NCBI GenBank assembly: GCA_963804165.1
Contig: CAWDPO010000041.1
Coordinates: 32,001-96,000, forward strand
DNA from: an uncultured delta proteobacterium
GTDB taxonomy: Bacteria; Desulfobacterota; Binatia; UBA9968
DNA length: 64,000 bases
Reading direction: 5' to 3'
Shown: in pieces, positions 1-64,000 of the stretch
How positions within the stretch are numbered: position 1 is the stretch's first letter
Layout: each line of letters begins with the position of its first letter
Translations under genes and position numbers: made by a program
Notes under the pieces: model-generated
Seen by the model: the letters and a program-made list of their open reading frames with translations, nothing else
What the model was told of the DNA's origin: nothing
Databases searched by the model: none

Positions 1-7
1 ATTTTGC

Positions 8-1657
8 GTGCTGTACTTTGTCCGTCCATTTGCAAGATCGAATACCGCGGCAATCGCCGAATCCGTCGATGAACGCCACGCAACGTTGGACTGCGCGGCC
101 GAAATCTCATTCGGCCGACGTGTGCGCTGGATCTGGTTGTCCTTTGTTCCATCAAGCCTCCTGCTTGGGGTTACGTCTTACATCACGACGGACATTATTT
201 CAGCGCCGCTCCTTTGGGTCGTGCCTCTCGTGGCATACCTGTTATCGTTCATTATCGCCTTTGGTCGCCCCGCGTGGACGGCAAATTCATTTCTGATTCG
301 CGGCCAGGCATTTGTGCTGCTCGGCGCAGCGATCACGATCTGGCTATACGCGACAAAACCTGAAGGAGTTATCCTACCTCTTCACCTGATCGCGTTTTTT
401 ACAACTTCGCTAGTCTGTCACGGTCAACTCGCCAACGACCGACCGAATGCCACACGTTTGACGGATTATTACTTTTGGGTCGCGCTCGGCGGCGCGCTCG
501 GCGGTGGGTTCAACGCACTCGTCGCGCCGTTTCTATTCAAAGGCGTGATTGAATATCCGCTTGTCATTGTTGCCGCGGCGTTCGCCCGCCCTTACATCGC
601 CGGAGAACCAGGATCGCAACTGAGCCGCCACTTGGATTGGTTACTTCCTGTGGTCATGGTTTCTCTGGTCTTATTGATCACGCGCGCGTTGAAACATACG
701 CAGATTTTACCGCCGGGCAACGATCGACTACTGATTGCTGGAGTAGCCGCAACGATCTGTTTTATTTTCGCTTACCGGCCCGTGCGATTTGGTTTGGGTA
801 TGTCGGCGATCATGCTTGCAATGCTTTGGTATCCGAGTCCATTGGGTCAGAGCTTGTATGTCGACCGGAGTTTTTTCGGTTCTTATCGAGCAACGTTGGA
901 TACTCCCGGCAAGAAACATCTCCTATTTCACGGAACGACCATTCACGGAGCGCAAAGCGTGAATCCACAAATGCGACTTCAGCCGCTTACGTATTATTAT
1001 CGTACAGGGCCGGCGGGACAAATCCTCGACTACCTTTCCAGGGCCCGAGTCGATGGCAACGTCGCGGTCGTCGGTCTAGGAACCGGCGCGCTTGCTTGTC
1101 ACGGGACTTCAAGTCAGAAGTTTACTTTTCTTGAGATCGATCCCGTCGTCGAAAAAATTGCACGTAATGCAAGACTTTTTACCTATCTTCGTGATTGCCC
1201 GCCGAAGATCGAAGTCGTGATCGGCGATGCGAGAATTTCCTTGTCTAGGTTGCCGAACCATGAGTTCGACCTTTTCGTTCTCGACGCATTTAGTTCCGAT
1301 GTGATTCCGGTCCACTTGTTGACGCGAGAAGCGCTTGAACTCTATCTCTCGAAAACCGCCTATGACGGCATCTTGTTGTTTCATATTTCAAATCGTTACT
1401 TGGACCTGGCGCCGGTGCTCGACAGGCTTGCCAATAGCCTGCGAACGGTCGGTTTGATTCAGAACGATTTCGACATTACTCGCGAGGAAAGTAGTGAAGG
1501 CAAGTCCGCTTCGCGTTGGGTGATGATGGCACGTAGCGAGAGAGTTTTAGGACAATTCCTCCCCGATAAGCGCTGGCGCCGTCTGGAGGGACGACTAGGC
1601 GGAGAATTGTGGACGGACGAATTCTCGGATGTTCTGAGAGTCATTAGCTGGAAGTAG
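8..1657 (+). CDS. Membrane protein fused to spermidine-synthase-like SAM-dependent methyltransferase domain (5' end outside window)
   Basis: Multiple TM segments, then VAVVGLGTG (SAM-binding), EIDP, GDAR, LDAFSSD..PVHLLTREA and WTDEFS motifs typical of fused MFS/spermidine synthase proteins. Confidence 0.85.
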   Translation: MLYFVRPFARSNTAAIAESVDERHATLDCAAEISFGRRVRWIWLSFVPSSLLLGVTSYITTDIISAPLLWVVPLVAYLLSFIIAFGRPAWTANSFLIRGQAFVLLGAAITIWLYATKPEGVILPLHLIAFFTTSLVCHGQLANDRPNATRLTDYYFWVALGGALGGGFNALVAPFLFKGVIEYPLVIVAAAFARPYIAGEPGSQLSRHLDWLLPVVMVSLVLLITRALKHTQILPPGNDRLLIAGVAATICFIFAYRPVRFGLGMSAIMLAMLWYPSPLGQSLYVDRSFFGSYRATLDTPGKKHLLFHGTTIHGAQSVNPQMRLQPLTYYYRTGPAGQILDYLSRARVDGNVAVVGLGTGALACHGTSSQKFTFLEIDPVVEKIARNARLFTYLRDCPPKIEVVIGDARISLSRLPNHEFDLFVLDAFSSDVIPVHLLTREALELYLSKTAYDGILLFHISNRYLDLAPVLDRLANSLRTVGLIQNDFDITREESSEGKSASRWVMMARSERVLGQFLPDKRWRRLEGRLGGELWTDEFSDVLRVISWK

Positions 1658-2053
1658 CCTTCCTAAAAGCGTTTCCGATAGGTGCACGAAAGGCCGTTGG
1701 CGTCGGCGTTGCGATGCTTCAATAAGATCCGCGCGTCGCCCGGAGAGTAGACGCCGATTAAATCAGATCGAGAAACTGCCGTACCGATAATCTGTGCGAT
1801 CCTGTAATCGGTGGGCAGTCGGCGTAACTCAGCCCCGACCACGTCTCGCAACGAGCAATCTTAGACTCCGCCTGACTGATTTCACTGGCCCTCGGACGCC
1901 AAAGCGATGGCGGATTGGTGCTGTGATGGCACTCTTGGCCGTACCCGTACCGAGTTTCCCGTGGCGGGCATGGATAAGTTTCGTTGAAGCTCACCGGCCG
2001 TCTCTTTAGAGAAGCCGGAATACGACAAGTGAGTTCGGATAGCCAAAGGAGAT

Positions 2054-3231
2054 TCAGCGCAAATTTCCTGTGTGGCCCAATGAGTATCTTCCCGGCTGCG
2101 GCCAGACGGTGAGGCCGTGCGGTTCGCTTTTCACTGGAATTTTCTTGACGCTGCCGGAAGTCGTGTCAAAAACGTAAACCTCGTTGTCGTATCGCCCGGA
2201 TAGCCAGAGTTGTTTGCCGTCAATGGTGACATTGCCCATGTCCGGGCTACCGCCGCCAGGTATGGGCCAAGTCGCGGTTACTTTCCGCGTGGCGAAATCA
2301 ATGATGGAAACACTGCCCTTTCCTTTTGGGGGGCCGTAGACGCGGGCGACGCCGCGATTGGCGACATAGAACTTCGTCCCATCGCGGCTAGGGTAAAGAC
2401 CGTGGGTGCCGAGGCCGGTTTTGATATGGCCGATCTCGACGAATTTGTCGCCGTCAATGACAAACACGCCTTCGGCCTTCATATCGGCGACGTAAAATAC
2501 TTTGCCGTCGGGCGAGACGCGCACGTCCTGGGGCATGCCGCCTTTGGAAAGCTTCAAATAGCCAAGCACTTTCTTGGTCGACGAGATCGACTTTGGCGAG
2601 CTGCGCCGCCGTATTCACAGGTAAAAATAGCGTAACGCCCGTCGATGGAAAAATCGGCGTGATTGATGCCCGGGCAGCTTGGCGTGTCGATCGAATATTT
2701 CATCGCCATGGTCTGCGGATCACGAAAATCGAGCCGCTTGCGCGCTTCGGCGACAATGATCGCCGCGCTGCCGTCGGGGGTGAAATACATATTGTAGGGA
2801 TCGTCGACCGGAATATTTTTTCCGGGCTTGCCGGTCAGCGGATCGATCGGCGTGACGCTGCCGTCATGACGACCTTCGGCGTTGTTGTTGACCCAGAGAG
2901 TTTTCAAATCCCACGACGGCACGACGTGCTGCGGATGGATGCCGACTTTGAATTTATCGATGACTTTGAGCGTTACGGGATCGATGACCCAAACATCGTT
3001 GGAGCTGCGATTCGGAACATAAACGCGCGACAGATGGTTGGCGACGACCGGGCTGAGTTTGTCGGAGCGTGTTTCGCTATAGAGATTATTCGGGTCGATC
3101 ACCGGCGGCATGCCGGGGACGGTTTGTATGGCGCGCGCTGCAGGCTCGGCAGCGATTGCGGGCGATGAGGAGACTAAAAACGATATGATAAGGGTTAGGA
3201 GCGCTAAGGCAGAAATTCGACAATCCCGCAT
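2054..3231 (-). CDS. Secreted YVTN/YncE-family beta-propeller protein (two apparent +1 frameshifts near 2570-2605)
   Basis: GGAGG RBS before ATG 3231; signal peptide; repeated SPDG/TPDG..YVAN blades; ORFs 2554-3681 and 2054-2569 join as EYGG|QLAKVDLVDQ|KVLGY if two extra bases are removed. Confidence 0.75.
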
Positions 3232-3335
3232 TACTTCGACCTCCAACGAACAAACACCAACCAGCCAAGCTTGTGTTTTGCTCGGCGAGTTGGTGCATGT
3301 TAGACGAAAAATTACGGGAATTCGAGATAATTGAA

Positions 3336-5651
3336 CTAGGCGGCGCTCTTTTTCTTGCTCTTTTGCAGCGCCCAAAAAACGTTTTCGGGCTTGAGCGGCA
3401 GGTCGTAAACGCGCACTCCAATGGCATCGGCGACCGCATTGCCGATGGCAGCGGGTGTCGGCGCGAGTCCGGGTTCGCCGAGACCTTTGGCCCCGTACGG
3501 TCCTTCGGGCTCGGCGCACTCGACGATGATCGGGATCATCTTCGGCACGTCCAATGATGTAACCAGGTGATAATCGAGGAACGAGGGGTTGCGCACCTTG
3601 CCGGTGTTGTCGATGATCATTTCCTCGTGCAGCGCGGAACCGATGCCCATGGCGACGCCACCTTCGATCTGCGCGACGCAATTGAGCGGGTTGATCGCCT
3701 TGCCGACATCATGGGCCGCGGACATGCGTAGCAAGCGTACCCGGCCGCTTTCTTCATCGACCATCACTTCGGCGGCCTGCGTGGCGTACATATAAAACGC
3801 CGAGGCGTGATCGCTGTGGCCGGTCTCCAGATCCAAGTCCTTGCCGATCTCATAGGTGTAGGATGCGTCGCCGCGCACGATGCCATTGATGCCGAGTTTT
3901 CGCTTTACAACTTCGCCGATGGGCAGCGCCTGCTGCGGCTGGTCTTTGAGAAATACTTTACCTTCGGCGTAATCGAGGTCTTGCGCCTTGGCTTCGAGCA
4001 TCGGGCTTGCCGCTTCCATGATCTGCTCGCGCGCATGAATCGCCGCGCGGCGCACGGCGTTGCCCATATGATAGGTGCTGCGGCTCGAGGTGGTGGAAGC
4101 GTCGTAGGGTATGACATCGGTGTCGAGCTGGTGCATGTGGACCTTGTCCATCGGCACCTTGAGCTCTTCTGCAGCGACTTGGGAGAGAATGGTGTTGCAA
4201 CCCTGGCCGATCTCCACGGTTCCGGCGAGCACGGTCACTTCTCCTTGCGCGTTGACGGTGACGCCGGCGTTGGAAGTGGTCGGTGAGCGGGTCGGCTTCT
4301 GGATGCAGGCGAAGCCTTTGCCGATTTTCACTCCCGGCTTGGTTGGCTGCGCCGGCTTGCCCCAGTCGATCGCTTCCGTCGCCTTGACGAGCGTTTCTTT
4401 GAGCCCCACGGCGTGAAGCTGCTCGCCCCAGTAAGAGATATCGCCCTCGACGAAGATATTCTTCATGCGAATGTCGAGCGCATCCATGCCGAGCTTTTTG
4501 GCGATCTCGTCCAACTGCTGTTCGCCGGCCCATGCGCCCTGCGGAATACCGTAGCCGCGATAGGAACCGGCGACGGGTTTGTTGGTGTAAACGGCATAGC
4601 CATCGACTTTGACATGTGGAATGCGATACGGCCCCGGCGCCGGCAGGCTGCCGCGGATGCAAACCGTCGGGCTTTTTTCGGCGTAGGCGCCGGCGCCCCA
4701 GTAAATCGTCATCTCGCGCGCTACCAAGGTGCCGTCTTTTTTCACGCCGGTTTTTGAGTAGACCACCGCCTCGTGGCGGGTCAAGGTTGAGATGAAAGTT
4801 TCCTCGCGGTTGAACTTTACGCGCACGGGCCGGCCGTTGGTATGGAAAGCCAGCGCGACCGCGATCGGTTCGACTTTCAAGCCGCCTTTGGAGCCGAAGC
4901 CGCCGCCCTGCGCCGGATTGATGAAGCGAATCTTATCCTTGGTCATGTTCAAGGCTTCGGTGATCTCATGCAGCGCGCGAAACGGCGCGTCGTTGGCGAC
5001 CCAAAGCGTCAAGCGGCCGCTCTCCTTGTCCCATTGAGCATGGGCCGAGTGCGGTTCCATGGCGGCGTGCTGAATCATCGGCACGAAATATTTTTCTTCG
5101 AGAACGAGGTCGGATTCTTTGAAGCCTTTCGAGACATCGCCGGTACGTAGCTTGAAATGCTCGGCGATGTTGGCGTGCGGTCCCGGCACGATGAAATCGA
5201 CTTTGCGATATTTGGGAAAATCCTCGTGAATCGCGATCGCCCCCGGTTTAGCGGCTTCCTCCGGGTCGGTGTAGACTGGCAGATCTTCGTACTCGACTTC
5301 GATGAGCTTCACCGCTGCTTGCGCGATATCTTCATCTTCCGCCGCTACCGCCGCTACGGGTTCTCCGATATAGCGCACTTTGCCTTGAGCGAGAAAAGGT
5401 TTGTCTTTAATCGATTCGCCGTGCGTCCAAGGCGCGTCTTCGCCGGTCACCACAGCGACGACGCCGGGCAACTGCTTGGCTTTCTCCGTGTTGATTTTTT
5501 TGATCTTGGCATGGGCCTTGGTGCTAAATAGCGTCTTGCCATAGAGCATATTGGGCAACACGAGGTCATAGCCATAGACAATTTGCCCGGTAACTTTCTC
5601 GTTGGCATCGACCCGGGTGACTGGTTTTCCGACGACTGTGAGTTCGGACAT
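3336..5651 (-). CDS. Xanthine dehydrogenase family molybdopterin-binding (large) subunit
   Basis: GGGFGSK, YRGYG, QIEGG and GAKGLGE motifs; 771 aa; in operon with 2Fe-2S and FAD subunits. Confidence 0.93.
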   Translation of the reverse strand: MSELTVVGKPVTRVDANEKVTGQIVYGYDLVLPNMLYGKTLFSTKAHAKIKKINTEKAKQLPGVVAVVTGEDAPWTHGESIKDKPFLAQGKVRYIGEPVAAVAAEDEDIAQAAVKLIEVEYEDLPVYTDPEEAAKPGAIAIHEDFPKYRKVDFIVPGPHANIAEHFKLRTGDVSKGFKESDLVLEEKYFVPMIQHAAMEPHSAHAQWDKESGRLTLWVANDAPFRALHEITEALNMTKDKIRFINPAQGGGFGSKGGLKVEPIAVALAFHTNGRPVRVKFNREETFISTLTRHEAVVYSKTGVKKDGTLVAREMTIYWGAGAYAEKSPTVCIRGSLPAPGPYRIPHVKVDGYAVYTNKPVAGSYRGYGIPQGAWAGEQQLDEIAKKLGMDALDIRMKNIFVEGDISYWGEQLHAVGLKETLVKATEAIDWGKPAQPTKPGVKIGKGFACIQKPTRSPTTSNAGVTVNAQGEVTVLAGTVEIGQGCNTILSQVAAEELKVPMDKVHMHQLDTDVIPYDASTTSSRSTYHMGNAVRRAAIHAREQIMEAASPMLEAKAQDLDYAEGKVFLKDQPQQALPIGEVVKRKLGINGIVRGDASYTYEIGKDLDLETGHSDHASAFYMYATQAAEVMVDEESGRVRLLRMSAAHDVGKAINPLNCVAQIEGGVAMGIGSALHEEMIIDNTGKVRNPSFLDYHLVTSLDVPKMIPIIVECAEPEGPYGAKGLGEPGLAPTPAAIGNAVADAIGVRVYDLPLKPENVFWALQKSKKKSAA

Positions 5652-5672
5652 GGTTTTCCTCCTGAGGTAGAT

Positions 5673-5755
5673 CGTTCAAGGTTCAAACGTTCACGTTCAA
5701 ACCGGTAGGAGAAATCGTCGATGAAGCGATTGAACGATTTGAACGCTCTTGAACA
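5673..5755. repeat. Inverted array of GTTCAA / TTGAAC short repeats
   Basis: cgttcaag gttcaaa cgttca cgttcaaa (5673-5701) facing ttgaacga tttgaacg ctcttgaac (5730-5754). Confidence 0.65.
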
Positions 5756-6227
5756 CGCTCATGTTCAACATCGCCGCCGCATCCTGAACCGCCTGGATGA
5801 TCTTCGCGTAGCCGGTGCAGCGGCAAAGGTTGCCGGATAGGGCGTAGCGAATCTCGTCTTCGCTGGGATTTTGATTTTCATCGAGAAGCGCCTTCGACAT
5901 CATCAACATGCCTGGCGTGCAGTAGCCGCACTGAGCGCCGCCGTCTTGGATGAAAGCTTTTTGAATCGGGTGAAGCTCCGGGCCGATCTTGAGTCCTTCG
6001 ATGGTGACGATATCAGCGCCTTCGAGCTCGCCGGAGAGAACCAAACAGGAATTGACCGGCTTGCCGTTCAGGAAAACCGTGCAAGCGCCGCAATCGCCGG
6101 TGCCGCAGCCTTCCTTCGTCCCGGTGGCACCGATTTCGTCGCGCAACAGATCGAGCAGAAGGCGATGGTTAGGAACTTCACGGCTCACGCGAGTGCCGTT
6201 TAGGGTAAATTGAATCTGCTTCTTCAT
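5697..6227 (-). CDS. XDH-family (2Fe-2S)-binding small subunit
   Basis: GCGTGDCGACTV, QCGYCTPG and NLCRCTGY motifs; C-terminal tail runs into the GTTCAA repeat. Confidence 0.95.
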   Translation of the reverse strand: MKKQIQFTLNGTRVSREVPNHRLLLDLLRDEIGATGTKEGCGTGDCGACTVFLNGKPVNSCLVLSGELEGADIVTIEGLKIGPELHPIQKAFIQDGGAQCGYCTPGMLMMSKALLDENQNPSEDEIRYALSGNLCRCTGYAKIIQAVQDAAAMLNMSVFKSVQIVQSLHRRFLLPV

Positions 6228-6245
6228 GGCAACCTCAAATCAAAT

Positions 6246-6331
6246 TGGAGTACTGGAGTGCTGGAGTAATGGAGTGTTGGGTCTGATTCCGGAAACCCAT
6301 TATTCCAATACTCCAATACTCCATCACTCCA
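6246..6331. repeat. Intergenic inverted array of 8-mer repeats (TGGAGTxx / xxACTCCA)
   Basis: tggagtac tggagtgc tggagtaa tggagtgt tgggt ... acccat tattccaa tactccaa tactccat cactcca can fold into a long hairpin. Confidence 0.8.
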
Positions 6332-6335
6332 TTCT

Positions 6336-7245
6336 TCAATATCTTCGATCGCGCCGGTCGACCCAGGACTTCGCCGGCCCCACGGCGGCGTTGAGAATCG
6401 CGCGCTTGGTCATGACGCCGACCATGGCGCGGCGATAATCCGCCGATGAGCGCACGTCGCTGATCGGTTTACTTTCTCTTGCCGCTTCATCGCCGACCTT
6501 TGCGGCAAGCTCTTCGGTCAAGACTCTGCCTTCGAGCAGCGCCTCGGAGTTTTTCGCTCGGATCGGCGTCGGCGCCACCGCGCCGAGGACAATCCTGACT
6601 CCCTGACATTTCTTGTCGCTCCCGAGGTTGTAAGCGACTGCGACGCCGATGTAGGCGAGGTCCATCATATCGCGCGGCGAGAACTTGATGTATTCGCCAA
6701 CCAATTGCGAGCCGGTCTTGGGAATGATGATTTCAGTCAGGATCTCATCGGCGTTCATGACGTTTTGCCCAGGTCCGCGAAAAAATTCTTCCAGGGCCAC
6801 GGTTCGCTCAGCATCCGCGCTGGCAATCTTTGCCGTCGCGTTCAGCGCGATCAGGCTTGGCGCCGACGTCGGCGGACGGCGTCGCATTGGCCATATTGCC
6901 GCCGATCGTTGCGCGGTTGCGGATCTGAATCGACCCGACTTCGGCGGCGCTTTGAGCGAGAAATGGGTATTTCTTCGTGATCACAGCCGACGTCTCGATT
7001 GCGTACATCGTAGTAAGCGCGCCGATGGTGATTGTGCCGTCGTTGTTCTCGCGGATGCTGTTGAGACCGGGCACACGTTTGAGATCGACGATATATTTCG
7101 GCAGCAGTCCCTTTTCCTTCATGGCGATGACTAGGTCGGTGCCGCCGGCGAGAAATCGGCCGCCGGGGCCGTTCTCTTTGAGTAGCCGGCTCGCTTCCGC
7201 GAGGGTCGCCGGCTGATAAAAATCGAATGGTTCTGTGCGTTTCAT
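6336..7245 (-). CDS. XDH-family FAD-binding (medium) subunit, +1 frameshift near 6867
   Basis: LAGGTDL and QIRNRATIGGN..NATPSAD in ORF 6808-7245 continue as SAPSLIAL...LGAVAPTP...PISDVRSSADYR in ORF 6336-6887. Confidence 0.9.
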
Positions 7246-7270
7246 GAAAACACTGCTTCGGAAAGAGAGC

Positions 7271-7301
7271 GCGGAGGGCTGAGTTTTTCTCAGCCCTCCG
7301 C
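7271..7301. terminator. Perfect 13-bp intergenic hairpin (terminator or mRNA-stabilising stem)
   Basis: GCGGAGGGCTGAG-TTTTT-CTCAGCCCTCCGC between amidohydrolase and FAD subunit genes. Confidence 0.55.
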
Positions 7302-7324
7302 ATTCGTTAACGGTTAGTCTAACG

Positions 7325-8695
7325 TCAGATTAGAGGTTTGAGCGCCTTGCCGATCGCCTTGCCGCAAGGCTCGCCGTCTCTCATCTGCACGTGGCCGCGC
7401 ACCACGGTCAATATTGGCATGCCTTTGACTTTCCAGCCATGCCACGGCGAAGGTTTGTTCTTGCTGTGCAGCTTGTTGACGTCGATGGTGCTTTCCTTGT
7501 CCATGTCGACGACCGTGATGTCGCCGTCGGAGCCCAAACGGATGGCGCCTTTCTTCGGATAGACCTGCCAAACTTTGGCCGGATTCTCGGACGCGACTTT
7601 CACATATTGATTGAGCGTCAATCTGCCTTTGTTCACTTCGGTCAAGATCAGCGGCACGCCAGTCTCGACGCCGCAGAAGCCGGAGATACAATCCCAGATT
7701 GCCGGCTTGGTGAGCTTGCCGTAGAGATCCGAGCCTTTCTCGTCCAAGGTGTGCGGCGAGTGGTCGGTCGCCAGCGTGTCGACGAATCCTTCGCGCAGAC
7801 CTTGCCAGAGCACTTCCGCATGATCTTTGGTGCGCACCGGCGGGTTCATCTTCAAGAGCGAGCCGACGTTGTCCATGTCATTGGGTTCGCGCAGCAAATA
7901 GTGCGGCCCGGTTTCGGCCGTGACTCTCAGACCGCGCGCTTTGGCGTCGCGCACCATATAAGCAGCCTGCTTCGAGCTCATGTGGAAAACATGTAGCTTC
8001 GTGCCAAAAGTCTCGGCAAAGAAGAGCGCGTGGTGCACGGACTCGGCTTCGCAGATATCCGGGCGGGAAGCTTCCCAGTAGCGCGCATCGTTTTTATTTT
8101 CTTGTTTAAGCTTGTTGGTGCAATACGCCATGATCTGGCGATTTTCGGCATGGATCCCCAACGGCAGTTTCGATTGCGCGATGTAATCGAAGGCTTCCAC
8201 GCACATGCCGTCGTCGGGGAAGGGGAGGTTGCCGATGGTTTCTCCGAAGAAAATTTTGTAGCCGATGGCGCCCGCGGCGGCCATAGGAAGAATATCCTTG
8301 GTATTGGTTTGCACGACGACGCCGGTGATGCCGAAGTCGACCAGCGACTTGGCTTCGCCGAGGCCCTTCTTGACCTTTACCTGTTCGGCGTCGGCGGTTG
8401 GCGGCACCGTGTTCGGCATGTCGACGACAGTGGTGATGCCGCCGCAAACCGCCGCCGTTGAGCCGGTAGTGAAATCTTCCTTATGGGTCATGCCCGGCTC
8501 TCTAAAATGGACGTGGCCGTCGAAAAGACCCGGCAAAATATGTTTACCTTTGACGTCGATCTCCTCTTTGCCTTGGGGAAGCGAGTCATCGGCGCCGATG
8601 GCGACGATGACTTCGTTGCTGATCGCCACGCCACCCTTATAAGTTGCATCGGGTGTGACGACCCAGCCGTTCTTGATAACTAAATCTGCTGCCAT
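7325..8695 (-). CDS. Cyclic amidohydrolase (allantoinase/dihydroorotase/hydantoinase family)
   Basis: PGLFDGHVHFREPG, DMPNT, HAEN, KMNPP and ATDHSPH metal-binding motifs. Confidence 0.9.
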   Translation of the reverse strand: MAADLVIKNGWVVTPDATYKGGVAISNEVIVAIGADDSLPQGKEEIDVKGKHILPGLFDGHVHFREPGMTHKEDFTTGSTAAVCGGITTVVDMPNTVPPTADAEQVKVKKGLGEAKSLVDFGITGVVVQTNTKDILPMAAAGAIGYKIFFGETIGNLPFPDDGMCVEAFDYIAQSKLPLGIHAENRQIMAYCTNKLKQENKNDARYWEASRPDICEAESVHHALFFAETFGTKLHVFHMSSKQAAYMVRDAKARGLRVTAETGPHYLLREPNDMDNVGSLLKMNPPVRTKDHAEVLWQGLREGFVDTLATDHSPHTLDEKGSDLYGKLTKPAIWDCISGFCGVETGVPLILTEVNKGRLTLNQYVKVASENPAKVWQVYPKKGAIRLGSDGDITVVDMDKESTIDVNKLHSKNKPSPWHGWKVKGMPILTVVRGHVQMRDGEPCGKAIGKALKPLI

Positions 8696-8723
8696 GTTTT
8701 TTGTCCTTTCTCTGTATGATTTT

Positions 8724-9449
8724 TCAATGAGCTTTTGGCATCGTTCTCAGTCCGCGAATCTCTTGGCGTTGTTTGAGATCGGCCATGACGTTTTTCTTGC
8801 CGGCTTGAATGTGGTTGCGAAGGATGGCGACCGCTTCTGCCGGATCGCGCCGTTCCATCGCCTCCAAAAGCAACAAATGCTCCTGATGCGCTGCGGTCCC
8901 GCGGGCGGGATCGTACAATCCGTCGGTTCTGCGCTTCAGCACGATGCGCTCGAACACATGGCTCAATGTGTTTTTCAGAGTTTCATTGCCGGCCAGCTCG
9001 GCGATGGTCAGATGGACGTCCTGATCGTACACCAAGCGCTCGCGGGTAAACCTATTTTGCACGTCGCGGCCGTAGGAATTTATCTTCGCGCGCAAGGCGC
9101 GCGAGAGCGCCGAGTCGGTGAGATTCGCGATGGCTTTCTCCACGGTGAAAGCTTCCAGTGCTTCGCGCAGCTCATAGAGCTCCTCCGCCTCTTGCATTCT
9201 AATTTCTTTGCAGGTAAAACCGCGATTTGGCAGAAAGGAGACGTATCCTTCCTGAACAAGTCTAGTTAAGGCTTCGCGTACCGGAGTCCGGCTTACGCCG
9301 AGACGCTCGCTCAGCTGTTGGTGATGCAGCTTTTGTCCCGGCATGATCTCGTTACATAGAATCAAATTTTTAATTTCGTCGTAAACGCGAGTTGAAAGAT
9401 TTTCAACCACGCGTGGTTTGGTTTTGGATCGTTTGAGCGGATAGGCCAT
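8724..9449 (-). CDS. GntR-family regulator (FadR/FCD type)
   Basis: LGVSRTPVREAL winged HTH; FCD C-terminus (EH..LLEAM...A...H). Confidence 0.92.
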   Translation of the reverse strand: MAYPLKRSKTKPRVVENLSTRVYDEIKNLILCNEIMPGQKLHHQQLSERLGVSRTPVREALTRLVQEGYVSFLPNRGFTCKEIRMQEAEELYELREALEAFTVEKAIANLTDSALSRALRAKINSYGRDVQNRFTRERLVYDQDVHLTIAELAGNETLKNTLSHVFERIVLKRRTDGLYDPARGTAAHQEHLLLLEAMERRDPAEAVAILRNHIQAGKKNVMADLKQRQEIRGLRTMPKAH

Positions 9450-9457
9450 GGATGATT

Positions 9458-9518
9458 TTTTGTATGCAAAAGTTTATGCAACGTTGCGAAACCTATCCGA
9501 TCCAATTGTTGTTGTCAA
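9458..9518 (-). promoter_or_regulatory. Sigma70-like promoter for gntR plus candidate GntR operator
   Basis: Minus strand TTGACA-N17-TAGGTT (9518-9490); imperfect palindrome TTTTGTATGCAAAA (9458-9471) with a second TATGCAA half-site. Confidence 0.5.
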
Positions 9519-9666
9519 CGAACGTCCAGGTACGCTTGCAAAATCAAATGGAAATGATAAGGAGTCATGCGATTTGAAGGTCGCGCGACGTTGACGCGGT
9601 TGATGCAGAAAAGAATTTTCGCAGAGTAACACCGAAAACCAATTTTACTTTTTCTAAGGAGGCTAT

Positions 9667-10482
9667 GTGGCACAGACCAAGTTACAGGCGGTCGGATTAC
9701 GGCACGAATATTATCAGCCGAGAACGGGCGGCAGGCTGTTGGCTCTGGATAACATCAATTTGCAGGTCGATGACGGCGAGTTCGTTACCATCGTCGGCCC
9801 CAGCGGTTGCGGCAAAACCACCTTCATCAATCTCTGCGACGGCTTGCTCAAGCCGACGGCGGGACACATCGCCATTGACGGTGTGCCCGTGACCGGCCCG
9901 GGCAGCGACCGCGGCATGGTGTTTCAGGATTCCTGCTTGATGCCCTGGCGCACGGTTGCCAAAAACGTAATTTTTGGCCTCGAATGCCAAGGCCGGGATA
10001 ACTCGGACGGCCAGGCGCGCGCTGCAGAATTTATCAAATTGGTCGGTTTGCAGGGGTTTGAAGATCATTACCCGCACGAACTCTCCGGCGGTATGCAACA
10101 GCGGTGCAATCTCGCTCGCGCTCTCACCGTGGATCCCAAGATCTTGATTATGGACGAGCCGTTCGCGGCTCTTGACGCCCAGACACGCGAAATCATGCAG
10201 TCTGAGTTGCTGCGTATTTGGAACCAGGCAAGGAAAACGATACTTTTCATCACTCACCAGATCAATGAAGCGATTTACCTCGCCGATCGGGTGATCGTTT
10301 TCGGCGCGCGTCCCGGCAAAGTAAAAGAGATGATCAAAATCGATCTGCCGCGGCCGCGCGCCCTTTCGATCAAGCGCGATCCGCGATTCTTGCAATACGA
10401 AGACAGACTTTGGAATTTGATCGAAGAAGAAGTCAAAAAGACCATGATCCAAGATCAGGTCGTGCACAACATCAACAACTAA
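9667..10482 (+). CDS. ABC transporter ATP-binding protein (NitT/TauT type)
   Basis: GPSGCGKT, LSGGMQQR, MDEPFAALD, ITH motifs; TauB-like C-terminus. Confidence 0.93.
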   Translation: MAQTKLQAVGLRHEYYQPRTGGRLLALDNINLQVDDGEFVTIVGPSGCGKTTFINLCDGLLKPTAGHIAIDGVPVTGPGSDRGMVFQDSCLMPWRTVAKNVIFGLECQGRDNSDGQARAAEFIKLVGLQGFEDHYPHELSGGMQQRCNLARALTVDPKILIMDEPFAALDAQTREIMQSELLRIWNQARKTILFITHQINEAIYLADRVIVFGARPGKVKEMIKIDLPRPRALSIKRDPRFLQYEDRLWNLIEEEVKKTMIQDQVVHNINN

Positions 10483-10505
10483 AGAGTCGCGGACAGGGAT
10501 TGAAT

Positions 10506-12200
10506 ATGGGGAGCCGCTTTAATTCCCAGTCCCTGATTCTTGTAGGTTGCACCCTTTTTGTTCTTTACCTCGCCGGGGTTCCGCTTGTGATGCTGCTCTA
10601 TGGCAGCATCAGGAGCGCTCCCATCGGGGAGCCGGGCGCGACCTACACGATTCAGAACTACGTCAAAGCCTACTTTGATAAAGAATTTTATTTGCTTCTG
10701 CTCAACTCGGTCTATTACGCGCTCGGCACTTGCACGTCTCACCTTTCTGATCGGAACGTTTCTCGCGTGGGTGAGTGAACGGACGAATACCCCGTTCAAG
10801 AAACTGTTCGTCGTCATGTCGTTGATCCCGTTTATTATACCCGGGATCCTGAGCACGATTTCGTGGATACTTCTGCTGAGCCCGAAGATCGGCCTGATCA
10901 ACATCGTTGTCAAAGAAGCCCTGGGTCTGGAGTCGGCGCCGTTCAACGTCTATTCCATGTGGGGCATGATCTGGGCGGAATCGATTCATCTTTATCCCCT
11001 GGTTTTTCTCTTGATGTCCGCGTCGTTTCGCAACATGGATACGTCGCTGGAAGAGGCGGCGCTCACCGCCGGATCGAGCACTGGGCAAACTTTTTGGCGG
11101 GTGACGTTGCCGCTGATGCGCCCGGCCATGTTCAGCGTGCTGTTGATCAATTTCATCCGTGGCATCGAAGCATTCGAGGTGCCGGCGCTGATCGGCGTGC
11201 CGGCTAAAATCTCGGTGTTCACGACCAAAATTTTTCTCGCGATTCATCAGTTTCCTTCAGATTTTGGGCTCGCCGGCGCTTATGCAGTCACGCTGTTGGC
11301 AATCAGTACCACAGGGGTGATCATTTACGGCAAGATCACGCGTCGCGAAGAGCGCTTCGCGACCGTAACCGGCAAAGGTTATCGGCCACGGGTCATCGAT
11401 CTGGGGCCGTGGAGATGGGTCACCTTCGGGATCGCCTCTCTAATATTTTTCTTGGCGGTCATTCTGCCGGTTTTTGTTCTCCTGTGGTCCTCGTTCATAC
11501 CTTATTATGGCGTGCCGTCGTGGGAGCTTGCGGCGAAAATGACGCTGGCGAATTACCAATACATCATTAACTATCCCTTGGCGTTGACTGCATTCAAAAA
11601 TAGCTTCTATCTATCGGTGGGTTCAGCGACGCTGGTGATGCTGCTCACATCGGTCATCGCCTGGATCACTGTAAAGACCAAGCTGCCCGGGCGCGGGTTG
11701 CTCGACACCGTCACTTTTATTCCGATCGCCATGCCGGGAATCGTTCTGGGCGTGAGTTTGATCTGGGTCTACCTTACTTTGCCGATACCCATTTACGGAA
11801 CGATCTGGGTCTTGCTGCTCGCGTACATCACCAAGTTCATGCCGTACGGCATCCGCGCCGCATCGGCGTCAATGATTCAAATCAACAAAGAGTTGGAGGA
11901 GGCGTCATTTACGGCCGGGGGTACTTGGTTCCAGACTTTCAGAAAAGTCGTCTTGCCATTGTTGATGCCCGGCTTCACGGCAGGATGGATTTACATCAGT
12001 ATTATCGCCCTGAGAGAACTGTCGACCTCCATCTTGCTCTATTCTTACAACAGCACGGTTCTCTCAATCATGGCGTTTGACCTCTGGGAAGGCGGCCAGT
12101 ACACCTACGTGTGCGCTCTTGGTGTATGATGGTGCTTTTGCTGGTCACCATGGCGTTTACCGCGCGAAAACTCGGCGCCAAAATCGGTATCGCGGAATAA
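10506..12200 (+). CDS. ABC transporter permease, FbpB/iron-thiamine type (indels near 10737 and 12125)
   Basis: Two EAA loops (LEEAALTAG, LEEASFTAG); N-terminus in frame of ORF 10410-10778; C-terminus continues MMVLLLVTMAF..IAE-stop at 12200. Confidence 0.85.
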
Positions 12201-12267
12201 TCGTTCGACTTGAACCTGGTCCGGTTGTCGGCGCGCGCTCTGCGGCAGCGGGCCATTGGGAGGAGAC

Positions 12268-13416
12268 ATGGCAGAAAAAAGAGACATGGTGCAGATCGAA
12301 TCGCTGGAGAAATACTTTGGCGAGGACAAAGAGCGGGTGCATGTTCTCAAGGGCGTAACGCTGAATATTCCCGAGGGGTCGCTCTACACCTTTCTCGGCC
12401 CCAGCGGATGCGGCAAAACCACGACACTTCGCTGCGTGGCCGGGTTGGAGCGGCCGGATGGAGGCAAAATCAGCATTGCCAGCCAGACGGTGTTCGCTTC
12501 GGGCGAGCGGGTCTACGTGCCGACCAACAAGCGGCCGATCGGCATGGTGTTCCAGTCCTACGCGATCTGGCCGCATATGTCGGTGGCGGAAAACGTCGCC
12601 TATCCGTTGACCATCCAGCGCCGTCCTAAGGATGAGATCAAGCGTCGAGTCAGTGATGTCTTGAAAATCGTCGGGCTCGACGGCTTGGAAGATCGCCCGG
12701 CGCCGAAACTTTCCGGCGGCCAGCAGCAGCGGGTCGCCTTCGCGCGGGCGCTCATCAACGAGCCCAAAGTGATGTTGCTGGATGAGCCGTTAAGCAATCT
12801 TGACGCGAAGTTGCGCGTGCAGATGCGCTCCGAGATCAAAGCGCTGCAGCGCCGAACCAACATCACGACGATTTTCGTCACGCATGATCAGGCCGAAGCC
12901 TTGGCCATCTCCGACCAGATCGCCGTAATGCACGGCGGTGTGCTGCTCGAGGTCGGCGCGCCGCATCAGCTATATTCCCGTCCGACCCGCCGCTTCACCG
13001 CGACATTTTTGGGTCTCACCAATTTGATCGACGGCAAGATCGTCGAGCTCAGCGGCGATCGCCAGCCGGGAAAAATCCAAACCAAAAAAGGTATTCTCTC
13101 TTTCATCCCGGCGCCAGGATTGAAGAAGGACCAAGCGGCGGTGCTATCGATCCGGCCGGAAAACATTCCGCTTTTCAAGGATCGGCCGCAAGGGCTGGAA
13201 AATGTGTTGGAAGGAAAAGTGACCGAAGCGGTATTCATGGGCGACGCTTATCAGTGCAAAGTCGCCGTCGGCGACGATATACTGGCAGTGCACACTCATC
13301 CATTCAACGCCGTGAGTCCCGGCGATAAAGTTTATCTGCAGCTCGATCCGGCAAGCTGTAACGGTCTTCCCGCGGATGATAAGGAAGGTGTTGATGAATC
13401 GATATTAGGGGACTAG
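12268..13416 (+). CDS. ABC transporter ATP-binding protein (FbpC/PotA type with TOBE domain)
   Basis: GPSGCGKTT, LSGGQQQR, LLDEPLSNLDAKLR, THDQ.EA; GGAGGAG RBS before ATG 12268. Confidence 0.93.
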   Translation: MAEKRDMVQIESLEKYFGEDKERVHVLKGVTLNIPEGSLYTFLGPSGCGKTTTLRCVAGLERPDGGKISIASQTVFASGERVYVPTNKRPIGMVFQSYAIWPHMSVAENVAYPLTIQRRPKDEIKRRVSDVLKIVGLDGLEDRPAPKLSGGQQQRVAFARALINEPKVMLLDEPLSNLDAKLRVQMRSEIKALQRRTNITTIFVTHDQAEALAISDQIAVMHGGVLLEVGAPHQLYSRPTRRFTATFLGLTNLIDGKIVELSGDRQPGKIQTKKGILSFIPAPGLKKDQAAVLSIRPENIPLFKDRPQGLENVLEGKVTEAVFMGDAYQCKVAVGDDILAVHTHPFNAVSPGDKVYLQLDPASCNGLPADDKEGVDESILGD

Positions 13417-13454
13417 AATCCGCCTAAACCGAGTTTGAAAGGAGACTTATTGAA

Positions 13455-14945
13455 ATGACCGCACTAGAGGCTAGGAAACTAGCCGAAGACGAAATGAGAG
13501 CCGGGAAAACCCCGAAGTACACCGACCTGCGTGACTGGTTGGAGATTGTCGACAGCGTCGGCGAACTGAAAAAGATCGATGGCGCCGATTGGAACCTCGA
13601 AATGGGTACCCTGGCCGAGCTATTATCCCGCGAGACCAAAAGCGGCTCCGTGCCGGCGGTTCTATTCGACAACGTGCCCGGTTATCCAAAGGGTTTCCGC
13701 ACTCTGTTCGCCCAGAACGCTTCGTTCAAACGCATGGCTTTAAATTTGGGCCTGGACATGAACCTTTCCAGTCTCGATCTGGTTCGTGCCTTCCGCCAGA
13801 AGCTCGTCACGCACGAGCCGATTAAGCATAAGGTCGTCACCAAAGGCCCGATTCTTGAGAACGTCGATTCCGGCGACAAGGTCGACCTGCTTAAGTTCCC
13901 AGTTCCTTTCATGCATGAATTGGACGGCGGGCGTTTCATCGGCACGGCTTGCTTGGTGACCACTCGCGACCCGGATGAAGGCTGGGTAAATTTCGGTGCT
14001 TACCGCGGCATGGTCCATGACAAAAATAGCATGGGTCTTTACATCTCGCCCGGAAAGCACGGCAGCATTCAGCGCAACAAATACTTTGAACGCGGGAAGC
14101 CGTGCCCGGTCGTCGTTTCAGTCGGCCAAGACCCGGTGCTGTTCATGGTCTCCGGTAACGAGATCGACTACGGCGTGTCCGAGTTCGATTATGCCGGCGG
14201 TCTCAAGGGCGCGCCCATCGAAGTCATTGAAGGCAAATCCACGGGCCTACCGTTCGCGGCCCAGGCGGAAATCGTTATCGAAGGTTGGATGGACCCGACC
14301 GACAGGAAGACCGAAGGCCCATTCGGCGAGTGGACCGGCTACTATGCCAGCTCCAGCCGCCCGGAACCCGTGATCCGCGTCGAAAACGTTTACTACAGAA
14401 ACGATCCAATTCTTTGCTGCGCTCGTCCGGGCCGTCCGCCGTCGGATTATTCCATCGCCAAATGTATGGTGAAGGCGGCGTTGATTTGGGAGCAGGTTGA
14501 AAAAGCCGGTGTTCCCGATGTGAGAGGTGTGTGGTGTCACGAGGCCGGCGGCGGCCGCCTTTTCAATATTATCTCAATCAAACAGCGCTATCCGGGTCAT
14601 GCACGCCAAGCCATGTTGGTTGCTTCCCAAGTCCATGCTGGCGCGTACCTCGGGCGCTACGTGATCGTCGTCGACGAGGACATCGATCCGACCAACACTT
14701 TCGACGTGATCTGGGCTTTGGCCAGCCGTTCCGATCCGGTCGAGTCCATCGAAATTCTCCGCCGCTGCTGGAGCGGCCCCCTCGATCCGCGCATCCAACC
14801 GGGCAAGAAGGGCTTCAACTCCCGCGCGGTGATCGACGCCTGCCGTCCGTTCGAGTGGATGAAAGACTTCCCGCCCGTGGCCGAGTCTTCGCCTGAGCTG
14901 AAGGAGAAGATTTACAACAAGTGGAAGAAGGTTATCGAAGGATAA
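13455..14945 (+). CDS. UbiD-family prFMN-dependent (de)carboxylase
   Basis: N.G.YR, AEIVIEG, EGPFGEWTGYY, VVDEDID...V.WAL..R and IDAC motifs. Confidence 0.92.
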   Translation: MTALEARKLAEDEMRAGKTPKYTDLRDWLEIVDSVGELKKIDGADWNLEMGTLAELLSRETKSGSVPAVLFDNVPGYPKGFRTLFAQNASFKRMALNLGLDMNLSSLDLVRAFRQKLVTHEPIKHKVVTKGPILENVDSGDKVDLLKFPVPFMHELDGGRFIGTACLVTTRDPDEGWVNFGAYRGMVHDKNSMGLYISPGKHGSIQRNKYFERGKPCPVVVSVGQDPVLFMVSGNEIDYGVSEFDYAGGLKGAPIEVIEGKSTGLPFAAQAEIVIEGWMDPTDRKTEGPFGEWTGYYASSSRPEPVIRVENVYYRNDPILCCARPGRPPSDYSIAKCMVKAALIWEQVEKAGVPDVRGVWCHEAGGGRLFNIISIKQRYPGHARQAMLVASQVHAGAYLGRYVIVVDEDIDPTNTFDVIWALASRSDPVESIEILRRCWSGPLDPRIQPGKKGFNSRAVIDACRPFEWMKDFPPVAESSPELKEKIYNKWKKVIEG

Positions 14946-14971
14946 TCAACACTTCGACTGGGATTTTCAAT

Positions 14972-15003
14972 GGGGCGATCGTGATAAACGGTCGCCCCTT
15001 TTT
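14972..15003 (+). terminator. Rho-independent terminator
   Basis: GGGGCGATCG-loop-CGGTCGCCCC followed by TTTTT downstream of the UbiD gene. Confidence 0.75.
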
Positions 15004-15033
15004 CGTGACCCCGATTACTTCGAACCCAATTCA

Positions 15034-15063
15034 TTGACAGCCCTCTCAGCGCGGGACTATAAC
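15034..15063 (+). promoter_or_regulatory. Sigma70-like promoter
   Basis: TTGACA-N18-TATAAC, followed by GGAGG RBS and ATG 15090. Confidence 0.55.
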
Positions 15064-15089
15064 AAGTTAAGATCCGCGGAGGTGAAGCC

Positions 15090-15856
15090 ATGGGAAAATT
15101 AAGACATATCGCGTTTATTTCGCAGGAGCCAAAAAAGCTCAGCGATTTTTACCAGAAATATTTCGGCTTCGAAGAATGCAAAATTTTTCCCAGCGGCTCA
15201 CGTATGGTGATCGATCCGCTGTTCAATTTGGCTTTCCTGCAACGGGCAGCGGTCGAAGTGGCGACGGCGGGAACGCACCGAGCGGATGGCAGTGAAAATG
15301 AATTGACGATCGGCATCCATCACTATGGTTTTATGGTGGATGATCTCGACCAAGCGGTAGCAAAACTGCCGGCGAATTTAACCCGTGGGACGACACCGCA
15401 GGTTTCCGCCGGTGTCGGCGGTCCCGAAGGTGCACGGCCTGCCGAAGTCCGATTCCTCGATCCTTGGGGAAACAACGTCGATCTTTCGTCTCGCGGATTT
15501 CTCGGCAGAGAAGAAAAGAAACTTCCCGGCGTGCGGATGCTCGCCGTGCAAGTACCCGACTTGGCCGCGGCCTGTGAGTTTTACCAACAGCAGTTCGATT
15601 TACAGATCGTCGGTTGGAGTGATGATGGGACGATTCGTCTTAGCGATGGAACAGTGACACTACTGCTGACCAAGTCACAAGTGCGGCCGAAAGGCGGCGT
15701 CCAGTATTTTGGCATTCAAGTGAGCGATCTACCGGCGTTAAAAGACGCCTGCAGGAAGACGGGGTGGCGGTTTCGGAAGGGCCGAGCGATCAAATTCAAC
15801 TTATTGACCCGGAAGGAAATCGAGTAGTGATTTCCCAGTCCGGCTGGACCAACTAA
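15090..15856 (+). CDS. VOC/glyoxalase-family protein (one base missing in A-run near 15742)
   Basis: LRHIAF, HHYGF, DPWGN; shifting frame at the A-run restores RRLQEDG...LIDPEGNRVVISQSGWTN-stop at 15856. Confidence 0.8.
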
Positions 15857-15922
15857 AGTGTTAATGCCGTGAGAACGTCCCGCTTCTCACGCTTGATTCC
15901 TTAAGCGATTATCCGTCGCGAA

Positions 15923-16921
15923 CTAGGGCAGTCGTAGTTCCTTCTGAACTTCCCGGAGAATACTGAAATCGGCGATCTCGCTTAGTGGAATCTCTCGGGT
16001 AATCTTCACATCTTTTTTCGCCTGGTCGATTAGCAAATTCAGGCCGTCGGCGGGAATTCCGCCGTCGTGGCTGATCACTTTCACGGTCGCGTCGTAAGAT
16101 GCGTAAGCGTGTTCCGGTTTGGCTTTTGCCCATGCCATCAAGATTTTCACCGATTCTTCTCTATTTTCACGGATGAAACGGCTCGCCTTGATAAGGGCTC
16201 TGATCATTCTTTTTACTTGATCGCGGTTTTGTTCGATGGACTTGATATTCACACCGACACCCGATAGCGGGTAGTTCACATACTCGTAGGCGCGGGCGAG
16301 GATGTTGTACCCTAATTTTTTACCCTCAAAGTCCAACGGCGGAGAGGTTACTACTGCGTCGGCGAGTTTTTGTTGAAGGGCAGCGAAGCGGGCCGAGTCG
16401 GTTCCCAAAGGTACGAATTGGATTTCCTTTTCTGGATCGATGCCGTTGCGCGCAAGAATTAATCTCGCCAGCACATGGGTCGCATCGCCGAAGCCGGCGA
16501 GACCGACTTTTTTTCCGCTTAGATCCTTGATTGTTTTGATTTCGGGTCGGGCCAGCAACACGTGAGGCGAGCTCGTCATCAGGCCGGCAACCAGCCGTAC
16601 CGGCAGGCCGCGGATGGCGGCTCTAATGACCGTGCCTGTGAGCAGGGTGCCGTCGATATCACCGTTCGACAAGGCGGCGATCGAAGGGGCCGCGCCCATG
16701 ACGACAATTTCCGCGTCGAGTCCTTCGTCTCTAAAAAAGCCTTTGTGCAGCGCGACTCCTGAGGAAAGAAAGATCATGTTGTAGCCGCCGGACACCGAGA
16801 TGCGGATTTTTTCCGCCGCGTGACCAGCGGATGGGATTGCCAGAAAACATATCAGAAGGGCCGTGAGGTACGTCGAATAATTCAGCATCGGGAATTTCCT
16901 ATTAGCCGTCTCGATGTCCAA
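15923..16921 (-). CDS. ABC transporter substrate-binding protein (NMT1/SsuA type)
   Basis: Signal peptide; KGFFRDEGLDAEIV, DLSGKKVG, ARFAAL motifs. Confidence 0.85.
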   Translation of the reverse strand: MDIETANRKFPMLNYSTYLTALLICFLAIPSAGHAAEKIRISVSGGYNMIFLSSGVALHKGFFRDEGLDAEIVVMGAAPSIAALSNGDIDGTLLTGTVIRAAIRGLPVRLVAGLMTSSPHVLLARPEIKTIKDLSGKKVGLAGFGDATHVLARLILARNGIDPEKEIQFVPLGTDSARFAALQQKLADAVVTSPPLDFEGKKLGYNILARAYEYVNYPLSGVGVNIKSIEQNRDQVKRMIRALIKASRFIRENREESVKILMAWAKAKPEHAYASYDATVKVISHDGGIPADGLNLLIDQAKKDVKITREIPLSEIADFSILREVQKELRLP

Positions 16922-17114
16922 GTGTCAATAGCCGCGAGCGAGTCTCTAACGATCACGTACACGAAACACGATCAGGTTTATCGGACTTGACCCATTCCGT
17001 GCGACCGGTGTAGTTGTGGCGAAACAAAGACGGGCGTACGTGATACGCCCCTACGGAAATCCGTGTTTGCCGAATTGTTGGCTGGTAACATTTTGTTTTT
17101 TGAAGGAGGAATGT

Positions 17115-17489
17115 ATGCGCGTGCTCAAAATTAACGAATTAGCGGAAAAGCCGATGGACACCGCCACGCCGATCGCGGGATGGACCGGCGGAGAGGTGAG
17201 CCGGACCCGGCAAGCGATTATCGGCGACGGGCAGTCGGAAAATTTTCGCTGCAACGTGGTGAATTTTCGCGTTGGCGCGACGACGGGCTGGCATGTGCAC
17301 GACTGCGATCAGATTCTCGTCGTTACGGCGGGCAAAGGTTTTGCCGCAACGGAATCCGAGCAGCGGGAGATTACGGTCGGAGATGTCGTGCATATCAAAG
17401 CTGGTGAGCGCCACTGGCATGGCGCATCGGCAGAATCGCCATTGTCACATATCACGGTGACGACGGTCGGAAGCACTTCGAAGCATTAG
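17115..17489 (+). CDS. Cupin-domain protein
   Basis: WHVH..DQIL.V..G.G and GD.V.I.AGE.HWHGA; AAGGAGG RBS. Confidence 0.88.
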   Translation: MRVLKINELAEKPMDTATPIAGWTGGEVSRTRQAIIGDGQSENFRCNVVNFRVGATTGWHVHDCDQILVVTAGKGFAATESEQREITVGDVVHIKAGERHWHGASAESPLSHITVTTVGSTSKH

Positions 17490-17602
17490 CGCTTGTGTTG
17501 CGATAATCCCCCGGATGGGCTTAGTGTCAGGCCGGTGAAAACCGCCATCCAGAAAAGGCGCATACCATGCGCCCCTACGAAAATGCCCGGACTTTGGGAT
17601 CT

Positions 17603-18346
17603 TTAACGGCCCCCACGTTTCGTCTTGATCTCGTAACCGAACAGATCGCTGCGATAGAAACCGGCCGTGCGCAGAACAAGTTTCTTCTTGTGTAAATAAT
17701 TTCGCTCGACGAACAACACAGGGGAGCCGGTGGGGATTTCCAAGTGGGCCGAAACCTGGTGGTCCGCGAGCTTGGCGCTGACAACCAGCTTGAGGCCAGC
17801 AATCTTGATCCCCAGCCGGTCTTCAATGATGTTCGTGAGCGGCTGTTTCAGCAGCCGGTCTCGCGGGACCTTATCAAGCATGCGGGCGGGGACGTAGGAA
17901 TTCACGAACGCGAGGGGGCGACCGTATGCCATCCTCACCCGCGTGATCTTCGTGATTTTTTCATCCGCATCCAAGTTAAAATCTCGGCGCAGCTCTGGCG
18001 CGGCCGTTTTTGTGTCGATCCGCAGCACTTTGAAGCTCGTACCTTCCGGATTGATGCTCACAAGATTTGCCGCATCGATTTCGAGATTAATCGGCTGCTT
18101 GACCGGTCCGCTCCAGGTGACGAAAGTTCCCTTGGCGCGCTCGCGGCGCACCAAGCCTTCGCGGGTCAAGTCTGCGAGGGCTTGGCGAACCGTGATGACG
18201 CTAACGTCGAGGCGTCGCGCCAGATCCAATTCGCCGGGGAGCTGGAATCCCGTGCGCCATTCGCCCGATAAAATATTGTCGCGGAAAGCGGTCATGACTT
18301 TAAAGTAGAGCGGCACTGGAGAGGGAGAACTGCTAGCGAGGCGCAT
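17603..18346 (-). CDS. GntR-family regulator (HutC/UTRA type)
   Basis: LPGE..LA..L.VS..TVRQAL..L..EGLV.RE..KGTFV HTH followed by UTRA domain. Confidence 0.9.
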   Translation of the reverse strand: MRLASSSPSPVPLYFKVMTAFRDNILSGEWRTGFQLPGELDLARRLDVSVITVRQALADLTREGLVRRERAKGTFVTWSGPVKQPINLEIDAANLVSINPEGTSFKVLRIDTKTAAPELRRDFNLDADEKITKITRVRMAYGRPLAFVNSYVPARMLDKVPRDRLLKQPLTNIIEDRLGIKIAGLKLVVSAKLADHQVSAHLEIPTGSPVLFVERNYLHKKKLVLRTAGFYRSDLFGYEIKTKRGGR

Positions 18347-18382
18347 GTCGATTACCTATATGTTTGCAACAGGAGGTCAATT
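18336..18382 (-). promoter_or_regulatory. Promoter/operator-like segment, copy 1 (directly upstream of gntR ATG)
   Basis: About 37 of 48 positions identical to 19813-19860; minus strand TTGACCTCCT...CATATA...ACATGCGC. Confidence 0.5.
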
Positions 18383-18391
18383 TGCCGGATA

Positions 18392-19069
18392 TTATGGCGA
18401 GTTTTCCTTGGATCGTGCCGCGGCAGGAATTGTTCGTAGCGCTTCCAAGATCTGCTCGTTGGTGGGTCTCTTCTTATAGTCTGTTTCAATAAAGCGCCAA
18501 CGCACGACACCCTGTTTGTCGATGACATAAGTCGCCGGGTGCGGCCAGCCCTTGTTGTTCGGATTTAAGATTCCATACCGGTTGATGACCTTGTGATCTT
18601 TGTCTTCGAGTAGCGGAAAATCGAGATCGCCGGTAAATCTCTCTTTGAGTTTTTGCACGAATTTTTTCGAATCATCGTGACTGTCGACGCTGACCGCGAG
18701 GATTTGAACCTGATTTTTTTCCTCTTTGGTTAGGAGGCCTTTCAGCTCACCGAGCTGTTGTGTGCAGTAGGGTCACCATTGGCCACGATAAAACACCAAT
18801 ACAACATTCATTTTGCGATAGACTTCTGAAAGAGTAATTCTCCGTCCATCCAAGTTTTCAAGCGTAAAGTCCGGCGCGGTATCCCCGACTTTGACTCTCT
18901 CCAGGTCGGTCGGCGGCAGATCCGCGACGTCTTTAGGGCCTAATTGTGCATTAGCCACGGCAACGGCTAGGTAAAGGAAACTGAATGCAATCGTTATTGC
19001 TAAGCGGTTTCGGAAAGTAGAGCTTTCTCTTGGACGCTCGATACGCCAAATGTGTTTTCCCCACGTCAT
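18392..19069 (-). CDS. Peroxiredoxin-like (AhpC/TSA) selenoprotein with signal peptide; Sec TGA at 18773-18775
   Basis: Single frame (226 codons): GDTAPDFTL...LVFYRGQW-TGA-PYCTQQLGEL...LAVSVD...HPATYVIDKQGVVRW; TGA replaces the first Cys of CxxC. Confidence 0.9.
18743..18772 (-). promoter_or_regulatory. SECIS-like hairpin
   Basis: UGA-N15-CAGCUC GGU GAGCUG. Confidence 0.7.
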
Positions 19070-19214
19070 GGCAATTGTCTCCTTTCGTCACAAAGTAAAT
19101 CCAGATCATTTACACCGCTCGTTATCCAGCGTTACGTCACGGTCTATGAACGATATTCCGCGACAATAGGTTTCCGGATCGAGCAAATCGTCAAATGAGC
19201 ATCACAGCGCCCGC

Positions 19215-19706
19215 CTATTGTTGTTGCGCCTTTCTCTTTTTGAAGAACTGGATATGACTCAACGCGTCGGCGGCAACGATACGTCCGATGGGGCCGATAC
19301 TGTACGAGGCATCACACACCTTTTTGTCCGAATCCAGGATGAAATTCGTGGCGTGGATGATCTTTCTACGCTCTTCCCAGAAAGCGCCGACCTTGTCGGC
19401 GTCTCTCGGCACTTCAAGTCCATAGGCCACGGGAAAGGTGAGTTGCAACTTGTCGACGGTCTCTTTCGCTTTGTCCAAGGGGTCGACCGAGAGAGCCACC
19501 ACGTCGACATTTTCCTTTTTGAATTCTTCGATGTGGGATTGGTAGTCGGCCAACTGCCGCATGCAGTACGGTCACCAACTGCCGCGATAGAAAATCAGCG
19601 CGGCGTACTCGCCCGTGAGGTCCTGGGGCAGACGAAGTGTTTGACCGGCGGTCGTTTGCACCTGGTACTCCGGGAACGAATAGCCAAAGTTGAGCTGTCG
19701 TGCCAT
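19215..19706 (-). CDS. Peroxiredoxin-like selenoprotein; Sec TGA at 19572-19574
   Basis: Single frame (164 codons): MARQLNFGYSFPEY...LIFYRGSW-TGA-PYCMRQLADY...VVALSVD; GGGGAG RBS; the N-terminal part is too short for the ORF track. Confidence 0.9.
19542..19571 (-). promoter_or_regulatory. Weak SECIS-like hairpin
   Basis: UGA-N16-AGUU GGCC GACU at the position equivalent to the other Prx hairpin (alternative fold CGGC AGUUG GCCG). Confidence 0.45.
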
Positions 19707-19812
19707 ATATTCTCCCCTCAGAATTTAATCATCGAACTTCGAACCCCTGCGCAGTTGCGACGCTACCCACCGAACTTCGCGTTGCTCCAGGCGGTCATCG
19801 ACTTGGGATTTC

Positions 19813-19860
19813 GCGACGCGCATGTTGACTGCTTATATGATTAATAGTAGGAGGTCAATT
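19813..19860 (-). promoter_or_regulatory. Promoter/operator-like segment, copy 2
   Basis: Homologous to 18336-18382; lies in the divergent intergenic region of the selenoprotein cluster. Confidence 0.5.
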
Positions 19861-19929
19861 GATTTGTGTCGCTGGCGTGCTGTGTAAATTCGCCGCGGCG
19901 CGACAATTTTTATGGGGGAGGTTCTCATT

Positions 19930-20439
19930 ATGGCGGAGCATTCAGCAGGGAAGAGCGGCCAGCCGGGAGGAATGCCCGGCCGTCCGATCGGCACGGTGCG
20001 CGTCGATATCGCGCGCCAGGAGCACAAAACGTTCGAGGCGGTTTTCAAGACCGAGGACAAGTCATTTCAGCTCATGATCGACGAGCCGGAAATTCGCGGC
20101 GGCAAAGGCACGGGCCCGACGCCGCTGGGTTACTTCGTCACCGGCGCGGCTTCCTGCTTGATGATGCAGTACGCCAACGTTTTGAAGGAGAAGCCGATGC
20201 CGGTGGAAAGCATCAAGATGCTGGCGCGGGCGCACAACGACCGCGACGCGCGGGTCTTCACCGATATGATTTACCAGGTCGATCTCACCGGGTCGATCTC
20301 CGAGGCCGATGCGGAAACGCTGGCAAAGGCGGCCAGTGCGCGCTGCTTCGTAGAGAACACTATCGCCAAGGCGCTGCCGATCACGACAGAAGTAAGCGTC
20401 AATGGAAAAAAGGTCGTGTCGTTCACACGAAATAGTTAA
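19930..20439 (+). CDS. OsmC/Ohr-family protein (Cys form)
   Basis: DEP..RGG.G.GPTPL.YF..GAASC and downstream RCFVENT; GGGGGAGG RBS. Confidence 0.88.
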   Translation: MAEHSAGKSGQPGGMPGRPIGTVRVDIARQEHKTFEAVFKTEDKSFQLMIDEPEIRGGKGTGPTPLGYFVTGAASCLMMQYANVLKEKPMPVESIKMLARAHNDRDARVFTDMIYQVDLTGSISEADAETLAKAASARCFVENTIAKALPITTEVSVNGKKVVSFTRNS

Positions 20440-20475
20440 ATCGCCCATCCACCGCGGGAAGATTAGGAAATCACG

Positions 20476-20637
20476 ATGATCCACCTTTACTACTGGACTA
20501 CGCCGAACGGACACAAGATCACGATCTTCCTAGAGGAAGCTGGGCTGCCGTATTCGATCAAACCGGTCAATATTTCCGTGGTCGGCATGATACCGCGGTC
20601 GGGTGGGAAACGGTTAATCGACGCCTGCAACCGGTAA
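20476..20637 (+). pseudogene. Truncated GST N-terminus (YfcG/YghU-like)
   Basis: MIHLYYWTTPNGHKITIFLEEAGLPYSIKPVNIS then unrelated tail and TAA after 53 codons; TPNG motif of Nu-class GSTs. Confidence 0.75.
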
Positions 20638-20651
20638 GAGGAGAGCGGGTT

Positions 20652-21323
20652 ATGCCCTGGATTAAAATAATTGCCGAGCATGAAGCCGAGGGCGAGCTTA
20701 AAGAGGTCTATAGGAAGATCCGCGAGCAGCGTCAGGGTGAGAAGATCAACCAGGATCGCGATGCGTCCGCCGGCGGGCCGCCGGTGAGCCCGCCGATGCT
20801 GCACAGTCTGAATCCCAAAGCGATGTGGCACACCGCCGAGCTGATGTGGGAGATCATGCGCGGGGAGTCGCGGCTGACCACGGCGCAGCGCGAGATGATC
20901 GCCACCGTGACATCGGCGACGCTGCACTGCCGCTTCTGAACCGTCGCCCACGCAGAGTTTCTGCGTCAGGAAGGCGGCGACGATTTATCGGTAGAGCAAG
21001 TCAAAGACGATTGGCGGCAGATGGAGCTGACCGAAGCCGAGTACACAATGTTGGAATTTGCGGAGAAACTAACGCTCACGCCGAGCAACATGCGCGAAGC
21101 GGACGTGCAGAAATTGCGCGACGTCGGCTGGACCGATCGCGACATCCTCGATATCGTCCACGTGTGCGCCTATTTTAACTTTCGTGTGCGAGTCGTCGAC
21201 GGGCTCGGACTGGAAGTTGCCGATTGGCAGATCCAGCGCGCGAGAGCCGGCGCGCAGCGCGCCGCCAAGTTGGCTGAAGAGCGCGGTGTGGCCATGCCAT
21301 CTGATCCTTGGAAGACACGTTGA
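20652..21323 (+). CDS. AhpD/CMD-like peroxidase-related selenoprotein 1; Sec TGA at 20937-20939
   Basis: Single frame (224 codons): REMIATVTSATLH-CRF-TGA-TVAHAEFLR...MLEFAEKLTLTP...FNFRVR; C-x-x-U-x-x-x-H. Confidence 0.9.
20940..20982 (+). promoter_or_regulatory. SECIS-like hairpin
   Basis: Upper stem ACGCAGA GUU UCUGCGU; lower stem CGUCGCC/GGCGACG. Confidence 0.78.
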
Positions 21324-21332
21324 GGAAAAGTA

Positions 21333-21980
21333 ATGAGCTTCATCAAAGTTATTTACGAGTCCGAAGCGACGGGCGAGCTAAAAGAAGTTTACGAGAGAAC
21401 GCTTAGTCGCTTAAGTCCATCCGTGCGCCAGCGACGCGGCGACAAGCTGCCACCGATCGTGAGAATTTTTAGCCTTTGTCCGGCGCTGCTCGAAGCGCGG
21501 GTGGGCTTCGACAAGGGCATTTACCGGCCCGGCCATTCCGGCTTGGGCCGGCGCAAGGAAGAGCTGATCGCGACTCAGGTGGCGGCGCTGAGTGGCTGCC
21601 GGTTTTGAGGCATCGGCCACGGAGAGTTTCTCCGTGTCGACGGCAAGATGGCGGTGGAGGAAGTCGCCAAGGTGATCTCCAACTGGCGTGAGGCCGATCT
21701 GGACGAGCAGGAAAAAGCCATGCTCGCGTTCACCGAAAAGTTTACACTCACGCCGAGTCAAATGACCGACGCCGATCTCGAGAAGCTGCGCCAGGCGGGC
21801 TTCAGCGACGAACAGATTCTTTCCATCGCTTTGGGCGCCGGCTATCGAAACTGGGTGGATCGCATCGCTGATCTGCTCGGCGTCGAGGAAGAAAAGTTCG
21901 ACTTCCCGGAGGAAATTTTGAAAGCCTTCGGCGTCACCCGCGAGCAGCTTGAGACCTCGCTCTACGAGGATAACCGATGA
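21333..21980 (+). CDS. AhpD/CMD-like selenoprotein 2; Sec TGA at 21606-21608
   Basis: Single frame (216 codons): ELIATQVAALSG-CRF-TGA-GIGHGEFLR...MLAFTEKFTLTP...NWVDRIAD. Confidence 0.9.
21609..21640 (+). promoter_or_regulatory. SECIS-like hairpin
   Basis: CACGGAGA GUU UCUCCGUG, extended by UCGG/UCGA. Confidence 0.78.
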
Positions 21981-22420
21981 GCCGCTTGCAGACCGTCATG
22001 GGAACGAGAATCGCGGATCTGCTTGGCGCGGCGCCGGGCGCGCTCGAAGCGGACAGCGCCATGCGCACTCTGCTCATCGAACATTTGACGCCGCGGCTCT
22101 TCAGTTTGATCGGTATCGTGGTAGCCGGTTGCCTCCGCTGCGAGCGTTTCGCCGACGCGCTGCGCGCCCCACTGGATCAGCCATCGGCCCAACAGGCTGC
22201 CCGTGATTGGCGGGCGCTTGAACTTTCGGCGGCGGAAAAGGCGATACTTGCCTACGCGGAAAAGGGGACTCTCGACGAGGCCTCGGTGCGCTGGCGGGAC
22301 GTAGATCAGCTACGCGCGGCGGGTCTCGACGACAGGGATATTCTCCTGATCGCAACGGCTATCGCTTATCATAATTACTCGATTCGCATGGCAGCGGCTT
22401 TTGACGTCGCGCCGTGCTGA
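21977..22420 (+). CDS. AhpD/CMD-like protein, short Cys form (CLRC)
   Basis: GCLRC, DWRALELSAAEKAILAYAEK.T, LRAAGLDDRDIL...YHNY..RMA align with neighbouring AhpD proteins; ATGA overlap with upstream gene. Confidence 0.8.
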   Translation: MSRLQTVMGTRIADLLGAAPGALEADSAMRTLLIEHLTPRLFSLIGIVVAGCLRCERFADALRAPLDQPSAQQAARDWRALELSAAEKAILAYAEKGTLDEASVRWRDVDQLRAAGLDDRDILLIATAIAYHNYSIRMAAAFDVAPC

Positions 22421-22456
22421 GGGTGTCGGCGTACAAAAAACCAGCGCGCGAAAAGA

Positions 22457-23395
22457 ATGTACGTTCTTGAAGTTTGGAAGGATTATGGCATGCGCGGAAT
22501 AACTCCTAGACGAGAGCAAGGGATGGCAGATCCGGTGTTGGCCGAGATGGTTCATGCAACGGGCGCTACGGAGTCCCGCCACTACGCGGCGGTGAAACCG
22601 ACCATTCAGGCCTATCGCGCCAGTTGGGTGAAATTGGCGCCCTATCGAGATGGTCCCGTGAATTCGCAGCGGGTCCAGGTCGACGACCCCGCGGGGATAA
22701 CTGCACAGGTCAAAGCGAAAGCGATGGAGTTGGGCGCGAACCTGATCGGGGTCTGCCGCTTGCAGCCGCATATGATCGATCTCGGCTCGGAGGTATCACA
22801 GGAGTTCGTGATCGCGTGCTGCGTCGCGGAGGATTACGATAAGGTCTTGCGGGGCGCAGATGCGGTGGAAGAAGAGGCGATGCGAACCTATGCGAAGTGC
22901 ACCGAGATCGCCACGGCGCTGGCCGCTTACGTGCGCGAGATGGGCTACCCGGCGATCGCCCACCACAACGGCGCCAGCGAGGTGCAAGCGATACCGATTT
23001 TCTATCAAGTCGGGTTCGGCGAGCTGGGCCGCCACGGCAGTTTGATCAACGAAAAATACGGCGCGAGTTTTCGTCCGGGTTTCGTGACGACGGACCTGCC
23101 GCTGGTGGAAGATCAGCCGCGGGAATTCGGCGTGCAGGACTTCTGCATGAACTGCAACGTCTGCCAGCGCAACTGTCCGGGCGATGCGATACCGCAGGAT
23201 CATGTGGTCACCCACGGCATCAAACGTTGGCTGATCGATCTAGAGAAATGTTATCCCTACTCGCGACTGCGCGAAGAGTACTGTCATCTCTGCGTCGACG
23301 CGTGTCCGTATATCGTGAAGTCTTATCCCGAAACCTATAGAGCGTTCATGAAGGAGCGCAAACAAGTGGGCTACAAGACGCCGAAAACATATTGA
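22457..23395 (+). CDS. Reductive dehalogenase-like / QueG-superfamily cobalamin and 2x[4Fe-4S] protein
   Basis: GANLIGV, GFGELGRHG.LI..KYG...R...VTTDLPL, FCxxCxxCxxxCP and C-x10-CxxCxxxCP; no Tat leader; start uncertain (22457, 22523). Confidence 0.8.
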   Translation: MYVLEVWKDYGMRGITPRREQGMADPVLAEMVHATGATESRHYAAVKPTIQAYRASWVKLAPYRDGPVNSQRVQVDDPAGITAQVKAKAMELGANLIGVCRLQPHMIDLGSEVSQEFVIACCVAEDYDKVLRGADAVEEEAMRTYAKCTEIATALAAYVREMGYPAIAHHNGASEVQAIPIFYQVGFGELGRHGSLINEKYGASFRPGFVTTDLPLVEDQPREFGVQDFCMNCNVCQRNCPGDAIPQDHVVTHGIKRWLIDLEKCYPYSRLREEYCHLCVDACPYIVKSYPETYRAFMKERKQVGYKTPKTY

Positions 23396-23673
23396 TGGAA
23401 ACCGACGATCAGGGAGGATTCTCCCGCCAAGGCGCAAAGGCGCCAAGTTCGGAAAGTTTCACAATGGAAAAACTCTACGTTAACGAAATCGGTCCCGATG
23501 GCGCCGTCAGCACCGTAGGCTTGTTTTACTCGCAGGCCGAGGCCGAAAAGATTGTCGGCATGCTGCGCGCCAATCCAGACCGAGCAAGCTATAGGTATGA
23601 AATCGTCGAAGCAGTCAGACATATCTTGTCTGAGAAGCAAGCGCGTCGGGCCGTGGCCGGTCAGAAGGAGTAG
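23392..23673 (+). CDS. Small hypothetical protein (start may be 23464)
   Basis: Fills the gap between operon genes; stop adjoins the AAGGAG RBS of the next gene. Confidence 0.55.
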   Translation: MMETDDQGGFSRQGAKAPSSESFTMEKLYVNEIGPDGAVSTVGLFYSQAEAEKIVGMLRANPDRASYRYEIVEAVRHILSEKQARRAVAGQKE

Positions 23674-23675
23674 CC

Positions 23676-24227
23676 ATGCCCTATATTAAAACGGTGCCGC
23701 CGGCCGAGGCTACCGGCAAACTCAAAGAAGTCTATGAGTCGGGCTCCGGCCCATCGGCGGCGCGCGGCAAGGTCTCTATGATCCGCCAGGTGCAAAGCCT
23801 CAATCCCGACAACCTCGCCGCCTGGCGCGCGCTCGACGTATCGATCATGCGCGGCGAATCGCGCATCACGCGCCGCCAACGCGAGATGATCGCGACGGTG
23901 GTGTCGGCGACCAATCACTGCAGCTATTGAATGACCGCGCACGGAGAGGCTCTCCGTACCGAATCGAACGACGATCCTCTGGTCGAAGGGATTAAACAAG
24001 ATTACACACAGTTGAATTTATCCCCGGCAGAGCGGGCCATGTTGGATTACGCGGTCAAATTGACGGTCGCACCGTCGACGGCGAGTGAAACGGATATCCA
24101 TACTCTACGCACCCACGGCTTCGACGACCGCGACATTTTGGATATCGTCTACGTGATCTGCCTTTACAATTTCAACGACCGGATGGCCGATGCCGCCGGC
24201 ATTACCGGGCATGATTTTTTTAGATGA
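23676..24227 (+). CDS. AhpD/CMD-like selenoprotein 3; Sec TGA at 23928-23930
   Basis: Single frame (184 codons): REMIATVVSATNH-CSY-TGA-MTAHGEALR...MLDYAVKLT..P...YNFNDRMADA. Confidence 0.92.
23931..23957 (+). promoter_or_regulatory. SECIS-like hairpin
   Basis: UGA-N10-ACGGAGA GGC UCUCCGU, same spacing as the other two AhpD genes. Confidence 0.78.
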
Positions 24228-24274
24228 GATCATTCAATCGTTCGAGTGTAACGCCCAGTTAGATAGGAGGAAGC

Positions 24275-24820
24275 ATGAGCAAACCCTTAGGCAGGATCGA
24301 TCGAGAAGCGTTTCGGCAAGTGCACAAGGAGCAACAAGAACGGGCGAAACAGGGGCCGGAAGGCTATACGACAACGACGCGGGCGGTGATCAGGCTCATA
24401 GAAAACCAATTGAAAGAGGCGCGCATCGGCGAATACACCATTCAATGCGATGAGGCGAAGTCGCGCAAGGGCGGCGGCAAGGCGCCGTCACCGCTGCAAT
24501 ACTTCGTCGCGGCGACCGGCTTTTGAATGTTCAGCCAACTGGCGCGGTACGCGTCACAACTGGACATCGAAATCGAGGACGCCGAGATGGATATCCGAAT
24601 GACCTATGACACGCGAGGGAAATTGCTGCTGGAAGACGTGTCGCCGGGGTGCAATGATCTGACCTACGTTTTCAAGATTAAGAGCCCGGCGCCGTCCGAC
24701 AAGGTGCAAGAGATGCTGCGGCTGATCGAGAAGGGCTGCCACACGATCAATTCATTGAAAAATCCCGTGCCGGTCGCCGGAAAGCTGATTCATAACGGTC
24801 AGGAGATCGCCGCGCTGTGA
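24275..24820 (+). CDS. OsmC/Ohr-family selenoprotein; Sec TGA at 24524-24526
   Basis: Single frame (182 codons): DE...KGGG.APSPLQYFVAATGF-TGA-MFSQ aligns with GPTPLGYFVTGAAS-C-LMMQ of the paralog at 19930; second Cys in KGCHTINS. Confidence 0.9.
24527..24567 (+). promoter_or_regulatory. SECIS-like hairpin
   Basis: Lower stem AUGUUCAG/CUGGACAU, upper stem UGGCGCG GUA CGCGUCA. Confidence 0.8.
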
Positions 24821-24868
24821 TTCCTACATGTTCAACTTAGCGAAGTCGACGTCAGGAGGCAGAATTTC

Positions 24869-25657
24869 ATGATCGAGCTTTATCACAACGATATGTCGGT
24901 TTGCGCGCAGAAGGTGCGATTCGCCTTGGCGGAAAAGAAGCTTTCCTGGGAGGGGCACCATCTAAATCTTCGCGCCGGCGATCAGCAGAAGCCGGAATAT
25001 TTAAAACTTAATCCCAACGCGGTGGTGCCGACTTTGGTGGACGATGGGAACGTTATTATCGAGTCTACGGTGATCTGCGAATATCTCGACGATACCTATC
25101 CTGAGCCAAAGCTTAAACCCGCCGATGCGCTGGGGCGGGCGCGCATGCGCTTATGGACCAAGCAGCTCGACGAAGGCGTGCACGCGGCAACCAGCGTCGT
25201 CAGCTCGGCCATCGCGTTTCGCTATCAGAAGCTCGCTATCGGCATGGAAGCGCTCGAAGAGTTTCACGAGAAGATGCCCGACCCGGTGAAGCGGGAAAAA
25301 AGCTGGGAGAATGTCACCAAGGGCGTCGAATCGCGTTTCTTTCCCGAGGCGATCAAGCGCTTCGACAGGCTGCTCGCGGACATGGAAGTGTCGTTGACAG
25401 ACTCGCCGTGGCTTGCCGGCCGGGAATTTTCCCTCGCGGATATTGGCTACGCTCCGTACATCACTCGGCTCGATCATCTGCAGTTGCAGTTTCTCTGGGA
25501 CAAGCGGCCCCATATCCCCGATTGGTACGACCGCTTGCGTGAACGCCGTGCTTACAACGAGGCGCTGGAAAAATGGTTCAACGCGAATTACCTGCCGCTA
25601 ATGAAAGAAAAGGGTCTCGAAGTTCGCGACAAAATCAAAGCGATTGTGGCGGGATAA
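24869..25657 (+). CDS. Glutathione S-transferase family protein
   Basis: MSVCAQKVR, LNPNAVVPTL, ESTVICEYLD, WLAG..FSLADI motifs. Confidence 0.92.
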   Translation: MIELYHNDMSVCAQKVRFALAEKKLSWEGHHLNLRAGDQQKPEYLKLNPNAVVPTLVDDGNVIIESTVICEYLDDTYPEPKLKPADALGRARMRLWTKQLDEGVHAATSVVSSAIAFRYQKLAIGMEALEEFHEKMPDPVKREKSWENVTKGVESRFFPEAIKRFDRLLADMEVSLTDSPWLAGREFSLADIGYAPYITRLDHLQLQFLWDKRPHIPDWYDRLRERRAYNEALEKWFNANYLPLMKEKGLEVRDKIKAIVAG

Positions 25658-25914
25658 CTCTGTCTGATTCCCGAGAGGTGAAATACGGAAAGCGCCAATT
25701 TGGACGCTTTGGGCAGAGTTCGTGCGATGGCGCGAGCGCAGTGGATGCTCTAACTCTGTCCTCAACAAACCGCAATACTCTCCATTGCCCACCCTCAGCG
25801 TCCGTTTTGCCAGCGTCATCAACTGCAACACTCGCCACGCCGGTCAGAATCAAATATTTGCGCGGCCTGGTCAAATACGGCGGTTGGTTTCCTGGTGCGG
25901 AAAAGCGAAGCGGC

Positions 25915-25977
25915 GGCTAACGTTTCGTTAACGCGCGCGCCGTTCGCGGCGCGTCGGTGTTGAACGCTGGGTTGGGC
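25915..25977 (-). mobile_element. Integron attC site (63 bp)
   Basis: Minus strand GCCCAAC-ccagc-GTTCAAC-accga-CGCGCCG-cgaa-CGGCGCG-cgc-GTTAAC-gaaac-GTTAGCC: RYYYAAC and GTTRRRY boxes, 5-nt spacers, L boxes with one extrahelical base, 9 bp after a stop codon. Confidence 0.88.
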
Positions 25978-25986
25978 GTCATTGTG

Positions 25987-26439
25987 TCAGCGGGCTACGG
26001 CCGCCTCAGCAATACCTGCCAGCGCCTTGCGTAAGTTCCCGATGACGGCGCACTGCGTAACCCCATGGCGTTGCCCCAGGAATTCGGGATCGTTGTAGCC
26101 GAGCCAAACTTGGGACGATGCGTCCTCCCACACCAGGGCCTTGAGCGGAAGATCGATTCCCACAGTCTGCGCGCACTCCATGAAGGGCGTGCCGCCTTGC
26201 GGGTTGCCAAAGATGATGACCTCGGTTGGCCGCAGAGTCATGCCGACTTTTGCTGCACCCGCCGCGTGATCGATCCGCGCAAACACGTTCAGCCCACGTT
26301 GTTTGACCAGATCCTCGAGCCGGTTCATCGTGTCCTTAGCACTGTGGGGGCTCTTCACGACGAGCAAGCCATCTGCGGCGCTAGCAAGCGAACTGGCGGC
26401 CAAGCAGGCAACGATTGCAAGGGAGCGAAGCGCATTCAC
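25987..26439 (-). CDS. DUF302-family exported protein (gene cassette ORF)
   Basis: VFARIDH...A...G..LRPT....FGNP..GTP.M.....G.DLPLK.LVW; AAGGAG RBS then GTG 26439; signal peptide. Confidence 0.9.
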   Translation of the reverse strand: MNALRSLAIVACLAASSLASAADGLLVVKSPHSAKDTMNRLEDLVKQRGLNVFARIDHAAGAAKVGMTLRPTEVIIFGNPQGGTPFMECAQTVGIDLPLKALVWEDASSQVWLGYNDPEFLGQRHGVTQCAVIGNLRKALAGIAEAAVAR

Positions 26440-26478
26440 GGGTAAACTCCTTTCGCGTGAGAAGAAGGAGATGAAGAC

Positions 26479-26572
26479 GCCCAACGTATAGCGTTTTATC
26501 CCCTAAAGGTTGGCGGCAATCAAGTTGCTTGATGGCGCTGGAGTATCGCTAAGGGGAAAAAACGTGTTGGAC
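26479..26572 (-). other. att-like recombination junction between the IS91-like element and the DUF302 cassette
   Basis: Minus strand GTCCAAC ... 13-bp inverted repeat (26492-26504 / 26552-26564) ... GTTGGGC; GTTGGGCGTC is the exact complement of GACGCCCAAC at the cassette's attC. Confidence 0.6.
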
Positions 26573-26816
26573 TAAACCGCGGAGCCGCTGAGCAGCTGCG
26601 GCTATGGGGATTGTAACCTGACGCAGTGCGGCTGAGCAGGGCACCGCGTTAGCGATAGTACGGCCAGTGGATGATGGTTGAGATCAGCGCCGGTGGTTTT
26701 TCGCCGATTGCGACACTGCCATGCAACTTCAGAGGCGGTTTTGGGCAGAGCCAAACGCACCCGCGCTAAGTCGGCAGATTGAGAGTCACACCAGCTGAGA
26801 GGCGATGGAGCCTTGC

Positions 26817-27992
26817 TCATGAAGAATCCACACGAGGCGAGATCGAGAACGCCGGTAGGTCGCCGACGACAATCATCCTTCCCTCACCGCAGCACGGGCA
26901 GCGAGAAAGATCGACGCCTGTGATTTTAAGCAGCAGGTCTTTGGCTGAGAGCAAGGGAGGTTGCGGCAAAGCGGGATCGAGATCGAGGAGTTTGCGGCAC
27001 TGAGCGAGCGCTAGTTTTTTGGCGCGGTTAGCCAACAAGCCGAAGTGACGGATGCGCATGAAGCCTTGCGGCAAGACGTGAAGCAAAAAGCGGCGGATAA
27101 ATTCCTGGGCCTCCAGCGTCATGGTCTTTTTGCGATCCCCGTCTCTTCGATCTCGATAACTCAAGGTGACTTCTCCGTCTTGGATCTGGAGAATACGATT
27201 GTTGGACAGCGCCACGCGGTGGGTGTAGCGGCCGAGGTAGTCAAGCACCGTGTGGGGCGAGCCGAAAGGCTTTTTGGTATAGACCCCCCAGTTCTTTTGG
27301 CGTAACTCGTTGATGGCTTCGCTTGGGAAATCGATTTTTCCTCGCACGATGTTGTGTTGTAACAGATCGAGAAACTTTGCTCGGAAAACCAAGCTTAAAG
27401 CTTTAACCGGAAACAGAAAGTTTTTGCGCGCCGAGATCCAGCGATTTTGATCGAAAGACAGAGCACCGGCGGGGACAAGACAGTGCAGATGAAAATGATC
27501 CTTGAGGGTTTGGTCCCAGGTGTGCAGCACGGCAATGATACCGATGGTTCCCTTAAGACGTGTCTGGCCAAACTCCAACAAGGTTTTACTGACAGCTTTA
27601 AACAGAAGACCCAGTACGATCTTCTTGTTGGCAAGGATCAGCCGGTTCAGTTCATGGGGTAAGGTAAAGACCAAATGAAAATATCCCACCGGCAAAAGCT
27701 CAGAGGTTTGCTTCTCCAACCACCGAGCCTTAGCCAAGGCTTGGCACTTGGGACAGTGGCGGTTACGGCAGGAGTTATAAGCCGGACGCTCAAAGCCGCA
27801 AGACTCGCATCGATCCAGATGCCCGCCCAACTCTTGGGTGCGGCAGGCCGAAACGGCCCGCACCACCTTTTGCTCGCAGGCCAATAAACGATGCGTTCGT
27901 TGGTAGCTCTCCCCGTACTGACGAAAAACATCGGCCAGCTCGGGACGCGCCCTTTTTTCTCCTGCCGCCAGCCCAGGGCTGGCCGGCAGCAT
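26817..27992 (-). CDS. IS91-family (Y2 HUH) transposase
   Basis: Zn-binding C..C...YNSCRNRHCPKC, H.VFTLP, HTW......HFHLH (HUH), YLGRY, FIRRFLLHVLP.GF.RIRHFG. Confidence 0.95.
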   Translation of the reverse strand: MLPASPGLAAGEKRARPELADVFRQYGESYQRTHRLLACEQKVVRAVSACRTQELGGHLDRCESCGFERPAYNSCRNRHCPKCQALAKARWLEKQTSELLPVGYFHLVFTLPHELNRLILANKKIVLGLLFKAVSKTLLEFGQTRLKGTIGIIAVLHTWDQTLKDHFHLHCLVPAGALSFDQNRWISARKNFLFPVKALSLVFRAKFLDLLQHNIVRGKIDFPSEAINELRQKNWGVYTKKPFGSPHTVLDYLGRYTHRVALSNNRILQIQDGEVTLSYRDRRDGDRKKTMTLEAQEFIRRFLLHVLPQGFMRIRHFGLLANRAKKLALAQCRKLLDLDPALPQPPLLSAKDLLLKITGVDLSRCPCCGEGRMIVVGDLPAFSISPRVDSS

Positions 27993-28004
27993 GTGGCTAC
28001 CTGG

Positions 28005-28853
28005 CTACAGCGAGTCGTTGCGCGGATCGAGCAAGTCCAACGGACTCGTGGTCGAGCCCAGCTTGGGCTGGCGGATTTGCAGATAGCGCTGGGTACTCTG
28101 AAGCGAGTTATGACCCAACAGCGTCTTAATAGTCACCAGATCCACTCCCGCTTCTAACAGGTGGGTGGCGAAACAGTGACGCAGCGTGTGAATCCCTTTG
28201 CCTTTTTCAATGCCGCTTTTGTGCTTGGCGAGATTGTAGACTTTCTGCGCGGCGGTGATGTGCAGGGGATCATTTCTGGTTTTACCAAAGAAGACCCACA
28301 GCACGGGTTGATAGGCCTGCTTATATTTTCTCAGCTCGCCAAGCAGCCGTTGGGAGAGAATCGTGTAGCGGTCTTTTTTCCCTTTGCCCTGTTCCACTCG
28401 GATCATCATACGCTCGGGATGAATGTCGCTGAGTTTGAGGTGGATTAGCTCAGTGACCCGAAGTCCCGCCGCATAAGCGGTCATCAGTAAACAGCGGTCT
28501 CTGAGCTTGACCGCGGCGCAAAGCAATCGCTCGACTTCCCTGGGGCTCAACACCTCGGGCAACCGCCACGTCCGTTTTCTCGGCGGCAAGAACAGCTGCT
28601 CTTCGTTCCAGCCCAAAACTTGCTGATAGAAAAACCGTAGCCCCGAGATCGCCACGTTCTGGGAATTGGCGGATAAGCCTCGTTTCTGGAGATGCAACAG
28701 ATAGGCGCGGATCTCGTCTTGCGTCAGTTGATCCGGGAATCGATGATAGTACCTGGCCAGCCCCACCATCGCCGCAACGTAGGACTTCTGCGTCCTCGAT
28801 GCGAAATTTCTCAGCTTCATCTCCTCGATCATCTTGTCGCGTAATACTCCCAT
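28005..28853 (-). CDS. Tyrosine recombinase (phage integrase/XerD family)
   Basis: Y..GLR..E, GKG.KDR, HTLRHCFATHLLE.G, LLGH....ST..Y catalytic motifs; SAM-like N-terminus. Confidence 0.95.
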   Translation of the reverse strand: MGVLRDKMIEEMKLRNFASRTQKSYVAAMVGLARYYHRFPDQLTQDEIRAYLLHLQKRGLSANSQNVAISGLRFFYQQVLGWNEEQLFLPPRKRTWRLPEVLSPREVERLLCAAVKLRDRCLLMTAYAAGLRVTELIHLKLSDIHPERMMIRVEQGKGKKDRYTILSQRLLGELRKYKQAYQPVLWVFFGKTRNDPLHITAAQKVYNLAKHKSGIEKGKGIHTLRHCFATHLLEAGVDLVTIKTLLGHNSLQSTQRYLQIRQPKLGSTTSPLDLLDPRNDSL

Positions 28854-29323
28854 AAAAAACCCTCCTTGGATTTAAATTTGGGAGCGACGCTATCACGCGA
28901 ACTGAGAAAACCGGGAGTGGAATTGAACTGTGAAACCTAACGCAGATTTCGAAAGCAGTCTAAAGCAGAAAACTCCGCACGGCATCCCCACCCGCGCAGC
29001 GGTTTAGTTCAACTATTAAGTGAGCTGCCGTAGGCCGCGACAATTACTGGTCGGCTTATCCTCGGCGACGGCTTCGACAACAAAAGTCCAAATTGCCTAC
29101 AATATCCATCAGCTACCGAGTCATGTCAACTCAGCGTTTCCGACAAAAGCCGACCGACGCGGCGGGTTATCTCCCTCTCGATCGGCGGCTTATGCCAGCT
29201 AAAGTTCAGGTGCATCCGTCGGTCCCGCTTGCATGTGCCATTGCGCCTGGATCTCGCCTGCACGGTTTCTCTTGCTCCGCGTCCCGTTTCCGCAGTAGAG
29301 ATTAAAGGAGAAGGGGCCGGACT

Positions 29324-30493
29324 ATGAAATTCTCAATCTTCATGATGCCGCTGCATTATCCGACGGAAAATCCGTCGCTGGCGTTCGATCGTGACATCGC
29401 GCTGATCCGCTATGCAGATGAGCTCGGTTTCGATGAGTTCTTTATCGGCGAGCATCACTCCGGCGGGTGGGAAACCATGCCCGTGCCGGAAATGGCGCTA
29501 GCCAAAGCATCCGCGCACGCCCACCGCATTCGTCTCGGCACGTCGGTTATCAGCGTGCCGTTTCATCATCCCTTCCACGTCGCGGAGCGCATGGCTTTTC
29601 TCGATCACCTTACGCGCGGTCGCGCGATCCTGGGCGTGGGGCCTTGTGCGCTGGTGACCGACAAGAATTTGTTCGCTCTTGCCACTGAAAAGCTTTACCC
29701 GATGATGGCTGAGTCGGTGGAGATCATCGTGCGTTTGCTGGAATCACCCGAGCCGATCGATTACGACGGCAAGTTCTGGAAATTTAAACAAATGCGGCTG
29801 CAACTTCGCTCTTATCAGCAGCCGCGCATGCCGCTCGCGATCGCCTCGTCAGGAAATCCGATCAGTCTCGAGCTGGCCGGCAAGCACGGCATGATGTTTC
29901 TGTCGCCGGCAGGGAAAAACAAGCGCAACAATCAAACCAAGGCGGAACAGTGGAATGCCGTCGAAGCGATCGCTGCCAAGCACGGCACACAAACTTCACG
30001 CGATAACTGGCGTATCGCCACCTGCGTTTATCTCGCCGAGAGCCGGGAAGAGGCGTGGCGCGACGTCGAAGCGAGCATCGACCGCGATAAGCACTACTTC
30101 TTTTCAATCGGATTGAAAGCACCCTACGAAGCCTATCCCGGGCAACCTGCGCATGAAATCACGGCCCGCTCAGGCGCCGACCGGCGCGACTGGATCATTG
30201 GCACCCCGGACGATGCGATCGCGCAAATCGAACGCATGCAGGCCGAAACCGGCGGCTTCGGCGGACTCATGGTCACCACGCACGAGTGGGCGAGCACGGA
30301 AAAGCTGCGTCGTTCCTACGAGCTTTTCGCGCGCTACGTCATGCCGCATTTTCGCGGTCACACTCAAGGTTACAGAGACGAATGGCGGCGGATTCAGCAG
30401 GCCGCGGCCAACGGCGGATTCCAATCCGACGCCCCGGCCAACCGAGTAATCTCGTATTGCACGATGCGGCAAAGGCGGAAAGATAACGGATGA
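29324..30493 (+). CDS. LLM-class (luciferase-like) flavin-dependent monooxygenase
   Basis: ADELGFDEFFIGEHH, IRLGTSV..VPFHHP..VAER, LD.LTRGR, IGTPDD, ELFARYVMPHF; extreme C-terminus may be frameshifted. Confidence 0.9.
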   Translation: MKFSIFMMPLHYPTENPSLAFDRDIALIRYADELGFDEFFIGEHHSGGWETMPVPEMALAKASAHAHRIRLGTSVISVPFHHPFHVAERMAFLDHLTRGRAILGVGPCALVTDKNLFALATEKLYPMMAESVEIIVRLLESPEPIDYDGKFWKFKQMRLQLRSYQQPRMPLAIASSGNPISLELAGKHGMMFLSPAGKNKRNNQTKAEQWNAVEAIAAKHGTQTSRDNWRIATCVYLAESREEAWRDVEASIDRDKHYFFSIGLKAPYEAYPGQPAHEITARSGADRRDWIIGTPDDAIAQIERMQAETGGFGGLMVTTHEWASTEKLRRSYELFARYVMPHFRGHTQGYRDEWRRIQQAAANGGFQSDAPANRVISYCTMRQRRKDNG

Positions 30494-30570
30494 AGGATGA
30501 AGTTGCCGGAGAATACTCCTTGGCCAAGCCCCCCAATGGTTTATCCTTTATCCTTTCACCTTTATCCTTT
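30471..30570. repeat. Inverted array of 7-mer repeats (AGGATGA / TTATCCT-like)
   Basis: aaaggcggaaagataacggatgaaggatgaa ... ttatcct ttatcct ttcacct ttatcct. Confidence 0.6.
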
Positions 30571-31777
30571 CCTCGTGTGCCGCTCGCAGTTCCATTCTGG
30601 ACACAGGCGACGCATCAAGAAATTTTTCGCGCCATTCGCTCAGGAAACGTCATCGACGGCGCGGCGCTCGGCAAGCTCCGGACGTTGATCGGTAAAACAC
30701 TCAAGGTTGAGAACACCCTGCTTTGTGGCTCCGGCAGCCTGGCTTTGGAACTCGCGTTGCGCGCCTGCGGCGTGCAGCACGGCGACGAAGTCGTGCATGC
30801 CGGATTTTTGTTGCAGCGCGGTTGTGCCGCCGATCCTTGCGGTAGGAGCGACTCCGGTGCTCACCGACGTTGGCGATGAACTCAATCTCACCGTCGAAAC
30901 CATCGAAACCGTGCTCACGAGTAAAACCACCGCGATCATCATGCCGCATCTATTCGGCAATCCCGCGGACATGGGAGAGATCGTCGAATTGGCACAGAGC
31001 AGGAATATTCGCGTCATCGACGACGCAGCGCAAGCGCTCGGCGCGACGATTGACGGCCGACCGGCGGGCAGCTTCGGCGATGCAGGAATTGTGAGTTTTG
31101 GTAATGAAAAGATTTGCTCCGGCATTGGCGGTGGCGCAGTTGTTTCTCGTGACAAAAGAGTTTTGGCGGGAGGGCTGCACTTAAAATTGGCGCCTCCTTC
31201 TTGTTTGCTCCCGCTTCGACGATTGTTATCGACTTTGCTCTGGCATCGCTGGCGGCGTTGGACGGCGCCGCTGCGACAAATTGGCTCGCGCTGGCGCGGC
31301 ACAGATCCCGGAACGGTGCTTGAGCCGTACCGAAGGGAGTCGATGGCGAACCTCAGCGCGGCGGTTGCCGCGACTTTGATGGAGACACTGGGTGAAAACA
31401 TCGCGGCGCGCCGCGCTCGCGTTCAGCGCCTATCAAAGACTGCTCGGCGGCGAGGAGCGGTTAGCAGTCATCGCGCACCGGACCGGCTCGGCGTGTCTGG
31501 CGCAAGTGGTTCGGGTGTCTGCGGAGAAGACGTGGTCGAGGATTTCGCTTCGAGGCGGTCAAATCGCTTGCGCTCGGCGACGCCGGATATGAAGTGCAAG
31601 GCAGCTACGTGCCGATCCATTTACTCGGCAATTTCCGCGGATGTGTCTGGGATCAACTTCCGTATTCGGAGCGAGTTTGGTCGGATTTGGTCGAGCTGCC
31701 TTGCGAGCCTGGCGTGAGTCTCGATGACGTCGAGCAGGATCGCCGCCATCGTCAAAAAGGTTGCCCGTGGATGGTAG
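30490..31777 (+). pseudogene. DegT/DnrJ/EryC1/StrS PLP aminotransferase with several frameshifts
   Basis: GSGSLALELAL...GDEV, HLFGNPA, IDDAAQALGA, SFG.EK....GGG spread over ORFs 30490-30879, 30707-31717, 31594-31950. Confidence 0.75.
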
Positions 31778-31815
31778 AGCTATCGGCAATTTTTGAAGAA
31801 ACACGATGCTGGTCT

Positions 31816-31908
31816 AAATCTCCCCTGGCCCCTCTTTTTTCAAAGAGGGGAAATGCTCCTCGCTGGGCAGATTCCCCCTTTGACAAAAGGGGGATCAAGG
31901 GGGATTTT
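31816..31908. repeat. REP-like composite palindrome (CCCCTCTTT..AAAGAGGGG / CCCCCTTT..AAAGGGGG)
   Basis: Two internal hairpins flanked by aaatctcccct ... agggggatttt. Confidence 0.7.
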
Positions 31909-31960
31909 CTTAGCCACACGAAAATACAACTTCACGTAGACCGCGATTGAAAAATTCCAA

Positions 31961-33427
31961 ATGAACGAAATTCATTTTATCGATACGACACTGCGCGACG
32001 GCCAGTTGAGTCTGTGGGCGTTGGGAATGAAAACCGGCGCTATGCTCGCCATCGCGGAGCAGATGGATCAGTGCGGTTTTGAGTCCATGGAGTTTTTCGG
32101 CTTTGCCGGCTACATCAAGATGGTACACGAGCACAAAGAGAATCCTTGGGACTGGATGGGGCTCGGCGCGAAGAAATTTCGCCGTACGCGCCTGCGCTAT
32201 CACGGCGGGTTGGCCACCGGCTTCGAAAAAATACCGCGCTCCGTGCGGCTGCTGATGATCGAGCGGGTGGTGGCACACGGCATCACGCTGACCCGCTCTT
32301 CCGATCCGTGGAACGACTACGATGCCGCTGCGGTCGAGATCGACGCGCTAAAAAAGCTCGGCATGGATGTTATCATCAATGTCATTTATTCTGTATCGCC
32401 GCGCCATACCGATGAATACTACGCCGAGCGAGCGCGCCAAGCGGCGGGGATCAAGCCCTATCGTATCTGCTTCAAGGACGTCGGCGGTCTACTCACTCCC
32501 GACCGGGCGCGCGTATTGATTCCGCTGATTCAAAAAAACATCGGTGATATTCCACTCGAGTTTCACGGCCACTGCAACAATGGCCTGGGTCCGTTCAATT
32601 ATCTGGAGGCGATCAAGCTCGGCGTCGACACGTTGCACACGGCGATACCGCCTCTCGCCAACGGATCGGCACAACCGTCGATATTCAATATCGCGTCCAA
32701 CGCGCGCGCGCTCGGTTTCAAACCGCTCGTCGATCTCGAAGCGGTCAAACCAGTTGAAAAGCATTTTACGTATATCGCTAAGCACGAAGGGTATCCGATC
32801 GGCGCGCAACGCGAATACGATCACGCGCAATATCTGCATCAAGTCCCCGGCGGTATGATCTCCAACTTGCGTCATCAACTGCGAACCATGGGCATGGAAA
32901 ATCGTTTGCAGGAAACATTGGAGGAAGTGGGTCGGGTGCGCGCCGAGTTCGGTTACCCGATCATGGTGACGCCGCTGGCGCAGTTCGTCGGCAGCCAGGC
33001 GGCGATCAACATCATTACCGGCGAGCGTTACAAAGAAGTGACCGACCAATCGATTCAGTACGCCCTCGGCCATTGGGGCAAGGAAGCGCCGCTGGTGATG
33101 GATGCGAATGTCAAAGACACGATTCTCAATCGGTCGCGCGCCGACGATTGGCGCAACTGGTCGCCGTCCGATCTCTCGCTTCGCGAAGTGCGGGAAAAAT
33201 TTGGCGGCCCCGGAGTTTCCGACGAAGAATTAATCCTGCGGGTCATCGCCGGTGAGGCCGCGGTCAAAGCTATGCTCGCCGCAGGCGCGCCAAAGGAATA
33301 TGTCGGCACAACGGAGCCGTTGATCAGATTGATCGGCGAACTGGCCAAGCGCAAGGATTGCAATCGAGTTTACGTTCAAAAAGGCGAGTTGGTGCTTCGC
33401 TTGGAGAAAAGGCAACTGCCAGTTTAA
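31961..33427 (+). CDS. Pyruvate/oxaloacetate carboxyltransferase domain protein (PycB/OadA-like, no biotinyl domain)
   Basis: DTTLRDGQ.SL, E.PW, CFKDVGGLLTP, H.H..NG, HQVPGGMISN, GYPIMVTP..Q.VG.QA. Confidence 0.88.
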   Translation: MNEIHFIDTTLRDGQLSLWALGMKTGAMLAIAEQMDQCGFESMEFFGFAGYIKMVHEHKENPWDWMGLGAKKFRRTRLRYHGGLATGFEKIPRSVRLLMIERVVAHGITLTRSSDPWNDYDAAAVEIDALKKLGMDVIINVIYSVSPRHTDEYYAERARQAAGIKPYRICFKDVGGLLTPDRARVLIPLIQKNIGDIPLEFHGHCNNGLGPFNYLEAIKLGVDTLHTAIPPLANGSAQPSIFNIASNARALGFKPLVDLEAVKPVEKHFTYIAKHEGYPIGAQREYDHAQYLHQVPGGMISNLRHQLRTMGMENRLQETLEEVGRVRAEFGYPIMVTPLAQFVGSQAAINIITGERYKEVTDQSIQYALGHWGKEAPLVMDANVKDTILNRSRADDWRNWSPSDLSLREVREKFGGPGVSDEELILRVIAGEAAVKAMLAAGAPKEYVGTTEPLIRLIGELAKRKDCNRVYVQKGELVLRLEKRQLPV

Positions 33428-33805
33428 CTGTGGCCAGTCGCAACCAATAAGAGGCCCGACTTGGAAACATCTCGGACCGGTCTCTGCGCATAAAATGAAT
33501 TGTGTGCCGCAGGCAACACGAATCGAGGGCATGTGGGAACGACGGACATCGGTGCAATTGCTTGACGACGCCGGAGTAGGTCACGGGTGAACGCCCGGTT
33601 TTTGAATCGAAGCGCTCGATACGAATCGAGCCACTAGAAGACGATCGTCTCTGGAGTTGATCTTGGCACTGCCGGCGCGGCGCAGTTGGGGTACTGCTGA
33701 CCTTTGCCCTGGCAACTGGGATTGGTGTATATATCCGCTGACTCGACGCGGCGTGATCGATGCGGTGTGTGATGCGCCGGCGATTGTTTGCGAAAGGAGG
33801 CTCAA

Positions 33806-36004
33806 ATGAAAAACACACGAACGTTTTTCATGGTTGCGGTGCTGTTTTCGGCGATCGCGTTTCTGGCCGCCTTACCGGGCCGATTGAGCAGCCAACAGGG
33901 CACACCAGTGCGCGTCGACGCTGACGATGTAGGCGGCATGGTCACCAGCGCAAAAGGTCCGGAGGCGGGTGTCTGGGTAATCGCGGAGACCACCGATCTT
34001 CCCACCAAGCTTGCCAAGATCGTCGTCACCGATGATCAAGGTCGCTATCTGATTCCCGATCTGCCGAAAGCAAACTACAACATCTGGGTTCGTGGCTACG
34101 GACTCGTCGATTCGCCGAAAGTTCGGGCGACGCCCGGTAAGATATTGAACCTAAAAGCAATGGTAGCGCCGGCGCCGGCGGCAGCAGCGGAATACTATCC
34201 CGCCATCTATTGGTACTCTATGCTCAAGATTCCGGACAAAAGCGAGTTTCCTGGCACGGGACCCAAGGGCAACGGCATGCCGGAGAAGCTGAAAAGCCAG
34301 GGGCAGTGGTTAGCCAACGTCAAGACCCACGGCTGCATATCCTGTCATCAACTGGGCAACAAGCCGACGCGTACGATGCACAAGGAGTTTAGCGAGTTCA
34401 AATCTTCACTGGAGGCATGGCAGCGGCGTGTCCTCTCCGGACAAGCGAGCGAAGTCATGATCCGCAACTTGGACGACGTCGACCCAAAGCGAGCCTTGGA
34501 GTTGTTTGCCGATTGGACGGACCGAATCGCTGCCGGAGAATTGCCCAAGTCGAAGCCTTCGCGGCCGCAAGGAATCGAGCGTAATGTCGTCATTACGTTG
34601 TGGGACTGGGCCACACCCAAGGCCTACCTGCATGACGAGATCGCCAGCGACAAGCGCAATCCAACGATCAACGCCAATGGCTTGATCTATGGTTCTCCCG
34701 AAGACAGCACGGATTTCATGCCGATCCTCGATCCGGTGCGCAACAAAACGACGGAAGTCAAAGTGCCGGTGCGCGATCCAAACACCCCTGACACCATGGC
34801 CATCGCTCGCTCGGAGGCGCTGATGCTTGCGCCTTCGCCGGACTGGGGTACAGACCGGATTTGGAAAAGTCAGACCACCAATCATAACCCGATGTTCGAT
34901 GAAAAAGGGCGGGTCTGGCTCACGGTTAGAATTCGTCCTGCGGTCAATCCCACTTTCTGCAGGAAAGGCTCCGACCATCCATCGGCGAAGTTGTTTCCGG
35001 TCGAAAGAGCCGGTCGCCACGTGGGCGTGTTCGATCCGAAAATCCAGAAATTCACGCTCATCGATACCTGCTTTAGCACCCACCACTTGACTTTTGCCGA
35101 GGATACGAACAACACGCTGTGGCTCTCCAGCGGCGGTTCCGCCGGCGGTGTCCTTGGTTGGATCAACACCAAAATATTCGACGCAACCGGCGACGAACAG
35201 AAATCCCAGGGTTGGACTGCATTCATCCTCGACACCAACGGCAATGGCAAGCGCGACGAATACGTCGAGCCCGATCAACCGGTCGATCCGACGAAAGATA
35301 AACGGATCGTGACCGGCTATTACGGCATCGGCTTTAACCCGATGGATGGTTCCATCTGGGGTTCGGTGCTGAACTTTCCCGGAGCGGTTGTGCGCGTGAG
35401 TCCCGGCGACAATCCGCCGGCGACCGCATTAACGGAAATTTTCGAGGTGCCGTGGAATGAGCCCAAGGCGGCGGTGAACGGCTACGGCCCGCGCGGCATG
35501 GACATCGATCGCAACGGCGTCGTTTGGGTGCCGCTGGCGAGCGGGCATCTCGGCAGCTTTGACCGGCGCAAGTGCAAGGGCCCGCTCAACGGACCGAACG
35601 CGACCGGCAAACATTGTCCCGAAGGCTGGACGCTTTACCCATTTCCTGGACCGCAATTTGAAACCGTTAGCGACCCGGGCAGCGCTCAGGCGAGCTACTA
35701 CACCTGGGTCGATCAACACGATACCTTCGGCTTGGGTCGCAATGTGCCGTTTGCCACCGGCAATCTTTCCGATTCGCTGGAGGCCTTTGTCGACGGGAAG
35801 TTCATCACTCTGCGCATCCCGTATCCAATGGGTTTTCACGCCAAGGGCATGGATGGACGCATCGATAACCCAAAAACCGGCTGGAAGGGAAAAGGGGTGT
35901 GGTCCGCCTATGCCGGCAGAGCGACCAACCATATCGAAGGCGGTAAGGGCACGAAGCCCAAGGTAGTGAAGTTCCAGTTGAGACCCGATCCGCTGGCCAA
36001 ATGA
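33806..36004 (+). CDS. Secreted protein: carboxypeptidase-regulatory-like domain + CxxCH + beta-propeller, paralog 1
   Basis: Signal peptide; GVWVIAETT...VTDDQGRY..PDLP..NY..WVRGYGL; CISCH; repeated D..G.VW blades; AAGGAGG RBS. Confidence 0.85.
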   Translation: MKNTRTFFMVAVLFSAIAFLAALPGRLSSQQGTPVRVDADDVGGMVTSAKGPEAGVWVIAETTDLPTKLAKIVVTDDQGRYLIPDLPKANYNIWVRGYGLVDSPKVRATPGKILNLKAMVAPAPAAAAEYYPAIYWYSMLKIPDKSEFPGTGPKGNGMPEKLKSQGQWLANVKTHGCISCHQLGNKPTRTMHKEFSEFKSSLEAWQRRVLSGQASEVMIRNLDDVDPKRALELFADWTDRIAAGELPKSKPSRPQGIERNVVITLWDWATPKAYLHDEIASDKRNPTINANGLIYGSPEDSTDFMPILDPVRNKTTEVKVPVRDPNTPDTMAIARSEALMLAPSPDWGTDRIWKSQTTNHNPMFDEKGRVWLTVRIRPAVNPTFCRKGSDHPSAKLFPVERAGRHVGVFDPKIQKFTLIDTCFSTHHLTFAEDTNNTLWLSSGGSAGGVLGWINTKIFDATGDEQKSQGWTAFILDTNGNGKRDEYVEPDQPVDPTKDKRIVTGYYGIGFNPMDGSIWGSVLNFPGAVVRVSPGDNPPATALTEIFEVPWNEPKAAVNGYGPRGMDIDRNGVVWVPLASGHLGSFDRRKCKGPLNGPNATGKHCPEGWTLYPFPGPQFETVSDPGSAQASYYTWVDQHDTFGLGRNVPFATGNLSDSLEAFVDGKFITLRIPYPMGFHAKGMDGRIDNPKTGWKGKGVWSAYAGRATNHIEGGKGTKPKVVKFQLRPDPLAK

Positions 36005-36094
36005 TGTGAATGAACCTTGCGGCAACGGATTTTATTTTAGATAGTCTGACACAGGCAAAGAAAATTTAGGGATTAAATTAACAGGGAGATCGCC

Positions 36095-38257
36095 ATGAAA
36101 AGCATGAAAATATTGGCATTGATATCGATTTTTTTCGGCATCGCGGCATGGCTAACGGTGTTCCCCGTAGATCTTGCCAGCCAACAAGACGCGGCTGTGC
36201 CCATCGACAGCGACGACATTGCCGGCGTCGTCACCAGTACGAAGGGGGCTGAAGCCGGCGTCTGGGTGATCGCGGAAACCACCGACCTTCCCACCAGGTT
36301 CGCCAGGATGGTGGTCACTGACGATAAGGGGCGCTATGTGCTGCCGGACCTGCCGAAGGCCAATTACAACATTTGGGTTCGGGGTTATGGGCTGGTTGAT
36401 TCGCCGAAAGTCAAGAGCGTTCCCGGCAAGTCGCTTAACCTCAAGGCGGTCGTCGCGCCGAACGACGCGGCCGCGGCGCAATACTACCCAGCGATTTATT
36501 GGTATTCGATGCTGAAGATTCCGGACAAGAGCGAATTCGGCGGCAAGGGAAAAATTCCCGAGAAAATAACGCAGACTGCATGGCTCAACACGATGAAGAA
36601 CAACGGATGCATCGGCTGCCATCAGCTGGGGCAGCTGTCGACGCGCACGTTCCCAAAGAACGTCCCGCATCCGATTAATTCGGCCAACTCGGAAGAGGCG
36701 TGGTTCCGCCGCATTCAGTCAGGTCAATCCGGTGAACAGATGTTCAGCCAGCTGGTCAAAGAACTCGGCGGGGCTCCCATCAAATACTATGCGGACTGGA
36801 CGGACCGCATCGCCAAGGGTGAGCTGCCCCATGAGAAGCCCGCGCGGCCCCAAGGAGCTGAGCGTAACATCGTCGTCACCACCTGGGATTGGCTTGACGA
36901 CAAGAAGTATCTGCACGATCTGATCGCGTCGGATCGGCGCTACCCGACGGTCAATGCCTATGGTCCCCTGTACGGGTCACCGGAGTACAGCACCGACCTC
37001 ATACCGGTTCTCGATCCGAAAAAGCACACCACCTGGAACTTAACTGCGCCAATCCGAGATCCAAACACGCCGGAGGCGCTCGGGCCGGGCCATGCCGCGA
37101 GTGACAAGCTTATGCAACCGTCACCTTACTGGGGCACGGAGAAGATCTGGGATACCAAGGCCAACAACCATAATGCCATGATCGACCGAAAGGGGCGCGT
37201 GTGGTTTGCGGCGAGGTTTCGCGACGCCAATACTCCGGACTTTTGCAAAAAAGGCTCCGCTCATCCGTCGGCTAAGGTGGTCCCGATGGATCGGACCAAC
37301 CGCCAGCTGACGATGCTCGATCCCAAGACCGGGCAGTACACGTACGTCGATACCTGTTTTGGGTCGCATCATCTGCAGTTTGGTCACGACGCGAACGAAA
37401 CGCTCTGGACCAGCGGCGGCGGGCCGGTGGTGGGCTGGGTCAACACCAAGATGCTCGATGAAACCGGCGACATCGCGAAATCCCAGGGATGGACGCCGAT
37501 GATTCTTGACACCAACGGCAACGGCAAGCGCGACGAGTACGTCGAGGCAAACCAGCCGGTCGATCCGAACAAGGACAAGCGTATTATCGCCGGCTTCTAC
37601 GCGGTCATGCCGAGTCCAGTGGATGGTTCGATTTGGGGCTCCTACCGAACGAATCCGGGTGCTGTCGTTCGAGTGGTTCCAGGAGCCAATCCAACCGAGA
37701 CCGCGCTCACCGAGATCTACAATGTGCCAATGCCGGGCTTTGGCATTCGTGGCGCTGACATCGACCGGCAAGGGGTAGTGTGGGTTTCGCTTGCGAGCGG
37801 GCACCTTGGAAGCTTCGATCGGCGCAAGTGCAAAGGACCGCTCAACGGGCCGAAAGCAACCGGCGATCACTGTCCCGAGGGCTGGGCGTTCCACAAATAT
37901 CCGGGTCCAGGGTTCAAGGGCCTCGGAGATAATAGCGCTGAGTCGAGCTACTACACCTGGGTCGATCAACATAACACGTTCGGCCTGGGCGAGGACGTGC
38001 CGATGTCCACCGGCAATTTGAACGACGGACTGATCGCCATGAAAGACGGCAAGATGATCGTTTTGCGCGTGCCTTATCCTATGGGTTTTTACGCCAAAGG
38101 TTTCGACGGGCGTATCGATGATCCGAAGGCGGGCTGGAAGGGTCGTGGACTGTGGACCACGAGCGGCGACCGCGCGCCATGGCTAAAAGAGGGAGGCAAG
38201 GGCGCCAAGCCGATCGCCGTGCAATTCCAGTTGCGACCGGATCCATTGGCGAAGTAA
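36095..38257 (+). CDS. Secreted CxxCH beta-propeller protein, paralog 2
   Basis: Colinear with paralog 1; CIGCH; ends QLRPDPLAK. Confidence 0.85.
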   Translation: MKSMKILALISIFFGIAAWLTVFPVDLASQQDAAVPIDSDDIAGVVTSTKGAEAGVWVIAETTDLPTRFARMVVTDDKGRYVLPDLPKANYNIWVRGYGLVDSPKVKSVPGKSLNLKAVVAPNDAAAAQYYPAIYWYSMLKIPDKSEFGGKGKIPEKITQTAWLNTMKNNGCIGCHQLGQLSTRTFPKNVPHPINSANSEEAWFRRIQSGQSGEQMFSQLVKELGGAPIKYYADWTDRIAKGELPHEKPARPQGAERNIVVTTWDWLDDKKYLHDLIASDRRYPTVNAYGPLYGSPEYSTDLIPVLDPKKHTTWNLTAPIRDPNTPEALGPGHAASDKLMQPSPYWGTEKIWDTKANNHNAMIDRKGRVWFAARFRDANTPDFCKKGSAHPSAKVVPMDRTNRQLTMLDPKTGQYTYVDTCFGSHHLQFGHDANETLWTSGGGPVVGWVNTKMLDETGDIAKSQGWTPMILDTNGNGKRDEYVEANQPVDPNKDKRIIAGFYAVMPSPVDGSIWGSYRTNPGAVVRVVPGANPTETALTEIYNVPMPGFGIRGADIDRQGVVWVSLASGHLGSFDRRKCKGPLNGPKATGDHCPEGWAFHKYPGPGFKGLGDNSAESSYYTWVDQHNTFGLGEDVPMSTGNLNDGLIAMKDGKMIVLRVPYPMGFYAKGFDGRIDDPKAGWKGRGLWTTSGDRAPWLKEGGKGAKPIAVQFQLRPDPLAK

Positions 38258-38299
38258 CGATCGTCACAAAACGCAGAAGCTATAGGCAGACACGTAAAG

Positions 38300-38340
38300 A
38301 CAGGTCTTGGTATTACAAATCGTTGTAATCCAAGACCTGT
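38300..38340. terminator. Long intergenic hairpin
   Basis: ACAGGTCTTGG-T-ATTACAA-ATCG-TTGTAAT-CCAAGACCTGT. Confidence 0.6.
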
Positions 38341-38499
38341 TCCCATTTTTATCCCCATTTTCGCGCTCCGATCGGCGAAGATATATCGCTCAATGACTTA
38401 TTTGATTTGACAGCGATAACTCAGTTGGTCCCATACTGAGCCATTAGTTAAGCTGCGGTGGCTCGCGTTTGAAGCCGGGGCAGTCAAAAGGAGCAAGTC

Positions 38500-40662
38500 A
38501 TGAGAAAAATAATCCCATTGCGCTTGGTTATGGCGGTTATCGCCATTGCTCTGTTGATGGCGATTTCGCTCGTCGAACTGGGCAGCCAGCAGACTACCAC
38601 GCTGCGCGTGGATGGTGATGATATCGGCGGCGTGGTCGCGGGCGCCAACGGACCGGAAGCGGGTGTCTGGGTAATCGCGGAGACCACCGATCTTCCCACC
38701 AAGTTTGCCAAGATCGTAGTCACGGATGATCAAGGTCGCTATCTGGTTCCTGATTTGCCGAAAGCAAACTACAACATCTGGGTGCGCGGCTACGGACTCG
38801 TCGATTCGTCGAAAGTTCGGGCGACGCCCGGGAAAACTCTCAACCTGAAAGCTGCCGTAGCGCCGAACGATGCCGCGGCGGCGGAATACTATCCGGCCAT
38901 CTACTGGTACTCGATGCTCAAGATTCCCGAAAAGAGTCTCTTTCCCGGCACGGGCGAAAAAGGCAACGGTATGCCTGAGACACTTAGGCGTCGGGAGCAG
39001 TGGCTGGATGTCGTCAAAACCAACGGCTGTAATACTTGCCATCAGCTTGGCAACAAGGCGACGCGCACGATTCCAAAAGAACTCGGTGAATTCAAAACTT
39101 CAGCCGACGCGTGGCAACGGCGCATCGTTTCCGGACAAGCGATGACCTCCATGCTCAACGCCATGAACCGAATCGAATCCAAGCGAGCCACTGAGTTGTA
39201 TGGCGATTGGACCGACCGGATCGCCGCCGGCGAGTTGCCCAAGTCAAAACCGTCTCGACCCCAGGGCGTAGAGCGCAACGTAGTGATCACTGTGTGGGAT
39301 TGGAGTAATCCTAAGGCTTATCTCCACGATGAAATCTCCAGTGACAAACGTAATCCGACGGTCAACGCCAACGGTCCGATCTACGGCGCTACTGAGTTAA
39401 GCACTGATTTTGTTCCGGTGCTCGACCCGGTACGCCACAAAGCCTTCGAAATTAAACATCCGGTGCGCGATCCGAACACGCCGTCGGCGAAGACGGACCC
39501 GCTATCGCCGTCTCCTTACTGGGGCGCCGAACCTATATGGGATAGTCAGTCCAACCATCACAACCCGATGTTCGATGAAAAAGCACGGGTTTGGTTTACG
39601 GCAAGAGTCCGTCCGCCGGCCAACCCCGACTTCTGTAAAAAAGGTTCGAGCCATCCATCGGCCAAGGTGTTCCCGCTTCAAAGCGCCACCCGGCAACTTT
39701 CGATGTACGATCCGAAAAGCAAGAAGTTCACGCTGATAAGCACTTGTTTCCCGACGCACCATCTGGTGTTCGCGGAGGATGCCAATAATACTTTGTGGAC
39801 GAGCAGCGGTGGCGCCGCCAGCGGCATCGTCGGCTGGCTCAACAGGAAAATGTTTGAGGAGACCGGGGACGAGGAGAAATCCCAGGGCTGGACGCCTTTC
39901 ATTCTCGATACCAACGGCAACGGCAAGCGCGACGACTACGTGGAGCCCAATCAACCGGTGGATCCGACAAAAGACAAGCGAGTCGTAGCGGGGTTATACG
40001 GTGTCGCCGTAAGCCCCGTAGACCGTTCGATCTGGGGGACATCGTTAGGATTCCCCGGTTACGTCGTGCGGATCAATCCGGGACCGAATCCCGCCGAGAC
40101 CAGTCTCACTGAGATCTACGAAGCGCCATTGGAAGCCAACGGTTACGGCGTGCGCGGTATGGACATCGATCGCAACGGAGTCGTCTGGGTTTCGCTTGCA
40201 AGCGGCCATTTGGGCAGCTTCGACCGGAGCAAATGCAAAATCGTTAATGGCCCGACGGCGACGGGGAAGCACTGCCCCGAAGGTTGGACGCTCTATCCAT
40301 TCCCTGGACCGCAGTTTGAAACTATCGAAGATAGCGGCAGCGCCGAGGCGAGCTATTACACCTGGGTGGATCAGTTCGATACGTTTGGCCTGGGGAAAAA
40401 CATTCCCATCGCCACCGGCAACCTAAACGACGCCCTGTTGGCGTTAGTCGATGGCAAGTACGTCACGCTGCGCGTTCCTTATCCGCTCGGTTTTTACACC
40501 AAGTGGATGGATGGGCGCATTGACAATCCGAAGGCCGGCTGGAAAGGCAAAGGCCTGTGGTCGACCACCGGGACTCGTACGCCATTTCACATGGAAGGCG
40601 GTAAAGGCACAAAGCCAAAAGTCGTGAAGTTCCAGCTGCGCCCTGATCCGTTGGCGAAGTGA
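38500..40662 (+). CDS. Secreted CxxCH beta-propeller protein, paralog 3
   Basis: Colinear with paralogs 1 and 2; CNTCH; ends QLRPDPLAK. Confidence 0.85.
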   Translation: MRKIIPLRLVMAVIAIALLMAISLVELGSQQTTTLRVDGDDIGGVVAGANGPEAGVWVIAETTDLPTKFAKIVVTDDQGRYLVPDLPKANYNIWVRGYGLVDSSKVRATPGKTLNLKAAVAPNDAAAAEYYPAIYWYSMLKIPEKSLFPGTGEKGNGMPETLRRREQWLDVVKTNGCNTCHQLGNKATRTIPKELGEFKTSADAWQRRIVSGQAMTSMLNAMNRIESKRATELYGDWTDRIAAGELPKSKPSRPQGVERNVVITVWDWSNPKAYLHDEISSDKRNPTVNANGPIYGATELSTDFVPVLDPVRHKAFEIKHPVRDPNTPSAKTDPLSPSPYWGAEPIWDSQSNHHNPMFDEKARVWFTARVRPPANPDFCKKGSSHPSAKVFPLQSATRQLSMYDPKSKKFTLISTCFPTHHLVFAEDANNTLWTSSGGAASGIVGWLNRKMFEETGDEEKSQGWTPFILDTNGNGKRDDYVEPNQPVDPTKDKRVVAGLYGVAVSPVDRSIWGTSLGFPGYVVRINPGPNPAETSLTEIYEAPLEANGYGVRGMDIDRNGVVWVSLASGHLGSFDRSKCKIVNGPTATGKHCPEGWTLYPFPGPQFETIEDSGSAEASYYTWVDQFDTFGLGKNIPIATGNLNDALLALVDGKYVTLRVPYPLGFYTKWMDGRIDNPKAGWKGKGLWSTTGTRTPFHMEGGKGTKPKVVKFQLRPDPLAK

Positions 40663-40751
40663 AGCGCACATAGGCAAAAGCGTTCACACGCTCAACCCGA
40701 GTATATCGCCACTGAAAAATGCGCAGTCATATTCGTTGTGCGTCCGTCGCA

Positions 40752-41495
40752 CTACACACGGGATGACAAACGATCCTCCTCCTGAAGCTTTCTCTCGTAG
40801 TAACGCCACACCCAGAGGTCGTTAAACGTCGAACCGAGATCGGGGAGTCTTTCGGTATCTTGCGCAGTGATATTCGGCGCGTGCCTGCCCGTGATTGCCA
40901 CCTGCAAAGTGATTCTGGCCAACGTGTTGAAATTAAGCGCTGAAACGGTCGCCTCTTCGATCGTCTTCCCGGTGACCGTGATGCCATGACCTTTCATCAC
41001 GCAGATGTTTTTTTCACCCATTGCTTCGATTAACGGTGCCGCTAGGTCGGCGCGATTGACCAAGTACGAATGCTCGAAGGTCGGAATGCCGTGGAGGGCC
41101 ATGCGCATGGCTTGAATATTAAAGGCGCCGAAGATGGGGCGAAATTCCAATCCGGTGATACCGCAGATGAGCGCTTCCTTCGGATGCGCGTGGATGACGC
41201 AACCCACCGCCGGGCGTTGCTTATAAATTTCGCCGTGAATGGGCAGCTCGTTGGGCACCTGGTATCGTCCTTCCAGATCCGATCCCTTGCCGCCGAAATC
41301 GACCCGGCGTATGGCATCGACTGTTGTATAACGCACTCCTTGTTCGTCGTCGCTGCGGCAGCGGATCCACATCTCGTCGCCATCGGTGGTGCGCGCGCTG
41401 ACGTGGCCGAGAATATCGTCGACTAGACCTTCCATAGCCAAGATGCGGCAGGAGAGCGTGACTTTTTCCCGGAGATCTTCCGTAGCATCGGACAT
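40752..41495 (-). CDS. Class II aldolase/adducin family protein
   Basis: GHVSAR, ELPIH..IY..RP.V.CVIHAH, MKGHG Zn-binding motifs. Confidence 0.9.
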   Translation of the reverse strand: MSDATEDLREKVTLSCRILAMEGLVDDILGHVSARTTDGDEMWIRCRSDDEQGVRYTTVDAIRRVDFGGKGSDLEGRYQVPNELPIHGEIYKQRPAVGCVIHAHPKEALICGITGLEFRPIFGAFNIQAMRMALHGIPTFEHSYLVNRADLAAPLIEAMGEKNICVMKGHGITVTGKTIEEATVSALNFNTLARITLQVAITGRHAPNITAQDTERLPDLGSTFNDLWVWRYYERKLQEEDRLSSRV

Positions 41496-41728
41496 GGGCA
41501 ACCTCTTTGTGATCAAGATTAATGGCCGCGATGCTCATCTTAATACGCGCGCATGCCGGAGTCCAAGTTCGAAGACTTCGCTCGCGAGTCAGGCCAATTC
41601 CGCAATTTTCTCTGACAGTCCTTGCTATTGCTATTCGGATTTTGCTAGTGGATCGAGCAGCGTAGAGATCGCACGGGCGCAGCAGTATCGCGCCTTAAAC
41701 AACCCTCACATTTGGAAAGGTGGAAATC

Positions 41729-43444
41729 ATGCCGAAAATCACACTCAACAACGTCACGGTGTCCGACGCCTATATGGCGCTGCTTGCCGATCGTGGTATC
41801 GATTACTGGTTTGCCAACGCGGGGACGGATTTCGCTCCGGTCGTTGAGACTTTGGCCAAGGCGCAAGTGCTGGAGACGAAGGTACCGACGCCGGTCACTT
41901 GCCCGCACGAAAATACCGCGATGCACATGGCGATCGGTTACTTCCTGGTGACCGGACGGCCGCAAGCGGTGATGGTCCACGTAAATGTCGGCACCGCCAA
42001 CGGCATGAACGGGCTGCTCAATGCGGCGCGCGGCCATGTGCCGGTGCTCTTCACCGCCGGAAGAACGCCGACCAACGAGGATGGCTTGGCGGGACATCGC
42101 AGCCTCGATATTCACTGGACGCAAGAAATGTTCGATCAAGCGGGCATGCTGCGCGAGTCGGTCAAATGGGATTACGAGCTGCGCAACGGCCAGCAACTCG
42201 AGACCGTCGTCGACCGGGCGCTCAGCATTGCGAAAAGCGAACCGATGGGCCCGGTCTATCTTTCGCTGCCACGCGAAGTGCTGGCGCAGACGATGAACGA
42301 ATTCACTTATACGACGCCGTCGCGGCAACATCCGTCCGCTCCCGCGTCTCCCAATGGCGATGCTGCTGAAGAGGCGGCGGCGCTGCTCGCCGGCGCGGAG
42401 AATCCGCTGATCATCACCAGTTCCGCCGGGAGAGACCCGAAAGCCTGGACGGCGCTGGGGAAACTCGCAGAGCGCTACGCGATCCCGGTCATACAATACC
42501 GCAACCGGTATATGTCGGTTCCCAGCAATCATCCGATGAACTTGGGCTACGAGTTGAGTCCGCTACTCGACAATGCCGACGTGATTTTTGCGATCGACGT
42601 CCCAGTGCCGTGGTTGCCCGCCTACGACAAGGTGCGCGCCGACGCGAAAGTCATCCACATGGCGCCCGATCCGCTGCATGGTTACGTGCCGGTTCGCGGT
42701 CATCCTTGCGACATCGCGCTCGCCTGCTCGACCGCTGAAGGTTTGCGTGTGCTGAATGAAACCATGTCAGAGCACGAAGCGAGGGCGAAAATCCGCATCG
42801 ACAAACGCCGCGCGCTGCTCGGCGAAAGTTGGCGCACGATGCGCGATGGATGGCGCAAGAAGCTCGAGTCAGTCAAAGGTCAAACGCCGGTTCATCCGGC
42901 TTGGATCTCCAGTTGCATCAACGAGATCAAAGGTGAAGACACTATTGTGATCAAAGAATCACCGCTGGCGCAGGAGCATATCGACTTCACGATGCCCGCC
43001 ACCTTGTTCAACGCGGGCGCCGCGTCGGGTCTGGGTCATGGCCTCGGGTGTGCGCTCGGTGCTAAACTGGCGGCGCGTGATCGGCTGGTCATCGGCACCC
43101 ACGGCGACGGCTCGTACATGTTCGGTAATCCAATCTCGGCGCATTATGTCGGCGCCGAGCAGGAGCTGCCGGTTTTGACGGTGCTATTCAACAATCAACG
43201 CTGGCAGGCGGTGCGCCGGGCGACGGTCGGTCTCAATCGCGAGGGCTATGCGGCCAAGAGCCCGCACCAACCGATTACGTTCCTGGACAGCATTTCAAAT
43301 TACCAAAAGGCCGTGGAAGTCGCCGACGGCTACGGCGAAAAAGTCACCGATCCGAACGAGGTGATGGCCGCGCTCGAGCGCGGTCTCAAGGCGGTGACCG
43401 TGGAGAAACGCCAAGCGGTGATCAATATCATCTGTTCGGCGTAG
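41729..43444 (+). CDS. Thiamine pyrophosphate-requiring enzyme (acetolactate synthase/benzoylformate decarboxylase-like)
   Basis: PHE..A..MA.GY...TGRP, GPVYLSLPRE, GDGSY...N..NN ThDP motif. Confidence 0.9.
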   Translation: MPKITLNNVTVSDAYMALLADRGIDYWFANAGTDFAPVVETLAKAQVLETKVPTPVTCPHENTAMHMAIGYFLVTGRPQAVMVHVNVGTANGMNGLLNAARGHVPVLFTAGRTPTNEDGLAGHRSLDIHWTQEMFDQAGMLRESVKWDYELRNGQQLETVVDRALSIAKSEPMGPVYLSLPREVLAQTMNEFTYTTPSRQHPSAPASPNGDAAEEAAALLAGAENPLIITSSAGRDPKAWTALGKLAERYAIPVIQYRNRYMSVPSNHPMNLGYELSPLLDNADVIFAIDVPVPWLPAYDKVRADAKVIHMAPDPLHGYVPVRGHPCDIALACSTAEGLRVLNETMSEHEARAKIRIDKRRALLGESWRTMRDGWRKKLESVKGQTPVHPAWISSCINEIKGEDTIVIKESPLAQEHIDFTMPATLFNAGAASGLGHGLGCALGAKLAARDRLVIGTHGDGSYMFGNPISAHYVGAEQELPVLTVLFNNQRWQAVRRATVGLNREGYAAKSPHQPITFLDSISNYQKAVEVADGYGEKVTDPNEVMAALERGLKAVTVEKRQAVINIICSA

Positions 43445-43659
43445 GCAAAACCTTCCCAAGACGGGGAGGGTCGTATACACTATCCAGGATGGATCGGTTG
43501 TCGAAGTCTTCCCCCGCTTTTTTGTCTGCCAGCGGTTCCGACGTGATGCCCGGGCTCTTCCTGGGTCATCCTTTTTGTCTGACCGCGGGACGCTTTTACC
43601 GCGGTTGGGCTGCGCCGAACTATCACTGCTAGAGAATCCAAGGAGTCGAAATATCTCGT

Positions 43660-44559
43660 ATGGTTGATGCCGTCTTTTCAGAGCTGGAGTCTGAGTCGAT
43701 CGAAATTATCCGGGAAGTGGCGGCAACGGCTGCCAAACCGGTGATGCTGTATTCGATCGGCAAAGACTCCTCGGTGATGTTGCGCCTGGCGCAAAAGGCT
43801 TTTTACCCCGGACCGATTCCGTTTCCGCTGATGCACATCGATACGGGCTGGAAGTTTCGTGAGATGATCGCGTTTCGCGACCGTACTGCCAGGGAAATCG
43901 GCTTTAAGTTGCTCACGTACACCAACCCGCGCGGCGCCGCCGAGGGGATCGGACCGATCAGCCATGGTTCGGCGTACCACACCGACGTCATGAAAACCGA
44001 GGCGCTCAAGCAAGCGCTCGATCTGCACGGCTTTGACGTGGCTTTCGGCGGCGCCAGGCGCGACGAGGAGAAATCACGGGCCAAGGAGCGCGTATTTTCG
44101 TTTCGTGCGCCCGGCCACCGTTGGGAACCGAAAGCGCAGCGTCCCGAACTCTGGAATCTTTACAACACGCGCATTAATCCTGGCGAATCCATACGCGTAT
44201 TTCCGCTTTCCAATTGGACGGAAGCCGACATCTGGGCCTACATCCGCCACGAGAATATTCCGATCGTGCCGCTTTATTTTGCCGCCAAGCGTCGCGTGGT
44301 CAAGCGCTTCGGCCAATGGATCTTGGTCGACGATGACCGGTTGCCACTCGAGCCCGGCGAAACACCGGAGATACGCATGGTGCGCTTTCGCACCCTGGGC
44401 TGCTATCCGCTTACCGCCGGTATTGAAAGCGGCGCAACGACGCTGGATGAAATTGTCGCCGAAACACTTGGCGCGACGACCTCCGAACGACAGGGACGGA
44501 TCATCGATCACGACGGCGCGGGCTCGATGGAGCGCAAGAAGCAGGAAGGGTATTTCTGA
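43660..44559 (+). CDS. cysD: Sulfate adenylyltransferase subunit 2
   Basis: [39 protein letters not shown]. Confidence 0.97.
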
Positions 44560-46385
44560 TGGATACCCTGCGCTTCATTACCTGCGGCAGCGTCGACGAT
44601 GGTAAATCGACTCTCATCGGCCGACTGCTTTACGAGTCCAAACTAATATTCGAGGATCAGCTCGAAGCGCTCAAGGCGGATTCCAAGAAATTTGGCACTC
44701 AGGGCGAGCGCTTGGACTTTGCCCTGCTGGTGGACGGCCTACAGGCCGAGCGGGAGCAGGGAATCACGATCGATGTTGCGTACCGATTCTTCGCCACGAC
44801 CAAGCGCCGTTTCATCGTCGCTGATACCCCCGGCCATGAACAGTACACCCGCAACATGGCGACCGGAGCGTCGACCGCGCAGGCGGCGGTCTTGCTGATC
44901 GATGCCCGCAAGGGCGTGCTCACCCAAACCAAGCGCCACAGCCGCATCGTCTCGATGCTGGGCATTCGTCACGTAGCTCTCGCGGTCAACAAGATGGATC
45001 TCGTGGCGTGGTCGCAACTGACCTTTGATGAAATCGAGCTCGCCTTTCGTCGCTTTGCCCAGGATCTGGGTTTTGAGACGATCACGGCGATCCCGTTGTC
45101 AGCGCTCGAGGGGCACAATATCGTCGACCCGGGCCACGCTGCGATGCCTTGGTACGAAGGATCGACTCTTTTGGATTGGCTCGAAACCGTTCCGAGCGAG
45201 CAGCACGAGACGATCCGACCCTTCACCATGCCGGTGCAATGGGTTAACCGGCCCAACCTGGACTTCCGCGGGTTCTCCGGACGCATCGCCAGCGGATCCG
45301 TCAAGCCCGGAGATAATGTGCGCATCAGTCCTTCGGGGGTTGCCAGCACCGTGAAGGAAATCGCCGTCTCCGGGGGTCCCCGAGAAACCGCGATCGCTGG
45401 TCAGTCCGTCACCCTGGTCCTTGAAGATGAGGTCGACGCCAGCCGCGGTGACGTCATCGCGACCGCTGCACACCCGATTGAGTGCGCTGACCAGTTTGAA
45501 GCGGATCTCTTGTGGATGACCGAGCATGCCTTGCTGCCCGGGCGTCCCTATGCGGCGCTGCTCCACAGCAAATCTGCGAGCGTGACCATCACGCACATCA
45601 AGCACCGTCTCGACATCAACAGCGGTGTTCACCTCGCCGCCAAGACGTTGGGCTTGAACGAAATCGCAACGGTGAACGTGAGTTTTGATCGGTCGGTGCC
45701 GTTTGCGCCGTTTAGCGAAAACAAACGACTGGGCGCTTTCATTGTCATCGATAAGCTCACCAACGAGACCGTCGGCGCCGGTCTCATCCGGTTTGCGCTG
45801 CGTCGATCGGGGAACGTCCACTGGCAAGCGTTGGAGGTCACCAAGGTCGCCAGGGCCGCGATGAAGCATCAAGAGGCGCGCTGCCTGTGGTTTACCGGGC
45901 TTTCGGGTTCAGGTAAGTCGACGATTGCCAACCTGCTGGAAAAGCGGCTACACGCCGACGGCAGGCATACCTACATTCTCGACGGCGATAACGTTCGTCA
46001 CGGACTTAATCGAGATCTGGGATTCACCGAGGCCGACCGCGTGGAAAATATTCGCCGGGTGGCAGAAGTCGCGAAGCTCCTAGTGGATGCGGGGTTGATC
46101 GTGATCGTCGCTTTTATTTCACCGTTCCGCGCGGAGCGCCAATTGGCCCGCGGCCTGTTCGATGACCGCGAATTTATCGAAGTCTTCGTCGATACACCGT
46201 TGGAAGAGTGCGAACGCCGTGACATCAAGGGTCTCTATGCCAAGGCGCGGCGCGGGGAACTGAAGAACTTCACAGGTATCGATAGCGACTACGAGCCGCC
46301 GGACTCGGCCGAAGTACATCTGCGAACGGTGGGGATGCGGCCCGAATCCTGCGTTGACCAGATCATCCGTTTGTGGCGATCGTAA
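44559..46385 (+). CDS. cysNC: Bifunctional sulfate adenylyltransferase subunit 1 / adenylylsulfate kinase
   Basis: [24 protein letters not shown] GTPase motifs; C-terminal [25 protein letters not shown] kinase. Confidence 0.95.
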
Positions 46386-46588
46386 AATGCTTCGTGCCAG
46401 TCATTGGTATAGTCTGGAGACAAGCGCAAGGTAATCTCAACTGCTCGTTGAATGCGTCACCGAACGCACGCCGCCGTCGATCGAGGATCCCTGTCAAATT
46501 ATGCGATTTCGCCGATCCTGCGCGTTAATCAAAGCCGACAGTCAAACGCGGGAGATTGGCTGCCTGCACAAAGGCTGTCGGTCTCGCT

Positions 46589-47062
46589 ATGTTGATTAAT
46601 CGCCGTACGCTGCGGATTGAATGGGGCCAGTGCGATCCCGCCGGGATCGTATTCTATCCGCAATATCTCATCATCTTCGATACCAGCACGGGCTGGCTAT
46701 TCGAGCGCACCGGCTTAACTCCCTCGGCGATGCGAAAAAAATATCGTATCGTCGGGATGCCTATCGTCGAAGTGGGCGCGCGATTCATTTTGCCTTGCCG
46801 CTTCGACGACGAGATCATCGTCGAAAGCGAGGTCGGCGAGTGGGGGCGCAGCAGCTTCACCGTGCGTCATCGTATCCTCAAAGCAGGCGAGCTCGCGCTC
46901 GATGGTTTTGAGAAACGCGTTTGGGCGGCGCCTCATCCCGACCGACTCGGCGCGATCAAAGCTCAACCCGTTCCGGCTGAAATCATCGCAAGCCTATCCG
47001 ATCCGACTGGTTCTACGACTATAAAATTCCAAGACACCGGCGACCGTCAAAGCGAAACCTGA
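46589..47062 (+). CDS. 4-hydroxybenzoyl-CoA thioesterase family (hotdog) protein
   Basis: WGQCDPAGIVFYP.Y, F..P.RF.D, GRSSF. Confidence 0.88.
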   Translation: MLINRRTLRIEWGQCDPAGIVFYPQYLIIFDTSTGWLFERTGLTPSAMRKKYRIVGMPIVEVGARFILPCRFDDEIIVESEVGEWGRSSFTVRHRILKAGELALDGFEKRVWAAPHPDRLGAIKAQPVPAEIIASLSDPTGSTTIKFQDTGDRQSET

Positions 47063-47173
47063 AACCATAGCGATAGGGGGCTAGGGTTGGCGCGGCAATT
47101 CCCCCTTGTTGCCTGGCGCGAATTGAGTATGATGACGTCGCGATCCGCACTCACCTGTAGTGGAGGGGCGACG

Positions 47174-48229
47174 ATGAAGTGGAAAAACTTAACGCGTTGT
47201 CTGGCACCGGCATCATTCCTTGTTATAGTTTTAACTGTTCCTCTCCACGCTCAGGCGCCTTTTTATCAGGGCAAAACGTTAACGATCATTGTCAGCAGTG
47301 ACGCGGGAGGCACCAGCGATCTGCGGGTCAAGTCGCTCGTGCCGTACCTGCAAAAATACATTCCGGGAAATCCCACTGTCGTGCTCGAGTACATGCCCGG
47401 GGGTGGCGGGCGAAAAGCCGCCAATCACGTTTACCGGACAGCGCGACCCGATGGCATGGTGATCGGCAGCATGGGGACGACTCTTTTAGCGGCTGCGATC
47501 CAATCCGAGTCGGGAGTTCTGTACGATTTGAACAAATTTATTTATCTGGGCTCATCCGACGCCACCACCCAGCATATCTTTTCTACCCGAAAAGAAATCG
47601 GGCTGACGAATCTCGAAAAACTCCGCGGCGCGCCCGGGATAAGAATAGGCGCTCAATCCATAGGTCACAATATCTACATCACCGGCAGGCTCTTCGCGTT
47701 TTTCCTCGGTCTGAAAGATCCCAAGTTCGTTGTCGGATATTCCGGACCGGAGGTCGATCTAGCTCTGCTGCGCGGCGAGGTCGATGCCCGATCGAGCTTG
47801 ATCGCTTCCGTCGTGCAACGAACACCGGAATGGATCGACAAAGGTCTCGTCGATTTTCATGCTGTTCTCGAAACGCCCAAGGGTAACCGGCATCACCGCT
47901 TTGCTCACTTGCCAGAACTCGAGACATTCGCCAAATCGGATATAGAGCGGAAAGTGTTGGCGCTGCAGCGCGCCATCCGTCTGGGCGGATCAGCCATCGT
48001 GCTCCCGCCAAACACGCCGCGCGATCGGATGGAAATTTTGCAAGCGGCCATGCGCAAGGCGCTTAACGATCCTGGGTTCTTAGCGTCGTTCCGCAAGCTT
48101 GTCGGCGAAGATCCGGCGCCGCTCCAACCCGAGGAGCTACAAAAAGTTATCCAGGAAGTTCCGCGCGATCCCGAGGTGATCGGACTTTTCAATAAGATCG
48201 CCGGCGCCGAAAGGCTGCCGGACCGATAA
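47174..48229 (+). CDS. Bug/TctC-family tripartite tricarboxylate transporter substrate-binding protein
   Basis: Signal peptide; FYQGKT..I....AGG..D, IPGNPT....MPGGGG..AAN..Y..A.PDG. Confidence 0.85.
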   Translation: MKWKNLTRCLAPASFLVIVLTVPLHAQAPFYQGKTLTIIVSSDAGGTSDLRVKSLVPYLQKYIPGNPTVVLEYMPGGGGRKAANHVYRTARPDGMVIGSMGTTLLAAAIQSESGVLYDLNKFIYLGSSDATTQHIFSTRKEIGLTNLEKLRGAPGIRIGAQSIGHNIYITGRLFAFFLGLKDPKFVVGYSGPEVDLALLRGEVDARSSLIASVVQRTPEWIDKGLVDFHAVLETPKGNRHHRFAHLPELETFAKSDIERKVLALQRAIRLGGSAIVLPPNTPRDRMEILQAAMRKALNDPGFLASFRKLVGEDPAPLQPEELQKVIQEVPRDPEVIGLFNKIAGAERLPDR

Positions 48230-48381
48230 GAAAGCTGATTTTGAAACTTGATTTCCGACGCTGTCAGCATGAGTCGAAGTGGATACTAAAAGCTCTAATT
48301 CGTATCTGGCTCAACTCGATCGGTGCGACTCGGTAAGGTTTATTGACGACCGGACGGAGAAAAACAATAGGAAGGACGAAA

Positions 48382-49362
48382 ATGGCAATGACCGCGAATT
48401 CTGCGAGCGCAACTGAAATTCCTGCCGCCAAACAGCCGCGCTTTTCCGGCATGAGCCACGTAAGCCTGGCGTGCCGCGATCTTGAAGAATCGAAGATTTT
48501 TTATTCCCAAGTTATGAGCGGAGAGCTGGTTCATGAGATCGCCGGCTTCGTCGAATACCGTATCGCCGACATCATCTTCGGGCTTTCCAAACAGAGCGGC
48601 GGCTGGACCGGCGCCGCCGACGAATATCCCCATTACGCGTTTTATCTCGACGGCGCAAATTTCGAACTCATGAAACATTGGCTCGATCACCACGGTGTCC
48701 CCAACTATCCCTATCGGCGCGGCGAGACGGCGCTTATTTACTTCCGCGACCCTTCGGGTAATCTCTTCGAGCTTTATTGCGAGCGCGGCTATGACGGGAT
48801 TGCATCTTTGCCATCAGCGCCCCGAAGAGGAGGGCCAGCGATCGACTTTCGCAGTCTCAACTACCAATGGAACGCCAATAGCGTGAGGCCGAGTGTCGTG
48901 GAAACTGAGCGGCCGCGCCTCACATCGTTCGCTCACGCGAGCATTTTCTGCACCGATCTTGAACAGGCGAAACGTTTTTTTACCCAAGTCATTGGCGGCG
49001 AGCTCATCCATGACGTCGACGGATTCGCGGAAGTGCGCGTCGCCGGGGTCATCATCGGCCTTACGGTTCGCCCTGGAACGACCACCGGGCGCGACGCCGA
49101 ATATCCTCATTACGCTTTTTTCATTGAAGGAGAAGATTTTCTGCCCATGGTCGCGTGGCTGCGGCAAAGCGGCGTCGTCACGACCGAGCCGTGGACGCGC
49201 GACGGCGTCAAAGGTTTGCTCTACTTTCGCGATCCGGCGGGAAATCTCTTCGAGATGTACTGCCGCCACCTCAAAGAGGCGGCTTCATTTGTGCGCGGCA
49301 AAAAGCAAGGCGGCGGCTACGAGATCGATTTCGCGGCTCTGAATTACGACTGGAACGGATAG
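48382..49362 (+). CDS. VOC-family protein made of two tandem full-length repeats
   Basis: Twice: H.S..C.DLE..K.F...V..GEL.H ... EYPHYAF ... YFRDP.GNLFE.YC ... IDF..LNY.WN. Confidence 0.85.
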   Translation: MAMTANSASATEIPAAKQPRFSGMSHVSLACRDLEESKIFYSQVMSGELVHEIAGFVEYRIADIIFGLSKQSGGWTGAADEYPHYAFYLDGANFELMKHWLDHHGVPNYPYRRGETALIYFRDPSGNLFELYCERGYDGIASLPSAPRRGGPAIDFRSLNYQWNANSVRPSVVETERPRLTSFAHASIFCTDLEQAKRFFTQVIGGELIHDVDGFAEVRVAGVIIGLTVRPGTTTGRDAEYPHYAFFIEGEDFLPMVAWLRQSGVVTTEPWTRDGVKGLLYFRDPAGNLFEMYCRHLKEAASFVRGKKQGGGYEIDFAALNYDWNG

Positions 49363-49671
49363 AGAATGCCAAACACCTTGCGCCGAGGGCGTAACATCTT
49401 CAACCTGTAACGACGACGGAACGACATTAGTTGACGCCGGCACTTGGGCCGCATAAGGTCAGCTGTGTCGGAACCCGAGAGTCAATTACCGCTTCCCTGT
49501 TGTCCCGAGCTGTTAGCCTGGTACTTATTCAAAGCAAGCAACAATCCGTATTGACGTCGAAAAAGTGTCAGGTTGTGGTCTCGCGGGCAGAGCAAGCTTT
49601 TCAATAAAGGGCCTTCCCTCAGGGGGCATTGTTCTATATATCTAGACGCCGGTTCGGGGAGATAATCATCG

Positions 49672-52414
49672 ATGAAAAAAGGCTCGCTCATACTTCTGGC
49701 GGCAATCGTTGCTGTCGTGGTGGCGTTCTTCGTTTTCAGCCGCTACTTCGTCGACCTATTATGGTTTAGCTCGCTGGGATTTCGCGAGGTGTTTACGACC
49801 ACCTGGCTCACCGCGCTCGGTGTATTCGTCGCTGCGGCCGGACTCTCGGCCGCGATCTTGCTGCTCAATGGCTTCATCGCCGCGCGGGCGACATCTGGAA
49901 GAACGCATCGACCGCAGAGCTTCAGGATTATCGGTCGTGGCGCCCAAGGGAATCCTGAGGTCATCGAGCTTTCCTTCGACAAGCTGCCATGGCGACTGAT
50001 CGTTGCCGGGGTGGCCCTAATCGTCGGCTTGTTCATCGGCATCGCCCAAATGGACAACTGGGACACTCTACTCAAGTGGTTCTATGCGGTCCCCTTCGGA
50101 AGGCCTGATCCGTTATTCGAAAAGGACCTCGGGTTTTACGTGTTTTCACTTCCCCTCTATGAACTGTTCAGAGATTGGGCGCTGCTGATAGTTTTTCTAA
50201 GCGCCGCGAGCGCCGCCGCCATCTATCTGCTGCGCGGCGACATCATTTATCAGCAAGCGGGACCGCCTACGCTCAGCGCCGCGGCAATCCGTCACCTATC
50301 CGCACTGTTGGCGATATTTTTTCTCGTCAAAGCCGGCGGCTATATTCTGCAGCGTTACGATCTGCTGACCAGCAATAACGGGATCGTCTTCGGGGCCGCC
50401 TATACCGACGTCAATCTGCGCTTGCCGTTGTTAATCGGTCTAGCCGGCGCGGCAATCATCGCGGCGGCCCTATGCGTTTACAATATTTGGCTTGGCGGTC
50501 TTCGCCTGCCCATCGTGGCGGTCATCTTGGTCGTCGCCGTGTCGATTGTGCAAACGATCGTGCCCGGGGCTTTTCAAAGCTATTGGGTGAAGCCGGACGA
50601 GCTCAAGCTGGAATCGCGCTACATCGCCAAAAACATCGAGCTCACCCGCTACGGTTTCGGTCTGGATAGCATCACCAGCGCGCCGTTCCCCGCGAAAGGG
50701 AAGCTCACGCCCGAGGTGATCGCGGCAAACCAGGCGACGATCCAGAATATCCGGTGGTGGGATCCGCGCCCGCTACGGATACGTACCGTCAACTCCAGGA
50801 AATCCGCCTTTACTACGACTTCCACGACATCGACGTCGACCGTTACATGATCGATGGCAGCTACCGGCAAGTCTTGCTCTCGGCGCGCGAGTTGAATCAG
50901 TCGAAACTGCCGGCCGACGCGCAAACCTGGATCAATCAGCGCTTCAAGTTTACCCATGGCAACGGCATCGCCATGAACCCGGTCAATCGCTTCGACGAGG
51001 AAGGGCTGCCGATTTTTTACGTCAAGGATATTCCTCCCGTGGGTCCGCCGGAGCTGAAGATCGACCGCCCGCAGATCTATTTCGGGGAGGAGACCAGAAA
51101 TTATGTCATCGTCGGCGGCGGCACCACAGAATTCGACTACGCCAAGGGCCAGGAGAATGTCTACAACGTCTATGAAGGCCGCGACGGCGTGTCCTTGGGC
51201 AGTCTGTGGCGGCGCGCATTATTTGCCTGGGCTTTCGGCGATTTCAATCTGTTCATCAGCGAGAACGTAACCGCGACGAGCAAGGTTCTTTTTCGGCGCC
51301 TGATTCAGGACCGCATTCGCCGCATCGCGCCTTTTCTCCGTCTCGATCGCGATCCTTATCTGGTCGTCAGCGACGGGCGCTTGATCTGGCTGCAGGATGC
51401 TTACACCATCAGCGACTCGCTGCCGTACTCCCAGCGCACCCAGCCCGGCAGCATCAACTATATCGCAACTCGGTGAAGATCGCGGTCGACGCCTATGACG
51501 GCAATCCGATTTTTTACATCGCCGATCCGAAAGATCCCATCGTGCTCACGTATCAACGCATCTTCCCGACGTTATTTCAGCCGATGGATTCGATGCCGGC
51601 GTCGTTACGCGCTCATATCCGATACCCGGAAGATCTTTTTATCATTCAAGCGAGAGTGTACGGCACCTATCACATGAAGGATCCCGAGGTATTCTACAAC
51701 AAGGAAGACTTGTGGAATTTCCCGAGAGAAGCCCACAAAGGACAAGCCGGCACGATGCAGCCCTATTACACGATCATGCGTTTGCCAGGGGAGCCGCGCG
51801 AGGAATTTATTCTCATGATACCCATGGTGCCCAACAATCGCGACAACATGATCGCCTGGCTGGCCGCGCGCTGCGACGGACCGAACTACGGCAAGGTGAT
51901 CGAGTTTACGTTTTCCAAAGAGAAACTCATCTACGGCCCGGCGCAGATCGAGGCGCGCATCGATCAGGACACCACGATCTCCCAGCAGCTTTCGCTGTGG
52001 AACCAGGCTGGCTCCCGCGTCATTCGCGGCAATCTTCTGGTGATTCCGATCGACGACACCTTGTTGTACGTCGAGCCGATGTATCTCAGCGCCGAAAGCC
52101 GCCAGTTACCGGAGCTCAAGCGCCTGATCGCTTCCACCGGCGATCGCGTCGTCATGGCGCAGACGTCGAAGTTTGCTCGCCGCGCTCGTCGCGCCGGACA
52201 CGCGCAGGCCGCCAACCGTGGTCACGTCAACAGCCCCGACCACGCCCGGGTCCGCGCAAGCGGACCGCCTCCCTCAGGAGCCAATGCCGAAGCTCTTAAC
52301 CACTACCGGCGCGCGTTCGACGCGCTAAGCAAAGGCGACTGGCGTACTTTTGGTACGGAAATGGATGCGATGCAAAAAGCCTTGCAAGGCGCGCCGGCGA
52401 AGCCGCCTTCCTAG
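49672..52414 (+). CDS. UPF0182-family membrane protein (indels near 50776, 51463, ~52170)
   Basis: DLLWF.SLG, DPLF..D.GFYVF.LP, GA.YTD, QLQEIR.YY.F.D.D.DRY, FTHG.G, NSVK..VDAYDG, RYPEDLF, RGNLL. Confidence 0.88.
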
Positions 52415-52605
52415 CGAAGAGATCGGAGAATTTGGTTGAGCGGAATTGGTCCGTACTGAATGGATGAATAAGAGCGAGAAACCGGCCTCCGACTTGCGAA
52501 ACTTACTCGAAACTCATTTGTTCTCCAGATGGAGTTAGCCTAGTCAGGCACGAGTGGCGGCGCGCGGTCAAACGCTAAAATAGTTTGCCGGCTCTGCAAT
52601 CCAAC

Positions 52606-53661
52606 CTAACGCACCGGCAACGGTTTGTTGCCGTTGATCCATTTGAAGAGTTCAATCGTTTCCGCGTCGCGCGGCACCGACCTGATGATTTCTTCCTGAG
52701 CTTCCGGCATCAACGCGCTCGGGCTGTCTCCGGTCAATTTCTTGAACTCTTTGTGGAACTCAGGGTCTTGAAAGGTTTTCTTCATCGCCTCGCGCAAAAT
52801 TTGCACTTGCTCTTTGGGCGTGCCGGGAGAAAGGAGATAGGGCGTCCCGACGAGTCTGGTAGCGCGCGTCAAGCCCAGGAACCGCCGCTCTCTCTCGGTT
52901 TTCACAAAGCCGTCGATTTCCGGAAGATGATCGAAATCCGGCTCCTTGTCTTCCCTGGGTATCTTCAAGATGGCAATAAAATCGAACAGTCCTTTTTTCA
53001 CCGCCTCGGGGTTTCGCCGGATCACCTCGGCGGTATTGTTGCTGCGCGCATCCAGTTCTCCCCGCCCCATGGCCACATCGACTTCTATGGATGAGTAGCC
53101 CAAGACGAATCTGGGGTCCTTGAGACCGAGAAGCCAAGCAAAAGTGCGTCCGTAAGTGTACGTGGTATGGCCGACGGAGGTGGCGCCGATTCGCAGTCCT
53201 GGGTGAGCTTGCAGCTTTTCCATAGTATTCAGCCCCAGCTCTTTCCGAGTAAAGAAAGCATAGTGAAACGCGCTGTCAGTGGAGCCGAGCCATTGGAATT
53301 TATCGATGTCATATTGCACACCGGTCTCACCCAGGACGGCGCTGGTCACAATACCGCTGCTGATATGTCCGATGGTAAGACCGTCCGGGCGCGCCGTGCT
53401 AAAAATGTAATTGGCCGCCTTGCGGCCTCCGCCGCCCGGCATGAACTCGTTGATGATGGTGGGATTTCCCGGAATGTATTTTCTTAAGAACGGTATGACC
53501 GCTTTCGACCGGATATCGCCCGAACCGCCGGCCTCGCGGCCCTGGATGAGTTTGATAGTCTTGCCTTGATAATACGGCGACTGCGCGTAGACATGCCCGC
53601 CAAATCCGAGGAAGGCAACGGCGCCGATAAGCCAAATTTTTACGAATGCTCCAATTTGCAT
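52606..53661 (-). CDS. Bug/TctC-family substrate-binding protein
   Basis: Colinear paralog of 47174-48229 (YYQGKT, IPGNPT, MPGGGGRKAAN, RGELDAR). Confidence 0.85.
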   Translation of the reverse strand: MQIGAFVKIWLIGAVAFLGFGGHVYAQSPYYQGKTIKLIQGREAGGSGDIRSKAVIPFLRKYIPGNPTIINEFMPGGGGRKAANYIFSTARPDGLTIGHISSGIVTSAVLGETGVQYDIDKFQWLGSTDSAFHYAFFTRKELGLNTMEKLQAHPGLRIGATSVGHTTYTYGRTFAWLLGLKDPRFVLGYSSIEVDVAMGRGELDARSNNTAEVIRRNPEAVKKGLFDFIAILKIPREDKEPDFDHLPEIDGFVKTERERRFLGLTRATRLVGTPYLLSPGTPKEQVQILREAMKKTFQDPEFHKEFKKLTGDSPSALMPEAQEEIIRSVPRDAETIELFKWINGNKPLPVR

Positions 53662-54266
53662 TTCAGCCTCCCGTCAAGACCGGTTTAAACGATAAATCCA
53701 TCGTGTAAAAAAGCAGCGAGATGCCGGCACTGGAGAAATCTTCCCAAAAGATGGCGGACCCTACCCGATTTCCACACTTATAGTCAACGGCAGATGGTTT
53801 TTTTGTCTCCTGGATCATTTCGCCGTGTTTGCTGCTCGAAACAATTGGAGGATGTAGATCTTCTGATGTTTACCGTGGAATGGTATGCACTGCAAAGGCA
53901 CAGTGCTGCAAAGCCACAACCAAAGCTGAGAAAGACATTTCACCACAGAGATCCCCAGAGTTCGCAGAGATCTTATGCTGGGCGCTAGATCTTGTCTGCA
54001 CGAAGCCGTTGCGGTTCGGCATCTGCATTTTAGGCAAAGTCTGGGCGTTCATCGTGTCGTTCGCCCCGATGAGCTCATTGAGCGAAAGGATGTACGATGA
54101 GTTTTCACTGAGAGTATGCGATAACGGCTTGATCCGTCAATTCCAACGCTGGCATATAGAGCGGCGGGCAGGCGGTCGATTTTCATTCGCCTATGCAATG
54201 AGAAATTAATAATATGTCCGCGAAATCCACCCGGTTGTAGCAGTCGCCTTGGTAGGGAGAGACCTT

Positions 54267-55613
54267 ATGGCTTTAAACAATAAACTCCACCAGAAAATTT
54301 CTCCGTCCGTGCAATTTCTCAAGGACGATATTTGGCGTCTGCGCGCCGACAAGCTAGAACGGAAGAAGTGTTTTTGGATCACTCACCTGAGAGTATTTCT
54401 GTTGGCAATCCGTAGATTTTATGAGGACAAGTGCGAGTTACGCGCATCGGCATTAACATTCTATTCTTTGCTTTCGATCGTGCCCGTGGTTGCGATGGCA
54501 TTCGGCGTCGCGAAAGGATTTGGCTTTGAAAAAGTGCTAGAGGCGCAGCTCCTCGCCAAACTGGAAGGCCAGCCTGAAGTGGCCGACCGGATTGTCGGTT
54601 TTGCGCGCGCTCTCCTGGAGAACACCAAAGGTGGCGCTATCGCCGGAGTGGGTGTTGTGGTTTTGTTTTGGACTGTGGTGAAAGTCTTGGGAAATATTGA
54701 AAATGCATTCAATGATATTTGGGGCGTCAAGAAAGCCAGACATCTGGGCCGTAAGGTCGCCGACTATCTATCGGTGATGGTGATCTGTCCCGTCCTTTTG
54801 ATCACCGCAAGCAGCGTGACGGTGCTCCTGACGACCCAGATTACGTCGATGATAGAGAGACTCTCTTTTCTGGGTTATGCCGCAGGCATCATCATTTTCC
54901 TTTTACGCCTTTCCCCATACGCCGTGATCTGGGTTTTGTTCACGATCATGTATGTGTTCATGCCCAACACCAAGGTTCAGATAAAATCCGGACTATGGGG
55001 CGGCATCGTGGCCGGGACCATCTATCAGGTCGCCCAGTTGGCGTATATCAAGTTCCAAATAGGGGTTTCCAGTTATGGAGCGATTTACGGTAGCTTCGCC
55101 GCGCTGCCGCTTTTCTTGGCATGGCTGCAACTCAGTTGGCTGATCGTGCTTTTCGGCGCAGAAATTTCTTTTGCTCGTCAAAATGTCGCGGCATTTGAAT
55201 TCGAAGCCGATTGTTCGAGATTGAGTCATTCCTTTAAGAGAATCGTCGCGCTTGTGACTACGCACCATTGTGTCAGAGAATTTATTCAGGAAAAAAAGCC
55301 TCCGACCGCAGAGGAAATTGCCCTGTCGCTGGAAATTCCCATCCGCTTGGTTCGATCCACTCTTTTTGAGTTGACCGAAGCTAAAGTCCTTTCGGAAGTT
55401 GGTACAAACGAACGTGTAGACGTGGCTTATCAGCCGGGGTGCCGCACCGACGACCTGACGGTGACAAAAGTAATGAGTCGCTTGGACCGGCAGGGAACGG
55501 ACGTTTTATCGATTGCAGAATCAGACAAGCTCGAACGGCTCCGGAAAGTTCTCACGGATTTCGATGAAATGAATGAGAAGTCGCCGGCAAATCTAAGGCT
55601 TCAAGAGCTTTGA
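54267..55613 (+). CDS. YihY/BrkB-family membrane protein with C-terminal HTH-like domain
   Basis: ASALTFYSLLSIVP, IE.AFN.IW, Y..MPN, Y.AIYGSFAALP.FL.WL..SW.IVLFGAE. Confidence 0.9.
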   Translation: MALNNKLHQKISPSVQFLKDDIWRLRADKLERKKCFWITHLRVFLLAIRRFYEDKCELRASALTFYSLLSIVPVVAMAFGVAKGFGFEKVLEAQLLAKLEGQPEVADRIVGFARALLENTKGGAIAGVGVVVLFWTVVKVLGNIENAFNDIWGVKKARHLGRKVADYLSVMVICPVLLITASSVTVLLTTQITSMIERLSFLGYAAGIIIFLLRLSPYAVIWVLFTIMYVFMPNTKVQIKSGLWGGIVAGTIYQVAQLAYIKFQIGVSSYGAIYGSFAALPLFLAWLQLSWLIVLFGAEISFARQNVAAFEFEADCSRLSHSFKRIVALVTTHHCVREFIQEKKPPTAEEIALSLEIPIRLVRSTLFELTEAKVLSEVGTNERVDVAYQPGCRTDDLTVTKVMSRLDRQGTDVLSIAESDKLERLRKVLTDFDEMNEKSPANLRLQEL

Positions 55614-55790
55614 TGGTTGAACGTCTCATTGGATGCAAAGGTGCGAATGGAGAGTTTGCTTTCGCATCTAGAAGGCGAGCGATTGTTCTGGTAAATTCGT
55701 TTCCGGTTGTTGTTGATTTTGTGACCGTCGCGTATCTCAGCCGCTGCCATATGGCAAAATAATTCCGCTGCATCGACGAACATTCTGCCC

Positions 55791-58172
55791 ATGACGACCG
55801 CCGTCTCGGACGCTGCACAAATCAAGATTGTTCAAACCATCGCCAAGGAACTCGGCGCAGGGGCGCAACAAGTCACCGCCGCAATTGCGCTGCTTGATGA
55901 AGGTTCGACCGTCCCATTCATTGCGCGCTATCGCAAGGAAGTCACCGGTAACTTGGACGACACCCAGCTGCGCAACCTGGAAGAGAGGCTGCTCTATCTG
56001 CGTGAACTCGAAGAGCGGCGCGCGGTGATCCTGGCGTCGATCGAAGCACAGGGAAAACTCACCGACGAGCTGCGCGGCGCCGTCGAGGCGGCAGCGACCA
56101 AGCAGGTGCTGGAAGATATTTATTTGCCCTATAAGCCTAAGCGGCGCACACGCGCACAGATCGCGCGCGAGGCCGGGCTGGAACCTCTGGCTGATGCGCT
56201 ATTCGGCGATCCTCGGCTCGATCCGGAGCAGGAAGCGGCGAAGTACATCAATGACAAACCTGCGGCTGAGAACGGCGTGCCCGACGTGAAGACCGCGCTC
56301 GACGGGGCACGCGATATTCTGGTCGAGCGATTTGCCGAGACAGCGGAGCTTCTGGCCAAACTACGGGAGAGTATGTGGGCGGAGGGCGTCGTTACAGCCA
56401 AGGTGGCAAAGGGGAAAGAGACCGCTGAGGCGGAGAAGTTTCGCGACTATTACGATTACGCGGAAACGATACGGACGATTCCGTCGCACCGCGCCCTCGC
56501 GCTATTCCGCGGTCAAACTCTGGAGGTGCTGACGATTAGCTTGGGTCTAGGCGACGAACTCGAAGCCGCCCTGCCGCATCCTTGCGTTGCGATGATCGTG
56601 GCGCATTTCGGCATCGAAGAGCGCGGGCGCCCGGCCGACAAGTGGCTGGCCGACGTTTGCCAGTGGACCTGGCGCGTCCGGGCGCACTTGCACATCAGCA
56701 CCGAGCTCTTGATGCAGTTGCGCGAGGCGGCGGAAGCCGAGGCGATCAAAATCTTCGGCCGCAACCTGCATGAGCTGCTGCTGGCCGCGCCGGCAGGTCC
56801 AAAGGCTGTGCTCGGCCTCGACCCCGGCATTCGCACCGGTTGCAAAGTCGCGGTCGTCGATGCCACCGGCAAGCTGCTCGAGACGACTACGATTTATCCG
56901 CACCAACCGCGCAACGACTGGCAGGGCTCGCTGGCGACGCTGGCGCGCATGATCGTGCAGCACAATGTTGAATTGATCTCCATCGGCAACGGCACCGCCA
57001 GCCGCGAGACCGACAAGCTTGCCATCGAAGTGATCAAGTTGATTGCGTCTAAGATGCCGGAACGAAAAGTAAGTAAGATCGTCGTCAGCGAAGCGGGCGC
57101 CTCGGTCTACTCGGCGTCGGCTTTCGCCGCCGCCGAATTTCCCGAGCTCGACGTGAGTTTGCGCGGTGCGGTGTCGATTGCGCGGCGCTTGCAGGATCCG
57201 CTAGCCGAGCTGGTGAAGATCGATCCCAAGTCCATCGGCGTCGGCCAATATCAGCACGACGTCAACCAGCGCGCGTTGGCGCGCTCTCTCGACGCCACCG
57301 TCGAAGATTGCGTCAACGCGGTCGGCGTGGACGTGAACACCGCGTCGACGCCGCTGCTCGCGCGCGTGTCGGGACTGAACAGCGCGCTGGCGAAAAACAT
57401 CGTCGAATTTAGAAATACCAACGGCCCGTTCACCAATCGCAAAACGATCCGCAAAGTGCCCCGCCTGGGCGACAAAACTTTCGAGCAGGCGGCGGGGTTC
57501 CTGCGCATCAACGATGGAGATAATCCACTGGACCGGTCCGCGGTTCACCCGGAAGCTTATCCGGTGGTCGAGCGTATTCTCGCGCGCGTTGGCAAAGGTA
57601 TCAGCCAAGTCATGGGCCAACCAGCCGTGCTGAAGGGACTTTCGCCCGAAGCATTCACGGATGAAAAATTCGGTGTACCGACGATACGTGACATCCTTGC
57701 CGAGTTGGAGAAACCTGGTCGCGATCCGCGCCCCGAATTCAAAACCGCGACATTTCAAGAAGGCGTCGAGTCGCTCGCCGATTTGCAGGCCGGCATGATT
57801 CTCGAAGGTGTGGTGACCAACGTCGCCGCATTCGGGGCCTTCGTCGATATCGGCGTGCACCAGGACGGCCTCGTGCACGTTTCCGCTTTGGCGAATAGGT
57901 TCGTGAAAGATCCGCACGAAATCGTCAAACCCGGCCAAATCGTCAAAGTGAAAGTGCTGGACGTCGACGAGAAGCGCCAGCGCATCTCGCTCACCATGCG
58001 CCTCGACGAAGCTCCCGGCGCCGGAAACCAATCCAGCGCCGCGCGCACGGAGGCTAACATCGGTGCAGCACCCGTATCGAGCGACCGGCGCCCGCGCGCC
58101 GCTACACGAGCCGAGCCAAAACCGGAGGGCGTATTTGCGTTAGCGCTAGAACGCGCCAAGCAAAAAAAGTAA
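55791..58172 (+). CDS. tex: Tex (YhgF) RNA-binding transcriptional accessory protein
   Basis: [48 protein letters not shown]-terminal S1 domain [16 protein letters not shown]. Confidence 0.95.
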
Positions 58173-58214
58173 CGATCGACGTTTCAGGCGAAGACAGTGC
58201 TATCGCCGCACGAG

Positions 58215-58631
58215 CTAATCGTCGGTGCTGCACTCTTTCATATCCGTCTTGAGCCGATCGAAGGTTGCCGCTAATCTTTCGATCGTGCTGGCTTTATTGT
58301 AGGGCTTGAGGATGTAGTCATAGACGCCCATTTTAAGGACTGACTTAATCGATTGCGGATCGCTATTGGCTGAGATGATCACGACCGGGACATCCGCAGT
58401 TTCCTTGCGGGCGCGAATCTTCGCGAGCACGGCATCGCCGTTCATCTTCGGCAAAAGCATGTCCAGGAAAACGACCGAATAACGCTGATCCGAAAGCTTT
58501 TTCAAACCTTCCGAGCCGTCGGGCGCCGTGTCCACCTCGCAGTTGAGCCGTTTCGTCAGCAAATAGGATAACGCTTGCTGGTCGGTCGGGCTATCCTCGA
58601 TGATCAGCACGCGAAATTTTTGCTCAGACAT
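58215..58631 (-). CDS. Single-domain response regulator (CheY-like)
   Basis: VLIIED, VFLDMLLP.MNG, VIISA, DYILKP. Confidence 0.9.
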   Translation of the reverse strand: MSEQKFRVLIIEDSPTDQQALSYLLTKRLNCEVDTAPDGSEGLKKLSDQRYSVVFLDMLLPKMNGDAVLAKIRARKETADVPVVIISANSDPQSIKSVLKMGVYDYILKPYNKASTIERLAATFDRLKTDMKECSTDD

Positions 58632-58950
58632 AAGACACCTATGAGCGCGACGCAGTTGCAGCGAGGGTTAACTTTTTCAATTCTTTGTAAACTCAAGCCC
58701 GCGTGGATTGTCCAAAGCCTTCCATCTTTATATCGGCACGAAATGGCGAAACTTTTCTGGTTTTAGCAAGAAAAACGATCGCGTTTTTTGCCGTTTCGAA
58801 CCGCGGTCGAAGCAAGATTCGTGAGATCGATTCCGATAGAAGAGGCAGGATTGAATGGAGCGGCCGTGCGCGGCCGATCTAAGAAACGAGCAAAGGCCCG
58901 ACCCGTGGAGGTCGAGCCCATGCTCGATTAAATAATAGAGATCAGTGCGG

Positions 58951-59214
58951 TTAGAAAATCGCGCGAACGAGGCCGCCGACGGCGCGGAAAGGCAACGAAA
59001 TGACTTCGCCAATGACATTCACGGTTCCGCTGAGCACGCCGGTGTCTTCCGTTGTGCTGTCGGTTGTCGTGGTCGTACGCTTTTCCACGGTGACCGGCTC
59101 GCCAGTGCGTTGATCATAGGTGACCTCTTGCGTGTCCGTGCGTTGCGTGGAGCAGGCTGCCCCCAGGATCACGACCAAGAACAAGCTCAAAAAGAAATTG
59201 CATGATTTACGCAT
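58951..59214 (-). CDS. Small hypothetical lipoprotein
   Basis: AAGGAG RBS; lipobox LGAAC; Thr-rich linker and amphipathic C-terminus. Confidence 0.65.
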   Translation of the reverse strand: MRKSCNFFLSLFLVVILGAACSTQRTDTQEVTYDQRTGEPVTVEKRTTTTTDSTTEDTGVLSGTVNVIGEVISLPFRAVGGLVRAIF

Positions 59215-59555
59215 AACTTTCTCCTTTTCGTGGGAAAATGTTCTCGACCCACATGCCTGCAAGGCAGCCAAACTCGTGCCAACGGATTTAAGTCCGATAC
59301 AGTCCGAGAAGCGAGACACGCCGCCGGCTTAATCCAGCAGAACATCAAACATTAATCGTCGGCGGGGTGATACTGCTGAATTGGTCCTGGGAATGGCGTC
59401 GGATTTATAACGTAAATTTCTGTCGCGTCTGAAGGTTTTTTCCTGACATCCGAAGTGTATCTACTACTCGCATTTAATAAATTGCTAGCCGAAGGATTAG
59501 GATCATGACTGTGATTGCGCTCAATCGCCTTCGCACGAAACACAGACTACGCAGG

Positions 59556-59693
59556 TCATATAATCCTCATATCCCAGCCGAGCACCTTTTCGTCGGGTCT
59601 CATCTTCCAGGACAGATTCTTCGCGGCGCCGTAGATGGACGCGAGATTGTAGAGAGGCACGAAAGGGATGTTTTCCATGAGAATATTGCCGGC
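59556..59693 (-). pseudogene. 3' remnant of a peptide-type ABC substrate-binding protein gene
   Basis: Translates AGNILMENIPFVPLYNLASIYGAAKNLSWKMRPDEKVLGWDMRII-stop, nearly identical to the C-terminus of 61756-63309. Confidence 0.85.
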
Positions 59694-59835
59694 AGCGCGG
59701 GCGGTTTCCTTGTGTCCTAATAACTCCGTGTAGTAGTGAAGCTCCTTTGGTTGTTTTTGGCGCGGCTCGAAGCTTACAATTTTGACTCGATCTGATATTT
59801 CTCTGGATATCCAATCCGGTTAGTAAGGAGCAGAC

Positions 59836-60258
59836 ATGGCGAATCCAAAACAAATCGTGCAGCCTTCAGACTTACCCGTTCGCAAATCTCATTCGCAGGT
59901 CGTCGCCGTTACCGGCGGGACGCTGGTGTTCATAGCCGGCATGACATCGCGGAGCGAGAAAGATGCTACGCCGGTTCATCCCGGCGACATGCGAGCGCAG
60001 CTGCGCCAGGTGTGCGAAAACATCGGCCGCGCTTTGCGTTCCGTGGGCGGCGATTATTCAGATGTAGTCAAGACGACGACTTTTACCATTGACGTCGACG
60101 AATACCATCGCGTGAGAGACGAACGTTACAAGTATTTTACCAGCGACTTTCCTACCAGCGCATTGATCGGAGTAAAGCGGCTTGCCGACCCGGCCCTGAT
60201 GGTAGAGATCGAGTGCGTGGCGGTGATACCGACGGAACGCTTCAAACCAGCCAGCTAA
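59836..60258 (+). CDS. RidA/YjgF-family protein
   Basis: VFIAG, Q..Q...NI...L...GG...DVVK, P.S.LIGV..L......VEIE; TAAGGAG RBS. Confidence 0.9.
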   Translation: MANPKQIVQPSDLPVRKSHSQVVAVTGGTLVFIAGMTSRSEKDATPVHPGDMRAQLRQVCENIGRALRSVGGDYSDVVKTTTFTIDVDEYHRVRDERYKYFTSDFPTSALIGVKRLADPALMVEIECVAVIPTERFKPAS

Positions 60259-60362
60259 CATCGAGAGATCGAGTAGTCAGTCATTTTGGTGGACTCGATG
60301 CAGTAAATTCGTGGCAAGAAGATTTCTTCCTTGCGCTAGACGGCGTGAAAACTCTCTCGGAG

Positions 60363-60523
60363 CCCTTCGACCGCGCTCAGGGCGAACGGATAAGTACTCA
60401 ATTTCTACTGAGACCACTCCTTTCGTAGTGAGCTTAGTCAAACTATCAACGCGGTTTTCACACAGTCCGGTACTCAGAATGACACTTGCTTGGAACTGTC
60501 ATCCTGAACGAAGTGAAGGATCT
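60363..60523. repeat. REP-like extragenic palindromes
   Basis: CCCTTCGAC..GCTCAGGGCGAACGG with degenerate inverse at 60418-60443; CTCAGAATGACA ... TGTCATCCTGAACGAAGTGAAGGATCT. Confidence 0.55.
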
Positions 60524-60604
60524 GTTGTCCAATTGCGTCACGATAGGATCGGGAGCACGGCGAATCAAACGCGATACTGCTGCGAGGAAAAAAACAAACT
60601 CGAT

Positions 60605-61579
60605 CTAAGGAGCTTTGCCAATTCCCAAGTCGCGTTGGGCTTCCTTTAGAATCGAAAGGTCGATCACCGTTTCCGGCATGATGTCGGCCGAAAGTTTGAG
60701 CTCTTCCCTGGTGGCCGCGAGGAGGTTCTTTAAGCCGTTGTCCGTGGGTATGCCGTTGCGGCCGAAGATCTTCACTCCCAGGTCATAGGCCTCAGTGGCG
60801 CTGGCAGCGGGCATTTTGAACGATTGGGTCAATAGCGCTTTGGCTCCCTCGCGATCGTCATTGACGAAGCGCAGCGCGTGGAGTAGGGCGCGCAAGACGC
60901 GTCGCGCTTCATCGCGCTTATCCTTGATCCTTTTTTCCGTCGTACCCAATCCTCCCATAGGCATGTCTACGATATCTCCGGCGTAGACCAATACGTTGAG
61001 TCCCTGCTCTTTAGATCGCACGGCAAAATCAGGAGGCAGGAGCGTTGCATGGATGGCCCGGCCGACCAATGCGGAAAAACGTATGGAGTCCGGTCCAAGC
61101 GCGCGGATAGCGACATCCTTTGGAACGCTCAGGCCGTAGAATTCCAGCACCTGTCTGGTGATGTAATGGGCAGCTCCGCCAAAAGATGAAACGGCAACCG
61201 TGCGCCCATGAAGCTCTTTGGCTTGCTTGATCTCCGGCAAAGTCACGAGATAATAGATCGGCTTGGCCACGTAATTGAAAAGGCTCTTGACGCCGCCGCC
61301 CCGTACGGCGGTGGCGATGATCCGCGAATTATGCGTGATGTAATCTACGTCGCCGGAAAGCAGCGCTGCGACGGCAGGCGACCCGGCGATCTGAACGAGC
61401 TCCACGTTAAGTCCTTCGGCGCGAAAGAAGCCCCGTTTGCTAGCTGCGAACAATGGCAGTTCTTGAAAAGCGACGGATGGAAAGCCAATCCGAATGGCCC
61501 GCTCTTGGGCCGCGCCGTTGCCTGCAAGCAAAATGACGACGAGCAGAAACAGAGGGAATGTAATTGTTGCAGCTTTCAT
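60605..61579 (-). CDS. ABC transporter substrate-binding protein (NMT1/SsuA type)
   Basis: Signal peptide; RGFFRAEGLNVELV, AALLSGDVD; paralog of 15923-16921. Confidence 0.85.
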   Translation of the reverse strand: MKAATITFPLFLLVVILLAGNGAAQERAIRIGFPSVAFQELPLFAASKRGFFRAEGLNVELVQIAGSPAVAALLSGDVDYITHNSRIIATAVRGGGVKSLFNYVAKPIYYLVTLPEIKQAKELHGRTVAVSSFGGAAHYITRQVLEFYGLSVPKDVAIRALGPDSIRFSALVGRAIHATLLPPDFAVRSKEQGLNVLVYAGDIVDMPMGGLGTTEKRIKDKRDEARRVLRALLHALRFVNDDREGAKALLTQSFKMPAASATEAYDLGVKIFGRNGIPTDNGLKNLLAATREELKLSADIMPETVIDLSILKEAQRDLGIGKAP

Positions 61580-61755
61580 GAAAAGTTGTTCAACCTCTGC
61601 GCGCCGAGCGATTGCTGCGAGGCCTAATCCAGAAATATGGAGCGTCAAGAGAAGACCTAGTCTGCTCTCGTTTGTATCCAAGATCTCAATCGATCGCTGA
61701 GAAGAAGCGAACTTCACAATCGCTATTTCCCGCAATAGACAACCCGCTTCCCGGA

Positions 61756-63309
61756 TCACGCGATTTTCATATCCCAACCGAGCACTTTTTCGTCGGGTCT
61801 CATTTTCCAGGAGAGGTTTTTCGCCGCGCCGTAGATGGACGCGAGATTGTAGAGCGGCACGAACGGGATGTCGTCCATAAGTATTTTTCCCGCCTGCTGC
61901 AACAGGGCGACGCGTTTCTTGGGGTCGGCGATCATTTGCTCTTCATCGATGAGTTTGTCGAACGCGGGATTGCTGTAATTGCAGCGTTTGGTGGTGCCGG
62001 TGCGAAAATACTGATCGTAGAACGTATCCGCGTCGGTCAATGAGCCGCGATTGTTGTAATAGAAGGGCAGCTTACCGCCGTTGACGCCTTCCGGTCCCCA
62101 GAACAGCGCCCATTCCTGCGAGATGAGTTCCACTCGAAAGCCGCCCTTGACCATCTGGGCCGCGACCGCCTGGCAGACTTCGCGGTCTTTAGGATAGCGG
62201 CCAGCGGAATAGTAGAGCGGCACATCGCAGCCGTTGGGATAGCCGGCCTGCGCCAAAAGTTGTTTCGCTTTCTGCGGATCGTACGGATAGCGTTTCAGTT
62301 TGGGATCTGCGCCGATGACACGCGGTCCGACCGGACCATCGACCGTGTAGCCAATGCCATCGAAAATATTTTTGACGATGGCCGGCGCGTCGACGCAGTA
62401 GTTGATCGCCTGACGCACGAGCTTGTTGTCGAAAGGCTTGTAGGCGACGTTCATCATCAGAAAATACATCTCCAAGCCTTCGATCTGGTCGACGCGGATG
62501 CGCGGATGACGCTGCAAGCGCGCCACTTCATGGACAGGAACGGCGTTGATGAAGTCTGCCTGGCCCGACTCCAACGCCGCCAGGCGCGCCGCATCCTCAG
62601 TGACTTTGCGAAAGACTACTTCTTTGATCGCTGCCTTGCCGCCCCAGTAGTCGTCGTTGCGGGTGAACACTATATTGCCGCCGCGCTGGAAACTGACGAA
62701 TTTATAGGGACCGGTGCCGACGAGATTCTGATACAACTGATCGCCGTACTTATCGCCGGCGACTTTGCTGACGAGGTAACGGTTGCGCAATCGATCGAGG
62801 AAAATCGCGAGAGGCTGCTTGGTGACGAAGATTACCGTGTGATCGTCCGGCGTTTGGATTTCAGTCACGTCGTTGAAATTCGACGCTTGCAAGCTGCCGC
62901 CTTTTTCGTCGCGCATCTTCTCCACCGAGAACACGACATCTTTCGAAGTCAGCGGCGCGCCGTTGTGAAATTTGACGCCCTTTCGCAGTTTGAACACCCA
63001 GCGTTTCCCTTGAAACTCCCACGACTCGGCGAGGACGCCGACCCAAGTTTTTTTGGTATAGTCCAATTCCACCAGCGGCTCGATGACATGCTGCCAGTTG
63101 CCATAGATCGAGCCGGAACTTTGTTGATAGGGATTGATCGAGTCGGCGACGGTATTTTGATAGATCGTGACGCGGTCTCTGGATGCCGCATGCGCGTTGC
63201 GGAAAGGATAAGGCGCTGCCAATACCCCGACGCCGAGCGCGGCGCTCGTCTTGAAAAAATCTCTGCGGCTAATCTCCCTGGTTTCGTTAGCCATGGGATT
63301 CTCCTTCAA
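61756..63309 (-). CDS. Peptide/nickel-type ABC substrate-binding protein (family 5) with Tat signal
   Basis: SRRDFFK Tat motif; LAESW, F.LRKGVKFHNG, GTGPYK, VRQAIN, AKQLL..AGY. Confidence 0.92.
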   Translation of the reverse strand: MKENPMANETREISRRDFFKTSAALGVGVLAAPYPFRNAHAASRDRVTIYQNTVADSINPYQQSSGSIYGNWQHVIEPLVELDYTKKTWVGVLAESWEFQGKRWVFKLRKGVKFHNGAPLTSKDVVFSVEKMRDEKGGSLQASNFNDVTEIQTPDDHTVIFVTKQPLAIFLDRLRNRYLVSKVAGDKYGDQLYQNLVGTGPYKFVSFQRGGNIVFTRNDDYWGGKAAIKEVVFRKVTEDAARLAALESGQADFINAVPVHEVARLQRHPRIRVDQIEGLEMYFLMMNVAYKPFDNKLVRQAINYCVDAPAIVKNIFDGIGYTVDGPVGPRVIGADPKLKRYPYDPQKAKQLLAQAGYPNGCDVPLYYSAGRYPKDREVCQAVAAQMVKGGFRVELISQEWALFWGPEGVNGGKLPFYYNNRGSLTDADTFYDQYFRTGTTKRCNYSNPAFDKLIDEEQMIADPKKRVALLQQAGKILMDDIPFVPLYNLASIYGAAKNLSWKMRPDEKVLGWDMKIA

Positions 63310-63344
63310 GCTTCATTCGTACCTTCATGCTACCAACTAGCTTT

Positions 63345-63450
63345 TGTCATTCTGAGGAGTATAGCGACGAAGAATCTGCTTTGGGTCTTCATGGTTTGAT
63401 CAGATTCTATAATTTCCAAACCAGATGCTTCACTTCGTTCATCTATGAAA
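63345..63450. repeat. REP-like palindrome (TGTCATTCTGAG...GAAGAATCT / AGATGCTTC...)
   Basis: Same family as 60497-60523, with degenerate inverse arm at 63423-63450. Confidence 0.5.
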
Positions 63451-63646
63451 GCTTTGTCAAGGTGGCTGATATTCACATATCGATATTCCGTCAAAGGTTT
63501 TGAACAAACTTACTCATATCGTCCGTAGTCCTGCGCACCCGATGTTATCGGACTCATCTATTCGCCGTCTTAAGCGGCAGAGGAAAATGCCACAGGGCTG
63601 TCGCAATCAGCATTCGAGCCTTGTTTGGCTCATGAGCGAAACGCGC

Positions 63647-64000
63647 TTAGCCCCGCGTGGACGACATCGGTTCCCGATAGGACTCTCCCTTCTTAAGCAT
63701 CCAGAAAGCCGCCTCGGCCAAGTGTCGGGCGACCGCCACAATCGCTTTGCCATGACCGCGCCTGGCTTTGACGTTTTCATACAGCCGGCTGATATGTCGG
63801 TACTGGCAGCGCTCGCGGTTGAGCACCGCGCTGTTGGCCGCCTCGACGAAGGCCCACTTGAGATACAGGTTCACATCTTTGCGCACCCGCCCGTAGCGGA
63901 TCTTGCCGCCACTGGAGTTCTCTCGCGGTACCAGTCCCGCATAGCTCGCCAACTGTTCGGCTCGGCCAAAGCGTTCGATGGTGCCGATCTCAGTCCAAAT
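63647..64000 (-). mobile_element. IS110-family transposase, C-terminal part (5' end outside window)
   Basis: EIG.I.RF....QLASYAGLVP...SSGGK...G, N.YLKWAFVEAA, KAIVAVARHL. Confidence 0.92.

Follow-up and report, generated by a model that had tools for sequence, protein, structure and literature searches.

Six reading frames within 6.4 kb of a bacterial contig are each interrupted by one in-frame TGA, which raises the question of whether these codons encode selenocysteine (Sec) or disrupt the genes. The frames occupy positions 18392–24820 of the window, the 64 000-nucleotide stretch of DNA that was analysed. The host is an uncultured soil or sediment bacterium represented by a Candidatus Binatia MAG (7.5 Mb, 80.9% complete, 5% contamination). 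A first-pass annotation had proposed six selenoprotein genes with Sec at the catalytic Cys of three redox folds. We consider it very probable that the locus comprises six genuine Sec-encoding genes in two divergent units. Decoding as Sec is supported by conservation of the TGAs, selection downstream of them, alternation between Sec and Cys, hairpins in four genes and the presence of selA, selD and tRNA-Sec.

Organization of the locus

All TGA sites were re-read and matched the earlier coordinates (minus strand, 18775–18773 and 19574–19572; plus strand, 20937, 21606, 23928 and 24524). Translated with TGA as U, all six frames run through from start to stop, and none is broken by TAA or TAG. Each TGA lies inside a Pfam domain and is covered by both the Pfam and the NCBIfam matches; two of the domains are Prx-like (UxxC), three AhpD-like (CxxU) and one OsmC-like. 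In gene order along the stretch, the Sec residues are U99, U45, U96, U92, U85 and U84. The genome contains at least 19 TGA-bearing members of the AhpC-TSA, CMD and OsmC Pfam families, and the presence of six of them within 6.4 kb, together with the retention of TGA at its column in 146 of 148 related genes, indicates more than chance.

The genes would form two divergent units. The proposed minus-strand unit consists of Prx2, Prx1 and, as its last gene, a GntR/HutC-type transcription regulator (17603–18346, minus strand; NCBIfam PhnF/HutC-type models, E = 1e-28 to 1e-30, all under their cut-offs). The proposed plus-strand unit runs from an OsmC-like Cys form through AhpD1, AhpD2, an AhpD-like Cys form, a reductive-dehalogenase-like (RDH-like) Fe-S protein, a small protein, AhpD3 and the OsmC-like selenoprotein to a glutathione S-transferase (GST). 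The GST (24869–25657, plus strand) carries no TGA and matches Pfam GST_N_3 (E = 3.3e-19) and GST_C_2 (E = 5.6e-10), in agreement with the earlier assignment. A short ORF (20476–20637, plus strand) resembles an N-terminal remnant of a GST gene (GST_N_2, E = 0.0016; GST_N, E = 0.0052; both under cut-off); no gene occupies this position in the relatives L135 and L068.

The RDH-like protein (22490–23395, plus strand; 301 residues) contains two 4Fe-4S motifs and a Pfam Fer4_7 match. Its ORF opens at 22457, and the start was set by orthologues, which begin MRGITPRR. The best Foldseek matches of its AF2 model are PceA and NpRdhA (E = 1.5e-11), followed by QueG, and lend weak support to the dehalogenase-like enzyme of the first-pass annotation, but the TIGR02486 score of 115 bits falls short of the 160.35 cut-off and the model has a pLDDT of 59. 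The small protein that follows (23464–23673, plus strand; 69 residues) is conserved, has no Pfam match and belongs to no known family.

Related genomes, in which a synteny test had been suggested, preserve this organization: six Sec genes recur in L068, L135 and L063 and five in L071. A GntR homologue lies beside the cluster in these four loci and in L060, L066 and L084. AhpD3 is immediately preceded by the RDH-like gene in 19 of 25 loci, most loci with both genes also have the small protein in synteny, and the GST is syntenic in L061, L068 and L071.

The Sec-containing proteins

Prx1 (18392–19069, minus strand; 225 residues; Sec99, codon 18773–18775) is a Prx-like protein of thioredoxin fold with a W-U-P-Y-C motif, and Prx2 (19215–19706, minus strand; 163 residues; Sec45, codon 19572–19574) is Prx-like with the same motif. 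Both match Pfam AhpC-TSA (E = 1.6e-37 over residues 61–191 of Prx1; E = 2.9e-22 for Prx2). The N-terminus of Prx1 is a hydrophobic stretch ending in ANA-Q, probably a signal peptide, and Prx1 is likely to be exported; Prx2 has no signal sequence. Alignment places the U of Prx1 at the first Cys of WCxxC in TlpA/ResA-like paralogues from the same genome, and the Prx-like U occupies the leading Cys position of a thioredoxin-type WCxxC motif. Cys102 of Prx1 aligns with the catalytic Cys of BCP (PDB 2cx3), in which a Ser lies opposite U99. Equating the Prx-like U with the peroxidatic Cys of classical peroxiredoxins was rejected, since the peroxidatic position in Prx1 is Cys102. The earlier placement of every TGA at a catalytic Cys needs qualifying for the Prx-like proteins, in which the Cys is a CxxC-type and not the peroxidatic residue.

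The three AhpD-like selenoproteins are AhpD1 (20652–21323, plus strand; 223 residues; C93-R-F-U96-x3-H100; Sec codon 20937–20939), AhpD2 (21333–21980, plus strand; 215 residues; C-R-F-U92; Sec codon 21606–21608) and AhpD3 (23676–24227, plus strand; 183 residues; C-S-Y-U85-x3-H; Sec codon 23928–23930). They match Pfam CMD (E = 8.4e-11, 1.5e-10 and 3.6e-12) and exceed the 81.8-bit cut-off of TIGR01926 with 131.5, 99 and 141.1 bits, respectively; the paralogues have diverged to 41–46% identity. In PDB entries 6k40 and 3c1l, the residue opposite U96 of AhpD1 is the second Cys of CxxC. The AhpD-like Cys form (21977–22420, plus strand; C-L-R-C; 147 residues), syntenic in 14 loci, scores 54.1 bits, under the TIGR01926 cut-off.

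In the OsmC-like selenoprotein (24275–24820, plus strand; 181 residues; Sec codon 24524–24526; Pfam OsmC, E = 3.4e-15), U84 and C155 occupy the first and second conserved Cys positions and align with both Cys residues of PDB entry 3cje; the U84 column holds C in the Cys homologues L055 and L056. The protein scores 151 bits against NF041052 (OsmC-related (seleno)protein; cut-off 95), and the OsmC-like Cys form that opens the plus-strand unit (19912–20439, plus strand; Pfam OsmC, E = 1.5e-16) scores 90.8 bits, slightly under it.

Conservation and selection at the TGA codons

The 148 related genes that cover the column come from 79 loci in other assemblies, and TGA is also kept in all top matches across 41 related genomes; the column is conserved in many independent assemblies, from two phyla according to record labels. 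TGA is present in all 26 best matches of Prx1 across the 41 genomes (57–100% identity) and in all related genes covering the column for Prx2 (6/6), AhpD1 (86/86) and the OsmC-like selenoprotein (13/13). The exceptions are a GAG in L084, a 55% match, for AhpD2 (16 of 17 with TGA) and a TGC in L134, a Bathyarchaeota record, for AhpD3 (24 of 25). Three of the sites are also represented, without any difference, on contigs from other runs (records 9, 26 and 32; these may derive from the source sample).

The first-pass annotation had asked whether homologues end at the TGA with no conservation beyond it. The downstream part is conserved, and purifying selection there is about the same as upstream: dN/dS is 0.02–0.17 after the TGA (0.02–0.03 for Prx2, where computable) versus 0.01–0.32 before it, with dS mostly 0.5 to >2. 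The predicted alternation of Cys and TGA at one column was also observed, for the OsmC family (L055, L056 and 3cje), the AhpD family (L134, 6k40, 3c1l and the database proteins P0002, P0006 and P0023, which are Cys forms of AhpD1) and the Prx-like family (the WCxxC paralogues of the same genome).

Automatic annotation cuts such Sec genes in two, as had been expected of standard gene callers: among the 120 nearest database proteins listed for AhpD1, 115 are fragments of 124–191 residues and five are full-length records, two of which (P0001 and P0120) read the codon as Trp.

SECIS-like hairpins

A 7 bp hairpin follows the UGA after 13–16 nt in the AhpD-like and OsmC-like genes. Its sequence is ACGCAGA-GUU-UCUGCGU in AhpD1 (20950–20966, with a possible lower stem at 20942–20979), ACGGAGA-GUU-UCUCCGU in AhpD2 (21619–21635), ACGGAGA-GGC-UCUCCGU in AhpD3 (23941–23957) and UGGCGCG-GUA-CGCGUCA in the OsmC-like gene (24540–24556), all on the plus strand. 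Energy z-scores against shuffled sequences are −3.27 for AhpD1 (0 of 200 shuffles fold as well), −1.98 for AhpD2, only −0.94 for AhpD3 and −2.66 for the OsmC-like gene. Pairing is retained across 97.9% of the 763 cells of the AhpD family stem (alignment A2, 109 distinct sequences), with compensatory changes in two of seven pairs, from C-G to G-C in 37 rows (36 G-C and one G-U) and from A-U to G-C in 33 rows, and across 99% of the cells of the OsmC stem, with three of seven pairs compensated (alignment A6); these changes are few events inherited by many related rows and partly tied to amino-acid changes, with one in the AhpD stem made via a synonymous Leu codon. No SECIS-type hairpin follows the Cys codons of the OsmC-like Cys form, L055 and L056 or the second Cys codon of the AhpD-like Cys form, and such hairpins are also absent after the genes' own stop codons. 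In the L134 Cys form the H-G-E-A-L peptide is the same as in AhpD3 and the stem is absent.

The Prx hairpins are weak evidence: they are conserved, yet fold no better than shuffles. The Prx1 candidate (CAGCUC-GGU-GAGCUG; 18743–18757, minus strand) has its loop 24–26 nt after the U of UGA and a core stem, CAGCU/AGCUG, that does not vary among the 11 orthologues that yielded a WUPxC motif (12 loci examined), with no covariation and a z-score of −0.04. After the Prx2 UGA, two mutually exclusive small hairpins (19546–19567, minus strand) are possible, ACUGC-N5-GCAGU and (U)CGGC-AGUUG-GCCG(A), the latter with its loop 19–23 nt after the U. They are 97.5% and 92.5% paired with no covariation in eight sequences (alignment A5; z-score +0.16). 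An Rfam search matched no family; to our knowledge, no Rfam model exists for this type of bacterial SECIS.

Decoding machinery and alternative explanations

The genome search for Sec machinery that had been suggested recovered selA (610 bits), selD (385 bits; itself with one TGA) and tRNA-Sec (76 bits, anticodon UCA); the machinery lies on contigs C16 and C24 and the cluster on a separate contig, C41. selB is also present, with homology spanning residues 24–661 of a relative's SelB, but compared with G004, a relative in the genus, the assembled gene carries three 1 nt insertions that break its frame; its first open frame closes after 424 residues. Five relatives were searched and four have full-length selB, three of them with the cluster or parts of it.

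If these insertions are real, the strain could not decode the six genes, which would be true Sec genes of the lineage that now end at UGA and are decaying. We regard such a loss as unlikely. It would account for three frame-breaking insertions within about 600 nt; the intact frames of rpoB (1379 residues) and dnaE (1176 residues) show that indel errors do not pervade the assembly, and there is no second selB among 13 candidates scored in the genome. However, the selB pieces are still 58–81% identical to G004 SelB with no internal stops apart from the insertions, which jointly restore the frame, a pattern closer to a systematic consensus error than to decay. The six genes and selD are undamaged, no TGA has changed to TGC and the genome is only 80.9% complete.

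Less probable still is that UGA specifies a different amino acid, Trp or Gly through genome-wide recoding or Cys through a near-cognate or mischarged tRNA. The Trp translations in P0001 and P0120 would fit this, and some organisms can insert Cys at the UGA of Sec sites when selenium is short. With 1543 of 3739 long ORFs ending on it, however, TGA is the commonest ordinary stop, and the genome is therefore not recoded; four of the six genes stop on TGA themselves (AhpD1, AhpD3, the OsmC-like gene and AhpD2, whose stop overlaps the next start as ATGA). The in-frame TGAs occur only at Cys columns, with hairpins after them, in a genome that has the full set of sel genes and tRNA-Sec. That the TGAs are nonsense mutations or sequencing errors in pseudogenes or artefactual frames is hardly credible: gene callers do take TGA as a stop, as the fragmented AhpD1 relatives illustrate, but the same codon recurs at the same column in independent assemblies, selection persists downstream and contigs of other runs, possibly from the source sample, are identical at three sites. 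Sec decoding, as first proposed, is supported by conservation, selection, alternation, compensated hairpins in four of six genes and the selA, selD and tRNA-Sec genes.

Proposed mechanism and function

In the Sec-decoding reading, one UGA per gene would be read by tRNA-Sec and SelB with a hairpin that starts 13–18 nt downstream, inside the coding sequence, and a UGA without a hairpin would act as a stop, as at the ends of four of the genes. In each two-Cys redox centre, Sec occupies the place of the attacking Cys: the first of WCxxC in the Prx-like, the second of CxxC-x3-H in the AhpD-like and the first of two in the OsmC-like proteins. All six proteins retain the partner Cys, which would allow a selenenylsulfide to form and to be re-reduced.

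In mycobacteria, AhpC is reduced by AhpD; organic hydroperoxides are substrates of OsmC/Ohr proteins, and disulfides of TlpA/ResA proteins. By analogy, the proteins may constitute a joint selenol-based module acting on hydroperoxides and electrophiles or reducing disulfides, perhaps under control of the GntR regulator and with the RDH-like protein as a putative functional partner. A role in detoxification is suggested by family membership.

Comparison with known systems

The locus shares folds and catalytic positions with mycobacterial AhpC/AhpD and with OsmC/Ohr, but here Sec stands in for the attacking Cys and classical AhpC is absent from the locus. It is plausible, as a working analogy with the mycobacterial systems, that the AhpD-like proteins re-reduce peroxidase-type partners.

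All three families were already on selenoprotein family lists, as the first-pass annotation had stated. AhpD-like 1 selenoproteins (CxxU) were first found in marine metagenomes in the GOS study (PMC2398784), and AhpD-like selenoproteins also appear in a review (PMC13188914). The present proteins score above the cut-off of the same model (COG2128/TIGR01926) and likewise have Sec at the second Cys, with CxxC in Cys homologues, but here three Sec paralogues and one Cys paralogue share a single Binatia operon, an arrangement that we did not find in the accessible text of these two papers, which list the family. The Prx-like proteins share the AhpC-TSA domain (pfam00578) and UxxC motif of Prx-like 1 from the GOS and Sargasso data, with Sec three residues before the Cys aligned with the peroxidatic Cys; here, however, Prx1 has a probable signal peptide and the Prx-like genes share the locus with AhpD-like and OsmC-like Sec genes. 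The OsmC-like selenoprotein (NF041052; Sargasso and GOS lists) likewise has Sec at the first conserved Cys and retains the second, with U-M-F-S in place of the published UxxT.

The claim that the arrangement is undescribed must be narrowed, since the families are listed, the GOS study noted a single read with Prx-like 1 adjoining AhpD-like 2 (PMC2398784) and six-Sec operons have already been published. What stands is the particular cluster, including the RDH-like Fe-S protein and conserved in several members of the genus, which we did not find in the literature. Multi-selenoprotein operons described in section 9 of the review comprise the SAO system (six Sec genes), the Tso operon and frhA-frhD-hdrA-glpC (PMC13188914). 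The NCBIfam matches of the six Sec proteins include no Sao or Tso family. The present locus resembles these operons in carrying several Sec genes in an operon-like arrangement, and equals the SAO system, as described there, in their number, but it differs from them in gene content, combining three thiol-peroxidase-like or oxidoreductase folds with an RDH-like protein and a GST.

Six interrupted reading frames

Between positions 18392 and 24820 of the window, six reading frames (genetic code table 11) are each broken by one in-frame TGA, at the six positions picked out in the first-pass annotation. With TGA read as selenocysteine (Sec, U), all six are open from start codon to stop and contain no TAA or TAG. 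Two lie on the minus strand and encode peroxiredoxin-like proteins: Prx1 (18392–19069, first base of the Sec codon at 18775, Sec99) and Prx2 (19215–19706, Sec codon at 19574, Sec45), which match the Pfam family AhpC-TSA with E values of 1.6e-37 and 2.9e-22, respectively. The plus strand carries AhpD1 (20652–21323, Sec codon at 20937, Sec96), AhpD2 (21333–21980, 21606, Sec92) and AhpD3 (23676–24227, 23928, Sec85), with matches to CMD (E values of 8.4e-11, 1.5e-10 and 3.6e-12), followed by an OsmC-like gene (24275–24820, 24524, Sec84; OsmC, E value of 3.4e-15). In all six genes the domain match spans the TGA. We regard the cluster as six real and well-supported selenoprotein genes that standard annotation misses; the proposal of Sec decoding made at the first pass is borne out by the reading frames, the conserved TGA, dN/dS, the machinery genes and, in four genes, hairpins.

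Protein families and selenocysteine positions

The three AhpD-like proteins score 131.5 (AhpD1), 99 (AhpD2) and 141.1 bits (AhpD3) against the NCBIfam model TIGR01926 ('peroxidase-related enzyme'; cut-off 81.8). The Cys, Sec and His of their CxxC/U-x3-H motif (C93, U96 and H100) are invariant in our alignment A1, and U96 of AhpD1 occupies the column of the second Cys in the CxxC of two solved AhpD-like proteins, 6k40 and 3c1l. The OsmC-like protein reaches 151 bits with NF041052 ('OsmC-related (seleno)protein'; cut-off 95), and the two conserved Cys residues of the solved structure 3cje align with its U84 and C155. The partner Cys is retained.

The Prx-like proteins were compared with the BCP peroxiredoxin 2cx3, the catalytic Cys of which aligns with C102 of Prx1 and the Ser three residues earlier with U99. 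When 17 AhpC-TSA-type paralogues from the source genome (G000) were aligned, the Sec of the Prx-like proteins falls on the first Cys of the WCxxC motif of four TlpA/ResA-like proteins. Since Sec aligns both with the Ser that precedes the peroxidatic Cys and with the first Cys of WCxxC, Prx1 and Prx2 fall in the UxxC 'Prx-like 1' or TlpA/ResA-like group and not among the peroxiredoxins proper. Assignment as classical peroxiredoxins (PxxxT/SxxC) was rejected, the Thr/Ser position being taken by Sec (W-U-P-Y-C), and no NCBIfam peroxiredoxin model reached its cut-off for either protein. The first-pass description of Sec at a catalytic Cys therefore holds for these two proteins in the sense of a redox CxxC-type position, and not in that of the classical peroxidatic Cys, which in Prx1 corresponds to C102.

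Gene order and genomic context

The minus-strand unit consists of Prx2, Prx1 and a GntR gene. The plus-strand unit comprises an OsmC(Cys) gene, AhpD1, AhpD2, an AhpD(Cys) gene, a reductive-dehalogenase-like (RDH-like) Fe–S protein, a small protein of 69 residues, AhpD3, the Sec-containing OsmC-like gene and a GST. AhpD2 and AhpD(Cys) overlap by ATGA and the other intergenic gaps measure 9–60 nt, except between OsmC(Cys) and AhpD1, where only ∼60 nt separate the genes in relatives and the window instead contains a 53-residue ORF resembling a GST N-terminus (20476–20637), probably the remnant of a GST gene.

As the first-pass annotation had suggested looking for, the arrangement recurs in the genus. 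One related locus (L068, genome G019) has all six Sec genes; L135 (genome G004) and L063 have six each, an additional AhpD-like gene standing in for Prx1, and L071 (genome G015) has five. The RDH-like gene, the small protein and AhpD3 are the most constant part; in 19 of 25 loci the RDH-like gene is found directly upstream of AhpD3. These loci, belonging to related genomes, are not independent of one another. Nor does every genome have the locus: eight of the 24 other genus genomes searched contain an AhpD1 orthologue with at least 86% identity. The GC content of the cluster (0.53–0.59) is close to that of the genome (0.558) and therefore gives no sign of a foreign island.

Several features of the surroundings may be recorded. 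An IS91-family transposase (Y2_Tnp, E value of 2.5e-57) and a tyrosine integrase lie 1–3 kb downstream on the minus strand (26817–28853), after a DUF302 gene. The upstream genes (12256–17489) encode an ABC ATPase, a UbiD-family decarboxylase, a glyoxalase/dioxygenase-fold protein, an NMT1-like binding protein and a cupin, a set with a flavour of aromatic or small-molecule catabolism. Two inverted repeats, GGGAG-GATT-CTCCC and GGCGC-AAAG-GCGCC, are found in the spacer that separates the RDH-like gene from the small protein (23410–23455). Metagenome contigs at 85% likeness pile up at 23421–23453, the summed depth reaching 954, and in each of the four sequencing runs loose ends flank this peak, which may reflect a widespread short motif or a low-complexity effect. 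A scan for promoters and terminators gave fewer sites than in shuffled sequences and was therefore set aside.

Conservation of the TGA codons

The TGA is retained across related genes. Of the matches in 41 related genomes, the best 13 to AhpD1 (58–100% identity) and the best ten to the OsmC-like gene (68–99%) each contain exactly one TGA, and the best 26 to Prx1 (57–100%) all contain a TGA. The next OsmC group (39–49% identity) is TGA-free, and two of its members (L055 and L056) have Cys at the Sec column. A scan with the AhpD query, taking one genome per species, yielded 316 stretches encoding relatives, from which 79 distinct loci were kept. When the window proteins were searched against these by tblastn, 146 of the 148 genes covering the Sec column had TGA there (86 of type AhpD1, 16 AhpD2, 24 AhpD3, 13 OsmC, six Prx2 and one Prx1), while three more matches fell short of the column. 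The two exceptions are an AhpD3-like gene from Bathyarchaeota (L134), with TGC, and a 55% match to AhpD2 (L084), with GAG. Rows from one unpublished genome, G005 (L027 and L044, and L084 if on the same contig), were counted in the OsmC Cys-column, TGA-column, AhpD-stem and dN/dS sets and in alignment A3; no claim stands on them alone.

In pairwise comparisons between window and related genes, dN/dS is 0.02–0.17 after the TGA versus 0.01–0.32 before it, with dS mostly 0.5 to >2 and some values saturated. Contigs from the four runs at 85% likeness to the window, which derive from relatives, show 994 base differences; the 40 listed all lie outside the Sec codons, but no conclusion is drawn from so small a share. 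The TGAs of Prx2, AhpD1 and the OsmC-like gene are spanned by three short contigs without any difference, which may come from the source sample itself. No sequencing run contained over 0.12 of the words sampled, and there was no RNA run among those listed.

Public protein records show what standard annotation makes of such genes. Among the 120 AhpD1 relatives listed from a large protein collection, 115 are fragments of 124–191 residues that begin just past the TGA or stop just short of it; the five full-length records have Trp (two) or Cys (three) at the Sec column. Cys is found at the respective Sec column in the AhpD-like sequences P0002, P0006, P0023, L134, 6k40 and 3c1l, in the OsmC-like sequences L055, L056 and 3cje and, for the Prx-like type, in the WCxxC paralogues of the same genome. 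The full-length Trp and Cys records, together with the 115 fragments, thus confirm both the Sec/Cys alternation and the splitting by gene callers that had been predicted at the first pass. For the two records with Trp (P0001 and P0120), the depositing pipeline apparently used a Trp-reading code. The selenoproteins of uncultured lineages are accordingly badly represented, their nearest listed AhpD1 relatives being mostly half-genes, and redox capacity inferred from such half-gene and Trp annotations is wrong.

Hairpins downstream of the UGA codons

AhpD1, AhpD2 and AhpD3 each contain a perfect 7 bp stem beginning 13 nt after the U of the UGA and capped by a 3 nt loop (GUU or GGC), and the OsmC-like gene has a 7 bp stem with a GUA loop starting at +16. 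All four loops contain a G. Across 112 AhpD sequences (109 distinct), 97.9% of 763 cells of the stem are paired, compared with 21–60% when the partner is slid. Two-sided changes affect two of the seven pairs, C-G to G-C in 37 rows (36 G-C and one G-U) and A-U to G-C in 33 rows, and represent a few evolutionary events common to many related rows. In the C-G/G-C pair, one side lies in an Ala/Gly codon and the other at the synonymous third position of a Leu codon, so that protein constraint alone does not explain the covariation. The OsmC stem is 99% paired, with three compensated pairs among 14 distinct sequences. Stems were absent after the Cys codons of the Cys forms, including the Bathyarchaeota gene with the same H-G-E-A-L peptide, and past the Sec genes' own stop codons. 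Compared with shuffled sequences, the folding energies of AhpD1 (z = −3.27), OsmC (−2.66) and AhpD2 (−1.98) stand out, whereas that of AhpD3 (−0.94) does not.

The Prx-like genes also have candidate hairpins. In Prx1, a core stem CAGCU/AGCUG with its loop at +24 is unchanged in all 11 orthologues where the motif could be located; in Prx2, two mutually exclusive small hairpins are kept in eight of eight sequences. Neither gene shows covariation and both have energies like those of shuffles (z = −0.04 and +0.16, respectively), and for this reason the Sec case for Prx1 and Prx2 rests on TGA conservation, downstream selection and Sec/Cys pairing and not on a SECIS. Rfam gave zero matches over the whole window at the gathering threshold and, at E values up to 10, only two chance-level sRNA matches in 18300–24900.

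Selenocysteine machinery and genetic code

The source MAG (7.5 Mb in 46 contigs, 80.9% complete, 5% contamination), in which the window occupies C41:32001–96000, contains adjoining selA, selB and selD genes on contig C16 (610, 357 and 385 bits) and a tRNA-Sec on contig C24 (76 bits; tRNA-SeC with anticodon tca according to ARAGORN), all above their cut-offs. The selD gene contains one TGA of its own. TGA is the commonest stop among the long ORFs of the genome (1543 of 3739) and terminates four of the six Sec genes; the genome is therefore not recoded.

The selB gene, located outside the window between selA and selD (C16, ∼140.9–142.9 kb; L137:1158–3077), is interrupted. Its similarity to the SelB of the related genome G004 covers residues 24–661 in four frame pieces separated by three 1 nt insertions within ∼600 nt, and the first open frame ends at 424 residues. 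Recent loss of Sec decoding in this strain through decay of selB would account for three frame-breaking insertions in a genome with uninterrupted rpoB and dnaE, the intactness of which indicates that the assembly is not indel-ridden in general. We nevertheless consider decay the less likely explanation and a local consensus error the more likely one, because the pieces are stop-free and 58–81% identical to the G004 protein, because all three changes are +1 insertions that jointly restore the frame and because no Sec gene is damaged. Among five relatives searched, selB is full-length in four (G004, G015, G025 and G029); the fifth, G019, gave fragments only. The search for machinery genes proposed at the first pass thus succeeded for selA, selD and the tRNA, and for selB returned a frame-split copy in the source genome.

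The reductive-dehalogenase-like protein

The RDH-like protein scores 115 bits with TIGR02486, below the cut-off of 160.35, and is 301 residues long versus 413–700 for the solved RDH chains that it matches. Pfam detects Fer4_7. The best Foldseek matches of the AF2 model (mean pLDDT 59) are PceA and NpRdhA (E value of 1.5e-11, 24–30% identity), followed by epoxyqueuosine reductase, with TM-scores of 0.4–0.5; a search of the ESM Atlas returned generic 4Fe–4S clusters only. The first-pass term 'dehalogenase-like' is fair, but the score and length do not justify 'dehalogenase'.

Further selenoprotein candidates

A rough total for the 81%-complete source genome is ∼30 candidate Sec genes, a count that includes TGA-bearing matches to AhpC-TSA (seven of 22), CMD (ten of 18) and OsmC (two of six). 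Examples are C11:85346–86683, C45:202941–204278, C17:361981–362595, C33:42075–43700, C17:6276–7418, C40:202541–204163 and C9:92108–92494. A de novo scan by coding potential alone was too noisy, giving 976 candidates and missing two of the six true genes. Requiring a nearby Cys and a hairpin left 107 candidates, while testing for Sec/Cys pairs within the genome produced 193. Repeats and ordinary-stop readthrough (an EF-G gene, for example) contaminate both sets, which serve for the rough count only.

Individual observations include four paralogues of GrdB-family reductase selenoprotein B with the motif T-U-G-T/S (453 bits for the one scanned), three UGSC-family genes by motif (two scanned, both above cut-off), two rhodaneses of LYCAU type below cut-off, one PrdB-like and one YedE-like gene and, on contig C9, a classical Prx in which Sec takes the peroxidatic position (TPGU). 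Within 8 kb of contig C14 (C14:67677–75344) are three near-identical CMD-type genes sharing the motif C-D-P-U, and an OsmC-like Sec gene adjoins a CMD gene (C38:31764–32372).

Loci from Dehalococcoidia/Chloroflexota (L104, L105 and L107; also L101–L103 and L111) contain AhpD1-like genes in tandem, three to five per array, each with TGA at the Sec column and a hairpin built to the same design (GGG-GCC variant). A quick tree places the AhpD1 clade of the window (19 rows) with Dehalococcoidia clades, and the two genes of Binatia family f2 inside a Dehalococcoidia clade. This grouping hints at transfer of AhpD-like Sec genes between the phyla, in one direction or the other.

Proposed function and comparison with known systems

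The functions of the AhpD/AhpC, OsmC/Ohr and TlpA/ResA families form the basis of the mechanism that we propose. By analogy, each protein would attack through its selenolate and then be joined to the neighbouring Cys as a selenenylsulfide. Together they may act on hydroperoxides, electrophiles or disulfides, with the AhpD-like proteins possibly recycling the others, and Prx1 would act outside the cytoplasm.

More tentatively, and with some doubt on our part, the cluster might represent an undescribed, vertically conserved type of Binatia Sec operon, in which a short B12/Fe–S RDH-like enzyme works with AhpD-like and OsmC-like partners that contain Sec (the core being RDH-like, small protein, AhpD3 and OsmC) and the other Sec paralogues arose by duplication. 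Were this so, the operon would rank with SAO and Tso as a selenium-dependent pathway, its substrates being organic peroxides, epoxides or halogenated compounds, the lineage would count among the known bacteria richest in selenoproteins and AhpD-like Sec genes would have been exchanged with SAR202-type Dehalococcoidia, where tandem arrays reach five. The conserved pairing of an RDH-like Fe–S protein with Sec AhpD-like and OsmC-like proteins is in any case a testable functional hypothesis, and three diverged AhpD paralogues sharing one hairpin design with compensated changes are clean material for bacterial SECIS rules. The cluster adds Binatia to the lineages that use selenium heavily. The rough count of ∼30 candidates in this genome compares with 39 genes in the largest published prokaryotic selenoproteome (PMC9312934).

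Text searches returned no paper on selenocysteine in Binatia or on selenoproteins in SAR202, and a search combining Binatota and selenium gave no title naming selenium; supplementary gene or operon lists could bear on novelty. The first-pass view that the arrangement is undescribed stands insofar as this cluster, like selenium use in Binatia, was not found in print; its gene families, and operons of six Sec genes, are known. A 2026 review (PMC13188914) lists AhpD-like (TIGR01926, CxxU), CMD-like, OsmC-like and redoxin/Prx-like selenoproteins, describes metagenomic clusters of Prx-like with AhpD-like genes and gives six Sec genes for SAO and three or more for Tso. The GOS survey (PMC2398784) counts 299 AhpD-like 1, 225 Prx-like 1 (UxxC) and five OsmC-like genes, with one read in which Prx-like 1 adjoins AhpD-like 2. 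The present cluster differs from the SAO and Tso operons in that no Sao or Tso family appears among the NCBIfam matches of the ten proteins scanned. Because its families are listed and Sec operons are in print, it is composed of known kinds of selenoprotein gene and does not constitute a new kind.

Follow-up and report, generated by a model that had tools for sequence, protein, structure and literature searches.

Compact hairpins behind the in-frame UGA codons of an AhpD-, OsmC- and Prx-like gene cluster as probable bacterial selenocysteine insertion sequences

Are the in-frame UGA codons in a cluster of redox genes of this deltaproteobacterium read as selenocysteine (Sec), and are the short hairpins behind them the signals that direct its insertion? 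In the analysed window of 64,000 nucleotides, six Sec genes from three families and two Cys paralogs lie within about 6.5 kb. Three plus-strand genes are AhpD-like, namely AhpD1 (20652..21323; CRFU, Sec codon 96, 223 aa with TGA read as U; TIGR01926 131.5 bits; Pfam CMD), AhpD2 (21333..21980; CRFU, Sec codon 92; 99.0 bits) and AhpD4 (23676..24227; CSYU, Sec codon 85; 141.1 bits), and a fourth is OsmC-like (24275..24820, plus strand; GFUMFS, Sec codon 84; NF041052, OsmC-related (seleno)protein, 151 bits). The minus strand encodes two Prx-like (AhpC/TSA) selenoproteins, PrxA (18392..19069; Pfam AhpC-TSA, PF00578, 1.6e-37) and PrxB (19215..19706; PF00578, 2.9e-22), both with the AhpC/TSA domain and the UxxC motif (WUPYC). 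The profile matches of the read-through AhpD1, AhpD2, AhpD4 and OsmC proteins span the UGA and exceed the cut-offs, which are 81.8 bits for TIGR01926 (peroxidase-related enzyme) and 95 bits for NF041052. Two plus-strand Cys paralogs without a hairpin provide internal controls, an AhpD-like gene (21977..22420; CLRC, second Cys codon at 22139), which scored 54.1 bits and was under the cut-off, and an OsmC-like gene (19912..20439; SCLMMQ), which was slightly under it with 90.8 bits. The AhpD UGA takes the place of the second Cys of CxxC, a column that is TGC or TGT in Cys-type homologs.

A hairpin with a GNN triloop was found downstream of five of the six in-frame UGAs, which counts as about three independent families because the three AhpD genes are paralogs. 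The preliminary description had reported, for all three, a 7-bp stem from the 11th base past the UGA and a G-led triloop at +18, and its sequences and positions were confirmed. These plus-strand hairpins are ACGCAGA-GUU-UCUGCGU at 20950-20966 in AhpD1 (UGA 20937-20939), ACGGAGA-GUU-UCUCCGU at 21619-21635 in AhpD2 (UGA 21606-21608; an extra eighth pair, C21618-G21636, is possible) and ACGGAGA-GGC-UCUCCGU at 23941-23957 in AhpD4 (UGA 23928-23930), each with a spacer of 10 nt and the loop G at +18. The stem codons Ala(GCA)/Leu(CUG) of AhpD1 are Gly(GGA)/Leu(CUC) in AhpD2 and AhpD4, and the resulting C-G to G-C swap preserves pairing, as had been claimed. In the OsmC gene the described upper hairpin, UGGCGCG-GUA-CGCGUCA (24540-24556, plus strand; UGA 24524-24526, spacer 13 nt, loop G at +21), is present, but the lower stem, given earlier as 8 bp, has 7 bp (24528-24534 with 24560-24566) and three further pairs that use the UGA itself; the element as a whole covers 24528..24566 on the plus strand. 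The PrxA hairpin CAGCUC-GGU-GAGCUG was likewise found as reported (18757-18743, minus strand; UGA 18775-18773, spacer 15 nt, loop G at +22). PrxB (UGA 19574-19572, minus strand) lacks the triloop and has a weak candidate, CGGC-AGUUG-GCCG, at 19559-19547. Folding downstream of the UGA, proposed earlier as a check, was run on 48-nt segments and gave minimum free energies (MFE, kcal/mol) of -20.7 for AhpD1, -18.9 for AhpD2, -12.2 for AhpD4, -17.4 for OsmC and -8.3 for PrxA, with z-scores of -3.27, -1.98, -0.94, -2.66 and -0.04, respectively; against shuffled sequences, the Cys paralogs scored +0.83 (AhpD-like, from 22139) and +0.94 (OsmC-like, from 20155). The whole-segment folding energy by itself is a weak signal for some of the hairpins, being unremarkable for AhpD4 and PrxA.

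In the SelB-read prototype, the SECIS of E. coli fdhF, the functional core, a short upper stem-loop, lies about 11 nt past the UGA and presents an apical G-U at about 20 nt. The hairpins described here would work alike, although they share no sequence similarity with that element, have a 3-nt loop and lack a bulged U. A covariance-model search of positions 17000-26000 with Rfam returned no SECIS and three chance-level matches to unrelated families (E up to 10), and this says little because the Rfam SECIS models represent eukaryote-type elements. Zhang and Gladyshev's bSECISearch model, in the version given by the Fig. 2 legend of PMC13188914, places the stem-loop within the ORF directly 3' of the UGA, with an upper stem of 4-16 bp, a loop of 3-9 nt with a G[G|U]N core and a G among the first two loop positions, a UGA-to-loop distance of 16-37 nt and an MFE of at most -7.5 kcal/mol. 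All five triloop hairpins fall within these bounds, being located in the ORF 3' of the UGA with spacers of 10, 10, 10, 13 and 15 nt, stems of 6-8 bp, 3-nt loops (GUU, GUU, GGC, GUA and GGU), UGA-to-loop distances of 17, 17, 17, 20 and 21 nt and MFEs of -8.3 to -20.7, two of them with weak z-scores. Measured against the consensus in that legend, they sit at its minimal end, with a 3-nt loop, a 17-nt hairpin and a spacing of 17-21 nt. SECIS elements had already been predicted for genes of the AhpD-like and OsmC-like families in the Sargasso Sea selenoproteome (PMC1088965) and in PMC13188914, and these papers also noted the clustering of Prx-like with AhpD-like genes. The families, Sec position and redox motif found here are those of the AhpD-like (CxxU), OsmC-like and Prx-like (UxxC) selenoproteins described there, except that the OsmC motif is UxxS (UMFS) and the tables in those papers give UxxT.

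Conservation was assessed for AhpD in 62 distinct Sec-type downstream sequences and 13 Cys-type homologs, with rows from unpublished genomes excluded. In 61 of the 62 Sec-type sequences, a hairpin stem of 5 bp or more closes a loop whose first base falls at +15 to +27, and all 61 have a G within the first two loop positions; a G-led triloop on a stem of at least 6 bp was present in 53/62 and an energy of -8 kcal/mol or lower in 52/62. By the same measures, 7 of the 13 Cys-type homologs had a hairpin, five an early G in the loop and one an energy of -8 kcal/mol or lower, and none (0/13) had the G-led triloop. Of these Cys-type homologs, which had been expected to lack the stem, one in 13, L069, has a comparably stable hairpin, GCGCCAU-GGCC-AUGGCGC (-10.4 kcal/mol, loop at +21). 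In 59 distinct AhpD rows, 90.6% of the stem cells were paired, as against 30-65% when the partner was slid. The compensatory swap persists across relatives, pair 17-27 being GC in 38 rows, CG in 17 and unpaired in 4, and pair 18-26 was AU in 43 and GU in 12. Three changes on a protein tree suffice to explain the G-C/C-G swap, and well-supported branches force just one, so the 17 compensated cells amount to few events; RNAalifold on the mixed alignment recovered only four pairs (-2.98 kcal/mol). The hairpins of AhpD1 and AhpD4 are maintained in orthologs.

In the OsmC hairpin, 97.8% of the cells were paired across 23 distinct orthologs, among which the changes were one-sided (wobble) only and no double, two-sided stem change was found. 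An OsmC paralog elsewhere in the genome (contig C38) maintains 7/7 pairs, three of them altered on both sides, and a Cys paralog (C6:197804) reads GFCMFSQL. For PrxA, a hairpin lies at the same site in 23 of 25 distinct orthologs, seven with the G-led triloop and 16 of the form CAGCU-CGGGA-AGCUG. PrxB has a hairpin with an AG[G/U]UN or GGU loop at +17/+18 in 28 of 29 distinct orthologs.

The genome was scanned for stems of 6-8 bp with at most one G.U pair, closed by a GNN triloop and starting 8-18 nt past a triplet. Genome-wide, the motif follows 0.44-0.50% of each of the eight triplet types tested, and the 1082 matches of the motif alone correspond to this background rate, with no enrichment past bare TGA over other triplets. 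When the 1194 in-frame TGAs flanked on both sides by coding signal were considered, it occurred at 25, where about 5.6 were expected, and 17 of the 25 are supported because a family profile runs across the UGA (FdhA, four GrdB-family, two PrdB-like, three UGSC, two OsmC, three AhpD, one YciW-related and one YedE-like). In the FdhA gene, for example, the hairpin is GUCCCCG-GUC-UGGGGAC and its loop G lies at +20. The suggestion that the motif can be used to find selenoproteins is therefore correct with reading-frame and coding filters and incorrect for the motif alone. Of the 17 other supported genes found by the motif, all but one have the loop at the position given earlier, +18 to +22. The triloop is G-led as proposed, and G-[G/U]-N describes it better than G-N-N, since a G[G/U]N loop was present in 17/17 supported genes and PrxA versus 2/8 unsupported matches. 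At least 27 Sec genes were found in all, about two thirds of which use the triloop form; among those found independently of any hairpin criterion, 14 of 22 have it. This last proportion speaks against the earlier proposal of a lineage-specific model, as do the identity of the motif with the minimal form of the general consensus in the Fig. 2 legend of PMC13188914, the spread of the AhpD hairpin, along with its gene, to further families and classes within the phylum and the occurrence of the OsmC hairpin in MAGs labelled as other phyla.

The hairpin could be a by-product of the conserved peptide H-[A/G]-E-F-L-R, with no function as RNA and with the UGA recoded by another signal or by none. The peptide is conserved in Sec-type AhpD and encodes the stem, and the covarying cells are mostly inherited from one to three events. 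Against this, the synonymous sites of the AhpD stem are held to the pairing bases, a strongly skewed choice of codons that reflects selection at the RNA level: Arg is CGU in 46/53 (genome usage 12.6%), Phe is UUU in 34/35 (0.454), Gly is GGA or GGG in 38/40 (0.294), Ala is GCA in 12/17 (0.108), Leu is CUC or CUG in 55/55 (0.563) and Glu is GAG, whose third base is the loop G, in 49/49 (0.496), and the three codons upstream of the stem vary freely. Moreover, neither the peptide nor the triloop hairpin is kept by Cys-type homologs, and the unrelated peptides of FdhA, GrdB, UGSC, OsmC and Prx share the architecture and distance, so this explanation is very improbable. We consider it slightly less probable still that translation genuinely ends at the UGAs, or that they are disabling mutations, in split genes or pseudogenes, next to which the hairpins would be an unrelated structure such as a pause or attenuator. 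Standard gene calling would terminate these genes at the UGA, but an in-frame TGA is present in all 15 full-length AhpD4 matches in relatives (72-92% identity, the window's own gene excluded; 14 with one TGA and one with two), with the downstream frame open, and it is maintained in dozens of remoter matches. The UGA also falls on the catalytic Cys column, family profiles cross it and the genome has the complete Sec machinery. The latter consists of one tRNA-SeC (anticodon tca, C24:201780-201874) and of selA, selB and selD, all above cut-off and within C16:139949-144339; for selB a further match covers positions 527-580 of the 581-position profile, and selD itself carries one in-frame TGA.

A less sweeping alternative accepts the SECIS and holds that the closing pair is open in the form recognised by SelB, which would be a pentaloop (e.g. 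A-GUU-U or C-GGN-R), and that the triloop is an idealisation of the folding program. In the 16 PrxA orthologs without the triloop, a GAG to AAG change loses the closing pair, pentaloops (AGUUG, AGUUA, AGGUN) occupy the same site in PrxB-type genes and several AhpD relatives, and the consensus in the PMC13188914 legend permits an N1-N2 pair flanking G[G|U]N. On the other side, the closing pair of AhpD (20-24) co-varies, being AU in 47 of the 59 rows and GC in 4, and it is formed in the ViennaRNA prediction. We regard the pentaloop as possible and the less likely of the two forms.

With the anatomy, conservation, restriction to Sec-type genes and codon selection observed here, and with the cognate machinery in place, the hairpins are very probably bacterial selenocysteine insertion sequences (bSECIS) that would bind SelB and direct Sec insertion. 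With a UGA in the ribosomal A site, SelB would recognise through its C-terminal domain the apical G-[G/U] of the 17-nt stem-loop, which lies 10-15 nt further downstream. The Sec-tRNA(Sec) delivered by SelB would then compete with release factor 2, and the UGA would thereby be decoded as the catalytic Sec of AhpD-like (CxxU), OsmC-like (UxxS) and Prx-like (UxxC) thiol/peroxide redox proteins.

All of this, from the gene families to the signal and its mechanism, has been published before, and no new recoding question is raised. For annotation, standard gene calling would split at the UGA at least 27 genes here and many more in related genomes; a descriptor of UGA, 8-18 nt, a 6-8 bp stem and a G[G/U]N triloop, combined with reading-frame filters, recovers about two thirds. 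The AhpD data are a clean natural case of dual coding, in which an RNA signal dictates protein sequence: H-[A/G]-E-F/A-L-R is fixed in Sec-type AhpD because the signal sits within the reading frame. More speculatively, and with low confidence, SelB of this Binatia-labelled deltaproteobacterial lineage may have settled on an unusually compact signal. This hairpin of 17 nt, closed by a G[G/U]N triloop and placed 10-13 nt past the UGA, would constrain only about six codons and move easily between gene families. If so, the compact hairpin would be a minimal recoding tag for selenoprotein engineering, and such a signal could have enabled the paralog expansions (three AhpD, four GrdB-family and three UGSC) and the selenoproteome of at least 27 genes.

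The source genome (G000; 7.50 Mb, 55.8% G+C, 46 contigs, 80.9% complete; the window is C41:32001-96000) carries at 18392-24820 of the window six genes, each with one in-frame UGA. Two are Prx-like (AhpC/TSA) genes on the minus strand, PrxA and PrxB (UGA at 18775 and 19574), three are AhpD-like, namely AhpD1, AhpD2 and AhpD4 (UGA at 20937, 21606 and 23928), and one is OsmC-like (UGA at 24524). When read through, the AhpD proteins scored 131.5, 99.0 and 141.1 bits against TIGR01926 (cut-off 81.8), the OsmC protein scored 151 bits against the OsmC-related (seleno)protein profile NF041052 (cut-off 95), and the Prx proteins matched Pfam AhpC-TSA. The same cluster contains a Cys-type paralog of AhpD (21977-22420) and of OsmC (19912-20439). 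The six Sec genes in about 6.5 kb lie in a dense redox island (17603-25657), which also includes a GntR/UTRA regulator (17603-18346, minus strand), a 312-aa protein with a 4Fe-4S dicluster domain (22457-23395), a 93-aa ORF of no family and a GST (24869-25657), and its gene order is repeated in relatives, for example at G015:C2:385768-391609, G004:C9 and G019:C16. Between the Cys-type OsmC and AhpD1, a short ORF at 20478-20637 (MIHLYYWTTPNGHKITIFLEEAGLPYSIKPVNIS...) resembles by eye the N-terminal part of a glutathione S-transferase before it breaks off, and may be a gene remnant. No tRNA genes were found in the window; aragorn located one tRNA-SeC (tca) on another contig (C24:201780-201874). 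The selD, selB and selA genes adjoin at C16:139949-144339, all above the curated cut-offs, and the selB match takes in profile positions 527-580 of 581. SelD, too, is a selenoprotein, its one in-frame TGA lying at C16:140845; at +34, counted in nt after this UGA, a GUU triloop was read by eye on a 7-pair stem with one mismatch.

The preliminary description, made from the sequence alone, had read the hairpins after these UGAs as a lineage-specific SECIS model usable for finding other selenoproteins. All the hairpins it quoted are present at the distances it gave. The AhpD hairpins, ACGCAGA-GUU-UCUGCGU, ACGGAGA-GUU-UCUCCGU and ACGGAGA-GGC-UCUCCGU, each come after a spacer of 10 nt; that of OsmC, UGGCGCG-GUA-CGCGUCA atop a lower stem, comes after 13 nt, and that of PrxA, CAGCUC-GGU-GAGCUG, after 15 nt. 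According to the bacterial SECIS consensus given in a 2026 review (PMC13188914), the element has an apical loop of 3-9 nt on a stem of 4-16 bp, a G in the first two loop positions, mostly as N1-G[G|U]N-N2 with N1 and N2 paired, 16-37 nt from the UGA to the loop, and an MFE of at most -7.5 kcal/mol; all five window hairpins agree with that consensus in every item. The motif, defined as a UGA, an 8-18 nt spacer, a 6-8 bp stem with at most one G.U pair and a G-led 3-nt loop, follows five of the six cluster UGAs, and since it follows only 0.44-0.50% of each of the eight triplet types tested genome-wide, this is far beyond chance, with the caveat of paralogy among the three AhpD genes. Folding energy by itself is unconvincing for part of the hairpins, the z-scores against shuffles being -3.27 for AhpD1, -1.98 for AhpD2, -0.94 for AhpD4, -2.66 for OsmC, -0.04 for PrxA, +0.16 for PrxB, and +0.83 and +0.94 for the two Cys paralogs of the cluster. 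An Rfam scan of 17000-26000 with E up to 10 returned three chance-level matches only, all to unrelated families.

The strongest argument for selection on the RNA itself is codon choice in the AhpD stem. Among 59 distinct AhpD rows, synonyms compatible with pairing are far above their genome usage: Arg is CGU in 46 of 53 (genome 12.6%), Phe is UUU in 34 of 35 (45.4%), Gly is GGA or GGG in 38 of 40 (29.4%), Ala is GCA in 12 of 17 (10.8%) and, at codon 7, GCU in 14 of 17 (12.8%), Leu is CUC or CUG in 55 of 55 (56.3%), and Glu is GAG, whose third base is the loop G, in 49 of 49 (49.6%). These counts overstate independence because the rows are related, although the paralog clades covered share no more than 35-50% protein identity. 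Ahead of the stem, the three codons that follow the UGA show free synonymous variation.

The C-G to G-C swap described earlier is real: the second base of an Ala or Gly codon pairs with the third base of a Leu codon (GCA...CUG against GGA...CUC). For the mixed AhpD alignment RNAalifold predicted no more than 4 consensus pairs, and direct pair counts over the 7-bp helix were used in its place (ungapped, 62 rows, 59 distinct). In this helix 90.6% of cells are paired, against 30-65% when the partner is slid by 1-3 columns. Pair 17-27 is GC in 38 rows, CG in 17 and unpaired in 4; pair 18-26 is AU in 43 and GU in 12; the loop-closing pair 20-24 is AU in 47 and GC in 4, the latter changing Glu to Gly along with Phe to Ala or Ser. 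The compensatory change in AhpD is thus real but reflects few events, because 3 changes are enough to explain the GC/CG state on a quick maximum-likelihood tree of 63 proteins, and only 1 is forced by well-supported branches. The two OsmC paralogs of G000 keep 7 of 7 pairs with 3 pairs changed on both sides (by eye, UGGCGCG/CGCGUCA against UUUCCCG/CGGGGAA), and among the four GrdB-family genes pairs are exchanged from A-U to U-A and from C-G to U-A. The OsmC orthologs (23 distinct) have 97.8% of cells paired, and every change is a one-sided wobble; the columns barely vary, making the shuffle control uninformative.

By the refuting condition of the preliminary description, equally stable hairpins at the same place in Cys-type homologs would count against the SECIS reading. 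AhpD4 was searched in six frames against G000 and 60 relatives, 61 genomes in all, which gave dozens of matches, nearly all full-length ones with exactly one TGA, including 15 full-length matches at 72-92% identity besides the window's own gene; further homologs of both the Sec and the Cys type, belonging to other families and classes, came from a search of 401 genomes of the phylum. With duplicates and two unpublished genomes removed, a hairpin of at least 5 bp with its loop at +15 to +27 is found in 61 of 62 Sec-type and 7 of 13 Cys-type genes, and a G in the first two loop positions in 61 and 5, respectively. The G-led triloop on at least 6 bp occurs in 53 Sec-type and 0 Cys-type genes, and an energy of -8 kcal/mol or lower in 52 and 1. 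Comparably stable hairpins are therefore mostly absent from Cys-type homologs, and the single partial counter-example is L069:1738 (a CAYC gene at G385:C124), whose perfect 7-bp palindromic GCGCCAU-GGCC-AUGGCGC, with its loop at +21, sits where Sec-type genes carry the SECIS; it may have arisen by chance or be a relic of a former SECIS after Sec-to-Cys conversion. Among eight in-genome Cys paralogs of the other Sec families, which include an OsmC paralog (GFCMFSQL against GFUMFSQL in the Sec gene), six show no hairpin and the hairpins of the other two are weak (-5.6 and -0.8 kcal/mol); no triloop occurs in any of the eight. The H-[A/G]-E-F-L-R peptide is not kept in Cys-type AhpD homologs, which suggests that the SECIS signal shapes the AhpD protein sequence. 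Taken as SECIS elements, a prediction from sequence, the hairpins are supported with high confidence.

To list Sec genes without any hairpin criterion, all 1194 junction peptides were compared with the genome by tblastn; those whose UGA column was mainly stop or Cys in paralogs were kept and then subjected to a profile check. The list comprises 22 Sec genes, of which 14 carry the triloop; four other paralog-based candidates (C33:7175, C41:43879, C10:66030 and C24:80964) found no support on the profile check. The genes without the motif are two YciW-related genes (loops AGUG and CGGGGC), three rhodanese-related genes (CGUGU, CGUGC and a 5-bp GUU triloop) and a ResA-like gene (AGUU), all read by eye, and two PrxB-type genes (AGUUG and AGGUG on 4-5 bp). 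Among 25 distinct PrxA orthologs the hairpin is kept in place in 23, as a G-led triloop in 7 and as CAGCU-CGGGA-AGCUG in 16, where a Glu to Lys change opened the closing pair. PrxB of the window has no triloop; after its UGA lie two mutually exclusive small hairpins (19547-19574, minus strand), ACUGC-AUGCG-GCAGU and the weak CGGC-AGUUG-GCCG. The latter is the likelier candidate for its SECIS, because 28 of 29 distinct PrxB-type sequences have a hairpin at this second site, with loop AG[G/U]UN or GGU at +17/+18. Since PrxA and PrxB relatives keep it in differing loops, the shared feature is an apical G-[G/U] rather than the triloop itself. A possible pseudogene is the PrxA-like copy L169:1735 (G012:C118), in whose hairpin region UAG replaces CAG as a second in-frame stop. 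Two distant Sec-type AhpD homologs, L067:1651 and L071:1779 (G370 and G418; UIGSHAAVAAS), carry ACGCCGC-GGUC/GGUU-GCGGCGU, a 7-bp stem with a GGUN tetraloop that starts where the triloop hairpin does.

As a selenoprotein finder, the bare motif is useless by itself: it follows 1082 of 231,941 TGA triplets (46.7 per 10,000), which is the background rate of seven other triplets (44-50 per 10,000). The genome search used an explicit descriptor scan, because a covariance model of a generic hairpin with a 6-8 bp stem and one fixed loop base would hold too few bits for a search space of 15 Mb. The expected usefulness holds only once frame and coding filters are added. The filters asked for at least 30 open codons ahead of an in-frame TGA, at least 25 behind it and a codon-usage score above 0.15 both upstream and downstream; 1194 TGAs passed, and 25 of these have the motif (about 5.6 expected). 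In 17 of the 25 an NCBIfam profile runs across the UGA, namely in the window's three AhpD genes, one OsmC and 13 others; several matches are below the curated cut-off and denote homology across the UGA, not named-equivalog membership. The 17 are FdhA, four GrdB-family, two PrdB-like, three UGSC-family, two OsmC-related, three AhpD-like, one YciW-related and one YeeE/YedE-like gene. The remaining eight have no family profile across the UGA, one being a clear gene boundary after an IclR-type regulator. The second loop base is G or U in 17 of 17 supported against 2 of 8 unsupported candidates, and the loop G lies at +18 to +22, as first proposed, in 16 of the 17. PrxA has the motif but fell below the coding-score filter (0.11 upstream). 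Together with PrxA and SelD, 27 Sec genes are supported in G000 and 18 have the triloop, about two thirds, so that the filtered motif finds Sec genes but misses about a third; 27 is a lower bound because the search was confined to families that have the motif or paralogs within the genome, which is itself 80.9% complete. The Sec genes include those for a YeeE/YedE-like membrane protein (GFUPGTC, C43:35959), a DedA-rhodanese fusion (C17:6428) and a cation/proton antiporter-rhodanese fusion (C40:202681), with a rhodanese-domain Sec.

The lineage-specific part of the model is not supported, as no lineage-specific mark was found among the features examined. The AhpD hairpin occurs also in other families and classes of the phylum. 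The nearest OsmC loci are in MAGs labelled uncultured 'Deltaproteobacteria bacterium', 'Candidatus Binatia bacterium' and 'Thermodesulfobacteriota bacterium', and the same OsmC hairpin is present in single MAGs labelled Chloroflexota and Udaeobacter, labels and binning of MAGs being uncertain. Because the AhpD and OsmC hairpins recur across lineages, the sequence of the hairpin goes with the gene family and its architecture with the general model. AhpD-like and OsmC-like selenoprotein families, with predicted SECIS elements, are first described in the 2005 Sargasso Sea study (PMC1088965). The 2026 review lists AhpD-like (TIGR01926, CxxU), OsmC-like, Prx-like (UxxC), rhodanese NF041203, UGSC and YeeE/YedE among known selenoproteins and mentions operon clustering of Prx-like and AhpD-like genes (PMC13188914). 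The window genes are new members of known families with a known signal.

Follow-up and report, generated by a model that had tools for sequence, protein, structure and literature searches.

An IS91-family element with an additional recombinase gene

The window, by which we mean the whole 64,000-nucleotide stretch of DNA analyzed, carries on its minus strand an element that occupies positions 26485-29012 and is 2,528 bp long if a crossover at G|TT is assumed. It runs from TTGAAC through a recombinase gene and a transposase gene to GTCCAAC, a hairpin and a final CTATACG. The transposase gene (26817-27992, minus strand) is intact and encodes a 391-residue IS91-family protein that scores 445.6 bits against NF033538 (cut-off 125). 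Pfam matches to Y2_Tnp (2.5e-57) and Zn_Tnp_IS91 (9.1e-32), together with HLH and YLGRY motifs, identify it as a Y2 HUH transposase with a predicted N-terminal zinc-binding domain, the combination by which the IS91 family is recognized. The upstream gene (28005-28853, minus strand) encodes a 282-residue tyrosine recombinase of the Xer/IntI superfamily (Pfam Phage_integrase, 4.2e-34, and SAM_4). The element thus couples a Y2-HUH rolling-circle transposase to an Xer/IntI-related tyrosine recombinase.

The same gene pair in the same order is found in ISAzo26, of the IS91 subgroup with an upstream tyrosine recombinase, and the window transposase is itself an IS91 equivalog. The annotated ISAzo26 on a plasmid of Aromatoleum aromaticum EbN1 also has the same ends, GTTGGAC... 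and then ...GTCCAAC-hairpin-spacer-ATT. We class the element as of the ISAzo26 type within the IS91 family. ISShvi3, ISSod25 and ISWz1 presumably belong to the same subgroup in ISfinder/TnPedia. A passage in PMC11322121 reports that ISWz1 forms circular intermediates. The pairing of the two genes is widespread: an IS91 transposase lies immediately downstream in 75 of 78 loci with relatives of the recombinase, spread over many phyla.

The NCBIfam scores of the recombinase (XerA, 178; IntI, 159 against the TIGR02249 cut-off of 265; XerD, 158.8 against 329.6; XerC, 153.8 against 335) are all below cut-off, and on these profiles it is neither an IntI nor an XerC or XerD equivalog. Its 159 bits on the IntI model barely exceed the 143 bits of the genome's true XerD, and the true IntIs of relatives score 299-480. 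The IntI match is split between model positions 3-179 and about 237-314, the protein being without the additional segment specific to IntI (model positions from about 180 to 236) that reads the extrahelical bases of attC. In a quick tree it lies apart from XerC and XerD and groups with IntI (split support 100), the recombinases of these elements being held together by a split support of only 60. The RHR-H-Y residues are invariant in five paralogs.

The ends of the element

On the minus strand the 5' terminus reads GTTGAAC... and the 3' terminus ...GTCCAAC-hairpin-CTATAC-G|TT. The motifs GTTGAAC (29013-29007), GTCCAAC (26572-26566) and GTTGGGC (26485-26479) are all present, as an earlier note had described, and the 5' end, at 29013/29012, holds. 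The 3' end that the note proposed, at 26566, does not. Diverged copies in the same genome (75-77% identical) become conserved at GTTGAAC, remain alignable through the hairpin and diverge only after ...CTATACGTT; this makes the hairpin a part of the element, whose 3' end is at G26485/TT26484-26483. The 3' junction core GTTGGGC (26479-26485) is accordingly composite, G26485 belonging to the element and TTGGGC being the start of the next cassette. The corresponding junctions of the paralogs read GTTAGAC and GTTAGCT. Identical limits are found in 24 loci of other genomes: among the 40 loci having enough flank, an automatic search found the terminal layout in 24, and relatives in many phyla retain it.

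At the 5' end and next to the hairpin are the 15-bp inverted repeats that the note had described, with 14 of 15 positions matching. The left repeat, GTTGAACTAAACCGC (28999-29013, minus strand), begins with a G (29013) that is common to, or derived from, the target, and would be the R' box of a circular junction; the right repeat, GCGGTTTAGTCCAAC (26566-26580, minus strand; located by a repeat-pair search), contains an R''-like box. The repeats extend to 25 nt at 80% identity, and a second, offset pair of arms lies further inside. A conserved subterminal motif, ATCCCCATAG (26602-26611, minus strand), shares the region 26566-26611 with the right repeat, and CCCCATAG occurs downstream of the transposase gene in 21/64 loci, against about 0.5 expected.

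The joined ends resemble an attC site

The terminal hairpin (26486-26565, minus strand) has basal stem arms at 26492-26504 and 26552-26564 and a variable loop, and is separated from G|TT by the 6-nt spacer CTATAC (26486-26491). The segment 26470-26600 folds at -24.9 kcal/mol (z = -3.29), and none of 200 shuffled sequences folds as well. The position of the hairpin is conserved in 24 sequences and its stem covaries, 9 of 12 pairs having changed on both sides; the covariation score is 0.362, whereas shuffles give 0.153, with none of 500 attaining it, and slid controls no more than 0.142. A hairpin does follow GTCCAAC, as had been claimed, but instead of being a spacer ahead of the next cassette it is the element's own attC-like site.

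Once joined, the ends of the element reproduce an R''/R' pair, in which GTCCAAC and GTTGAAC, the R''/R' analogue, pair at 6 of 7 positions. The joined ends are predicted to form an attC-like site that consists of the R''-like GTCCAAC, the covarying hairpin, the 6-nt spacer, G|TT and the R'-like GAAC.... Its spacers are asymmetric, 0-4 nt on one side and 4-8 nt on the other, and the comparison of 24 sequences did not establish the canonical extrahelical-base pattern of attC in the hairpin. No Rfam family matches the window, the hairpin or the attI-like module described below. A strict attC pattern scan of the window returned the element's own site as its sole match, against 0-1 per shuffle, but is too strict, having missed the attC of the DUF302 cassette. 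A relaxed genome-wide scan gave 415 matches against 285 in shuffled DNA, a specificity too low for counts, and was applied only for inspecting known neighborhoods.

The insertion site in the window

The element sits at the terminal G|TT of a 180-nt type-1 attI-like module (29014-29193, minus strand). This contains three ATAAGCCGNC repeats, a promoter (TTGACA at 29129-29124, 17 nt, then GATATT at 29106-29101) and a G+C hairpin, and ends ...CTCACTTAATA before G29013. The module belongs to a repeat family with uninterrupted members. We read it as an attI because in relatives (G021, G007 and L027) it stands directly 3' of genuine integron integrase genes. In the sister genome G018 the orthologous module is uninterrupted, reading ...TAATAG|TTAGGC, and the cassette after it is a different one, whose attC is canonical.

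On the other side of the element is a gene cassette with an attC-like site (25915-26484, minus strand), as the note had recognized from the sequence. It has cassette-like bounds, and its open reading frame (25987-26484) matches Pfam DUF302 at 2.8e-22. The unit begins G|TTGGGCGT, and its attC-like site (25915-25977, GCCCAAC ... GTTAGCC) opens with the complementary ACGCCCAAC, carries CGTT(C)AAC and GTTAACG as its inner boxes and closes with GTTAGCC. Since the fold energy of this site is no better than that of shuffles (z = 0.01), the attC call is based on the pattern of boxes and not on energy. The DUF302 homologs of relatives, being only 69-74% identical and in other contexts, yielded no empty site.

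Relatives at integron sites and other cores

Relatives of the element are found in the corresponding place in other integrons. In three other lineages (L027, L053 and L060) they form the first cassette beside IntI genes that score over cut-off; an IntI adjoins the element in these 3 of 78 loci, and a fragment of one in L039. A further relative is flanked by two resistance cassettes in a class 1 integron on pM216_AC2, an IncC plasmid of a hospital E. coli. It splits the attC of aac(6')-IIa at ...G|TT, and GTTAGGC, complementary to the GCCTAAC of that attC, recurs at its 3' junction. These relatives, the G|TT of the window attI and the uninterrupted ortholog in G018 support what the note proposed, insertion of the element at GTT att cores with integron sites as its targets. 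With G|TT cores as its bounds, a place at attI or attC sites and a single orientation, the element is situated, as judged from sequence, as an integron cassette is. No evidence was found for the further suggestion that it captures or moves other cassettes.

The core is not identical everywhere. The 3' flank is GTTAG in 7/15 GAAC-type loci, and the target at these elements is GTT(AG) and not GTTC. Both junctions have the triplet NTT, with unequal first bases in 4/24 loci and also in ISAzo26; this fits an N|TT exchange and not a 3-bp target duplication. In a Terriglobia clade the cores are GACTT/CTT, which are not integron cores. The 5' flanks of the 24 loci contain no clear box complementary to the 3' core, only L080 and L090 having one-mismatch matches, so most targets there cannot be called attC. 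As a general target rule, a perfect hairpin in the 25 nt that precede GTT was rejected, the mean stem of 4.9 bp not being significantly longer than in the controls (4.2 and 3.9).

Discussion

The sequences show the anatomy of the element and its conservation, its exact insertion point, its cassette orientation and the integron nature of its targets. The reading that we favor, and consider fairly probable, is that it is an insertion sequence that mimics a cassette and enters integron cores by conservative site-specific recombination, probably by means of its own recombinase. A crossover at N|TT would connect the site of the element with a G|TT core in an integron recombination site; for the copy in the window, this would be the core of an orphan attI-plus-promoter module, just upstream of the DUF302 cassette. 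The element's own recombinase would catalyze this crossover, and the HUH transposase may supply the substrate, as a circular or single-stranded copy that folds into an attC-like structure. A circle or tandem junction would read ...CTATACG|TTGAAC..., that is, CTATACG joined to TTGAACTAAACC.... Such a back-joint was not seen in assembled contigs of public runs (at most 0.40 of sampled words), a result that speaks neither way. Points against the favored reading are the missing IntI-specific segment of the recombinase, its IntI-model score so little above that of XerD, and the many targets that cannot be called attC.

One alternative, which we regard as unlikely, is that the element is an attC mimic moved in and out in trans by the integron integrases of the host, while its own recombinase serves another task, such as resolving the tandem multimers of rolling-circle replication. 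Xer recombinases resolve multimers at dif or cer, and tandem arrays of the element do exist (L058). At attI and at the R' of attC, the element also lies precisely where IntI places a new cassette, and is oriented in the same way; IntI genes adjoin it in the three lineages named above, and an IntI over cut-off is present in 3/5 element-bearing genomes tested and in 9/31 genomes of the genus (a count that includes the unpublished G005). Against this, the recombinase gene has been retained with the element in 75 of the 78 loci, its catalytic residues intact, and the CTT/GACTT cores of some clades are absent from IntI sites. Canonical attC sites have roughly symmetric spacers, whereas those of the element are asymmetric. 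Nor is an IntI always at hand: G049 has five copies with like-scoring matches to the recombinase gene, four of them in tandem (the three compared are 100% identical), and no IntI over cut-off, and G000, in whose assembly (81% complete) no IntI was found, carries copies at 98% identity in two modules with only 79% identity to each other. The CTT-core clade, together with the copies in G049 and G000, suggests that the element uses its own enzyme.

It is less likely still that the element moves by ordinary IS91 rolling-circle transposition, the HUH transposase alone picking NTT targets, the hairpin being a terIS or oriIS, the likeness to attC convergent and the recombinase an accessory. IS91 elements use a tetranucleotide target without duplication (GTTC/CTTG in classical members). 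In its favor, the transposase is full-length, scores as an IS91 equivalog and has the HUH and Y2 motifs, and HUH elements typically have subterminal CCCCATAG motifs and hairpins. The tandem copies in L058 are compatible with rolling-circle transposition, and 3' stumps, as well as an intI in L039 that is cut short by the 5' end of the element, look like products of one-ended events. This account sits poorly with targets that are specifically integron crossover points, entered in cassette orientation in five independent settings, with the R''/R' pair that the joined ends reproduce and with a recombinase that is linked almost without exception. Since the unit starts TTGAAC and ends in an attC-like site followed by G|TT, one might also suppose that an insertion sequence later invaded the ORF region of an ordinary cassette, whose old attC would be the hairpin; this is highly improbable, being already contradicted by the hairpin and both inverted repeats, which accompany the two genes in different phyla, at unrelated sites and within tandem arrays.

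The favored reading, entry by conservative recombination at integron cores, has a stronger form that we put forward tentatively and think unlikely, namely a self-sufficient cassette recombinase that needs no IntI: the HUH transposase would peel off a single strand, the joined ends would fold like an attC, and the short Xer/IntI-like enzyme would recombine them with attI or attC cores. If this is true, the many orphan attI modules and cassettes of intI-less genomes could be serviced by such elements, which could be a sister of the integron integrase-attC system or a state that preceded it.

The element resembles integron gene cassettes in its TTRRRY-like start (TTGAAC), its end in R''-stem-loop-stem-spacer-G, its use of the G|TT of attI or attC and its orientation. 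It differs in its length of 2.5 kb, its two mobility genes and a recombinase of its own that lacks the IntI-specific segment, as well as in its asymmetric spacers, a terminal inverted repeat longer than the 7-bp boxes and the CTT cores of some clades. IMEX elements are similarly integrated conservatively at a short core (dif) by an Xer-type tyrosine recombinase. The element differs from them in encoding its recombinase and in targeting an integron core, not dif. Other mobile elements that home to integron recombination sites are the IS1111-attC group (IS110 family), with a DEDD transposase, and the group IIC-attC introns, with a reverse transcriptase; unlike the present element, whose enzymes are of other kinds, they interrupt attC and neither imitate a cassette nor restore cassette boundaries. 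Both groups are mentioned in a passage of PMC9229058. ISCR elements have a related HUH transposase and are likewise associated with integrons, ISCR1 being present in the same E. coli locus, but there it lies beyond the 3' conserved segment and has neither a recombinase nor cassette-like ends.

The literature searched, which did not extend to ISfinder and TnPedia, contains no description of an attC-like end or an integron-core target rule for IS91 elements, and the papers searched give no function for the upstream "integrase" listed for them. Our analysis suggests that this extra gene lets a rolling-circle transposon enter integrons as a cassette would. HUH transposition would in this way be linked to integron attC recombination, two systems that both act on single-stranded DNA, and the element offers a testable model of integron-type recombination without the IntI-specific domain that bears on the origins of integrons. 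It appears to enter gene-capture platforms as cassettes do, including a clinical resistance integron, and the relative between resistance cassettes of a class 1 integron places this type of element in a mobile context of resistance genes. For annotation, cassette finders will call the end of the element an attC and insertion-sequence finders will stop at the inverted repeat, both missing 80 bp of the element.

Anatomy and ends of the element

The element is read on the minus strand and carries, between its inverted repeats, an intact tyrosine recombinase gene (28005-28853; 282 aa; Pfam Phage_integrase and SAM_4) and an intact IS91 transposase gene (26817-27992; 391 aa; Pfam Y2_Tnp and Zn_Tnp_IS91). 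The transposase matches NF033538 at 445.6 bits (cut-off 125) and contains both the HLH and YLGRY motifs. An earlier note, made from the sequence alone, had likened the element to an integron cassette, and the motifs it cited, GTTGAAC (29013-29007), GTCCAAC (26572-26566) and GTTGGGC (26485-26479), are all read on the minus strand. The 15-bp inverted repeats it described are likewise present, with 15-nt arms at 26566-26580 and 28999-29013 that match at 14 of 15 positions; extended to 25 nt the repeats are 80% identical, and a second, offset pair of arms terminates in GGGGAT/ATCCCC. The 80-nt interval between GTCCAAC and GTTGGGC folds into the proposed hairpin (-24.9 kcal/mol, z = -3.29), a value that none of 200 shuffles equals.

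The assembly containing the window (G000; 46 contigs, 81% complete) holds further copies of the element: a truncated copy on C9 is 98% identical to that in the window, copies on C10, C5, C41 (by the contig start) and C37 (partial) are 73-77% identical, and a second subfamily on C23 (two copies), C18 and C30 is 65-71% identical. In the aligned 73-77% copies, similarity starts exactly at GTTGAAC, runs through the hairpin and ends after ...AAAACGCTATACGTT, and the bases that follow differ (GGGC, AGAC, AGCT). The hairpin therefore belongs to the element, the extent of which is, as judged from this alignment, TT29012 to G26485. Position 26566, which the earlier note took for the 3' end, is merely the inner inverted repeat.

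Solo 3' stumps of the element also occur in this assembly (C17:199338-199473 and C23:264222-264269); these are a hairpin or half-hairpin, with or without the inner repeat, and both adjoin GTTAGGC and a downstream gene. The two second-subfamily copies on C23 (251678-254210 and 259569-262101) are identical across 2,533 bp and lie 7.9 kb apart, both flanked by inverted GATTGAACTGAA / TTCAGTTCAATC sequences resembling the element's own repeats. A ATCCCCATAG motif (window 26602-26611), found 20-40 nt inside the right inverted repeat in 21 of 64 related loci and kept even where the inverted repeats of a clade differ, is a candidate recognition or nick site of the transposase.

A widespread family with a covarying terminal hairpin

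Using an alignment of five G000 recombinases to search contigs from one genome per species, we retrieved 78 loci from Binatia, Desulfobacterota, Nitrospirota, Acidobacteriota, Alpha-, Beta- and Gammaproteobacteria, Bacteroidota and others. The IS91 transposase lies directly downstream of the recombinase in 75 of these, the exceptions being L062, L069 and L076. Junctions were analyzed in the 40 loci whose flanks were long enough and whose inverted repeat could be recognised; automatic assignment of both junctions succeeded in 24, and 16 loci were skipped for a weak hairpin (8), no NTT-GAAC motif (7) or no 3' triplet (1). The layout is constant: NTT-GAAC-TAAACCGC ... GCGGTTyAGTyCAAC, 0-4 nt, stem, loop, stem, 4-8 nt, NTT. 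The sequence of the basal stem varies among clades and its pairing is retained, with both sides changed in 9 of 12 pairs (42 cells) of the 24-sequence alignment. The covariation score is 0.362; shuffles give 0.153, with none of 500 attaining the observed score, and slid partners no more than 0.142. AG follows the triplet in 7 of 15 GAAC-type loci, and likewise in L027, L060, the E. coli copy and two stumps. At the 3' end of L030 the final 23 nt of the element (...GGGATAAAACGCTATACGTT) are present as a tandem duplicate.

The copy annotated as ISAzo26 on a plasmid of Aromatoleum aromaticum EbN1 has the same ends as the window element, which is therefore a member of this catalogued IS91 subgroup. 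Circular intermediates have been reported for ISWz1, in resistance islands (PMC11322121). No description of the attC-like end or of a target rule for integron cores was found in the papers searched.

The upstream module as a putative attI

The 180 nt upstream of the window element (29014-29193) belong to a repeat family in G000, the type-1 module, which holds three ATAAGCCGNC repeats and a TTGACA-17-GATATT promoter directed at the GTT. Copies at C15:25840-26021, C24:175667-175723 and C10:50946-51002, and shorter ones at C26:23883-23942 and C12:56815-56874, end in ...CTCACTTAATAGTT (with one base changed among the final six letters in C26, C12 and C24) and then diverge into unrelated genes; another copy lies at C9:6485-6668, and two weaker members on C17 are without the GTT. 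In relatives the module directly follows the 3' end of genuine integron integrase genes and shares their orientation. These integrases are split in two pieces in G021:C75 (C-terminal piece 300.5 bits), a fragment only in G007:C165, and intact in the Binatia contig L027 (462.7 bits, cut-off 265). Because of this placement we read the module as the putative attI-plus-promoter region of this genus's integrons.

In the genus integrons (G021:C75, which is L137; G012:C72, which is L134; and L027) intI is oriented as the cassettes are, and the attI with its internal promoter starts a few tens of bases past the intI stop codon. Type-1 modules are dispersed at no fewer than seven places in G000, with no intI there and different genes following each copy; relatives also have many, with at least nine in G018. 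These dispersed copies have the appearance of orphan attI platforms. Downstream of the C15 module there are two or more further attC-like sites. An IS200-like Y1 transposase gene (C12:56012-56698; L019 3012-3698) adjoins the shortened C12 copy, which has a TTGGAC-TAAG-GTCCAA palindrome in common with the C26 copy.

Insertion at integron sites

The window copy sits at the G|TT of its module. At the orthologous site in G018, next to the same monooxygenase gene, the same module carries no insertion (...TAATAG|TTAGGC), and after it comes a 160-aa cassette whose attC is canonical (GCCTAAC ... AAGTT(G)AAGC / GCTTAACTT ... GTTATGC); synteny with the window picks up again at 24869-24918. This puts the window copy in the first-cassette position of a region whose cassettes vary, in support of the suggested insertion at a GTT att core. 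Window 24918-29011, from the start of a GST gene to the module, is substituted by ~770 bp in G018 and ~1.2 kb in G003, in both of which the GST gene is conserved over its first 50-96 nt only.

Of the other G000 copies, that on C9 lies in a separate type-1 module with only 79% similarity to the one in the window. Those on C10 and C37 lie where a second module type, which has uninterrupted paralogs, ends in GTT, and those on C5 and C41 lie at a third type, which in G012 is 3' of intI (467.4 bits). Second-subfamily copies (C23, C18) lie within a palindromic ACTGAAC ... (A/G)TTCAGT site. The earlier proposal that integron sites are targeted agrees with the positions of relatives beside intI (L027, L053, L060), of which L060 and L053 are the first unit next to divergently transcribed IntI genes (479.9 bits, and 298.7 bits, partial, respectively), and with that of a relative on the E. 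coli plasmid pM216_AC2. Here the order is intI1, aac(6')-IIa, recombinase plus IS91 transposase, aadA4, qacEdelta1, sul1, ISCR1; the element begins at the G|TT of the aac(6')-IIa attC (first box GCCTAAC), and GTTAGGC recurs at its 3' junction, before aadA4.

Among the 24 loci, no clear box complementary to the 3' core was found in the 5' flank, with one-mismatch boxes only in L080 and L090. These boxless loci, and the GACTT/CTT cores of a Terriglobia clade, which are not of integron type, do not fit an attC reading. In L039 (4800-4830) the 5' end of the element abuts an intI truncated to residues ~102-216, pointing to a deletion next to the element or to a one-ended event.

A proposed crossover and its probable enzyme

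The junctions match the product expected of conservative crossover between N and TT, namely target-left plus TTGAAC at the 5' side and ...CTATACG plus TT-target-right at the 3' side. A 3-bp target duplication is made unlikely by the first base of the triplet: 4 of 24 loci (L030, L042, L056, L064) and ISAzo26 have one base there at the 5' junction and another at the 3' junction. The joined form is seen directly in L058, a Saprospiraceae chromosome with four tandem copies of 2,406-bp period, the three compared being 100% identical, in the order inverted repeat, hairpin, AAAT, GTT, inverted repeat. Directly upstream of this array is a remnant of another IntI-like recombinase gene, its C-terminal part, and the arrangement is found again at a second site of this chromosome. 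Contigs assembled from public runs, covering no more than 0.40 of the sampled words, contained no end-to-end joint of the element that would indicate a circle.

We infer that the element's own recombinase probably catalyses the crossover. Host IntI could act instead, as would suit the lack of an IntI-specific segment in the element recombinase and the occurrence of IntI in 3 of 5 element-bearing genomes and in 9 of 31 genomes of the genus, including the unpublished G005 (8 of 30 without it). In favour of the element's own enzyme, the linkage of recombinase and transposase is near-universal across the retrieved loci, the recombinase's catalytic residues are intact, the core sequences are clade-specific, and recent copies occur where IntI was undetected, in G049 (a chromosome-level record) and in G000 (incomplete at 81%). 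The element recombinase scores 159 bits on the IntI profile, on which the true XerD of its genome reaches 143 bits. A quick tree split XerC and XerD from IntI plus the element recombinases (support 100) and did not resolve the element recombinases as one clade (support 60); on these sequence comparisons the relationship to IntI is weakly resolved.

The downstream DUF302 cassette

The DUF302 gene 3' of the element, previously described as a genuine attC cassette, has cassette-like bounds. It starts at G|TTGGGCGT, and its 63-nt attC-like site (25915-25977) opens with ACGCCCAAC, complementary to the TTGGGCGT start, and ends in GTTAGCC, with CGTT(C)AAC and GTTAACG as inner boxes. This box pattern agrees with the description, but the fold energy of the site is no better than that of shuffles, so that its attC status rests on the boxes. 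Immediately past the GTTAGCC core, a ~150-nt sequence (25757-25915) begins that recurs in multiple copies, 74-84% identical, across genomes of the genus; it may be a cassette without an ORF, or else a further module.
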